Positions 1-32,000 of a DNA stretch of 32,000 nt are shown here, one piece after another. The DNA is taken from the NCBI GenBank assembly GCA_965112635.1, contig OZ218778.1, positions 730,258 through 762,257 on the forward strand, given 5' to 3'. Numbering within the stretch: the stretch's first letter is position 1; each line of letters starts with the position of its first letter. The notes under the pieces are model-generated. The model saw only the letters and a program-made list of their open reading frames with translations. It ran no database searches and was not told the DNA's origin. Source of the stretch: an uncultured bacterium. GTDB taxonomy: Bacteria; Oederibacteriota; Oederibacteriia; Oederibacteriales; Oederibacteriaceae. The translations under genes were made by a program, and so were the position numbers.

Positions 1-1703
1 CCGCGATGTATAAAAAGTTAAAGATGGCGCTGTATTGGTCCTTGATCAGCGGCTGCCAGTCCAGGAAAAGCCAGGTGCCCGGCACCGGCCCCAGCAATTT
101 TTCCTCTCCGGCGTGCCGGCAGAACCAGTCCAAACACTTTTCCAGGGCCGGAAATACTTCTTCGATCACGTCTTTTTTGCCGGTAAAAAGGAAGTAATAC
201 TGCAGGGACATGACCCAGATGAGGTTGAAATCCGGCAGGATGCAGTCATAGGCCTGGCTGGGAAAAACGCCGAACAAGAGCCCCTCGGGCGTCTGGGACT
301 GGGCTGCCTGGCGGATGCCCCGCCGCAATAAATCAAATTTGCCGAAGGCGTAGGCCGTGACCCAGGCCTGGACCGTGGCGTCGCCCCACCACTGGCCCTG
401 TTCCCTCCACGGGCAGTCCACATAACTGTCCAGCATGCACACCCGCTGGGTATGCGCCGCCGTCTCCCATATTTTATTGAGGAGCGGGTCAGAGCAGGAA
501 AAACTGCCTCTTGCTTCCACCGGATAACTGGAGTGTGTCAAGCTCACTGAAAGGACAATAGGTTTTTTGATCCGGCGCACCGTGACCAGCATATAGCGGA
601 ACCCGCGGCTGCCAAAACCTTCCCACTCCTGCTTGCCCTGGCAACAGCGGTACCTGTCTGCCATGGCTGATCCTGCAGCTCTCCTCCGGGTCCAAGAGCA
701 CGATGGAGCCATCATGGTTCAGGTCCTCGGTGTAAAAAAGGTCCACCATTTCTCCGCCCAGGGCTTTTTGGATGGCCAGGCGGGGATGGCCCACCACTTC
801 CTTGCCAAAATCCAGCAAAAGCGCTTGGGGTTTTCGATCCTTGGCCGGTAATATCTCAAAGGTCATTGTGTTCTTGGGTCCAGCCTGGCCAAGCCGGAAA
901 GCCCCTTGTTTGGCTGGCTGCCTTTTTTCATGAAAGAGCAGTAATCCCAGGTTGTTATATTTTTCCCAGTTCTTGACTGTGGTCACGCTCCACTGGGACA
1001 GCACCTGGCTGGGAGCCATCTCCTTTTCTTCTAAAAAGGAAATGCCCCGTGGCTCCAGGCCCGGCCAGGGCATGCGCGGCACAGGCCCGCTGCGGGGCGA
1101 TTCGGTCCATTTCGAATCGTCAAAACCCGGCAGCATCCAATTAGGATCGAGCTGGCTGGCGTCAAAATCCTCCTGAAAACCCTGCTGGAATGAGATGCGG
1201 TCCGCCATCCGGTTCCACGCCCTGATGACATTGGACTTAGGGAAACGGGCCGGGATAAGGCCCGGGCACCAGCCCGCCTCAATAGTGCGCCAGGTGGAGT
1301 CGGTAGAGAGGGGCACGGTTTTGCCCGGCCCCAGCTCAGCTTCGCCGTCCAGCAAAAACCCTTCCCAGCCGGTCTCGATGTGGTGGAACATGGTGATTCC
1401 AAAATGATGCACCACGGCTGCCAGCACATTGCGGCCTGCCCGTAAAAACGGGGCGATATCCAGTTCGTCATAGGGCAGGCTGAAGGGATAACCCCGGGCC
1501 GGGCCGCGGCACACGAATTTGCCGTTGACGAACAGTTTATACCGGCTGTCCGCCGTCACCCTGATCCGGGCATGCCGGGGTTTGGAGGCCAGGGTCAGTT
1601 CTTTGCGGTATATCCTCCAGTAGTTCCACGGTTCTCCGAGATGGTCGTCCGCCAGCCAAGTGCACAGCCATTGCCCGGTCCATTTTTTCTGGGTCCCCAT
1701 CAT
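1..1703 (-). pseudogene. GH78-like alpha-L-rhamnosidase, interrupted by an apparent frameshift near 662; C-terminus runs off the window
   Basis: ORF 489-1736(-) reads as a rhamnosidase N-terminal region. The likely true start is the ATG at 1703, preceded by GGAGGAA. From about 664 downward another minus frame continues the domain: ADRYRCCQGKQEWEGFGSRGFRYM...LLNKIWETAAHTQRVCMLDSYVDCPWREQGQWWGDATVQAWVTAYAFG..., a typical GH78 catalytic-region sequence, open to the window start. Confidence 0.75.
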
Positions 1704-1710
1704 TTCCTCC

Positions 1711-2685
1711 TTAATTCTTCCAGGAATACTTGCCATACTCTTGCACGGCCTGTTCCATGGCCGCCAGATGTTCGGGCGGGGTCGGCATCCCCTGATCAGG
1801 GCAGCAAAAATATCCGCCCTCCGCTCCCAGCAGTTTTATCTTTTCTTTAACATCCTGTTTGATCCGCTCTACCGGCCCTTCTATGAGCAGGGCCGTACTG
1901 ATTCCTCCCTCAAAGGCGATACGCTTGCCTCCGCTGGCGCGGAGTTTACCCAGGTCGTTGGCCGTGGCCTGGATGGGATTGAGGATATCCACGCCCAATT
2001 CCATAAAGATCGGCAGCATGGCCTCCACGTTGCCGCAGGAATGGAAATGCACCAAAACATTGTTCTTTTTGTAAAGTTCGAACAGCCTGCGGTATTCCTG
2101 CACCAGAAAATTTTTTACAATGGCCGGCCCGAGCAAGGGCCCGTTCTGCGTGCCCAGGTCGTCGCTCATGCCCACCATTTCACAGCCGAGCTTGAGGTAA
2201 TGCTTGGCCATGCCCAGCTGGAAATCCATGATGCGGTGCAGTACCTCCCTGGCAAACTCCGGCTCAGCGTAAAAATATGTCATCATGTTCTCCATGCCCA
2301 CGAGCAAATAGGATTTTTCCCACAAAGTATCGCGGTTGGACCCGCAGATAAAGGCATCCTCGGATCTTGGGGTTTCGGCGGCCATTTTGTAGATCTTCCC
2401 GCACAGGCGTTCATCGTTGGGGTCTGGCCATTGGTAGGTTTTAAGGGCGTTCATATTGGCTAATGGGTTGACGCGGGGAAAACCCATGACCTCGGGCTGT
2501 TCTTTGTGCCATTCCACGCCCCAGATATCGGTCCATTTGGACCCCACCGGGCAGTCGTGCCCGCCGCCGTCATAACCCTCGTGGTTGCAGCCCTGGTAAC
2601 ATAAAGTTTGACGGGGCACATAACTCATCACCCGTTCGGGCCGGTCAAAACGGATTATTCGGAGCGCGTTCTCTTTGTCAGTCAT
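1711..2685 (-). CDS. Uroporphyrinogen decarboxylase (URO-D)-family / MtaA-CmuA-like methyltransferase
   Basis: 324 aa. HFHSCGNVEAMLPIFMELGVDILNPIQ and GGYFCCPDQGMPTPPEH match the URO-D/MtaA fold with HxHxCG and C-rich metal-ligand motifs. Confidence 0.8.
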   Translation of the reverse strand: MTDKENALRIIRFDRPERVMSYVPRQTLCYQGCNHEGYDGGGHDCPVGSKWTDIWGVEWHKEQPEVMGFPRVNPLANMNALKTYQWPDPNDERLCGKIYKMAAETPRSEDAFICGSNRDTLWEKSYLLVGMENMMTYFYAEPEFAREVLHRIMDFQLGMAKHYLKLGCEMVGMSDDLGTQNGPLLGPAIVKNFLVQEYRRLFELYKKNNVLVHFHSCGNVEAMLPIFMELGVDILNPIQATANDLGKLRASGGKRIAFEGGISTALLIEGPVERIKQDVKEKIKLLGAEGGYFCCPDQGMPTPPEHLAAMEQAVQEYGKYSWKN

Positions 2686-2807
2686 TGGCCTTTCCTCAAC
2701 TGGAAACTATACGGAAAATCATATCACGTCCGGGTTTTTGTGGAATAGACATCCACGTAGGGATTATAATAGGAAAGTTGTTCAAAAAAAGAGGAGGATA
2801 AAACTGT

Positions 2808-3851
2808 ATGAGCCAGACGCCCCGTGAAGTCTTTAAGCGTGCCATCACTTTCCAAAACCCTGACCGCATCCCCCGCGACCTCTGGACCCTTGGTTGGGCT
2901 ACCAGCCGCTTCCCGGCGGAAACCGAGGAGCTTCTGCGGCGTTTTCCACCGGACCTGGTCTCCGCGCCAGCCCCCTATCGTCCTTCTTCCTGTGCCAGAG
3001 GCAGCATCTACGACGCCGGCAGCGCGGTAGATGATTGGGGCTGCGTTTTTGAAAACCTGATGCCCGGCGTGCATGGAGAAGTGCGCAATCCTATCATCAA
3101 AACTCTCGATGACTGGAAATCCGTAAAACCGCCCTATGAGACTTTGCCTGAAAAAAACAGTTCGGCCCGCGACACAGTCAACCGCTTCTGCGGAAACGCG
3201 GATAAATTCGTCAGGCAGCCCACCAGCCCGCGTCCGTGGGAGCGCTACCAGTTCCTCCGCAGTACCGTGGAAGCCATGATGGACGTAGCGCTTATGGAAC
3301 CAGAGTTCCACTCCCTTCTACGTACCATCCATGAATTTTTCCTGAAAGAAATGGAGTTCTGGGCCTCGACCGACGTGGACGCGCTGTTTTTCATGGATGA
3401 CTGGGGTTCGCAGGAGCATCTGCTTATCCATCCTGAGTCCTGGCGCAAAGTTTTCAAGCCCCTTTACAAGGACTACTGCGACATCGCTCACGCGGCCGGT
3501 AAACGCATCATGATGCATTCGGACGGCCAGATACTGGATATCATCCCTGACCTTATCGAGATCGGCGTGGACGTGCTCAATTCCCAGCTCTTTTGCATGG
3601 ATATCGAGGGTTTGGGCCGGATGGCCCGGGGCAAGCTCGCTTTTTGGGGCGAGATCGACCGCCAGCACATCCTCATCTCACCCGATCCTGAAGTGGGACG
3701 GCAAGCAGTCCGCAGGGTGGCTAAAAATCTGCTCACCCCGGCTGGCGGGGTCATTGCCCTGCTGGAGTTCGGCGTGGGCGCCAATCCGAAAACTGTCCTG
3801 GCTATCTATGAAGAATGGGAAAAAGTCGGGAAAGAAGTTTGTAAGCGGTAA
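2808..3851 (+). CDS. URO-D-family (MtaA/CmuA-like) protein
   Basis: 347 aa. MSQTPREVFKRAITFQNPDRIPRDLW ... IMMHSDGQILDIIPDLIEIGVDVLNSQ. GAGGAGGA RBS just upstream. Confidence 0.8.
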   Translation: MSQTPREVFKRAITFQNPDRIPRDLWTLGWATSRFPAETEELLRRFPPDLVSAPAPYRPSSCARGSIYDAGSAVDDWGCVFENLMPGVHGEVRNPIIKTLDDWKSVKPPYETLPEKNSSARDTVNRFCGNADKFVRQPTSPRPWERYQFLRSTVEAMMDVALMEPEFHSLLRTIHEFFLKEMEFWASTDVDALFFMDDWGSQEHLLIHPESWRKVFKPLYKDYCDIAHAAGKRIMMHSDGQILDIIPDLIEIGVDVLNSQLFCMDIEGLGRMARGKLAFWGEIDRQHILISPDPEVGRQAVRRVAKNLLTPAGGVIALLEFGVGANPKTVLAIYEEWEKVGKEVCKR

Positions 3852-3873
3852 TGCTTCTGGAAAAATTGCGGGT

Positions 3874-4674
3874 TTAAAACTTCCTGGTCATACCGGCCAT
3901 GAATCCGCCGGGTAAAAAATTAAAAGAGAATTGCAGGTCCTGCTCTTGGTGTCCGGTCACTATATTGCGCTTTTCTTTTTTGGCCTGTTCCGTGAAAAGG
4001 TCCTGCAGCCGGTCTGAGATGATAAATCCCAGTAAAAGGCTTCCGCCTTTCCACCAGTCATGGTTGATGAACTGTCCCACTCCCGGGATCATGGAGGAGG
4101 CGCCTATCCACAAGGCCCGGTCATAGGTGGGGTCCGAGGCCATGGCCGTATAGCCCGCGTCCATGGTGGCAAAACTTTGCAGGGTCCATTTGCAAAAACC
4201 AAATGCTTCGCTGCAGCGGTCATAAACCGTGACCGGCCCTTCTTCCTCCCGGGGGGCCACCTCTCTCAAGGTCTGCCAGTTGAGCGCGGTCAGGAAAAGC
4301 ATGCTGTCGCCCTGAAAATAGCTTTTGTTGGCCAGTTCGCCCACTCCGGGCACCACCGAACACGAACCGATCCACAGGCTGCTGCCGTAATCCCGGCCTA
4401 ACTCCTCGGACACGAGTACCGTGTCGATCATGGAATACCGCTCCAGCACCATAAAAAGCCCCTCTTGAATGGCCCGGATGGAGTCGGCTTTTTCTTCCGG
4501 GAGCGACCGGTTAAAAATCTTTTCCCTTTCTTGGTCGAGCTGGGCCTGGTTGTCCGGCTGAGTGGCATTGGCGGTTGTGGTCTCCTGGGCCTGAAGAACG
4601 GCCTGCCATCCCGTCATCATGACCAAAAGGGAAAGGATAAGAGTGGTCTTCTTTATTTTTTCTCGGAACATCAT
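3874..4674 (-). CDS. Secreted/membrane protein of unknown function with duplicated glycine/proline TM motif
   Basis: Start moved from the ORF-track 5016 to the ATG at 4674, which has a GGGAGG RBS and a signal-peptide-like MMFREKIKKTTLILSLLVMMTGWQAVLQA. Two related motifs: SSLWIGSCSVVPGVGELAN and ALWIGASSMIPGVGQFIN. Confidence 0.6.
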   Translation of the reverse strand: MMFREKIKKTTLILSLLVMMTGWQAVLQAQETTTANATQPDNQAQLDQEREKIFNRSLPEEKADSIRAIQEGLFMVLERYSMIDTVLVSEELGRDYGSSLWIGSCSVVPGVGELANKSYFQGDSMLFLTALNWQTLREVAPREEEGPVTVYDRCSEAFGFCKWTLQSFATMDAGYTAMASDPTYDRALWIGASSMIPGVGQFINHDWWKGGSLLLGFIISDRLQDLFTEQAKKEKRNIVTGHQEQDLQFSFNFLPGGFMAGMTRKF

Positions 4675-4700
4675 TCCCGCCTCCCTATGTAATGAGTGTC

Positions 4701-5978
4701 CTAAGCTTTGCGTATCCTGTCCATGCCGTGCATATAGGGCCTGAGGGCGTCGGGGATGAGGATGCTTCCGTCGCGCTGCTGGTAGTTCTCCACGATGGCG
4801 ATCCAGGTCCTGCCCACGGCCAGGCCCGAACCGTTGAGCGTGTGCACGAACTCCGGCCTGGACTGCTTGTCGCGCCTGAACCTGATGCTGGAACGGCGCG
4901 CCTGGAAATCCAGGCAGTTGCTGCACGAGGATATTTCCCGGTAGGTCTTGGACCCGGCGAGCCACACTTCGAGGTCGTAGGTCTTGGCCGAAGCGAACCC
5001 CAGGCTGCCCGAGCACAGCTGCACCACGCGGTAGGGCAGTTTCAAAAGCTGGAGCACTTCCTCAGCGTCATGGGTGAGCTTTTCCAGTTCGCCCATGGAG
5101 TCCTCGGGCCGGCAGAACTTAAAAAGTTCCACTTTGTTGAACTGGTGCTGCCGGATGAGCCCGCGGGTGTCCTTGCCGTAAGACCCGGCTTCCCTGCGGA
5201 AGCAGGGGGTGTAGGCCGTGTAGTACAGGGGCAGGCGGCCGCCGTCCAAGATCTCGCCCTTGTGCAGGGAGTTCAAAGGCACCTCGGCCGTGGGGATGAG
5301 GTAATAATCGTCATCCCGGCATTTAAAAAGTTCCTGTTCGAATTTGGGCAGCTGTCCTGACCCCTGCATGGTGTCCGGGCTCACCAGGTAGGGCGGCAAA
5401 ACCTCCCGGTAGCCGTGTTTCTGGGTGTGCAGGTCCAGCATAAAGTTGAGGATGGCCCGTTCCAGCTGGGCTCCGGCACCCTTATATAGAGGAAACCTTG
5501 CCCCGGAGATTTGGGTGGCCTTGTCGAGATCTAAAATATCCAGTTTTTCACCCAGGTCCCAGTGGGCCAGGGCTTCAAAACCCAGGTCAGGGGGGGTACC
5601 CCACCGCCTCACCTCTTTATTATCATCATCGTCCTTGCCCTGGGGCACCGAGGCGTCCGGGATATTGGGGATAAGGAGCATCATAGCCTTGAGTTCTTCC
5701 TCGACTTTGGCCAGGTCAGTTTCCAAACCCTTTATTCTTTCGCCTTGCTCCTGAGTTTGCTTGATCAGGCTAGCGGCATCCTTTTTTTCCTTTTTATAAA
5801 TGGCAATTTCCTCGGAACCTTTGTTCTTTTCCGCCTTCAAGGTCTCAACGTGCTGCAAAAGTTCCCGCCTTTTAACCTCAGCCTGCTTTAAATTGGCTAA
5901 AGACAGCTGGGTATTGCGCAAACGCAGTGATTCCTCCACAATTCCTATATTTTCCCGCACAAATTTTAGATCTAGCAT
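4701..5978 (-). CDS. serS: Seryl-tRNA synthetase
   Basis: 425 aa full length: [21 protein letters not shown]..., [78 protein letters not shown]. Confidence 0.98.
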
Positions 5979-6006
5979 TAGGTTTGTCCTCTTTTCGTCA
6001 AAAACG

Positions 6007-6081
6007 ACTAATTTTTGTTCAATTATGTGCTGTTTTTGTCAAATTTCATCTATTTTTGATATAAAATTGCTCAATTTTGTA
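6007..6081. promoter_or_regulatory. Helically phased TTTTTG array upstream of serS
   Basis: Four T-tract+G elements with the G at 6017, 6038, 6058, 6079 (spacing 21/20/21). The best unit is ATCTATTTTTGAT at 6048-6060. Confidence 0.45.
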
Positions 6082-6108
6082 ACTATTGTACTGTTTCTAT
6101 AACTTCAA

Positions 6109-7578
6109 TTATTTCTTATCTTTTTTGTTCTTTTCCGGCCAGTCCAGCATAAACTTCTGGGCTATATTGACCTGGTCCTGGGTCAGCTTGGCCTCCAGCA
6201 CGCTCTTGCGGTCCCCTGCTTTTTCATGGCCGTTCCTGCTGGCCAGGGAGTACCAGATATAGGCCTTGACCAGATCCTGTTTCACCCCGATCCCATTTTC
6301 ATACATTATTCCCAGGTTGTTTTGGGCAACTGCGAAATCCAGGTCAGCGGCTTTTTGAAAAAGCCTGAAAGCCCGTTTGGGGTCCTTTTTGACCCCCTGG
6401 CCGTTGAGGTATAAAGAAGCCAGGTTGTTCTGGCCCACGCTATAGCCCTCATTGGCGGCCAAGCGGTACCACATGGCGGCCTTTTCATAGTCCTGGGTCA
6501 GGCCGTTGCCTCCCTGGGCATACAGCACTCCCAGGTTGTTCTGGGCCAGGGGGTCTTCTTTGGCCGAGGCCTTTTTGAACCAGAACTCGGCCTTGGCAAA
6601 GTCCTCGTCCACCCCGCGCCCGGCCATATAAAGGTTGCCCAGGTTGTCTTCAGCGGGGACATACTCCAGGTTGGCTGCCCGGCGGTACCACATGGCTGCT
6701 TTTTTCAGGTCCACGATGACGCCCCAACCGTTCTCGTACATCTGGCCCAAACTGTTCTGGGCCTGGACATTGTCCAGGTCCGCGGCCTTGAGGTACCACA
6801 GCAGGGCGTGCCCGTAATCCTGGGTGACCCCCTGCCCGTTAAAGAGCAGGTTAGCCAAGCTGTCTTGCCCTGGGCTGTAATTTTGGTCAGCCGCCTTTTG
6901 GTACCAGAGCAAAGCCTTTTGGTAGTCCTGGGGGACGCCCGTGCCTTTTTCATACGCGGTGCCCAGTTGATACTCCGCGACATCATATCCCTGGGCCACG
7001 GCCTTGTTCAGCCATTCTATCGCCTTGGACGCGTCGGCCTGGACCCCCACGCCGTTGAAATACATCTGGGCCAGGTTGGTTTGGGCCTGCGCTAAACCCT
7101 GGTCCGCGGCTTTTTGGTACCACTGCCGGGCCTGGTCCAGGTCCCTTTTGACCCCTTCGCCGTATTCATAGCGGACGCCCAGCCTGTTCTGCGCTTCGCT
7201 GTAACCCTGGTTGGCCGCCTTGGTGAACCACTCCACGGCCTTGGCGTAATTTTTTTTGACTCCCAGGCCCTGCAGGTCCATCAGGCCGAGGTTGCACTGG
7301 GCCGGCGCAAAATTTTGGCTGGCTGCTTTTTTGAACCAGGCTTCGGCCTTGCCAAAATCCTTTTTAACCCCTATCCCAAAAAGATAAATCTGCCCGAGCT
7401 CGTTCTGGGCCACGGCCTCGCCCTTGTCCCCGGCCTTTTTGAACCACTGGACCGCCTGCCCGCAATCTTTGTTTTCTAGAGCTGCCACTCCCTTGTCCAG
7501 CTCTTCACTGGCCCAACAGGGCACAATAAAACTTATGGCAATCCATATTAAAATGACGGTTTTAATTGTCCTTTTCAT
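6109..7578 (-). CDS. Secreted Sel1-repeat protein
   Basis: 489 aa, signal peptide (MKRTIKTVILIWIAISFIVPCWA), about 11 tandem Sel1 units (AQNNLGxxYxxGxGVxxDxxKAxxWxxKAA). Confidence 0.92.
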   Translation of the reverse strand: MKRTIKTVILIWIAISFIVPCWASEELDKGVAALENKDCGQAVQWFKKAGDKGEAVAQNELGQIYLFGIGVKKDFGKAEAWFKKAASQNFAPAQCNLGLMDLQGLGVKKNYAKAVEWFTKAANQGYSEAQNRLGVRYEYGEGVKRDLDQARQWYQKAADQGLAQAQTNLAQMYFNGVGVQADASKAIEWLNKAVAQGYDVAEYQLGTAYEKGTGVPQDYQKALLWYQKAADQNYSPGQDSLANLLFNGQGVTQDYGHALLWYLKAADLDNVQAQNSLGQMYENGWGVIVDLKKAAMWYRRAANLEYVPAEDNLGNLYMAGRGVDEDFAKAEFWFKKASAKEDPLAQNNLGVLYAQGGNGLTQDYEKAAMWYRLAANEGYSVGQNNLASLYLNGQGVKKDPKRAFRLFQKAADLDFAVAQNNLGIMYENGIGVKQDLVKAYIWYSLASRNGHEKAGDRKSVLEAKLTQDQVNIAQKFMLDWPEKNKKDKK

Positions 7579-7588
7579 GTTCTCCCCT

Positions 7589-8299
7589 TTATTCTTCGAG
7601 TTCTACGCGCGGTTTCCAGGCAGCGGCGCGCTGTACCGCTTCTTTTATCTCCGTCTCGCTCAACCTTTTTTTTACTTCTGTGATCACGGCGTCCACTTTT
7701 TTACTGTGGCTTTTACGCGCTAAAATAAGCCATTTCAGAGCCTCGACCAGGTCCTGCTTGGTCCCTCTTCCCAGGAGATACAGCCCGGCCAGGTCTTGCT
7801 GCGCCTGCAGGTTACCCTGTTCGCTGGCCCGCTGATCCCAAAAAAATGCTAAGCGGTCGTCCTGCTTAACGCCCTGTCCCTGAAAGTAAAGGGAACCCAG
7901 GTCCCTCTGGGCTGTGGCGTTGCCCTGTTTCGCGGCCTTGGTGAACCACTGGACCGCTTCAGGGTAATCCTGCCGCACGCCCCGGCCCTGGGCATACATC
8001 ATGCCCAGGTCTTTTTGTCCTTCGCTGCTGCCCTGGGCCGCCGCCTTCCGGAAAAGTTCTACGGCGGTCCCAACGTTCCTCTCTACCCCGTGTCCTTTGG
8101 CGTAGAGCAGGCCCAGACCGGCTTGTCCGTCGGCTTCGCCCTTTTGGGCGGACTGGGAAAAATAATAAAAAGCCTTTTGGGTGTCTCCGGCCTCGTAAGC
8201 GGCCTGTCCCAGGTCGGATAAGGCGCTCCCCCAAGCCGTACAGCACAGGGCCAAAAGGGCCAGCAGGCCGGCCCCGGCTTTAGCCAGGATGTTTTTCAT
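7589..8299 (-). CDS. Secreted Sel1-repeat protein
   Basis: 236 aa, N-terminal signal sequence, 4 or more Sel1 units (GQAGLGLLYAKGHGVERN, GQKDLGMMYAQGRGV, AQRDLGSLYFQGQGV, AQQDLAGLYLLGRG). Confidence 0.9.
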   Translation of the reverse strand: MKNILAKAGAGLLALLALCCTAWGSALSDLGQAAYEAGDTQKAFYYFSQSAQKGEADGQAGLGLLYAKGHGVERNVGTAVELFRKAAAQGSSEGQKDLGMMYAQGRGVRQDYPEAVQWFTKAAKQGNATAQRDLGSLYFQGQGVKQDDRLAFFWDQRASEQGNLQAQQDLAGLYLLGRGTKQDLVEALKWLILARKSHSKKVDAVITEVKKRLSETEIKEAVQRAAAWKPRVELEE

Positions 8300-8744
8300 T
8301 GATCTTGTGCTTGGTGTCGTCCAGCCGTTCGCGGATCACTTTTTCGACCATCTGGTACAGCCTGTTGTTGTGCCTCACGATGGAGTTGAAATCGTCCCGG
8401 TAAAGGATGTAAAAATCGCAGGGCTCTTCTGCGACAACGGTCGCGGTACGGGGGATCTCCTCCAAAAGCGCGATCTCGCCAAAAAAGTTCCCCTCGGTCA
8501 TGGTGTTGATGTAAACTTTTTTGCCCGTCTTGTTCGTGGCCCAAATGGAAACCTTGCCCTTGAAGATCATATAAAAGGTGTCGCCTTTATCACCTTCCCT
8601 GATCACCACGTAATTCTGGGTGCAGGACATTTTTTTCAGGCATCCTATCAGCTTGTCCATCTCCTCCACCTTTAGGCTGCTTAAAAAATCCACCCCCCTC
8701 AAAGTTTCCAGGATCTGGCGGTACTCAGTGGATTGGTCGACCAT
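8280..8744 (-). CDS. Cyclic nucleotide-binding domain protein
   Basis: 154 aa; GDTFYMIFKGKVSIW...GNFFGEIALLEEIPRTATVVAEEPCDFYIL matches the cNMP-binding fold. It overlaps the start of 7589-8299 by 20 nt. Confidence 0.88.
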   Translation of the reverse strand: MVDQSTEYRQILETLRGVDFLSSLKVEEMDKLIGCLKKMSCTQNYVVIREGDKGDTFYMIFKGKVSIWATNKTGKKVYINTMTEGNFFGEIALLEEIPRTATVVAEEPCDFYILYRDDFNSIVRHNNRLYQMVEKVIRERLDDTKHKINEKHPG

Positions 8745-9012
8745 ACGCCCTCCTTAATGATTTTGGTAATCCGTCCGCGTCCAGTAGGGATGCGAAAACT
8801 ATTATAATCACAACAACCCTAACTTAGCTATGCCTGAAAAGCACGGACTTTTCATTTAAAACCTTGTCTTTTGGAAGGCTTTTTGGCCCTAGGTCCGGGG
8901 GAGAACAAGGACGGGGCGGAAAAATTGCTAAAAATCCTTGGGGCGCCGTGCCATTGGTTCAAGTTTCAAGATCAGGCGCGCTTTTACTTTCCCGGGCGAT
9001 AAGAAAAGATTT

Positions 9013-9819
9013 TCAATCCCGTATTTCTTCCTGGAGGAGGGTAAAAAATCTCTCCCTGGCCTGTTTTTCCAGCCAGGGGATATGCCCGCATTTCTCCAGC
9101 AGGACAAAGCGGAAATTCTTGATGACATCGGTCAGCTGATTTTGCACGCTCTCGGCCGGATGGGGGTCATGGTCGCCTGAGATAGCGAGGACCGGGCAAT
9201 GGATGCGCCGGCCCAGCTCCAGGAGCTTGCCGTTTTGTCTCATGGCTTCGGCTTCTCCCCACACCATCTGGTGTATCTCCTGGTCAAATTCCACGGGCTC
9301 CCTCTCTCCTTGGACCGGATCATAGGCGTCTGCCTTGGCCAGCAACTCGCCCAGCCGCGGCCCGGCCATCTTGTTCTCGCCTGCTCCCGGTTGCTTCAGA
9401 AATTCCATCAGAGCCACGACCTCGGCCCTTTCTTTGATATCCAGGCGGCTCAGCCTGGTTTCCAGTGTTTTAACTCCGTCGCTTTCCTTGAACCCGGCGC
9501 AGGAAACCAGGATAAGTTTTTTCACATAGGAAGGATAATAGGCGGCGAACAAATATCCCAGCCACGCTCCCCAGGAATATCCTATCAGCGTGAAAGGCGG
9601 GTCGCTGCTCCTCCTGAGGACCGTTCTTAGCTCCTCCCTCTGGCCCAAGATAGTCTTGGCGGTCTGCAGGGGCTCCAGGATGCCGCGCACGGACGCCAGC
9701 TCCCGCGCCACGGGCGCCATCTCTCCCGCCACCCCCGGCCCGCCATGCAGGACCGCCACTTTATACGGCCTCTCGCCGTATTTTCTGATGACCTTCATTT
9801 GTCGCTCCCGTTTTTTCAC
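9013..9819 (-). CDS. Alpha/beta hydrolase
   Basis: 268 aa (alternative ATG at 9798): HGGPG, nucleophile elbow GYSWGAW, acid ISGDHDP, histidine CGHIPWLE. Confidence 0.88.
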   Translation of the reverse strand: MKKRERQMKVIRKYGERPYKVAVLHGGPGVAGEMAPVARELASVRGILEPLQTAKTILGQREELRTVLRRSSDPPFTLIGYSWGAWLGYLFAAYYPSYVKKLILVSCAGFKESDGVKTLETRLSRLDIKERAEVVALMEFLKQPGAGENKMAGPRLGELLAKADAYDPVQGEREPVEFDQEIHQMVWGEAEAMRQNGKLLELGRRIHCPVLAISGDHDPHPAESVQNQLTDVIKNFRFVLLEKCGHIPWLEKQARERFFTLLQEEIRD

Positions 9820-9948
9820 TGTTAGGAACCTCTCCTTTACATGGGGGGATATTCATAAAACATTCGGGGTCACCTGATGATTTGTGACAAAGGTAAATCC
9901 TGTTTCTTTTATTTAGTATACCCAGGGACCCCGGGGATCAGTGGAAGT

Positions 9949-10314
9949 TTATAACAGGTAGTGCAGCGCGCCGATTTCAGAAGTAAAAGACGGCAGGGTG
10001 GTTTCCAGGCTCAATAGTTGGTAAACGCGTTCGACATTGTGGGCCATGTTTATCAAAGCTATCCTGCCCCCGTTCCCGCTGACTTCTTTCCCAATATGCA
10101 CCAAAACATCCCAGCCGGCCCCGTCTATGAAGCTGATCCCCTTGAGGTCCACGATGATCCTGACAGAGGCCTGGCGGGCAAAGCTTAAGGCTGAGTATAT
10201 TAATTGGCATCCGGTATAGGCGTCGAGATATCCTTTGATGGTTATTTTCCAGCATTGGATGGTCTGGTAGGGGAGCTGCTCTATGGAAATATTGATTTCT
10301 TTTGTTGCATCCAT
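9949..10314 (-). CDS. STAS-domain anti-sigma-factor-antagonist-like protein
   Basis: 121 aa; VRIIVDLKGISFIDGAGWDVLVHIGKEVSGNGGRIALINM matches the STAS core (D-L-S/D motif around FIDGAG). Confidence 0.78.
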   Translation of the reverse strand: MDATKEINISIEQLPYQTIQCWKITIKGYLDAYTGCQLIYSALSFARQASVRIIVDLKGISFIDGAGWDVLVHIGKEVSGNGGRIALINMAHNVERVYQLLSLETTLPSFTSEIGALHYLL

Positions 10315-10441
10315 TGGTTCACCCTTTTTCTATTTCGGGTACATGCACGCATGCAGGCTGGCTGGCAGCGCTCAACATCGTTGTTTGACATAATTATACC
10401 ACCATGGCGGGAAACTGATTTTTCCATTCTGTCCTGTGCTT

Positions 10442-10519
10442 TTACTTCCTCCTATTGATCCTGTGGATCCGCCTTGTAGCTTTTCTCTTAGCCTTTTTTG
10501 TAGCTTTGCTCAGTGGCAT
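10442..10519 (-). CDS. Possible 25-aa highly basic microprotein
   Basis: ATG CCA CTG ... TAA encodes MPLSKATKKAKRKATRRIHRINRRK, with upstream AGAGGGAG. Below the ORF-track size cutoff. Weak without conservation data. Confidence 0.3.
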   Translation of the reverse strand: MPLSKATKKAKRKATRRIHRINRRK

Positions 10520-10553
10520 AAATTCTCCCTCTTATTTGGCCTATTTTATTCCT

Positions 10554-10736
10554 CTATCTTGCCCCTCTTTGGGATGATCTTCCTGTCTGCCTTTTTTGCA
10601 CGGTGGATACATGGCTATGGATAGAAGGCAGGGCCGCATAAGAACTGTCATAAAAAGCATATTTTTCAGCTTTGTCTTTGTGATAGCCGGCGCGGATCGC
10701 AGCCCTTTCAATTTTTTCTGATTCTCTCTTTCCCAT
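10554..10736 (-). CDS. Small hypothetical protein
   Basis: MGKRESEKIERAAIRAGYHKDKAEKYAFYDSSYAALPS...; AAAGGAGGGA lies upstream (ORF track start 10751). Confidence 0.4.
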   Translation of the reverse strand: MGKRESEKIERAAIRAGYHKDKAEKYAFYDSSYAALPSIHSHVSTVQKRQTGRSSQRGAR

Positions 10737-11006
10737 CTTCCCTCCTTTCAAGTTTGATACTCCCTATACTCTAACACTAATATGCTTTTTCATACTGATT
10801 ACTTGTCAGCAGGAAGCCCTGGACAAAATAGGTGTGATGAAATGGCTCGCCCCGGATAGGCGGGGGTTGAAGGATCTGAATGATCCTTCAACGGGTCCCT
10901 TCCATAATTAAGTATGCAGAGGGACCCCGGAGATCAATAACATTACCCTAGGCTCTACTTCCCTTTTGCCGGAAACAATCACAGACCCTTGTGGCACAAG
11001 GTTCGC

Positions 11007-11291
11007 CTACTTTGTATCTTGTCCCCTGCCCAGCCATCGACGGCATACATAAACAGCCGATATCCATGATCCAAAATCAGCTAGGAGCGCCCCCACCAAG
11101 ACCAGGCTGACCCAGTCACCCATAAATTTTGGGTAGGCGACCTGAACGCCCCCAATAATTAAAAAAGTGGCTATGATTGGGATGCCTGAATCCCTGTCTC
11201 CATATTTAATGTGGCGATATACCAGGCGAATATTCATGGGGATCAAGGCCAGGGCGCCTAAGAGAAAGATATTTCCGATAATGAACATCAT
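11007..11291 (-). CDS. Small integral membrane protein, unknown function
   Basis: 94 aa with about 3 hydrophobic segments; lies 22 nt downstream of an ArsR-like gene on the same strand. Confidence 0.65.
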   Translation of the reverse strand: MMFIIGNIFLLGALALIPMNIRLVYRHIKYGDRDSGIPIIATFLIIGGVQVAYPKFMGDWVSLVLVGALLADFGSWISAVYVCRRWLGRGQDTK

Positions 11292-11313
11292 GGTTCATTC
11301 CCCCACGACAGGA

Positions 11314-11628
11314 TCATTCCTCAGTATCCTGGGTCTTGTGCTGGCTGGAAAGATGGATCAAACCTTTAAGCCCGTCAATAATTTCCAGGACTTCTTTTTG
11401 ATACTTTAACCGATACAGCACATACTGCCCCTTGCTTGTAAATCTGACTAGGTCAGCCATCCGCAGGCTCCGCAATTGATGCGAAACTGCGGGCATGGAT
11501 CGTCTGACCTTTTTAGCCAGCTCGGATGGCGCGCAGGGTTCCTTGGCTATGGCCTCCAGGATCTGAAAAGCCACAGGATTTCCCAGCACTTTGCATACTC
11601 TGGAACAACGGAATGAAGTCTCTTGCAT
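11314..11628 (-). CDS. ArsR-like winged-helix transcriptional regulator (copy 1)
   Basis: LGNPVAFQILEAIAKEPCAPSELAKKVRRSMPAVSHQLRSLRMADLVRFTSKGQYVLYRLK. ATG at 11628 has GGAGAGGAG upstream (ORF track start GTG 11643). Confidence 0.88.
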   Translation of the reverse strand: MQETSFRCSRVCKVLGNPVAFQILEAIAKEPCAPSELAKKVRRSMPAVSHQLRSLRMADLVRFTSKGQYVLYRLKYQKEVLEIIDGLKGLIHLSSQHKTQDTEE

Positions 11629-11693
11629 ATTTCTCCTCTCCACCGATCTAAATAATGGGGATCCACAAATACGGATAATATCCTATTTTCGCA

Positions 11694-11711
11694 TTTTCGC
11701 AATTGCGAAAA
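11694..11711. promoter_or_regulatory. Perfect 18-bp palindrome, putative operator of ArsR copy 1
   Basis: TTTTCGCAATTGCGAAAA, 66 bp upstream of the ArsR-1 ATG. Confidence 0.65.
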
Positions 11712-11855
11712 CGTGGAAATGTCACATCTTGGGATTTAGATCAAGGACTTCAAAGCGCTACATGGGAATTAAAAAAACCCGCGGGGGAGGCGGGAGAATC
11801 CTATGCTTGCCTGGGGTCTAATTCCCTTTTGCAAGAAATAACTCCTGGCCCCGGT

Positions 11856-12299
11856 TCATTTCAGGTGAGAGCCATATCCTTCTAGGAGATCAGGAAACTC
11901 GGTAAGGAGAAATTCTTTGGCGTTCACTATCAGGGTTTTTCCCGTTTTTTTCAGCACCAGCAGGTCAAGGTCGCCCGTGACCAGATAATCAGCCCGGCTG
12001 GCTTTGGCCAGGTCCAGGACAAAAATATCCTTGGGATCTCTCAACTTTTGATGTATGCCTGGGCTTTTAATTTCAAAGGGAACAGTATAGGAAAGTATAT
12101 CTCCCAAAACCTTGTCCAATTCACTGTCTGAGAGCCCGAACTTCTTTCCCTGCAGAGTATGGGCCAGCTCTTTCAGTACCTCAGGAGAACAAACCAGCTC
12201 AATGAGCTCATGCCGGGCCAGTCCCAAAAACAGGCGGTTGACGCCCGGCCAGAAAGTGCCTGAAATGTAAACGTTGGTATCCGCAACCACTCTTACCAC
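11856..12299 (-). CDS. PIN-domain toxin-like nuclease
   Basis: 147 aa (GTG start) MVRVVADTNVYISGTFWP...LRDPKDIFVLDLAKASRADYLVTGDLDLL matches the PIN-family toxin pattern. Confidence 0.88.
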   Translation of the reverse strand: MVRVVADTNVYISGTFWPGVNRLFLGLARHELIELVCSPEVLKELAHTLQGKKFGLSDSELDKVLGDILSYTVPFEIKSPGIHQKLRDPKDIFVLDLAKASRADYLVTGDLDLLVLKKTGKTLIVNAKEFLLTEFPDLLEGYGSHLK

Positions 12300-12301
12300 T
12301 G

Positions 12302-12559
12302 CTACCGGCTCTCTTTGACCAGGCGGACAATGTCAGCTTCTTTTAAGTGAGCAAACCCTTTCTTTTTGGCCAGCGTTTCGGCCCATTGATAAAGATTCTT
12401 TGAACTTGGTTTGGAAACAACCCCTTTATTTTTTAGATAAAGCTCCAGGGATTCTTCAATAACCCCGCCGATGGTCTTATCTTCCTGCAGGGCTATCCTT
12501 TTGGTCATTTTTAGTAACTCCGGGTCCAGCCTCAGCGTGGTCTTCATGGATGTGATCAT
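12302..12559 (-). CDS. Ribbon-helix-helix-type antitoxin-like protein
   Basis: Start moved to ATG 12559 (GGAGGGACCT upstream): MITSMKTTLRLDPELLKMTKRIALQEDKTIGGVIEESLELYLKNKG. Ends 2 nt before the PIN GTG start. Confidence 0.78.
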   Translation of the reverse strand: MITSMKTTLRLDPELLKMTKRIALQEDKTIGGVIEESLELYLKNKGVVSKPSSKNLYQWAETLAKKKGFAHLKEADIVRLVKESR

Positions 12560-12579
12560 AGGTCCCTCCTCTCTTTGCT

Positions 12580-12603
12580 TGCCATATTGCCATATAGATG
12601 GCA
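12580..12603. promoter_or_regulatory. Putative toxin-antitoxin autoregulatory operator
   Basis: Tandem TGCCATAT (12580-12587, 12588-12595) running into the imperfect palindrome TGCCATATAGATGGCA (12588-12603), just upstream of the antitoxin start. Confidence 0.5.
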
Positions 12604-12661
12604 CGAAGTCAAGTTGGAACAAGGTTTTCGTATAACATAATGTCCAGGTTGGTAAATTGCA

Positions 12662-12706
12662 AGGCGGGGATCGCTGAACCTTCATTTTTTGCATGTCGCA
12701 GGTCAA
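12662..12706. repeat. Direct repeat copy A (45 bp)
   Basis: GGCGGGGATCGCTGAACCTTCATTTTTTGCATGTCGCAGGTCAAG; 42/45 identical to 14401-14445. Confidence 0.85.
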
Positions 12707-12765
12707 GCTCGTCCTAAAGCGTGCCCTGTAGGCACATGGACCTCCCCCGAAATAATGGGCACCTC

Positions 12766-13791
12766 TTACGGCCGGGTAACTTCTTGCACCATTTTTGGAA
12801 AAGCTCCCTGAACATTATTTAATTTAAATCTGGATATGCCTACTCTTTCAATGCCTGTTTCCCATCCGTCCCTGGCGTTATACCATATCCAAAGTTCATT
12901 CCCAACTTTTCTCATATCTAGCTGGTAGACCAAGGCGTCTTTCCAGCCTTTTTCCGGGGCTATGATCGGGTTAAAAGGCAGGTTGTACCACTCCATACCG
13001 TCTTTGGATAAAAGGAAATGAATGGCTGAACGGGAACTGCCTTCTTTGTCTTTATAAATGCCGTTGTTGAATCCCAAAAATATATTTTCTGTCCATTCAT
13101 AGTAAACCTTCAGGCCTCCGGCCCCCATATTTCTGTACGGATCATCCGGGTTTGGTCCTATGACGGGAAGAGGGTGTTTTTTATAAGGTCCCATGATGTT
13201 ATTGGAAAACGCAACGCCGTTATAAACCGGTTCCTCATAACCGCAGTCAGGAAGCAGGACTTCCCCGGAAGCATAGTACAACCTGTATCCTTCCGGGGTC
13301 TTTGTTATACAGGCGTTTCTGACCACTGGTCTTGACCTGAAGCTTTCTTTTTCCCAGGGAAGGCCGGGTCTTAATATGACCTCATCCTTTGTCCAGTTTT
13401 TCAGGTCTTTTGAGGATCTTACCGCTATGCAGCATTCACCTTCAATAAACCAGGGTCCGTGGTGGAACATATAAAAAGTGCCTTTGTCCTTGAAAACGAA
13501 CGGGTTCCATCCGGGTTTGAATCTGTCTAAAGCTTTCCAGTTTATACCGTCATTAGAAACCATATGGTTAATATAAGTATCCCCGCTTACCGCGTATAAA
13601 TGCCATTTCCCGTCCGGACTGGTTTCAGGCATGATAATGGTAGGTTCTCCGACAACCTGTGTGTTAAAGGGAGGATTGATAATGGGGTTTCCTGGATGAT
13701 CGGCCCATTTATCCCACTGAACCTTTTTTAGAAGCTCGGGTGAAAATACTTCTTCCGGGTTACTTTGGATTAAGCCGTTCTTGTTCTTCAT
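12766..13791 (-). CDS. GH43/GH130-like five-bladed beta-propeller glycoside hydrolase/phosphorylase-family protein
   Basis: 341 aa; GEPTIIMPETSPDGKWHLYAVSG...HMVSNDGINWKAL, WNPFVFKDKGTFYMFHHG, IAVRSSKDLKNWTKD, FLLSKDGMEWYNLPFNPIIAPEKGWKD: blade-repeat motifs of clan GH-F/J-like proteins. Confidence 0.7.
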   Translation of the reverse strand: MKNKNGLIQSNPEEVFSPELLKKVQWDKWADHPGNPIINPPFNTQVVGEPTIIMPETSPDGKWHLYAVSGDTYINHMVSNDGINWKALDRFKPGWNPFVFKDKGTFYMFHHGPWFIEGECCIAVRSSKDLKNWTKDEVILRPGLPWEKESFRSRPVVRNACITKTPEGYRLYYASGEVLLPDCGYEEPVYNGVAFSNNIMGPYKKHPLPVIGPNPDDPYRNMGAGGLKVYYEWTENIFLGFNNGIYKDKEGSSRSAIHFLLSKDGMEWYNLPFNPIIAPEKGWKDALVYQLDMRKVGNELWIWYNARDGWETGIERVGISRFKLNNVQGAFPKMVQEVTRP

Positions 13792-13865
13792 AGACCCTCC
13801 TCTTTACGAAAACCCCGCCCCCGCCCTCAAGGTGCGCGTCCATGAGGACGTTAAGGCGGGGAAGT

Positions 13866-14180
13866 TTATTCCTCAGTATCCTGGGTCTTGTGCTGGCTGG
13901 TCAGATGAACCAAACCCTCCAGCCCGTCTATGATCTCCAGAATTTCCTTGGGGTATTTAATCCTGTAAAGAACATATTTATTTTTTGTCGTATATCGAAC
14001 TAAATCTGCCAAACGCAAGCCTTTCAACTGATGTGAAATGGCCGATATGGTTCTTTTGAACCTTTTGCTCAACTCAGATGGGGTGCACGGTTCCTTAGCA
14101 ATAGCCTCAAGAATTTGAAAAGTCAAAGGATTGCCCAATACCCGGCATAGCCTGGAACAACGATATGCTGTTTCTTTCAT
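13866..14180 (-). CDS. ArsR-like winged-helix transcriptional regulator (copy 2)
   Basis: LGNPLTFQILEAIAKEPCTPSELSKRFKRTISAISHQLKGLRLADLVRYTTKNKYVLYRIK. Paralog of 11314-11628; both end HKTQDTEE. ATG at 14180 has GGAGAGGAG upstream. Confidence 0.88.
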   Translation of the reverse strand: MKETAYRCSRLCRVLGNPLTFQILEAIAKEPCTPSELSKRFKRTISAISHQLKGLRLADLVRYTTKNKYVLYRIKYPKEILEIIDGLEGLVHLTSQHKTQDTEE

Positions 14181-14238
14181 ATTTTCTCCTCTCCACACAA
14201 GCCATAAGATACAAACCCCACAATCCCTTATTCTACCT

Positions 14239-14276
14239 CATTTGCACGTTTGTTCAATTGAGCAAATGTGCAAATG
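14239..14276. promoter_or_regulatory. 38-bp near-perfect palindrome, putative operator of ArsR copy 2
   Basis: CATTTGCACGTTTGTTCAATTGAGCAAATGTGCAAATG, centred on CAATTG, 59 bp upstream of the ArsR-2 ATG. Confidence 0.65.
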
Positions 14277-14400
14277 ACCAATCTGGGGATTTAGAATCTA
14301 AAGCATTTGATGTTTAGGATGGTGGGGCGAATGGTTTAAAAACCCGCCGGGGGAAAAATTGAGGAAAGAGGGCCTGAAAATTTTGAAAAGGGGTCGGGGA

Positions 14401-14445
14401 GGCGGGGATCACTGAACCTTCAATTTCTGCATGTCGCAGGTCAAG
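14401..14445. repeat. Direct repeat copy B (45 bp)
   Basis: GGCGGGGATCACTGAACCTTCAATTTCTGCATGTCGCAGGTCAAG; 3 mismatches to 12662-12706, same orientation. Confidence 0.85.
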
Positions 14446-14623
14446 GTTTGCCCCGAATAATATTCGTTTTTTACAACCATTTTGAATTAAGACTTGAAAA
14501 TAGCACAATCTTAGTCCATACTACATACAGGCTTGAGTAGTAATCTGAGATGTCAACCCCAGAGTTGACCATCGATACCAGGATTACCAACTTGAGCCTT
14601 TTTTATTGATGACCCCTTTGGTT

Positions 14624-15412
14624 CTATTCCCTATCCTTCCTAACCTGCATAACATAGTGAATATTGAACTTTTTGAAAACATCGGTTTTCTCAATTCCAT
14701 CCGTTGTCCAGGTGTCCGGTAAAAAATTTGTTACGCCAAGTTTTGAGATTAAATATTCTCTTATTTTATTTTTGTAAAGCGACCCCTTCTTTTTTCCTTC
14801 CATAGGTTCTATTGGAAACAGATTATTTAAAATACAGCCCTGAAGCAAATCACAAACCCCCATTAATTCATACCCTTCAGCGCCAGATACAACATCTTGA
14901 ATATGGCGAATCTTAGGAAGTTTTGAATCCAGCGAGTAACCGGCCTCTATAGTGCTGAAATTACGCTTCAATACCTCCATAAAGGTTATCGGTTCACAGC
15001 GTGTCATTTTATCCAAAAAAAGGATCGCATTCGACATATGATCAAGATTTCTTTTAAGCAGTTCATCGGCCAGTGACCGATAGGCTCGTTCTCGTTTTAT
15101 CTTCGCTGGTTCATCTGGACGACCGTATATCTCCAGATCAAAGCTATTGTCTGTTTTTATAGCAATGCAACTAAAATGACTGTCGCTCAGCATGAAAGCA
15201 TCGATCGCTTCCTTATAAACCCTGAACGCTTTGGAATAATTACAGCGAGTATATTTAATTTCCTTGAAACTGCCATCAGGTAGAACATATGCATTGCGGG
15301 CCAATACTCCCTTTATTTGTTTGTGAAATTTATGATGCGTGGGATTAAACAAAGCCCCAAGAAGGAGCCACGTATGATTATGATCGTATGTTTCGTCTAA
15401 ATATATAATCAT
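14624..15412 (-). CDS. DUF3800-like protein (RNase H-like fold family)
   Basis: 262 aa; N-terminal MIIYLDETYDHNH...LLGALF, internal AILFLDKMTR, C-terminal GVCDLLQGCILNN, in the style of the DUF3800 acidic motifs. Confidence 0.65.
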   Translation of the reverse strand: MIIYLDETYDHNHTWLLLGALFNPTHHKFHKQIKGVLARNAYVLPDGSFKEIKYTRCNYSKAFRVYKEAIDAFMLSDSHFSCIAIKTDNSFDLEIYGRPDEPAKIKRERAYRSLADELLKRNLDHMSNAILFLDKMTRCEPITFMEVLKRNFSTIEAGYSLDSKLPKIRHIQDVVSGAEGYELMGVCDLLQGCILNNLFPIEPMEGKKKGSLYKNKIREYLISKLGVTNFLPDTWTTDGIEKTDVFKKFNIHYVMQVRKDRE

Positions 15413-15540
15413 TATTTATTTTTTCTCCTCTATTTATTTCTTTTTTCACCTTCATCCTGAGCCGGTTCATCCTTCTCCCCAAACGCGGGAGAGGGTGGAT
15501 TGGATTTTTTATTGAATAGTAATAACCATAACTTATTAGT

Positions 15541-17517
15541 TTATATTATTGCAAAACCAACATCTTTTAAATATTCAAAAGTCGGATCATAATAGTCTCG
15601 CTTACGCGTTTTATCCTCTGTGTCTCCCTGCGGTACTACCATCACCATACCTTGCCGAGCACGGGTTAACAAAACACGATATGCATTTTTCAAATAGTTT
15701 TGCCTTTCTTTCTTTTTAATATGATTCCAGCTCTCACCGCAAAAGGACCAATGCTCCCAACCTTTTTTTGAATATCTAAAATCAGCATCCCAGGCTACAC
15801 ATGACCAATCAAGCTCAAGCCCCTGGACTGCGAATTCAGTCGCAACATCTTCTAAATAATATGACGAGCGCACATCCTCCTTGCCATCAAGAAACCAATG
15901 AATCGGATCCATAGGAGTTTTCACATCTAGAGCATGAGGTTTTAACCGCTCAGCTTGAGAAGAAACCACAATGCCATATCGTTCTGAACCGCGGGCTTGG
16001 CTTCTTAACCATTTCTTTGCTTTAGTAAGATCCCGAGTAAGGACTATCGGATATTTTTCTTTTACATTGGCCAATGTTTTTCGTGCTTCATCAACATTAA
16101 GGTCTAATAGTTGCTTCACAAATAGCGAAACATTCTCCGCACGGAACGAACGCATAGAGACACCTAGATGTAATTCATTTTTGTAGGTAACATTTTCTCT
16201 AAGTTCAATTTTTTTCAAAACCTCACCAGCACCATATTCGCTATCTGTGAGCCGCGAGGAAATATAAATATCCCAATTGGGATATAAATGATTTAATGAT
16301 TCTATCCATTCGCTAATCCCAGCCTCGCCGGTGTTTATTTCCTGCCCTCCCCCCACAAGGCAAACAACAACGGCCCAATCCGTATGGCGATCTAAACAAG
16401 AAATTAAAAAATCCGGTTCCGATCGATTAAAATTAGCTACATGCTTTCTGCGGGTCATAAAATTGGTGGTTTGTTCCCTATTCCAAGCTCGTTGGGCCTC
16501 ATCAAACAATGCAACGTGTTCAATTGGTGGTTTTTTTGAATCAATCAGACATTCATCACGAAAATTATGAACATTCTGGATAAACATCTTAACCCCAGAC
16601 ATAACTTCGCCTTTTTTTACTTTGATCCCTTGCTCTTTCTCATGACGCACTTTATCTCTTGCAAGGGCCTCGCGTAGCACAGCAACAAGAGGCCCATTGC
16701 CAGATAAAAATACACTGTAAAGGTCATTCGATTTATCTATGTGCTGAGTAGCAATATTTAGACCAACCAAAGTTTTACCCGCACCAGGCACACCAGTGAC
16801 GAAACAGATAGATTTGCGCGAATTTTGTTTAGATAAACTAATGATTTTTGAAATAGCATCAGAGGTTTGACTCAGATTGATAGCGCTGGCATCCCTTCGA
16901 GAAATATCATGTACTGAATGGCCGTTATAAAGGGCCATAGCTGCCTCAATAATAGTCGGGGTGGGACAATAGCGTCCTTGTTCCCACTGACTTTGATTAA
17001 TGGCAATACCTTCTGTAAAGAGCAATACATTCTTTATCACTTGGCCAAGCAATGCCACAGTGCTTCTAATAGGAAAAAGAAGTTTGTCATTCTGCGGTGT
17101 CATTGCCACAACAGGAACGGCATGGTGAGCATTGGTAGCTACAAGGACTGGAGCAACAAATTGCTCATGACTCGATTCGTGGAAGTTTTTAAGGTCCAGA
17201 GCATAGTCACAGACCTGATCTAAAGCACCAGAATTAAATTCCTTTTCACCAATTTTAAATTCAAGCACAAAAATCGTAGAGCCTATTAGCAGCACCACAT
17301 CAATTCGCTTGCCCATACGAGGTATTGAATATTCAAAATAAATCGATCCCTGATTACCAATAAGGGCGTTTTGCAGAATATTGATTTCTTCTAACCATGC
17401 ATCACGTTGGCTTTGGACCAAATCAAAATCATTATTGCGTGCAAGTTGACCTAGAATTTCATCAGGATTTGTTTTAAGGAAAATAGCTATTGAACTAGAA
17501 TAATATTCTCGTTTCAT
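15541..17517 (-). CDS. DUF2075-type SF1-like ATPase/helicase with N-terminal PD-(D/E)XK-like region
   Basis: 658 aa; N-term [20 protein letters not shown] (D...ExK), Walker [14 protein letters not shown], Walker B-like [14 protein letters not shown]-terminal [17 protein letters not shown]. Confidence 0.85.
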
Positions 17518-17545
17518 AGATTCCTTTTTATATCATCGTCAGGGT

Positions 17546-18502
17546 TTACCTTTTAAATCTTTCACTTGAATGCCATTCCAAAAGCTCTTTGTTTGGGCGG
17601 TAATTTTCTTGAACTGGAAGTCTAATCTTCTTGTGATCATAGGAAAAATAATACTCCCCGTTATGAAACTCTTCTCTAAGTTTATTACTAACTCTAATCT
17701 CGTAATCCGGAGTGACTGTGACATATCCCTGGTCAAAGAGAGAATGAAAATCCGAACGTAGACAGAGTCCATTATCAAGCCTATGATCTCCCTCTCTAGC
17801 AACTGGTCGGATATGGGCTGCTTCCAGGACAGGTACTACCTTTTCTGCTGTCATGGCGCATTTTCTATCATATAAATCTAAGATCATGACTCTGAAGGTT
17901 CCTTGTCCCAATCGCATTTTTACTAATCGGGGATCGCCATAAATTTTACCTGTAATCTCATGTATTTCTGGTTGTTTAATATCTATCGTCTCTGCTGCTA
18001 TGAGTTGTTTTTTATTATTAAGAGAACCTTTTATTCTCATCCAAATCTCCCGCATCGGAGAACTCTCTGAATCATACGTCTTGCCCTGTACAATATTTAA
18101 AGAAAAATCCTTAGGAACCGGAATCCAGTCTTTTTGTTCGAGATAAAATAGATCTCCTAAAATAATACATCCTATTGAGTAATCCTCCCTAGGATTTTCA
18201 TTAACTCTGCGGTATTTAGCTAATCGGTGTCTCATATCTTCTAGAGTAGCTACTCCGTTTTTTTCCTCAAATGCATTCCAGGCGATACTGATTGGTAACA
18301 ATGAGGAATGACGAAAAAAACCTCCCCCTACGATAAAATTATTAGGGGCATGAAGTTTAAAAAGAAAGGGTTCCCCAACTTGGAGAGTATGAAATTGCCT
18401 GTTTCCACCCGGTTGCCAAAAATTTACCTCGTCAATGTCTTGGCGTTGGCTAAGAAAATCAAACCAATCTTTATCAGTGATCCCAACATAAATATTCAAC
18501 AT
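17546..18502 (-). CDS. HNH endonuclease (putative restriction-type) with N-terminal PUA/EVE-like region
   Basis: 318 aa; C-term VPVLEAAHIRPVAREGDHRLDNGLCLRSDFHSLFDQGYVTV (HNH core). N-term YVGITDKDWFDFLSQ...GEPFLFKLHAPNNFIVGGGFF looks like a PUA-superfamily reader domain (inference). Confidence 0.85.
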   Translation of the reverse strand: MLNIYVGITDKDWFDFLSQRQDIDEVNFWQPGGNRQFHTLQVGEPFLFKLHAPNNFIVGGGFFRHSSLLPISIAWNAFEEKNGVATLEDMRHRLAKYRRVNENPREDYSIGCIILGDLFYLEQKDWIPVPKDFSLNIVQGKTYDSESSPMREIWMRIKGSLNNKKQLIAAETIDIKQPEIHEITGKIYGDPRLVKMRLGQGTFRVMILDLYDRKCAMTAEKVVPVLEAAHIRPVAREGDHRLDNGLCLRSDFHSLFDQGYVTVTPDYEIRVSNKLREEFHNGEYYFSYDHKKIRLPVQENYRPNKELLEWHSSERFKR

Positions 18503-18532
18503 CCACTCCCATATTTATCAACTTAAAACTAG

Positions 18533-20914
18533 CTATAAAATTGCAATGAATTCGCCCAGAATCTGGATGTCGTTTTCATTCTCGGGTTTGAGTTTTATAG
18601 GTTGATACTGCACATTTAATGGTAAAAGTGTTATTTCTTCGTGCTTCCAAGTCTCATCACTGCTGACAGTCTTTTTCGATGAATATAATTTAACTGTATA
18701 TGACCCGCCTGTGTCAGGGTCTGCCGGGCCGCGATACTGGGCTAAAACTATTTTACCCTGCCGCGAACCCTCTGGGTTGGCTCTGAAAACGCAATAGTCC
18801 CCATCCTTTATCTTCGGCTCCATGGACCTGCCTACCACCTGCGCCACGAACATTCTTTCATTCAACCTCCCCAAGCCCTTTGCCTCTACCCAGCCCTCAG
18901 GCTCGACTGCTTCGCCTTTCCCAAAATATCCGGCAGCCGCCTTAAGGGAATAAACAGGAAGTAAGGTTTTGAAAGCCTCATTCCCCGCTGTTTTCCTGAA
19001 TAAGGGAACAACCTTTTCCTGGACCTGCGCCTGGGATATTTCCATCCGGGACCTGAAGAAATTCTCTGTTTCTTTGTTAGTAAAATACACATAGCAACCC
19101 CGCATAGCTCGTGAAAGCAGGGTTCGATAAATATTCCTGACATAGGTTTCAAAACTTTCTTTTTTCATCTTCAATGTTCGGTCTTCAGTGGCCGAGATAT
19201 CCGCTTTTAAACTGTCCGATGGGGCATCGTAAACCAGGTCATTGCCGATAATTACCCCTATATAATCGAACTCAAATCCCTGGGCCGTATAGATGCATCC
19301 GACCTGCTTAAACCCTTCGGGCTTATACGCCCACTCATACCAGCGCACATATCCCTCTGGGGGCCTGGTGATGTCACCATGTGTTTCCCAGGGCATAGCA
19401 AAATTGCCTATCCTGACATCGTTTACCAGTTGGCCGTTCCCATCCAATTTCTTACTCCAAGGCCAACAATAACCGGCTACGATCCTGGCAGAATTCGGTT
19501 TTTCTTCTTCCCTCTTTTGCAACTCCTTATACATTTCCTGTGGAGTATCAAATATCCTGAATTCAAATTTGTCATCTTTCCTTAATAATCTTTTCTCGGA
19601 CTGGTAACCCAGAACAGATTCCAACCAAAGCAGATAATCATTTGAACCCATGCAACGGAACTGTGTCACTAATTCAACCGTATCAATAGAACACCCCTGT
19701 TTTTCGGCGGTTTCCCTGATCAATTCAGACCCGCCTATTTCCTGGGACCGGACATTTTGCTTATCATCTATAAAAAACACGACGGTTTTGGCGCAACGAA
19801 TGAGTTGGTCTATCTGGGGCATATCGGTCCTGTCCTCGGCCTTAGTGAATTGGAAGTTACTTTTATTGCCTATGCGGTGGGCTTCGTCGATCAATAACAG
19901 ATCCAGCTCGTTCGACTTTATTTTGGAAGGGACAAACCGGTATAAATTAGAAAAAAGGATTTCGCTTTCCGGTCCAACAAGGTTTTTTATGCCCTCAATG
20001 AAAGGTTTTGACTTACAGCCATAAAATACTTTGTATTTGGAATGAGCTGCCTCAGCCAGTAAATTGATAGCGATAAGAGATTTTCCTGTCCCCGGGCCCC
20101 CATGAACAATGATGACCGATTTTGTTTTAGTTTTTTTCGACCGTCTTATTTTGGAAAGAATAAGATTTTTCGCTACCAATTGCTCATTTAAAAGGGAGAA
20201 AACAGCCTTGTTTTGTATAACTGCGCTGACATGGTCCAGTAATTTTTGAGAGGGCTGGATTGGGCTTTGCATAAACCTGTTGAATATTTCAAAACCATTA
20301 CCGGATGCCAGCAAATTCTTTATCTTATCAGCCAGTAATTGGGCATCGTCTTTTGAATAAAGGGGATGGTTTTCGATAATTTTTTTAAATTTGGGGGCGA
20401 ATAAACCCTCCCCCTCCTGTTTTTTATAATTATGGCAATAAGAACAGCTGAAAAGTATAAGGGGAGGTTGCTTTTCGAACTCGCTGACAAAATATTTTAA
20501 AAAATTATGGTAGCCCTCGACCTGTTGGGATGGATGGGCCACTACTTTGCTGCTGCCGCCTGTATAGGTCTCGACAAAATTGCCCTCATCATTTAATGGC
20601 TCAACAGATTGCCATTGTTTCAATTCAATCAGGACAATATTTTCCTGCCTATCAAGACCTTTCCCGAACAACAGGCAATCAATGCGGTTCTGGTTATAGG
20701 GAACCTCATACTCAATGGCTATCTGATTATCTTTTAAACCAGCCAACTCGATCAGGTCACGGACCCTGGGTAGTGAATTTTGCCAGGAATTGACCTCCGC
20801 GAATCCAGGCTGCCTGCCGATCCTCTCCTTAAAAGTTCCGATCATGATGTCTGTAAGATGGTTTTCCCTGACATCCTGGATAAACTTTTCGGTCGTATTC
20901 TGATAGATCAGCAT
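18533..20914 (-). CDS. Three-domain fusion: PD-(D/E)XK-like nuclease, DUF2075 SF1-like helicase, LexA/S24-like peptidase
   Basis: 793 aa; YNQNRIDCLLFGKGLDRQENIVLIELKQW; VIIVHGGPGTGKSLIA; LLLIDEAHRIGN; TAQGFEFDYIGVIIG; YRTLLSRAMRGCYVY; C-terminal AQVVGRSMEPKIKDGDYCVFRANP...SYTVKLYSSKK (Ser and candidate Lys of an S24 dyad). Confidence 0.85.
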   Translation of the reverse strand: MLIYQNTTEKFIQDVRENHLTDIMIGTFKERIGRQPGFAEVNSWQNSLPRVRDLIELAGLKDNQIAIEYEVPYNQNRIDCLLFGKGLDRQENIVLIELKQWQSVEPLNDEGNFVETYTGGSSKVVAHPSQQVEGYHNFLKYFVSEFEKQPPLILFSCSYCHNYKKQEGEGLFAPKFKKIIENHPLYSKDDAQLLADKIKNLLASGNGFEIFNRFMQSPIQPSQKLLDHVSAVIQNKAVFSLLNEQLVAKNLILSKIRRSKKTKTKSVIIVHGGPGTGKSLIAINLLAEAAHSKYKVFYGCKSKPFIEGIKNLVGPESEILFSNLYRFVPSKIKSNELDLLLIDEAHRIGNKSNFQFTKAEDRTDMPQIDQLIRCAKTVVFFIDDKQNVRSQEIGGSELIRETAEKQGCSIDTVELVTQFRCMGSNDYLLWLESVLGYQSEKRLLRKDDKFEFRIFDTPQEMYKELQKREEEKPNSARIVAGYCWPWSKKLDGNGQLVNDVRIGNFAMPWETHGDITRPPEGYVRWYEWAYKPEGFKQVGCIYTAQGFEFDYIGVIIGNDLVYDAPSDSLKADISATEDRTLKMKKESFETYVRNIYRTLLSRAMRGCYVYFTNKETENFFRSRMEISQAQVQEKVVPLFRKTAGNEAFKTLLPVYSLKAAAGYFGKGEAVEPEGWVEAKGLGRLNERMFVAQVVGRSMEPKIKDGDYCVFRANPEGSRQGKIVLAQYRGPADPDTGGSYTVKLYSSKKTVSSDETWKHEEITLLPLNVQYQPIKLKPENENDIQILGEFIAIL

Positions 20915-20923
20915 TAAAGGCCC

Positions 20924-21280
20924 CTAAAGATCGGTATATTTTTTAGCGCTACCTTTGGCGAGTTTGACCGGATACTTGCGGGCGTTTTTCTTGATCTTGT
21001 CATGGGCACAGCGGATGGGGTCAACGCCCAGCATATCGCAAAGTTCCGTGAGATAGACCAATACATCGCCTATCTCATCTTTGACTTTTTTGAGGTCGGC
21101 TTTAGAAAGGTTTTTGCTTTGGTTCTCGGTCAGCCATTGAAAATGCTCCATAAGTTCTGAGGTCTCTACTGCAAGCGCCATAGAAAGGTTTTTAGGTGAA
21201 TGGTACTGTTCCCAATCACGGTCTTTTACAAATTTCTTTAATTTTCTGGAAATTTTTCTTAACCCACCTTGATTTCCCAT
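20924..21280 (-). CDS. MazG-like nucleotide pyrophosphohydrolase
   Basis: ATG 21280 with GGAG upstream (ORF track start TTG 21286). MALAVETSELMEHFQWLTE...KDEIGDVLVYLTELCDMLGV: ExxE...ExxD metal-binding pattern. Confidence 0.87.
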   Translation of the reverse strand: MGNQGGLRKISRKLKKFVKDRDWEQYHSPKNLSMALAVETSELMEHFQWLTENQSKNLSKADLKKVKDEIGDVLVYLTELCDMLGVDPIRCAHDKIKKNARKYPVKLAKGSAKKYTDL

Positions 21281-21286
21281 TTTCAA

Positions 21287-21874
21287 CTACTCCACCCTAA
21301 ATATTTTAAGAAAATGTGACCTTGGTAACTCTGACTCATAGGACAGCCCGATATTGCACTTATCAAAATAACCGTCGCCCTCAGTCCATATTTTAAATGT
21401 CTTGGGATATTTACTCAGATATTTCTTTGTTATACGAAGACCTCTGCCACCAACCTTTAGTCTAAATAGATCATGTCTATTTTTTGGATTATTAAAATAA
21501 TTTCTCATATATGCATCTGTAAGATAAATGAGAAATTTATTTTCAGCTGTAAAATTTAGCAATTTTGAAATATCCCAAAATATTTGGCCCGCACCTTCGG
21601 TATAACCCGAATCTCCACCCCTGTGATATTTGAATTCAATAGCTACATTGTTATTTTTGTCATTCGAACATGCGTAAAAGTCCAGTTTATCTTTTTTGAA
21701 CAATTTATTTTTGAATGGATGTTCTAGGATAATATTCTCAGGTTTGTATTTTTCTTTTTTGGTAAGCGCGTAAAAAAAAGTGTAACGAATTGAATCTTCC
21801 GAATCATTAAAATCCCTGTCTTTCTCCAACCTTTTCTTAATTAATTCTGTAAAGTAACTAAATACTGGGAGCAT
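21287..21874 (-). CDS. Small putative PD-(D/E)XK-fold nuclease-like protein
   Basis: 195 aa; KLDFYACSNDKNNNVAIEFKYHR gives a D-x(n)-ExK signature. Its stop lies inside the RBS region of the MazG-like gene. Confidence 0.5.
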   Translation of the reverse strand: MLPVFSYFTELIKKRLEKDRDFNDSEDSIRYTFFYALTKKEKYKPENIILEHPFKNKLFKKDKLDFYACSNDKNNNVAIEFKYHRGGDSGYTEGAGQIFWDISKLLNFTAENKFLIYLTDAYMRNYFNNPKNRHDLFRLKVGGRGLRITKKYLSKYPKTFKIWTEGDGYFDKCNIGLSYESELPRSHFLKIFRVE

Positions 21875-21976
21875 TACTTCCTCCTAAACAAACTCGTTTG
21901 ATAGCAATAATTTGATTCTATCCCCCCCATCCCCTCTAATCAAACCTTTCACGGCTCTTTCATTCCAACTGGTTCC

Positions 21977-22663
21977 CTACCAAATAAAAGGAATCAGTTT
22001 GTACCGCACTTTTTGGGCGTAGCTACGATAACCCGGCAGTTCATCTCGCAGCATTTTGTCCTCCAGGACTGTCCTCAAAATTAAAAGGAGGAAAATGGCG
22101 ACTCCGGCCCACAAGGCCGGGAACGAACCCAGCACCAAGGGTGCGGCCAGGTTGAAAAAGATGGCGCCCGTATAGCCCGGATGCCGGACATAGGCATACG
22201 GCCCTGTGCTCACCACCTTTTGTCCCCGGTCAGCCTGGATGCGGGCATGGCTGGAAAAAAAGGGATTGGAGGCCATAGCCCACATGGACAGGCTGTTGGA
22301 AACAACCATGACGCCAAGGCACAGCAGGACCACATAGAGAGGAAAAGGAGCGGTCCAGCCGAACCTTTTGTCCAATCCTGCCAGGACCAGATAGGCCAGG
22401 GGAAGCACGACCGCGACCAGCATGACCAGCCACCTGTCCCAGGTTTTGGCTTTTTTTCCGGCGGTCCACCGTTCCTTGACCAGTTCCGGGGACCTGGTGA
22501 AAAACCCGGTCAAAGAAACGACCAGAGCAAAATAGGCGACCGTGAACAGCCAGCCATTGAGCCAGCTCAGGGACCCGGCAGTCCCGAACAGGACCAGGCC
22601 GGCCACGAGGCAAGTCGCCACGGCCTGGAAAATAGCTTTCCCGTAATTTGTTTTTTTATTCAT
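21977..22663 (-). CDS. Isoprenylcysteine carboxyl methyltransferase (ICMT)-like membrane protein
   Basis: 228 aa, multiple TM segments, VVSTGPYAYVRHPGYTGAIFF ... LRTVLEDKMLRDELPGYRSYAQKVRYKLIPFIW. Confidence 0.9.
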   Translation of the reverse strand: MNKKTNYGKAIFQAVATCLVAGLVLFGTAGSLSWLNGWLFTVAYFALVVSLTGFFTRSPELVKERWTAGKKAKTWDRWLVMLVAVVLPLAYLVLAGLDKRFGWTAPFPLYVVLLCLGVMVVSNSLSMWAMASNPFFSSHARIQADRGQKVVSTGPYAYVRHPGYTGAIFFNLAAPLVLGSFPALWAGVAIFLLLILRTVLEDKMLRDELPGYRSYAQKVRYKLIPFIW

Positions 22664-22765
22664 TATATGTCTCCCCTGTTAAACCATTCTAAAAACAGTT
22701 CATGTCAAAACGCTTTTTGACACAATCGCCTTGGAGCGGGAACGCAGAACAGCTGGTTCTACACA

Positions 22766-22805
22766 AACTCTCTTGAAGGGAATCGCATTACAACAAGAGA
22801 GTTTG
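22766..22805. repeat. Intergenic inverted repeat (11-bp perfect arms)
   Basis: AAACTCTCTTG - 18 nt - CAAGAGAGTTT. Confidence 0.6.
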
Positions 22806-22896
22806 ACGCATTTTTACAAAGGCGATCGAAGTTCCTCCCGTAAAGACCTGCGGTCCACGGGATAAAAGTCCCGTAGAAACCTCTGGTCCACGGGTT

Positions 22897-24045
22897 TTAC
22901 CGCATTATCTTTCCCGACCAAAGTTCTTCCAGAAAAATATTCCAGGGCAGTATCCGGATGTTTCCCATCTTACGGGGTTTCGCGTCCCGTGATACCAGCA
23001 GCGCCTCTTTGACGCGGTATTCTTCCTGGAATGCTCTGAGCCCCCTGGCGTGGCGGTCGTCGGCGGTTTGGGCCGCTTTAACTTCCACCACCACTTCATG
23101 GTCCCCCAGGATAAAATCCACCTCCAGCTGTGAGGCGGTCCGCCAAAAGCACACCGGGTAATCCAAGCCGCTGTAACGGCTATGGGCCCAGATTTCCTGG
23201 AAAAGGAAGTGCTCAAAGGCCTTGCCAAAGGACTCGCCCCCCTCGGAGACTTTCCCGCGTTTCAAAAGATGGCCGGCCACCCCGACATCAAAAAAGTAGA
23301 ACTTGGGCGCCTGGATGACCCTGCGTTTGGGATTTTTCCTAAAGGAGGATATCTGGGTCGCCACCAGGGTATCCTCCAGGATCTGGAAATATTCCTTTAC
23401 CGTCGGCGGGCTGATGCCGCATTCCGTGGCGATATTTTGGTAGTTGAGGATCTCCCCATTGCTGAAGGCCGCGGCTTCCAGAAAACGGGCGAAGGCGGGG
23501 ATGTTGCGGGCCAAAGCCTCGGCGGCGATCTCTTCTTTTAGATAGTCCCCCAGGTAAGCAGCCATAAGTTTTTCGGCATCCTCGACCAGGTAATGCCGCG
23601 GCAGGAGGCCGTGGTTCAAGGCTCTGGTAAGGTCAAACCCGGGTATTTCCGCGCTGACCAGGGGGTGCAGCTCGTACCTCAAGGCCCGGCCTCCCAGCAG
23701 GTTGGCCCCGGAACGTTTCAGTTTCCGGGCGCTGGAGCCGCACAGGATAAAGGAGAGATGGTGGTTGACGATCAGCCATTGGATCTCATCCAGCAAAGCC
23801 GGGCACTTTTGGACTTCATCAATGATAATGGGGGTCCCGGGAGCCGGAAGCGCGGCCAGGATCTCCTCCCTCAAAAGAGCGGGATGCCGCGACAACCGGG
23901 CGTATTCGTCTGACAGGAGGAGATCGTAGTAGGGCGCTTGGGGGAAAAACTCCTTTAACAGCGTACTTTTCCCGGTCTGCCTGGCGCCCCAAAGAAAGGC
24001 GCTTTCGTTTTTTCGTCCCTGGAAGGTCTGCAGTCGTTTAAACAT
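22897..24045 (-). CDS. AAA-family ATPase with DUF4143-type C-terminal domain
   Basis: 382 aa; WGARQTGKSTLL, TPIIIDEVQKCPALLDEIQWLI, ILCGSSARKLKRSGANLLGGRA, CFWRTASQLEVDFILGDHEVVVEVKAA. Confidence 0.93.
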   Translation of the reverse strand: MFKRLQTFQGRKNESAFLWGARQTGKSTLLKEFFPQAPYYDLLLSDEYARLSRHPALLREEILAALPAPGTPIIIDEVQKCPALLDEIQWLIVNHHLSFILCGSSARKLKRSGANLLGGRALRYELHPLVSAEIPGFDLTRALNHGLLPRHYLVEDAEKLMAAYLGDYLKEEIAAEALARNIPAFARFLEAAAFSNGEILNYQNIATECGISPPTVKEYFQILEDTLVATQISSFRKNPKRRVIQAPKFYFFDVGVAGHLLKRGKVSEGGESFGKAFEHFLFQEIWAHSRYSGLDYPVCFWRTASQLEVDFILGDHEVVVEVKAAQTADDRHARGLRAFQEEYRVKEALLVSRDAKPRKMGNIRILPWNIFLEELWSGKIMR

Positions 24046-24109
24046 AGACTTAGTTTATCATGATATTATAAACAGTCAACTTAGAATGTCATAAAGCAAG
24101 GACACCACG

Positions 24110-24171
24110 GACAGAGCTCTCCTAGAGGGCCCTCGGCTTCGCCAGCCTCGACGGCTAGGCTCACAATGACA
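24110..24171. repeat. REP-like dispersed-repeat candidate
   Basis: Minus strand reads TGTCATTGTGAGCCTAGCCGTCGAGGCTGGCGAAGCCGAGGGCCC. It resembles the widespread TGTCATTGCGAG-type intergenic repeat and has internal dyads. Confidence 0.5.
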
Positions 24172-24233
24172 ATTTGAGCAGGGAATCGCTTGTTTTGCTA
24201 TATTAAATAATGAAAAACATCAAAGTGTCCAAA

Positions 24234-24335
24234 TATGTTAAAAATAGTCAAAATATTATCAATTTTTGATGATATTTATCACTTTTTGATAGTTTTTTGT
24301 CAGTTATTGACAATTTTGAACATGTTTTTAACATA
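24234..24335. promoter_or_regulatory. Second phased array bounded by an 11-bp perfect inverted repeat
   Basis: TATGTTAAAAA (24234-24244) / TTTTTAACATA (24325-24335) enclose ATCAATTTTTGAT (24258-24270), ATCACTTTTTGAT (24278-24290), GTCAGTTATTGAC (24299-24311). Confidence 0.5.
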
Positions 24336-24345
24336 AATGAAACCT

Positions 24346-25812
24346 TCAACCTTTTATGGTAGCTAAAGGCCTTAATTTTGCCACCTTTTTGGATATGCCC
24401 AACTGGTGTACCACCTCCACAACCTCATTGACATCTTTGTAGGCCTCCGGGCTTTCCTCAGCCACAGTCCCGCTATCCCGGGCTTTTAAAAATACCCCGT
24501 ATTTTTCCATCATTTCCCTGGGGATATTATGCCCCTGCCCCAGCTTGAGGGCCGCGGTCCGGCTCATCAGCCGGCCTGCGCCGTGGCAGGTGGAACCAAA
24601 AGTCTCCTTCATAGCCAGGTCCGTGCCTTTGAGCACATAGGAGGCCCTGCCCATATCCCCGGGGATGAAGACCGGCTGGCCGACGGGCCTGTATTTGGCC
24701 GGGATCTGGCTGTTTCCCGGCCCAAAAGCCCGGGTAGCCCCTTTGCGGTGCACGCAGACCTTGCGGAGCTTCCCCTGGACCAAATGTTCCTCGATCTTGG
24801 CGCTGTTGTGGGCCACGTCATAGACGAGTTCCAGCCCCAGGTCCCGGGCTTTTCTTCCCATTACCTGGCTGAAGGTGTCCCGGACCCAGCAGGTGATGAG
24901 CTGGCGGTTGGCAAAGGCGTAATTGACCGCACAGGCCATAGCGGCCAAATAGTGGCGGCCCTCCTTTGATCTAATGGGCGCGCAGGCCAGCTGGCGGTCA
25001 GGCAAGTCAAACCCAAAATCCCCTTTTTTGCTGTTGAGGAGTTTCAAATGGTCGTCGCAGACCTGGTAACCGAACCCCCTAGAGCCGGTGTGCAGGAGAA
25101 CGGCCGCCTGACCCAAAAAAAGCCCGAAGGTTGTCGCGGCTTCTGCGTCGTAAATTTCCTCCACCACCTGTATTTCCAAAAAATGGTTGCCCGAACCCAG
25201 AGTGCCCAGCTGTTTTTTGCCCCGCTCCCTGGCCCGAAGACTCACCAGCTCCGGGTCCGCGCCAATATAGGAACCTGTTTCCTCGATGTATTCCAGATCG
25301 TCAAAATCATCCTGGCTTTGGCCAAAACCCTGCTCCACCACCCAGCCCGCGCCTAAAGCGCAGACCTTGGCCGTGTCCTGGGGCGAAAGTTTGACCTTGC
25401 CCTCAGACCCCACGCCGGTGGGGATGTTGTCGTAAAGTTTCAGGATTAGTTTTTTCAGGACATCAGCAGGAAGGTCCTTTAGGCTGAGCTGGGTCCGGAG
25501 CAGTCTCACCCCGCAATTGATGTCATAGCCCACTCCGCCCGGCGACACCACGCCCTCGTCGCAGTCCATGGCCGCCACGCCTCCGATGGGAAACCCGTAG
25601 CCCCAGTGAATGTCCGGCATGGCGTAAGAGTAACGCAGGATGCCCGGCAGATGCGCCACATGGGCCACCTGCTCCAGAGCGTTATCATGCTGCATGGCCC
25701 GCATCATGGCCTCGCTGGCCAGGATGCGTCCCGCTACTCTCATGCCGGCCTCGCTGTCCTGGGGGATCTCCCAGCAGTAGTCGTTGATCTTTTTTATCTT
25801 AACTTCCATCAA
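24346..25812 (-). CDS. rtcB: RtcB-family RNA ligase
   Basis: 488 aa; GVAAMDCDEGVVSPGGVGYDINCGVRLLRT, LGSGNHFLEIQVVEEI, LVYDVAHNSAKIEEH, VHRKGATRAFGPG, FGSTCHGAGRLMSR. Confidence 0.97.
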   Translation of the reverse strand: MMEVKIKKINDYCWEIPQDSEAGMRVAGRILASEAMMRAMQHDNALEQVAHVAHLPGILRYSYAMPDIHWGYGFPIGGVAAMDCDEGVVSPGGVGYDINCGVRLLRTQLSLKDLPADVLKKLILKLYDNIPTGVGSEGKVKLSPQDTAKVCALGAGWVVEQGFGQSQDDFDDLEYIEETGSYIGADPELVSLRARERGKKQLGTLGSGNHFLEIQVVEEIYDAEAATTFGLFLGQAAVLLHTGSRGFGYQVCDDHLKLLNSKKGDFGFDLPDRQLACAPIRSKEGRHYLAAMACAVNYAFANRQLITCWVRDTFSQVMGRKARDLGLELVYDVAHNSAKIEEHLVQGKLRKVCVHRKGATRAFGPGNSQIPAKYRPVGQPVFIPGDMGRASYVLKGTDLAMKETFGSTCHGAGRLMSRTAALKLGQGHNIPREMMEKYGVFLKARDSGTVAEESPEAYKDVNEVVEVVHQLGISKKVAKLRPLATIKG

Positions 25813-25930
25813 AAGCCTTTCTCCTGGAATTATTAATTGTATTACCCTCTTGGCCGAATATAATAGGTCTCACACAGGAAATATCCATCCTTCTTAGAAA
25901 ATATTTTGCCGGCCAAGGAGCAATGACCTG

Positions 25931-27835
25931 ATGGGTGATCTGAAAAAATGGAGTTTTAGTTCGTTCCTCCTTATCCTGCTCCTGGCCGCGACCTTTTTCT
26001 CCCTGAGCTTCACCCTGTTCTGCAGGATGGACGCCTGGATGGATTCGGACAACGCCTCGGACGCTTTTTTGGCCAGGGAAATGCTGCATGAGCACAGCCT
26101 TCTCCCCGCGACCTGGTTCTACAGCTCCGAAATAAAGGTCCTCTCCGCCCCGCTCTTGATAGCGCCCGTCCTGCAATGGACCCACGACCTGATGCTGTCG
26201 CGCTCTCTGGCCAGTATCCTGCTCGTCCTGTTCTTGTGCTTTGTCTGGGCCGCGTACCTGAGGTCGCTGCGGCAGACCTGGTTTGCCATCGGCCTGACGC
26301 TCCTGCTTTTGCTGAGTCCCCTGTCTTCGCCGGCTGTTTTGGACAGTTTTTTTATCACGGCCAACTACGACCCCTTCATCATCTGCATCCTGCTCGTCCT
26401 GATGGCGGTCAACCGCCTGGCGGACGCCAAAAAAACTCTCCTGAACAGCCTCACCCTGGGGCTGGTCCTCTTGCTGTCCTATCTGCTGGGCCTGTCCGGG
26501 CCGCGCTTCCTGGCCTGCCTGTTCCTTCCGCTTCTTATGACCGAACTGCTCCTGAACTTGTTTCGCCAAAAGCACCTGTTCTCCAAAAATATCGTCCTCA
26601 GCCTGGCCCTGGTCCTGCTGTGCGGCCTGGGCTACCTGCACACCAGATCTTTGGCGGCCTCAGGCGTCCTGCACTACTCGGATTATTCCTCCATCAGGAT
26701 GGCGGGCTGGGCAGACCTCCCGCTACGCCTCCTCCGGGCTTGCAGCGCCATGCTGGTCTTGGCCGGCGGGCTTCGCCCGGTCCCGTTGGCCAGCCTGGCC
26801 GGGCTGGCCACGCTTTATCAGGCCCTGTTCTTCTTTTTCCTTTGTTTTGCCGCTGTTTCCGCGGTGTTCCGGTGGAAAACCCGTTCAGAAAGGCAAAAGC
26901 GCCTGGTCCTGTTTTTCTGGACAGCCGCGGCCATCAACTTTGGCTATATCGTGCTTTCAGCCATCCGCATTTCCGAACGCTACCATCTCCTGACCCTGGT
27001 CTTTATGTTCCTCCTGTTGCCCCTGCTCCTGGACACGGCCCCCCAGCGTCCTTTCCCCAAGGCCGTTCTCTTCCTTTTGATCATCCTGGAGGTCCTCGCG
27101 GTCCAATACCAGGTCATGGTCAGGGAAAGTTATCTCAAACCAGCCCAGGTGGACCAGCGCCGGGTCGTCGATTATCTGGAGAAGAACGGCTACACCTTCG
27201 GCTATGCCACTTACTGGCACGCGGGCCTCTTGTCCCTGCTGTCCAACGGACAGGTGGAGATAGCCCACATCCACGGAGCGCTTTTTTCGGCGCCGGCGCT
27301 CTGGCTGACCCCCAGCCGCTATTACGACCGCAACTACCATCCCGGCCGGACTTTCCTCCTGCTCACCTCAGACGAGGCCGCCCGGGCTCCGGAAACTCTT
27401 TTATGGGGTTCGGTGAAGCAGGCTGAGGTGGCCGGCTATGTGATCTACGGCTGGGAGAACAATCCCTTTGATTTTTTGCTTTTTTTTCCCTGGGAACACA
27501 GGGACCTGGACTTGGCCCATCTGCCCCGGCAGGGAGGAAAAACGAACAAGGACGGCTCCCTACTGCTCCAGCCCGGAGAGCGTGTCTACGGGCCGTTCTG
27601 GACGCTGTCGCCTGGAAAATATTTGCTCAAGCTGGGGTTCAAGGCCGGCCAAAAGATCAAAGCAAGGGTTTTGGTCTGCTCCGGAGAAGATCTGATAACC
27701 CAGGCCGTGGTCTCCCGCGATACGGCGATCCCTTTCAGCCTGGCCCAAAGCACGCCCAGCCTGGACTTCCCGGTTTACAACCCTGGCCCCGGTCCCTTGA
27801 CCGTCCGAGCCATGTCCCTGGAAGCCGTGAAGTAA
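25931..27835 (+). CDS. Polytopic membrane protein, GT-C glycosyltransferase-like
   Basis: 634 aa, many hydrophobic segments, N-terminal MDSDNASDAFLAREMLHEHSLLPATWFYSSE pattern (an early acidic loop as in GT-C enzymes), soluble C-terminus. Confidence 0.65.
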   Translation: MGDLKKWSFSSFLLILLLAATFFSLSFTLFCRMDAWMDSDNASDAFLAREMLHEHSLLPATWFYSSEIKVLSAPLLIAPVLQWTHDLMLSRSLASILLVLFLCFVWAAYLRSLRQTWFAIGLTLLLLLSPLSSPAVLDSFFITANYDPFIICILLVLMAVNRLADAKKTLLNSLTLGLVLLLSYLLGLSGPRFLACLFLPLLMTELLLNLFRQKHLFSKNIVLSLALVLLCGLGYLHTRSLAASGVLHYSDYSSIRMAGWADLPLRLLRACSAMLVLAGGLRPVPLASLAGLATLYQALFFFFLCFAAVSAVFRWKTRSERQKRLVLFFWTAAAINFGYIVLSAIRISERYHLLTLVFMFLLLPLLLDTAPQRPFPKAVLFLLIILEVLAVQYQVMVRESYLKPAQVDQRRVVDYLEKNGYTFGYATYWHAGLLSLLSNGQVEIAHIHGALFSAPALWLTPSRYYDRNYHPGRTFLLLTSDEAARAPETLLWGSVKQAEVAGYVIYGWENNPFDFLLFFPWEHRDLDLAHLPRQGGKTNKDGSLLLQPGERVYGPFWTLSPGKYLLKLGFKAGQKIKARVLVCSGEDLITQAVVSRDTAIPFSLAQSTPSLDFPVYNPGPGPLTVRAMSLEAVK

Positions 27836-27846
27836 CCTTGGCCGGA

Positions 27847-30354
27847 TCAGCGCAGGTTTTTCAACAAATATTCGCCGCTCAGGCGGACATTCCAGTACGG
27901 ACTCGCCAGACAAAGCTTGATCTCCTGTTTCAGCGAGGCCAAAGGCGGATGTATCCTGGCCAGGGCTTTGGCCGCGGGCAGGCTCAGCGACCAGTTCAAC
28001 AGCAGAGGTTTTAGGGACGCTACAGCCGGCCCGGCCTCCGGCCCGATATTGCCCAGGGCCATGACGCAGCTGGACAGCAGCCGGCCGTCGCTCATGGCCT
28101 CTATAAGCACAGGCACAGCCGGTTTGGCCGCGGCCCCCATTTTGCCCACGCTATAAACCGCCATGTTTTTGAGGTCGTACGACCTTCCCGGCCTCTGGAT
28201 GATCTTTTCCAGCAGGCCCAGGCTGTTCCTGGCTCCGCCGGCCATCCGCGAGAGCGCGTAGACCGGCATGAGTGAACTTTCCTCGTCCGAATCCCTCAGC
28301 CCTTGCACGAGCCCGGGAATATTTTTTTCTCCCCCGCGGGCCAGAAGTGCCGCCGCGCCGCATTGCCGCCTCCAGTCCGCGTCGGTCAAATGAACGAGGG
28401 CTCCTGCCGCACCGGCCCCCTCTTTTTTGATCACGGCTTCGCTCTGGCTGAGCTCGCGGTCCAGCTCCAGGCTGGCGCTGCCCGGGACAGCCCTATGGCC
28501 CAGGTCAAAGCAAAGATAATCTTCTCCGCTCAAGACCCCGGCCTCCGGCACGATCCAGCGGCTGAAAAATTCCGCGGACTCCGGGCACAGGACGGTCCGG
28601 TGCAGGACGATGTACCTGACCTTGTTCCGGCTGAGGAACTCCCTCCATTGGCCGACCTCCGCCCTTTCCGGCGGGAAAGAGCCCGGCACCTTTTGGCGCT
28701 GATCGAGATCGTTGAGCACCCAGTCCGCGGCCAGGGCCTCTCCGGTCCGGCGCGGTATCCTGGACACATAACCGCTGATGATATTTTTCTGGTGCACGAT
28801 CTGGTAGGTCTGCCCTGAGACCTTCATGTATTTTCCGTAAAGAAGCATGCCGTCCTTGGCCATAAAGGGAATTTCCAGCACCGTGCACGGCTCCGGGTCG
28901 CGGGCCATGACCCTGTAAATATCGGGGATAGGGGGATATTGGTACAGCGGCAAAGGAAAGCACAAAAACTCGAACAAAAGGCCGGCCGCCGCCAGGGACC
29001 CGGCCAGCCAGGACCAGATACGCCGCCCTGCCAAAACCTCTTTCCAGCGGTCCCAGCAAAAACCCAGCGTCAGGCCCAGGCCGAGCATGGCCAGGACCAT
29101 GAGCCTGGCGGGAACATGGAAATTCTTTATCACCGGCAGGTACTGCGTCAGCAGGAAAGGTAGGGGCAGGGGCAGGCCGAGCACGGTCACCAGGCTGGCG
29201 TTGGCCCGGAGCGCCGGCCCTAAACTGAAGATGAGAAAAAATAAAAAAGCCGCCAGCCACATCCCGGCCTCTTTGCGCCTGAAAGCTTTTATAAAAAACC
29301 CGGAAACCAGCAGGGCCGCGCAGGTCCAGCCCAGGAAAACCGTGTTCTCGTAGGAGTAGAACGCAGAGTCCCCGGAAAAAAACCTGTGGAAAACCGGATG
29401 CAGGAACGAGGGAGTGAAGAGGGCGGTCAGGTCGGCAGAGTTGCGGCTGCAGACGGCGTAGTTGGATTGGAAATGCCGGACCAGGTCCTGCAGCGGCAAA
29501 CCGCCTCCCAGATAGCGGCCGAACTGACGCAGGTCCGTGGACAGGCTGGAGCCGTTGTAGCTATAGACATTGGAATCCATGGATAAAACCGCGGATAGGA
29601 ACGGAGCAAGCAAAACCAGGAATGGAAGGGACAAAGCCAGCGCCTGCGCCCAGCCAAAGGCAGGGACCTTGTCCCTGGGCCGGTCATGAAAAATGAAAAG
29701 GAGCAGGCCGAGGCCCAGGCACCAGAACACGCTGACTTGCTCCGCCCACGCCTGCAGGCCCAAAAAAACAGAGGCCCACAGGGCGTCTAGCCGCCTTCTT
29801 TTCCGGAAATACCTCGTCAGGAACAAAAGGAAGAACGGGACCGCTTCGGTGCTGACGATGGCCAGGTGCCCCGCGGAAATATATCCCATCCGCACCGGAG
29901 CGAACCCGAAAACAAAACCAGCCAGAAGGCCAGCTAGAAAACTCAGCCCGTATTCCCGGGCCAGCATGTACGCGCCCCAGGCTGAAAAACAGAACGAGAC
30001 CAGATACCCCGCGTTGAAAGCCCGCAAGAGCCCCAGCCAAGGCTGGAGCAGGGTCTGGTAAACGCCGTGCAAAGGAATGGAACCGTCATAGGCCAGGCTC
30101 GCGCCGTAGGGATAAAAGAGCATGCTGGTGTGGAACGGGTTGGTCCCGTGCCCCAGCGCATAAGCGAAGTGCCAGGCCTCCCAGACGATCAGCTCCGTGT
30201 CCCCGCCGAAATTCCATCCGCCGGGAACGCGGGTATCAAAATGCTGGAACCAGGGCCAGGTATAGAGAGCGGTCAGCAGGATGAACAGGCCCAGGGCCAG
30301 GAAAGACTCTCTGGTCCTGTGTCCTGTATCCCGGTTGATGGTCTTTTTTTTCAT
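27847..30354 (-). CDS. GT-C-like polytopic membrane protein with C-terminal HEAT-like repeats
   Basis: 835 aa; N-term GGDTELIVWEAWHFAYALGHGTNPFHTSMLFYPYG plus many TM segments. C-term AAALLARGGEKNIPGLVQGLRDSD..., MAVYSVGKMGAAAKPAVPVLIEAMSD..., VMALGNIGPEAGPAVASLKPLL (HEAT/armadillo-like). Confidence 0.75.
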   Translation of the reverse strand: MKKKTINRDTGHRTRESFLALGLFILLTALYTWPWFQHFDTRVPGGWNFGGDTELIVWEAWHFAYALGHGTNPFHTSMLFYPYGASLAYDGSIPLHGVYQTLLQPWLGLLRAFNAGYLVSFCFSAWGAYMLAREYGLSFLAGLLAGFVFGFAPVRMGYISAGHLAIVSTEAVPFFLLFLTRYFRKRRRLDALWASVFLGLQAWAEQVSVFWCLGLGLLLFIFHDRPRDKVPAFGWAQALALSLPFLVLLAPFLSAVLSMDSNVYSYNGSSLSTDLRQFGRYLGGGLPLQDLVRHFQSNYAVCSRNSADLTALFTPSFLHPVFHRFFSGDSAFYSYENTVFLGWTCAALLVSGFFIKAFRRKEAGMWLAAFLFFLIFSLGPALRANASLVTVLGLPLPLPFLLTQYLPVIKNFHVPARLMVLAMLGLGLTLGFCWDRWKEVLAGRRIWSWLAGSLAAAGLLFEFLCFPLPLYQYPPIPDIYRVMARDPEPCTVLEIPFMAKDGMLLYGKYMKVSGQTYQIVHQKNIISGYVSRIPRRTGEALAADWVLNDLDQRQKVPGSFPPERAEVGQWREFLSRNKVRYIVLHRTVLCPESAEFFSRWIVPEAGVLSGEDYLCFDLGHRAVPGSASLELDRELSQSEAVIKKEGAGAAGALVHLTDADWRRQCGAAALLARGGEKNIPGLVQGLRDSDEESSLMPVYALSRMAGGARNSLGLLEKIIQRPGRSYDLKNMAVYSVGKMGAAAKPAVPVLIEAMSDGRLLSSCVMALGNIGPEAGPAVASLKPLLLNWSLSLPAAKALARIHPPLASLKQEIKLCLASPYWNVRLSGEYLLKNLR

Positions 30355-30408
30355 GTTTGTGTTTCCTTAAGAAAGAAATCTCCCCGTTAAAAAGGAAAAG
30401 GCAGCCGC

Positions 30409-31167
30409 TTAAAATCTCCACGCTTGGAGTTTTTCCATGAACCCGTGGTCCGTCAGGTCGTAGTGGAGAGGGGTGATGGACACAAAACCCTTTTGCAGGG
30501 CGTTCATGTCGCTCCCCTCGGGCTCCTGCAGGCTGAGCTGTTCGGCGGTCAGCCAGTAATAGACCCCGCCCTTGGGGTCCCGGCGTTTGAGGTAAGTATC
30601 GGTGTACTTGAATTTCCCCTGGCGGGTCACGCGGATGCCTTGGATACGGGAAAGGGGCTTGTCGGGCACGTTGACGTTCAAAAGGATATTGGAGGGCAAA
30701 CCGTATTTTTTGATCTTCTCGATGATCCGGCCGGCGATCACGCCGGCTGTCCCGTAATGCGCCGGTTTTTTGGTCTTGTTCCAGATCGAAACGGCCATGG
30801 CGGGAACACCCATGATATTGCCTTCGATGGCCGCGGAGACCGTGCCAGAATACAGGACATTGGTTCCAGTGTTGTGGCCCGGGTTGATGCCGGACACGAC
30901 CAGGTCCGGCTTGTGCCGGAGCAGGGCCTTGACCGAAAGTTTGACGCAGTCAGCCGGGGTGCCGTTGACGCTAAAACCGAAAAATCTTCCCTTTATCCTG
31001 ACCGGGGTCACCCGCAGAGGATCGAGCACGGTCAGGGAGTGGCCGGATGCGCTTTTTTCCGCTTCCGGCGCGACCACGTCGACCTGGGCCTTTTTCTGCA
31101 GGGCTTTTTTGAGGACCCTTAAACCTTCGCCTTGGATGCCGTCGTCGTTGGTCAGAAGGATCCTCAT
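30409..31167 (-). CDS. surE: 5'/3'-nucleotidase SurE
   Basis: 252 aa; MRILLTNDDGIQGEGL, APEAEKSASGHSLT, VNGTPADCVKL, DLVVSGINPGHNTGTNVLYSGTVSAAIEG. Confidence 0.97.
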   Translation of the reverse strand: MRILLTNDDGIQGEGLRVLKKALQKKAQVDVVAPEAEKSASGHSLTVLDPLRVTPVRIKGRFFGFSVNGTPADCVKLSVKALLRHKPDLVVSGINPGHNTGTNVLYSGTVSAAIEGNIMGVPAMAVSIWNKTKKPAHYGTAGVIAGRIIEKIKKYGLPSNILLNVNVPDKPLSRIQGIRVTRQGKFKYTDTYLKRRDPKGGVYYWLTAEQLSLQEPEGSDMNALQKGFVSITPLHYDLTDHGFMEKLQAWRF

Positions 31168-31191
31168 TTTTTTTGTCCTATCTCCGCTTGG

Positions 31192-32000
31192 TCAAACATT
31201 GAACCGGAAATGCACCACGTCGCCGTCCTGCATGACGTAATCCTTGCCTTCGGAGCGCAGTAAACCCTTCTCCCGGACCGCCAGCTCCGAACCCAGTTTA
31301 TCCAGCTCATTAAAGGAAAAAACCTCGGCCCGGATGAATCCCCTTTCAAAATCAGTGTGGATGACGCCGGCGCACTGGGGCGCTTTCATGCCTTTCTCGA
31401 AGGTCCAGGCGCGCGTTTCGTCAGGCCCGCCGGTCAAAAAAGTCTGCAGTCCCAGAAGCTCGTAGCCGGCCCGGATGAGGGCATTAAGGCCAGGCTCTTT
31501 AAGGCCCAGAGAGGCCAAAAACTCGGCCTGCTCTTCTTGAGGGAGGGCCAGGAGCTCGGCTTCGAGCTGGCAGCACAGGACCACCACCGGGATATGCTGT
31601 TTGGCGGCCAAATCCTTGAGGGCTTGGGTATGGCCGGACTCCTGCTTGAGCCCGGCCTCGTCCACGTTGGCCACATACAAGAGGGGCTTGTGCGTCAAAA
31701 GCGCCAAAGAATTTAGAAACTTGGTTTCTTCCTCGTCCCAGGTGACGAACCGGAGCGACCGGCCCTGGTCTAAAGCATCTTTGGCTTTTTTCAGCACCGC
31801 TAACTGAAAGAGCACGGTTTTATCCTGCGACTTGGCTTGCTTGGCGGCTTTGTCCAAACTCTTGGTCACGGAATCCAGATCTTTGAGCAAAAGTTCGGTC
31901 TCGATGATCTCCACGTCACGCTGGGGGTCGATGCTGCCGGCCACGTGCACGACATCTTTTTTGTCAAAACAGCGGACCACTTCCACGATGGCCTGGCACT
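31192..32000 (-). CDS. ychF: Ribosome-binding ATPase YchF, truncated by window end (N-terminus outside)
   Basis: ...CQAIVEVVRCFDKKDVVHVAGSIDPQRDVEIIETELLLKDL...TFLTGGPDETRAWTFEKGMKAPQCAGVIHTDFERGFIRAEV...GKDYVMQDGDVVHFRFNV. Confidence 0.95.
   Translation of the reverse strand, partial: CQAIVEVVRCFDKKDVVHVAGSIDPQRDVEIIETELLLKDLDSVTKSLDKAAKQAKSQDKTVLFQLAVLKKAKDALDQGRSLRFVTWDEEETKFLNSLALLTHKPLLYVANVDEAGLKQESGHTQALKDLAAKQHIPVVVLCCQLEAELLALPQEEQAEFLASLGLKEPGLNALIRAGYELLGLQTFLTGGPDETRAWTFEKGMKAPQCAGVIHTDFERGFIRAEVFSFNELDKLGSELAVREKGLLRSEGKDYVMQDGDVVHFRFNV

Follow-up and report, generated by a model that had tools for sequence, protein, structure and literature searches.

A MazG-like gene paired with a nuclease-helicase gene at the core of a putative mosaic anti-phage island in an uncultured Oederibacteriota bacterium

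Related enzymes and defence proteins

Nhi of Staphylococcus epidermidis (SERP2475; Bari et al.), which acts as a single gene, joins an N-terminal PD-(D/E)XK nuclease to an SF1B helicase overlapping DUF2075, and its reported structural relatives are Dda, Upf1 and Dna2. Nhi and the Nhi-like proteins (Millman et al., 2022) have been shown by experiment to be defences (bioRxiv 10.1101/776245; 10.1101/2022.05.11.491447); an S24 fusion has not been described for Nhi. The combination of a PUA-like reader with an HNH nuclease is the architecture of modification-dependent restriction enzymes, among them the TspA15I/VcaM4I, ScoA3IV and ScoA3V groups (Lutz et al., 2019, PMC6765204), and DUF2075 genes had already been observed beside such enzymes in the same work. 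Among nucleotide pyrophosphatases, mammalian DCTPP1 (RS21-C6) is a pool-sanitising enzyme that governs 5-methyl-dCTP levels and DNA methylation (PMC4491611).

Here we describe a block of five genes, g1 to g5, from an uncultured bacterium of the Oederibacteriota, in which genes resembling these enzymes lie side by side. The window, that is the whole stretch of DNA analysed, is 32,000 nucleotides long. On balance we consider it probable that the block is a mosaic anti-phage island of separable units with g2 and g3 as its core, acting as proposed below, and not a five-protein machine.

The five-gene block

All five open reading frames lie on the minus strand between positions 15541 and 21874, co-oriented in the order g1-g2-g3-g4-g5. 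The g1 stop is followed after 6 nt by the ATG of g2, and the next gaps are 9, 30 and 28 nt, so that the tight one-strand arrangement described in the first-pass annotation is borne out; this spacing, and it alone, suggests that the five genes may be co-transcribed. A sigma-70-like promoter match from a consensus scan (TTGATT-17-TAGAAT, 21915..21943, minus strand) lies 5' of g1, and promoter-like and terminator-like sites in the region, this match included, are no more numerous than in shuffled sequence. The GC content of the block is 0.36-0.46 (about 0.40) as compared to 0.53-0.62 in the flanks, in agreement with the earlier remark that the AT-rich DNA fits horizontal acquisition, and the block has the appearance of defence DNA gained by horizontal transfer. 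A DNA methyltransferase domain, which the annotation had not seen either, was found in none of the ORFs scanned in the whole window, an absence that is not absolute, as four ORFs of more than 190 aa outside the block have no Pfam match. The domains then assigned were likewise recovered: there are Pfam matches for MazG-like, S24, HNH and two DUF2075 domains, and the three PD-(D/E)XK regions (in g1, g3 and g5) are backed by invariant motifs in family alignments.

The first gene, g1 (21287..21874, minus strand), is preceded by an AGGAGG ribosome-binding site ahead of its ATG and encodes a small stand-alone PD-(D/E)XK-like protein of 195 aa, which matches HSDR_N_2 weakly (1.6e-4, under the Pfam cut-off). 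Its family (256 cluster representatives) has invariant E26, D27, R30, D65, E80 and K82, of which D65/E80/K82 form the PD-(D/E)XK motif. A g1 homologue was found in none of 160 related loci, which are the best-scoring relatives from pattern scans and not independent samples, because many are related by horizontal transfer; two g1 homologues that were looked up (three short contigs) have unrelated contexts. By this comparison g1 is not part of the conserved module and would be an orphan nuclease-like protein.

The g2 ORF (20924-21286) encodes 120 aa when read from a TTG; the ATG at 21280, favoured by public gene calls and by the sequence, gives a protein of 118 aa (20924..21280, minus strand). 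It matches MazG-like PF12643 (5e-16, 59.1 bits; cut-off 27) and the mouse and human DCTPP1/RS21-C6 structures (1.5e-20), with which it has in common an all-alpha fold of the MazG-like family, a metal site of the form EXXE...EXXD and the motif RDWEQ(F/Y)HxP(K/R)NL, near-identical as RDWEQFHxPRNL. In 61 g3-linked homologues E41, E44, E47, E71, D74, W25, H29 and W51 are conserved to at least 93%, and all metal-binding and base-binding residues are among the conserved ones. We infer that g2 is a nucleoside triphosphate pyrophosphatase with a predicted DCTPP1-like activity. In contrast to the mammalian enzyme, g2 is a prokaryotic protein from within a nuclease operon, and its substrate is putative.

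The largest protein, g3 (18533-20914, minus strand; 793 aa), begins with a NERD-like PD-(D/E)XK nuclease domain (aa 1-225; 20240..20914), in which E68, E70, D79, E97 and K99 are invariant among 66 homologues (motif D79/E97/K99). This domain resembles the N-terminal part of the PADLOC model PDC-S41 (1e-20), precomputed NERD (PF08378) matches are present in the homologues P0015 and P0028, and the AlphaFold model has an alpha-beta-beta-beta-alpha-beta core (pLDDT about 80-95). There follows an SF1B-type helicase/ATPase core (aa 240-625; 19040..20197), which matches SLFN-g3_helicase/DUF2075 (PF09848) with 8e-84, has an invariant Walker A (GGPGTGKS, 272-279) and an invariant Walker B (DEAH, 343-346), and in Foldseek matches RecD2 (1.6e-10), RecD, Dna2, Dda and Upf1, the last three being the structural relatives reported for Nhi. 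Nothing resembling a modified-base reader was seen in g3. Nhi has the same order of nuclease and helicase, but the PADLOC Nhi and AbiO models match g3 over the Walker A region only (Nhi: residues 240-405, 1.8e-12), and the analogy is therefore one of architecture and not of close homology. Unlike Nhi as described, g3 is here fused to an S24 domain and its family usually has a partner gene.

S24 domains are typical of the SOS regulators LexA and UmuD. The C-terminal domain of g3 (aa 645-793; 18536..18982, minus strand), a complete one of the LexA/UmuD type, matches Peptidase_S24 (1e-10, 41.7 bits; cut-off 23.3), and a profile built from 21 g3-type S24 domains matches the LexA and UmuD structures. 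Ser697 (18824-18826), in a GxSM motif, aligns with Ser119 in the GMSM of LexA, and Lys742 (18689-18691), in TVK, with Lys156 in the VTVK. There is also a putative self-cleavage site, Ala661-Gly662 (18929-18934), with a Gly-to-Ser spacing of 35 residues as compared to 34 in LexA. Neither the Ser nor the Lys varies among the 21 domains, and conservation of the Ala and the Gly in the AAG site reaches at least 90%; in some g3-family domains the site reads Ala-Thr or has other residues instead. The domain is optional in the g3 family. Where present as in g3, it would be predicted to cleave itself. LexA, UmuD and lambda CI carry it on a DNA-binding repressor domain or a polymerase subunit, whereas in g3 it sits at the C-terminus of a nuclease-helicase and has an insertion ahead of the Lys strand.

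In g4 (17546..18502, minus strand; 318 aa) an N-terminal PUA-like (ASCH/EVE-like) reader domain (aa 1-165; 18008-18502) precedes an HNH nuclease (aa about 195-318, within 17546..18502; HNH_2, 1.7e-10). The HNH region matches VcaM4I (6yex, 3.3e-7), TagI (6ghs) and part of NCBIfam PT-DNA_restrict, and H230, N244 and H253 are invariant. The family to which g4 belongs is very large (more than 7900 matches). The model of the N-terminal domain (pLDDT 80-93) matches 2kku and ZmASCH (4e-4) as well as EVE and YTH folds. With this layout, and without a methyltransferase gene nearby, g4 resembles the PUA/HNH enzymes, from which it differs in a reader nearest to ASCH-type and not EVE or SRA folds and in the lack of a sequence match to the characterised members. 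It is probably a modification-dependent (Type IV) restriction endonuclease and an independent unit.

The last gene, g5 (15541..17517, minus strand; 658 aa), encodes a PD-(D/E)XK nuclease joined to a DUF2075 helicase (PF09848, 1.3e-84) and matches PDC-S41 over its full length (7.3e-287). Conserved to at least 98% in 95 homologues are E62, D73, E86, K88, Walker A G245-T249 and D339/E340. The local identity to g3 is about 28%; by sequence, g5 is a distant paralogue of g3 that is usually solitary. PDC-S41 is a single-gene candidate, whereas g3, although its nuclease matches the same model, comes from another family, one that is paired and in which S24 is optional.

Conservation and context of the g2-g3 pair

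In 55 of 68 usable species-level loci (81%) the g3 homologue is immediately preceded by a MazG-like gene on the same strand, mostly with a gap of 0-14 nt, and the rate is similar for S24-bearing (20/24) and S24-less (35/44) forms. The g2 and g3 distance matrices are correlated (Mantel r = 0.36, a value reached in 0 of 2000 permutations), and of the g2 homologues on long contigs each of the three closest has a DUF2075 gene downstream. The pair, whose neighbourhood the first-pass annotation had singled out for comparison across genomes, is thus a genuine conserved one across very distant phyla, from Bacteroidota to Woesearchaeota, and g2 is probably translationally coupled to g3. Since about 19% of g3 homologues have no adjoining MazG-like gene, g2 is not indispensable. 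The literature searched contained no account of a MazG-like/DUF2075 pairing, and apparently g2-g3 is a widespread two-gene pair so far undescribed.

Plasmids and one deposited phage record, that of Microcystis phage Mwe-JY31, carry the pair as well. The genes around it are of the toxin-antitoxin, Fic, AbiE and restriction kinds, the immediate neighbours in related loci being SoFic, PDC-S02/S04/S13/S24, AbiEii, HipA, RadC, Bro-N and ResIII; one S24-bearing locus directly follows recA-recX-alaS. The patchy distribution of the g3 family, in which sequences from unrelated phyla and archaea are 60-70% identical, indicates horizontal transfer.

Genes for g4-like HNH proteins abut MazG-like genes in loci L105, L113 and L162/L163 and on one JGI contig, which also carries Nudix and HIT-PLD-helicase-DUF3427 genes. 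A Priestia plasmid has the order MrcB_N-HNH, MazG-like, DUF2075 with MutT nearby, and MazG-like or Nudix genes recur beside other modification-reader nucleases. These arrangements, and the PUA-like/HNH layout of g4, lend circumstantial support to the role of base modification proposed in the annotation, and they suggest that sanitation of a modified-dCTP pool might be coupled to attack on DNA. The association with modification-dependent nucleases is seen in about 6-8% of the loci only and could be general defence-island clustering.

Proposed mechanism and competing explanations

We infer a role in defence, and what follows takes both the substrate of g2 and the self-cleavage of the S24 domain as predicted. 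The nuclease-helicase g3 would load on foreign DNA or replication intermediates, which it would unwind and degrade. g2 would cleave dCTP-type nucleotides, most plausibly 5-modified dCTPs like its mammalian relative, and would thereby cut off the supply to phages that make their DNA with modified bases; a further effect would be to keep modified nucleotides, recovered from the phage DNA that has been broken down, out of the host chromosome, where they would be targets of co-travelling modification-dependent nucleases. RecA-ssDNA filaments formed upon infection or DNA damage may induce self-cleavage of g3 at Ala661-Gly662, by which the nuclease-helicase would be switched on or off.

Alternatively, the five genes could form a single system of several components that functions only when complete, as the first-pass annotation had it. 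They are co-oriented, 6-30 nt apart and without a convincing internal terminator, and on one metagenome contig, L101, the succession MazG-like, g3 (with S24), g4, g5 recurs. We consider this very unlikely, since g1 is missing from all related loci, g4 is adjacent in about 6-8% of them, g5 comes after g3 in 14 of 68 g3 loci (21%), a g3 homologue is present in only 2 of about 30 g5-centred loci with enough upstream DNA (about 7%), the orders g4-MazG-g5, g5-g4-MazG and g5-MazG-g3 are all seen, and the g4 and g5 families mostly stand alone. The independent scattering of genes named in the annotation as speaking against a system thus holds for g1, g4 and g5, but not for g2-g3. For this pair an antitoxin-like restraint would be conceivable, with g2 binding and inhibiting a toxic g3 until infection removes g2 and no nucleotide chemistry involved: the nuclease is potentially toxic, the small gene upstream of it is closely linked to it, and the two diverge together. 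Such a restraint is nevertheless highly improbable, for the conservation of all metal- and base-binding residues of g2 argues that catalysis matters, about 19% of g3 homologues have no g2, and the g2 family is also paired with unrelated HNH nucleases.

More is to be said for g2 as the effector, in which case g3 would sense foreign DNA or damage and g2 would deplete dCTP or another canonical dNTP until phage replication halts. Nucleotide-depletion defences are established, reportedly through the work of Tal et al. in 2022, and those with dCTP deaminase or dGTPase halt phage replication. The g2 enzyme is comparable to these as a dNTP-pool enzyme in a defence context, with intact catalytic residues and tight coupling to g3, but it belongs to an unrelated enzyme family and always goes with a nuclease. 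We regard an effector role as unlikely: g3 as a pure sensor would have no need of its invariant nuclease residues, simple HNH enzymes without an ATPase have the same MazG-like gene as partner, and g2 is a minimal enzyme with no regulatory domain. It is quite unlikely, too, that g2-g3 is a module for DNA repair or replication stress, in which a Dna2/RecD-like nuclease-helicase would be linked via S24 with the SOS response and accompanied by a house-cleaning pyrophosphatase. The fold of g3, akin to RecD2, RecD and Dna2, its LexA/UmuD-type domain, the locus beside recA and the pool sanitation by DCTPP1 (PMC4491611) would fit; the patchy distribution across phyla, the low-GC island at this block, the plasmid and phage occurrences, the neighbouring toxin-antitoxin, Fic, AbiE, restriction and PADLOC-candidate genes and the paralogy to the defence candidate g5 argue against it.

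That the locus might already be catalogued, as the annotation had considered, is correct in part: g2 matches no PADLOC model, whereas g5 is PDC-S41, for which no published test was found in the literature searched, and a neighbour is listed as well. This neighbour, adjoining the block, is a DUF4143 ATPase, the PADLOC candidate PDC-S01.

Layout of the block and fate of its genes in related loci

The block consists of five tightly spaced genes on the minus strand between positions 15541 and 21874 of the window, exactly where the first-pass annotation had placed them. In the order of transcription these are g1 (21287-21874, 195 aa), encoding a small PD-(D/E)XK-like protein and preceded by an AGGAGG ribosome-binding site; g2 (20924-21286), encoding a MazG-like protein of 120 aa when read from TTG or of 118 aa when read from the ATG at 21280, which is favoured by public gene calls and by the sequence; g3 (18533-20914, 793 aa), a nuclease-helicase gene; g4 (17546-18502, 318 aa), a PUA-like/HNH gene; and g5 (15541-17517, 658 aa), a nuclease-DUF2075 gene. 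With g2 starting at ATG 21280, the intergenic gaps are 6, 9, 30 and 28 nt. Promoter-like and terminator-like matches in the region did not rise above those in shuffled sequence, so that co-transcription of g1 to g5 is suggested by their spacing only.

As had been noticed before, the block is more AT-rich than its flanks (GC 0.36-0.46 versus 0.53-0.62). The low-GC stretch extends from about 10 to 22 kb of the window, and ordinary chromosomal genes (SerRS, RtcB, SurE, YchF) lie in the flanks; a check for integration signals found no tRNA gene within the window. The earlier remark that a methylase is missing also held: a DNA methyltransferase domain was found in none of the scanned ORFs of block and window, and hence no cognate methyltransferase of the kind that is paired with the nuclease in classical restriction-modification.

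Several other genes lie around the block. Two near-identical ArsR/HTH_20-type regulators of 109 and 110 aa (11314-11643 and 13866-14198, both minus strand), located 2.2 kb apart in the low-GC island and both ending in ...QHKTQDTEE, suggest a duplicated or repeated cassette boundary. In the same island a PIN_3 toxin-like gene (11856-12299, minus strand) directly follows a 134-aa ORF without Pfam hit (12302-12706, minus strand), with which it may form a toxin-antitoxin pair. A co-oriented ORF of 262 aa (14624-15412, minus strand), 128 nt downstream of g5, found no match in Pfam, NCBIfam or PADLOC and was found in none of the related loci. Just upstream of the block, in higher-GC DNA beyond the low-GC stretch, a DUF4143/AAA_14 ATPase gene (22897-24045, minus strand) matches the PADLOC phage-defence candidate PDC-S01 (2e-55).

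Neighbourhoods were compared in 80 loci with g3 homologues from species-representative genomes and in 80 metagenome loci with g5 homologues, both sets being searched with all proteins of the window. The first-pass annotation had proposed as a check that the MazG-like gene and the 793-aa gene be followed across genomes, and they do stay together: a MazG-like gene is located directly upstream of g3 on the same strand in 55 (81%) of the 68 g3 loci that have a complete g3 N-terminus and at least 420 nt of upstream sequence, mostly at a distance of 0-14 nt. The pair is found in Bacteroidota, Planctomycetota, Omnitrophota, Patescibacteria, Proteobacteria, Nitrospirota and Woesearchaeota and also on a Priestia plasmid, and its frequency is similar for g3 homologues with (20/24) and without (35/44) an S24 domain. 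Distances among the MazG-like proteins correlate with those among their g3 partners (Mantel r = 0.36, reached in 0 of 2000 permutations), and the nearest homologues of g2 that lie on long contigs, three in number, are all encoded ahead of a DUF2075 gene. In the 13 g3 loci without MazG, no other small pyrophosphatase was found upstream.

The other three genes behave differently. A g1 homologue was present in none of the 160 loci, and two homologues that were looked up have unrelated contexts. In 14 of the 68 g3 loci the gene immediately after g3 is g5; in the g5-centred metagenome loci g5 is mostly solitary, g3 being present in only 2 of the roughly 30 whose upstream DNA is long enough. The g4 family is large (more than 7900 matches), and a minority of the loci have an adjacent full-length g4 relative, in variable order: MazG-g3-g4-g5 (L101), g4-MazG-g5 (L105), g5-g4-MazG (L113), g5-g4 (L156 and L158) or HNH-HNH-MazG-DUF2075 (L162/L163). 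From these counts it follows that the block is a mosaic of a conserved two-gene core (g2-g3), separable recurrent single-gene nucleases (g4 and g5) and an unrelated passenger (g1). The first-pass proposal that all five genes form one operon system, working as a single machine, is contradicted by the neighbourhoods and has been abandoned.

The MazG-like pyrophosphatase and the nuclease-helicase

By its sequence g2 belongs to the MazG-like all-alpha NTP pyrophosphatases (PF12643, 59.1 bits versus a gathering score of 27). Among solved structures it comes closest to an archaeal pyrophosphatase and to mouse/human DCTPP1/RS21-C6 (1.5e-20), which have nearly the same RDWEQ(F/Y)HxP(K/R)NL motif. In 61 g3-linked homologues the residues E41, E44, E71 and D74 of the EXXE...EXXD metal site are 97-100% conserved, and since the MazG-like partners of g3 have retained the catalytic and base-site residues (E41, E44, E47, E71, D74, W25, H29 and W51), they appear to be active enzymes. 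Among characterised proteins g2 is closest to DCTPP1, which governs the level of 5-methyl-dCTP and thereby DNA methylation (PMC4491611); the residues conserved between the two lead to the prediction that g2 hydrolyses dCTP or 5-modified dCTP.

g3 starts with a PD-(D/E)XK nuclease domain, in which E68, E70, D79, E97 and K99 are invariant among 66 homologues, followed by a DUF2075/SLFN-g3 helicase core (PF09848, 8e-84) whose Walker A and Walker B motifs are invariant. The AlphaFold model (mean pLDDT 82.6) matches the SF1B helicases RecD2, RecD, Dna2, Dda and Upf1. Between nuclease core and helicase, residues 156-163 (window about 20426-20449) form an invariant SC(A/S)YCHNY motif, whose conserved Cys157, Cys160 and His161 may constitute a metal site.

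At its C-terminus g3 carries a Peptidase_S24 domain (41.7 bits versus a cut-off of 23.3). Searches of the PDB with single sequences, either full-length g3 or the S24 tail, yielded zero matches; LexA and UmuD structures were matched only by a profile of 21 g3-type S24 domains. In the alignment the GxSM motif corresponds to Ser119 and the TVK motif to Lys156 of LexA, and the respective residues of g3, Ser697 and Lys742, are invariant in all 21. The putative scissile bond, A661-G662, lies in an AAG (or ACG) motif 35 residues ahead of the serine, at the position matching Ala84-Gly85 of LexA; conservation of this Ala and Gly is 90% or higher, with Cys-Gly in some homologues and Ala-Thr in a few. 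The domain thus looks complete and, with its S24 match, Ser-Lys dyad and Ala-Gly site, is a candidate self-cleaving domain of the LexA/UmuD type. Homologues of g3 exist in two forms, of about 800 aa with and about 626 aa without S24, which are interleaved in a neighbour-joining tree of the common core. S24 is therefore an optional module of the family, with repeated gain or loss.

g4, g5, g1 and the company of modification-dependent nucleases

g4 contains an HNH nuclease domain (HNH_2, 1.7e-10) that can be aligned with VcaM4I (6yex, 3.3e-7) and TagI, both modification-dependent, and has H230, N244 and H253 invariant in 30 homologues. The N-domain of its AlphaFold model (pLDDT 80-93) matches 2kku and ZmASCH (4e-4 to 8e-4), EVE (0.04) and YTH folds, all of the PUA superfamily; the HNH part is modelled poorly (pLDDT 30-50). 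With a PUA-like reader, an HNH domain and no methyltransferase nearby, g4 is a predicted new member of the known PUA-HNH class of modification-dependent (Type IV) enzymes, whose architecture makes cleavage depend on 5mC/5hmC or on 6mA and as a rule comes without a methylase in the neighbourhood (Lutz et al., PMC6765204). An assignment of g4 to phosphorothioate-dependent enzymes was rejected: the match to the NCBIfam model PT-DNA_restrict covers the HNH part only and, with 76 bits versus a cut-off of 180 bits, stays far below threshold.

g5 matches the phage-defence candidate PDC-S41 of PADLOC (PDLC05014) end to end (7.3e-287, residues 1-656 of 658); g3 matches the same model with its N-terminal part only. 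g5 has conserved PD-(D/E)XK residues (D73/E86/K88), conserved Walker residues and a DUF2075 core (PF09848, 1.3e-84); it is a distant paralogue of g3. The question of the first-pass annotation whether the locus is already catalogued has therefore a divided answer: in PADLOC v2.0.0 g5 is known as PDC-S41, and the g2-g3 pair has no system-level hit. g1 belongs to a family of about 200-aa proteins (256 cluster representatives) with E26, D27, R30, D65, E80 and K82 invariant; in Pfam its PD-(D/E)XK matches stay below threshold, and its profile found only chance matches in the PDB.

MazG-like genes adjoin not only g3 but also nucleases with modified-base reader domains. g4-like PUA/HNH genes are found next to MazG-like genes and in some cases overlap them by 4 nt; the Priestia plasmid has an MrcB_N-HNH gene directly ahead of the MazG-like and DUF2075 genes, and a MutT gene nearby; and a JGI contig has the order g4-like HNH, MazG-like, Nudix, HIT-PLD-helicase-DUF3427. 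That DUF2075 NTPases adjoin some modification-dependent enzymes was remarked earlier by Lutz et al. (PMC6765204), and Jablonska et al. (PMC5714182) noted another group of HNH proteins whose genes adjoin MazG genes. The giant HIT-PLD-helicase-DUF3427 proteins (about 1200 aa) are encoded beside g4-like HNH genes on the JGI contig and in L176 (10459-10921), in one case with the MazG-like and Nudix genes in between; here, too, nucleotide hydrolases are encoded amid nucleases that have modification readers.

Proposed function of the g2-g3 pair

Beyond the observed architecture, conservation, pairing and context of g2 and g3, we consider it very likely that the two form a functional unit, and probable that this unit serves in defence. 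g3 would unwind and degrade foreign DNA in the manner of Nhi, the anti-phage nuclease-helicase of Staphylococcus epidermidis, and g2 would remove dCTP-type nucleotides, most plausibly 5-modified ones. Such an activity would deny modified nucleotides to phages with modified DNA and would also prevent their incorporation, after salvage, into the host chromosome, which co-resident modification-dependent nucleases would then cut; that modified dCTPs are indeed what g2 acts on is a tentative and somewhat doubtful assignment. The S24 domain would allow the g3 of the window to respond to RecA-ssDNA by cleaving itself between Ala661 and Gly662, and a RecA-triggered switch of this kind is quite conceivable, if a little short of an even chance.

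A repair module would also be compatible with the SF1B fold, with the S24 domain and with the one locus that adjoins recA; against it argue the patchy, horizontally transferred distribution of the pair, its carriage on plasmid and phage, and its defence-type neighbours. Within defence the roles could be reversed, g3 being the sensor and g2 an effector that depletes dCTP. This division of labour is possible, but g3 has retained its nuclease residues, and the g2 family pairs with plain HNH enzymes too. An antitoxin-like g2 that inhibits g3 fits poorly with the conserved catalytic site of g2.

Understood as a defence pair, g2-g3 would be Nhi-like nuclease-helicase immunity to which a nucleotide pyrophosphatase is added as partner and, in this locus, an S24 domain as switch; this is our proposal, made by analogy. 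g3 and g5 share with Nhi and Nhi-like proteins an N-terminal PD-(D/E)XK domain and a DUF2075/SF1B helicase in one polypeptide, although the PADLOC Nhi model does not match over its full length (g3 residues 240-405, 1.8e-12; g5 residues 230-270, 1.9e-4). Nhi and Nhi-like proteins act as stand-alone genes, from which g3 differs by its upstream MazG-like partner and which the mostly solitary g5 resembles. In the openly searchable literature we found no paper on DUF2075 together with MazG or on a MazG-like host gene as defence partner, and nothing relevant on PDC-S41, on MazG together with Nhi or on an anti-phage dCTP pyrophosphatase with helicase; a 2025 modularity-network preprint mentions none of these. 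Since PADLOC v2.0.0 does not recognise the pair, current annotation pipelines may miss it.

If g2-g3 is a defence module, then a very widespread one, ranging from bacteria to DPANN archaea with 45-70% identity, joins Nhi/Schlafen-like nuclease-helicase immunity. The small "house-cleaning" pyrophosphatases common in defence islands would gain a concrete role, either as a safeguard against the modification-dependent nucleases of the host itself or by withholding modified nucleotides from phages, and the S24 fusion would be a directly testable link from the RecA/SOS damage signal to activation of an immune nuclease without a separate repressor. The most far-reaching version we regard as unlikely in its entirety. 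In it the pair would constitute a widespread new family of two-gene immune systems, with the sanitation of phage-made modified dCTPs mechanistically coupled to nuclease-helicase attack and to companion Type IV enzymes, and among defence effectors the S24 variant would be the first to contain its own LexA-like autoproteolytic switch, one that reads RecA-ssDNA filaments directly.

Further genes were noticed beside the pair or beside g3 homologues. In about seven loci (L003, L006, L012, L038, L052, L063 and L164) a protein of about 650-690 aa with N-terminal TPR repeats and a HEMEH (zinc-protease-like) motif is encoded directly upstream of the MazG-like and g3 genes, to which its gene may be a third, accessory one. 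Downstream of S24-less g3 homologues in L027, L028, L030 and L032, from metagenome-assembled genomes of Patescibacteria and Gammaproteobacteria, lies a gene for a RadC/JAB-domain protein (about 230 aa), with a gap of 33 nt in L032 and of 1 nt in the other three. In a record deposited as Microcystis phage Mwe-JY31 (PP438423, positions 1629-5863; L168) a 672-aa protein precedes a MazG-like protein (39% identical to g2), which in turn is followed by a g3 homologue, all three being annotated as hypothetical.

Follow-up and report, generated by a model that had tools for sequence, protein, structure and literature searches.

Anti-phage nuclease-helicases encoded by a single gene have been described in the form of Nhi from S. 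epidermidis (SERP2475) and the Nhi-like proteins (10.1101/776245; 10.1101/2022.05.11.491447). Post-translational silencing of a helicase-nuclease is known from type I restriction, where EcoKI HsdR is degraded by ClpXP in the process termed restriction alleviation (PMC4231737, PMC11109961), and restriction-modification (R-M) enzymes are known to need proteolytic alleviation of this kind when DNA is damaged (PMC4231737, PMC11109961, 10.1101/2024.10.21.619520). The helicase type itself is tied to replication stress and single-stranded DNA (ssDNA) by SLFN11, a group 3 Schlafen (PMC6765204; also general knowledge). The gene analysed here lies in a window of 32,000 nucleotides from an uncultured bacterium of the Oederibacteriaceae (contig OZ218778.1, positions 730,258 to 762,257) and joins a nuclease-helicase of this broad kind to a peptidase domain related to LexA, UmuD and lambda CI (MEROPS S24). 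With a probability of about 45%, we read it as an Nhi-like enzyme carrying a portable S24 module whose self-cut, triggered by RecA-ssDNA filaments (RecA*), would most likely act as a safety off-switch. The features on which the comparison rests are as follows.

18533..20914, minus strand: whole 793-aa open reading frame, nuclease-helicase with a C-terminal S24 module (stop codon 18533-18535)
20420..20782, minus strand: putative N-terminal nuclease core of NERD / PD-(D/E)XK type, about aa 45-165, placed by invariant columns and by the NERD match in orthologs
19079..20122, minus strand: DUF2075 / Schlafen group 3 helicase-ATPase, aa 265-612 (Pfam PF09848)
18962..19039, minus strand: variable linker, aa 626-651, beginning at the end point of S24-less orthologs
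18917..18961, minus strand: predicted cleavage-site region LPVYSLKAAA/GYFGK, aa 652-666, aligned on the LexA and UmuD sites
18536..18856, minus strand: S24 catalytic core, aa 687-793 (Pfam PF00717; tail profile against LexA and UmuD')
20924..21286, minus strand: gene of a MazG-like nucleotide pyrophosphohydrolase, upstream of the open reading frame at a distance of 9 bp (Pfam MazG-like, E 5e-16)
15541-17517: neighbouring gene, PADLOC candidate PDC-S41 (951 bits, full length)

The open reading frame listing gives one uninterrupted, ATG-initiated frame of 793 codons, as the preliminary description had it, and the motifs quoted there are all in place: RIDCLLFG...VLIELKQW at aa 77-101, GGPGTGKS at aa 272-279 and LLLIDEAHR at aa 339-347 in the nuclease and helicase parts, and VVGRSMEP (aa 693-700), DGDYCVF (aa 704-710) and YTVKLY (aa 739-744) in the S24 part. 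The frame encodes three parts: first a putative nuclease of NERD/PD-(D/E)XK type, then a DUF2075 helicase of Schlafen group 3, and last a Peptidase_S24 domain. The DUF2075 and S24 assignments made earlier hold as Pfam matches above the cut-off, and the PD-(D/E)XK-like assignment has indirect support, from two orthologs that pass the NERD gathering score and from three invariant residues. An artefact in which a helicase gene and an adjacent small S24 repressor gene had been wrongly joined would find a parallel in the copy of Halomonas sp. PA16-9, in which a frameshift puts core and S24 part into separate frames. We give this explanation next to no credence: the frame in the window is continuous, the identical protein has been recorded on a contig of 2.88 Mb and from independent assemblies (sources NCBI, ENA and Logan), and the same three-part architecture is found in 49 of the 120 best homologs, these being independent full-length fusions from different phyla. 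Two joined genes were accordingly rejected, since the fusion recurs. Nuclease-helicase-S24 fusions are thus known from several bacterial phyla and, because the exact protein is on record and 49 of 120 best homologs share its three parts, the architecture is far beyond chance.

In the nuclease core, D79, E97 and K99 are invariant among 60 aligned homologs, as is a CxxCH motif at aa 157-161. With E values up to 10 allowed, Pfam still finds nothing in the N-terminal region of the window protein; two of its orthologs, P0015 and P0028, score 26.1 and 25.4 bits, respectively, against Pfam NERD (gathering score 22.1). The helicase part matches PF09848 (SLFN-g3_helicase/DUF2075) over model positions 1-353 of 354 (E 8e-84), with GGPGTGKS as Walker A and DEAH (aa 343-346) as Walker B, and G272-K278, D343 and E344 are invariant among the aligned homologs. 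A search of the PDB with the whole protein as a single sequence returned no match, and a whole-protein profile returned only marginal matches around Walker A, to HelD, SMUBP-2, SLFN5 and SLFN11 (E 0.06-0.07 for the SLFN5 and SLFN11 structures). The likeness to SLFN11 and the group 3 Schlafens is one of helicase family only; unlike the window protein, Schlafens have another N-terminal nuclease domain and no S24 part, and they sense ssDNA via RPA or by direct binding, not via RecA.

The likeness to Nhi is one of layout, in that an N-terminal nuclease, predicted in the window protein, is followed in both by a DUF2075 helicase; the window gene also sits in a low-GC island of defence type. The PADLOC Nhi model gives only a partial match (aa 240-405, model positions 182-316 of 470, E 1.8e-12), so that by sequence comparison the window protein appears to share the architecture of Nhi while falling outside its sequence family. 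It differs from Nhi further in its additional S24 module and in a conserved MazG-like partner, and full-text searches found no paper reporting either of these on such a nuclease-helicase. The neighbouring PDC-S41 gene has the same broad architecture and shares an N-terminal region with the window protein (aa 3-291, E 1e-20), but PDC-S41 lacks S24 and the window protein scores only 71.7 bits where the neighbour scores 951, which places the two in different families. PDC-S41-like genes lie directly downstream of the family gene in eight of 80 genome loci. A scan of the island for promoters and terminators gave signals that were not above chance.

The MazG-like protein has both the ExxE and the ExxD motif. 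A homolog is found near the family gene in 67 of the 80 loci, with little regard to the S24 part (16 of 19 loci with S24, 51 of 61 without), and where present it mostly lies directly upstream on the same strand. It is a conserved operon partner of the whole family, S24 or not, and the MazG-like and NERD-DUF2075 pair occurs in bacteria and archaea alike.

Homology of the S24 part to LexA, UmuD and lambda CI extends along the entire catalytic domain. Pfam PF00717 matches aa 659-789 (E 1e-10, 41.7 bits; gathering score 23.3). Identity to LexA is too low for detection with a single sequence, and a PDB search with the tail alone gave no match, but a profile of 32 tails succeeded, retrieving the C-terminal domain of LexA (1jhe, E 2.4e-8) and UmuD' (1umu, E 7e-7) and aligning across the whole domain of LexA, UmuD' and lambda cI with site and dyad in register. 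Ser697 (codon 18824-18826, in GRSMEP) and Lys742 (codon 18689-18691, in YTVKLY) fall on LexA S119 and K156, and LKAAA/GYF falls on LexA A84-G85 (LPLVGRVAA|G) and UmuD C24-G25, which predicts A661|G662 (codons 18929-18934) as the bond that is cut. The protein thus shares with LexA and UmuD the serine of GxSM, the lysine of T-V-K and an Ala/Cys-Gly site some 35 residues upstream of the serine, and with LexA and CI the arrangement of a C-terminal S24 core behind an N-terminal cargo. Unlike in LexA, this cargo is a 625-aa nuclease-helicase and not a DNA-binding domain: Pfam finds no HTH or LexA_DNA_bind domain in the 793-aa protein, whose N-terminal 625 aa are nuclease and helicase. Conservation in the tail peaks at the cleavage-site region and the catalytic motifs. 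All 49 fusions keep Ser697, Lys742, Gly695 and Met698 without exception; the P1 residue is Ala in 30 of them and Cys in 19, and P1' is Gly in 43. Two insertions relative to LexA are specific to the clade and come with the nearly invariant residues D732, G737, S746, W756 and H758. From these alignments the S24 part is predicted to be a complete, self-cleaving module of the LexA/UmuD type. Some S24 proteins self-cleave upon other cues, and that cleavage here would depend on RecA* is inferred from the behaviour of the family.

A module of this kind might instead serve for dimerisation, pairing two nuclease-helicase motors, or for targeting to RecA filaments, recruiting the motors to RecA-coated ssDNA, with self-cleavage slow or incidental. 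In LexA and UmuD the C-terminal domain dimerises and can by itself bind in the groove of the RecA filament. The tail profile matches PDB entries for this domain of LexA, UmuD and cI, several of which (8gms, 8gmt, 8gmu and 8trg) are complexes with RecA filaments, and many restriction enzymes need two copies for a double-strand break. We nevertheless think this explanation improbable, because catalysis that did not matter would not keep the dyad and the site conserved, and dyad, GxSM and Ala/Cys-Gly site are invariant or nearly so in the 49 fusions and in 118 of 143 clade representatives.

The junction between core and tail points to an added part. Among the 120 best homologs, 71 lack S24 and yet are 65-71% identical; these S24-less orthologs (about 625 aa) end 15-16 aa past the GCYVYF motif, exactly where the linker starts in the window protein. 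From GCYVYF to the cleavage-site region there are 42-61 aa in 43 fusions, poorly conserved beyond the first 15 or so residues. At least eight events of gain or loss of S24 are required on the tree of the core, and these comparisons show the module to be an accessory of the nuclease-helicase, gained and lost. Of the family loci, 19 of 54 in bacteria carry the tail, against none of 26 in archaea, which have no RecA; the contrast (p = 1.9e-4 by Fisher's test, uncorrected for phylogeny and confounded by it) is an indirect hint of a link to RecA. A homolog of the window protein occurs in the cultured strain Lysobacter enzymogenes ATCC 29487.

The tail also travels beyond the family. That of the window protein is 59-72% identical to S24 tails on other architectures; compared with the tails of its orthologs it is at most 56% identical (median 49%), though the cores of these orthologs are 56-72% identical. 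In P0243 the core is 34% and the tail 64% identical. Members of the S24 clade form the C-terminal end of ResIII, DUF2075, Type_ISP_C, DEAD+MZB and Eco57I/MmeI proteins, of Methylase_S, N6_Mtase, T1RH-like_C, RE_AlwI, RE_LlaJI and RE_endonuc proteins, and of HNH_4, GIY-YIG and UvrD proteins. Restriction enzymes capped in this way include type I, ISP, IIG and III-like forms, among them single-chain methylase-nucleases; examples are the type ISP-like P0362 and the MmeI-like P0293. Many database members of the clade are gene fragments from short contigs. The full motif set is retained in the 118 of 143 representatives mentioned above, and in 106 of these the site reads AAA|G (73) or AAC|G (33). 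Judged by these identities, the tail is mobile and passes among DNA-targeting restriction and defence enzymes that are otherwise unrelated. A variant from an Enterobacteriaceae MAG had no match among 5,426 complete E. coli genomes, and on viral contigs only three relatives were found, none with S24.

The preliminary description had proposed that the S24 tail could be a damage-responsive switch, either releasing or inactivating the enzyme, and its standing as a candidate working switch and not a relic is strengthened on four counts: the Ala/Cys-Gly site that aligns with those of LexA and UmuD, the four residues invariant in every fusion, the occurrence of the same clade on many DNA-targeting defence enzymes, and the archaeal family members without the tail. 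Among the closest S24 relatives are also repressor-like proteins of XRE-HTH+S24 type (60-66% identity), which could suggest a decoy or guard, the tail mimicking a phage CI-type repressor and sensing phage antirepressors or other phage factors that target S24 repressors, so as to couple their presence to the effector. This we hold to be very improbable, given that the two XRE-S24 relatives examined have housekeeping and not prophage surroundings, and that the conserved catalytic residues and cleavage site point to genuine autoproteolysis. The surroundings of the same relatives were also inspected for clues to whether the cut turns the enzyme on or off, but they proved to be uninformative housekeeping regions.

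In the off-switch reading, a defence enzyme of Nhi-like type, with NERD/PD-(D/E)XK nuclease and DUF2075 helicase, would act together with the upstream MazG-like pyrophosphohydrolase, and a portable LexA/UmuD-type module would have been added at its natural C-terminus via a flexible linker. The S24 core is expected to dock on RecA*, as LexA, UmuD and lambda CI do, and the docked module would then cut its own chain at A661|G662. The cut would free an S24 core of about 132 aa and leave aa 1-661, equivalent to an S24-less ortholog with a 36-aa tail ending in ...LKAAA-COOH. The least certain step is the consequence, which we propose to be a hard-wired form of restriction alleviation: the enzyme would be disabled once the chromosome is damaged and full of stalled forks, gaps of ssDNA and repair tracts that lack modification. 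Two routes to disabling can be envisaged. The S24 core is the dimerising domain in LexA and UmuD, and S24-mediated dimerisation might be lost; alternatively, the exposed, ssrA-like Ala-Ala-Ala C-terminus might send the nuclease-helicase fragment to ClpXP, as with the N-terminal fragment of LexA. Cleaved LexA reportedly carries a ClpX degron with a VAA-COOH end; ClpX is not known to recognise an AAC-COOH end, and conservation of AA(A/C)|G may reflect the substrate needs of the S24 active site alone and not a degron. Because a dozen unrelated folds carry the module, the mechanism would have to be generic (loss of the dimer, or a degron) and not a specific inhibitory contact.

The proposed control resembles type I restriction alleviation in that a helicase-nuclease would be silenced post-translationally by proteolysis, which prevents self-attack upon DNA damage or hypomethylation, and HsdR-, HsdS- and type ISP-like proteins bear the same S24 tail as the window protein. 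It differs in that EcoKI has no S24 part and is dealt with by a protease acting in trans on stalled translocating complexes, whereas here the trigger would be built in.

The same cut could in principle have the opposite effect, with S24 holding the nuclease-helicase latent, as an inactive dimer or with an occluded site, until self-cleavage releases an active enzyme in the manner of UmuD to UmuD'. In UmuD the same cut activates, and DNA-damage signals switch on some immune systems, as in the control of CBASS by CapH/CapP. The trigger would be RecA* filaments formed on phage replication or recombination intermediates, or during prophage induction. Enzymes of Nhi type work on replication intermediates of phages (10.1101/776245), at which ssDNA, and with it RecA*, would be expected. 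The sequence evidence for a competent self-cleaving module applies equally, and the predicted cleavage product resembles natural, presumably active, S24-less orthologs. However, the wide occurrence of such orthologs at 65-71% identity suggests that the core is controlled by means of its own and is not lethal in itself, and an unconserved linker together with unrelated cargo folds argues against a specific inhibitory contact. Moreover, many carriers of the module are classical R-M enzymes, which must restrict entering DNA before any RecA* signal is raised, and this counts in favour of the off-switch. Activation, the main rival, thus seems less likely, although the sequence does not fix the direction and the evidence does no more than lean to inactivation.

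Full-text literature searches found no paper on a DUF2075-S24 fusion and no experiments on the family, and two comparative-genomics papers on defence systems make no mention of S24 or LexA; a literature match on 'S24' proved to be phage S24-1 and was discarded. We see an even chance that the broader proposition is right, namely that one LexA-type S24 clade is a portable, previously undescribed add-on through which the RecA*/SOS signal reaches, at the post-translational level, a dozen or more unrelated immune enzymes that target DNA, as a general and built-in means either to control autoimmunity (restriction alleviation) or to arm the enzymes upon damage. That unrelated restriction enzymes bear the same module suggests that the DNA-damage alarm is tied directly to immunity in a way not studied so far. 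To our knowledge, the restraint of nucleases during chromosome repair is understood only for a few type I enzymes, through degradation by ClpXP. If the proposition is true, a self-cleaving tail that senses RecA* would be a simple and transferable answer to the problem of nuclease self-attack, the SOS response and immunity would be linked at the protein level, and phages would have a weak point to exploit, since triggering or blocking RecA* would switch defences. For engineering, the S24 module could provide an off-the-shelf protein switch that responds to damage. For the family itself, the analysis defines a widespread, so far unnamed two-gene system of bacteria and archaea, made up of the MazG-like protein and the NERD-DUF2075 nuclease-helicase.

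The frame at 18533-20914 on the minus strand is uninterrupted in the ORF listing and encodes a single protein of 793 aa, as the preliminary description had it, and the motifs quoted there are all present in the translation, with each coordinate re-derived. The three domains proposed from the sequence alone also hold, the DUF2075 helicase and the S24 peptidase by Pfam and the nuclease, a probable one, through orthologs and motif conservation. Residues 265-612 match the DUF2075 / Schlafen group 3 helicase over its full length (E 8e-84) and residues 659-789 match Peptidase_S24 (E 1e-10; 41.7 bits vs a gathering score of 23.3). The N-terminal 240 aa have no direct Pfam match; two orthologs score above the NERD gathering threshold, and D79, E97 and K99, forming a D...ExK pattern within 'RIDCLLFG...VLIELKQW', do not vary across 60 aligned homologs, and neither do the Walker A, Walker B and CxxCH motifs. 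The last of these (C157-x-x-C160-H161; aa 157-161, window 20432-20446), together with further invariant core cysteines (C300, C421, C483, C540 and C607), suggests by its conservation a metal or cluster site that is accounted for by no domain model.

Among the best 120 homologs of the window protein, 49 are fusions of 750-830 aa which reach through the S24 region at 54-65% identity, their source MAGs carrying the labels Deltaproteobacteria, Planctomycetota and Omnitrophota. S24 is recorded for most of these in precomputed Pfam matches, and automatic annotation of homologs picks up the pair of domains as well, as in 'DUF2075 family protein/phage repressor protein C with HTH and peptisase S24 domain'. 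The C-terminal tails of the 49 were aligned with E. coli LexA and UmuD. In this alignment 'LPVYSLKAAA|GYF' (| marks the scissile bond) falls on the LexA 'LPLVGRVAA|GEP' cleavage region and on UmuD C24|G25, GRSMEP aligns with the LexA Ser119 motif and YTVKLY with the Lys156 motif. The catalytic Ser697 and Lys742 are kept in all 49 fusions, Gly695 and Met698 being equally invariant, and the residues flanking the cleavage site are Ala (30) or Cys (19) at P1 and Gly in 43/49 at P1'. A profile built from 32 tails matches the LexA C-terminal domain (1jhe, E 2.4e-8) and UmuD' (1umu, E 7e-7) over the whole domain and in the same register, and matches lambda cI weakly. The window protein belongs to the S24 family by every sequence criterion applied, and its S24 part is, as far as residues can tell, a complete autoproteolytic module. 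A pure scaffold role for S24 is improbable given the invariant catalytic residues, and a decoy role is less likely still. By inference from the S24 family, RecA-ssDNA filaments (RecA*) would stimulate self-cleavage at A661|G662.

The other 71 of the best 120 homologs are about 625 aa long and without S24, yet are 65-71% identical across the shared part. These short forms end 15-16 residues past the GCYVYF motif, at the start of the linker of the window protein (aa ~625), so that the product of cleavage at A661|G662 would equal an S24-less ortholog plus a 36-aa tail ending ...LKAAA. In the fusions, 42-61 aa separate GCYVYF from the cleavage-site region; the first ~15 of these are conserved and the remainder poorly so. 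At least 8 events of S24 gain or loss have to be assumed on a neighbour-joining tree of the core. The resemblance of the cleavage product to the presumably active short forms would suit activation by cleavage, in the style of UmuD to UmuD', as would the expectation that RecA* forms on phage replication intermediates, which are attacked by enzymes of the type of Nhi, an anti-phage nuclease-helicase of S. epidermidis (10.1101/776245); such an on-switch is the serious rival, somewhat less likely than an off-switch. A cultured-strain fusion copy, in Halomonas sp. PA16-9 (L093; NZ_CP040452.1, 1652241-1654627, a record almost unannotated), has its core and S24 part in different frames, which marks either a frameshift pseudogene or an error of sequencing.

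As a query on its own, the tail (aa 640-793) shows 59-72% identity to S24 termini on other types of protein, among them XRE-HTH+S24 proteins, members of another DUF2075 subfamily and proteins with Res-type-helicase- or HsdR-like ends. To the tails of its own orthologs it shows 56% at most, with a median of 49%, the cores of these orthologs being 56-72% identical. The converse is found in homolog P0243, with a core identity of 34% and a tail identity of 64%. A search through all 1.84 billion representatives gave 168 proteins at E < 1e-30, many of which, 400-1969 aa long, have the module as their extreme C-terminal part. Pfam scans of matched proteins gave as partners ResIII (17/60), DUF2075 (12/60), Type_ISP_C (6/60) and DEAD with or without MZB (6/60), several cases each of Eco57I / MmeI methylase-nucleases and of Methylase_S, N6_Mtase and T1RH-like_C (HsdR), and individual cases of RE_AlwI, RE_LlaJI, RE_endonuc, HNH_4, GIY-YIG, SLFN_AlbA_2, DUF3427 and UvrD-like helicases. 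The S24 tail is, by these comparisons, a mobile one that appears to serve many enzymes. The full motif set is kept in 118 of 143 representatives of the S24 clade (AAA|G in 73, AAC|G in 33), with a predicted released fragment of median 135 aa; the clade differs from LexA by two insertions, where D732, G737, S746, W756 and H758 are nearly invariant. The S24 module of the window gene has a GC of 0.476 (18536-19039) vs 0.427 for the rest (19040-20914), which is weakly consistent with a separate origin. A standalone protein of 208 aa (P0237; L007-L009), found on 21 contigs, joins a ~57-aa remnant resembling a Res-type helicase C-terminus to the same module and precedes an operon of an N6_N4 methylase and a DUF87 ATPase.

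The favoured reading, with a probability of about 0.45, is that cleavage would switch the enzyme off, since a mechanism that serves a dozen unrelated folds, by way of a linker that is not conserved, has to be generic, and since S24-less orthologs show that the core can exist safely without S24. Cleavage could act generically by removing S24-mediated dimerisation, or by uncovering an Ala-rich C-terminal end that resembles the ClpX signal which Neher et al. are reported to have described in 2003 as unmasked on cleaved LexA. An off-switch is also favoured because the carriers include classical restriction enzymes, which have to work on incoming DNA when there is as yet no RecA* signal, and because damage-induced proteolytic restriction alleviation is an established need of such enzymes (PMC4231737, PMC11109961, 10.1101/2024.10.21.619520). 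Likeness to LexA and UmuD lies in the tail of the window protein, and likeness to Nhi in its body. Identity as a LexA-type repressor was rejected, the protein having no DNA-binding domain, as was membership of the Nhi and PDC-S41 sequence families, to which PADLOC matches are only partial. Full-text literature searches turned up no publication in which S24 is joined to DUF2075 or to a restriction enzyme.

The fusion sits within a low-GC island (about 14-22 kb, GC 0.36-0.44; the rest of the window has 0.50-0.62 apart from an intermediate stretch at 10-14 kb) of tightly packed same-strand genes, encoding in order the 195-aa protein, the MazG-like protein, the fusion, the HNH_2 protein, the PDC-S41 DUF2075 protein and a 262-aa protein.

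Features around the fusion gene
11314-11643 and 13866-14198, minus strand: two ArsR-type HTH genes flanking the PIN_3 pair on both sides
11856-12299, minus strand: PIN_3 toxin gene, within 11314-14198
12302-12706, minus strand: small partner upstream of the PIN_3 gene, weak repressor-like match
15541-17517, minus strand: second DUF2075 protein, 658 aa, without S24; full-length match to PDC-S41, a PADLOC candidate defence model (E 7e-287)
17546-18502, minus strand: HNH_2 protein, 318 aa, between the two DUF2075 genes
20924-21286, minus strand: MazG-like pyrophosphohydrolase gene, directly upstream of the fusion
21287-21874, minus strand: 195-aa protein, weak HSDR_N_2 match below gathering score; 0-bp gap to the MazG-like gene
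22897-24045, minus strand: AAA_14/DUF4143 ATPase, just outside the island; matches PADLOC PDC-S01
24346-25812, minus strand: RtcB RNA ligase, next after the ATPase

No tRNA gene occurs anywhere in the 32,000-nt window. The HNH_2 protein resembles phosphorothioate-DNA-binding restriction endonucleases at its C-terminus, has no match over its first ~190 aa and has homologs beside the family gene at about 8 further loci; homologs of the 195-aa protein were found in none of the other 88 loci. In 8/80 genome loci the gene immediately downstream of the family gene is PDC-S41-like, so the two DUF2075 paralogs may cooperate.

These 80 family loci, collected by a scan of one genome per species, span many bacterial phyla and DPANN, Thermoplasmata, Thermoprotei and Nitrososphaerales archaea. 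With the window's own copy as query, in which the ExxE and ExxD motifs are kept, a MazG-like gene was found in 67 of them (16/19 with S24, 51/61 without), in most cases directly upstream on the same strand and often overlapping the start of the family gene, a placement also given by independent look-ups. This pairing, with or without S24, makes the core system an apparently unnamed two-gene unit of MazG-like and NERD-DUF2075 proteins, present in bacteria and archaea; no paper linking MazG-like and DUF2075 proteins was found by full-text search. A RadC-like JAB (HxHPSG) gene adjoins the family gene in nine loci, all S24-less (L023, L037, L042, L070, L079, L082, L083, L086 and L088), and in 0/19 loci with S24; such a protein might act as an alternative protease partner, the numbers being too small to say. 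S24 itself is present in 19/54 bacterial vs 0/26 archaeal loci (Fisher p = 1.9e-4, uncorrected for phylogeny), a distribution that fits a RecA-dependent function. Judged from its primary structure, the module has the residues for catalysis, is conserved and portable, and targets itself, and the general implication would be of interest to those working on phage defence and the SOS response.
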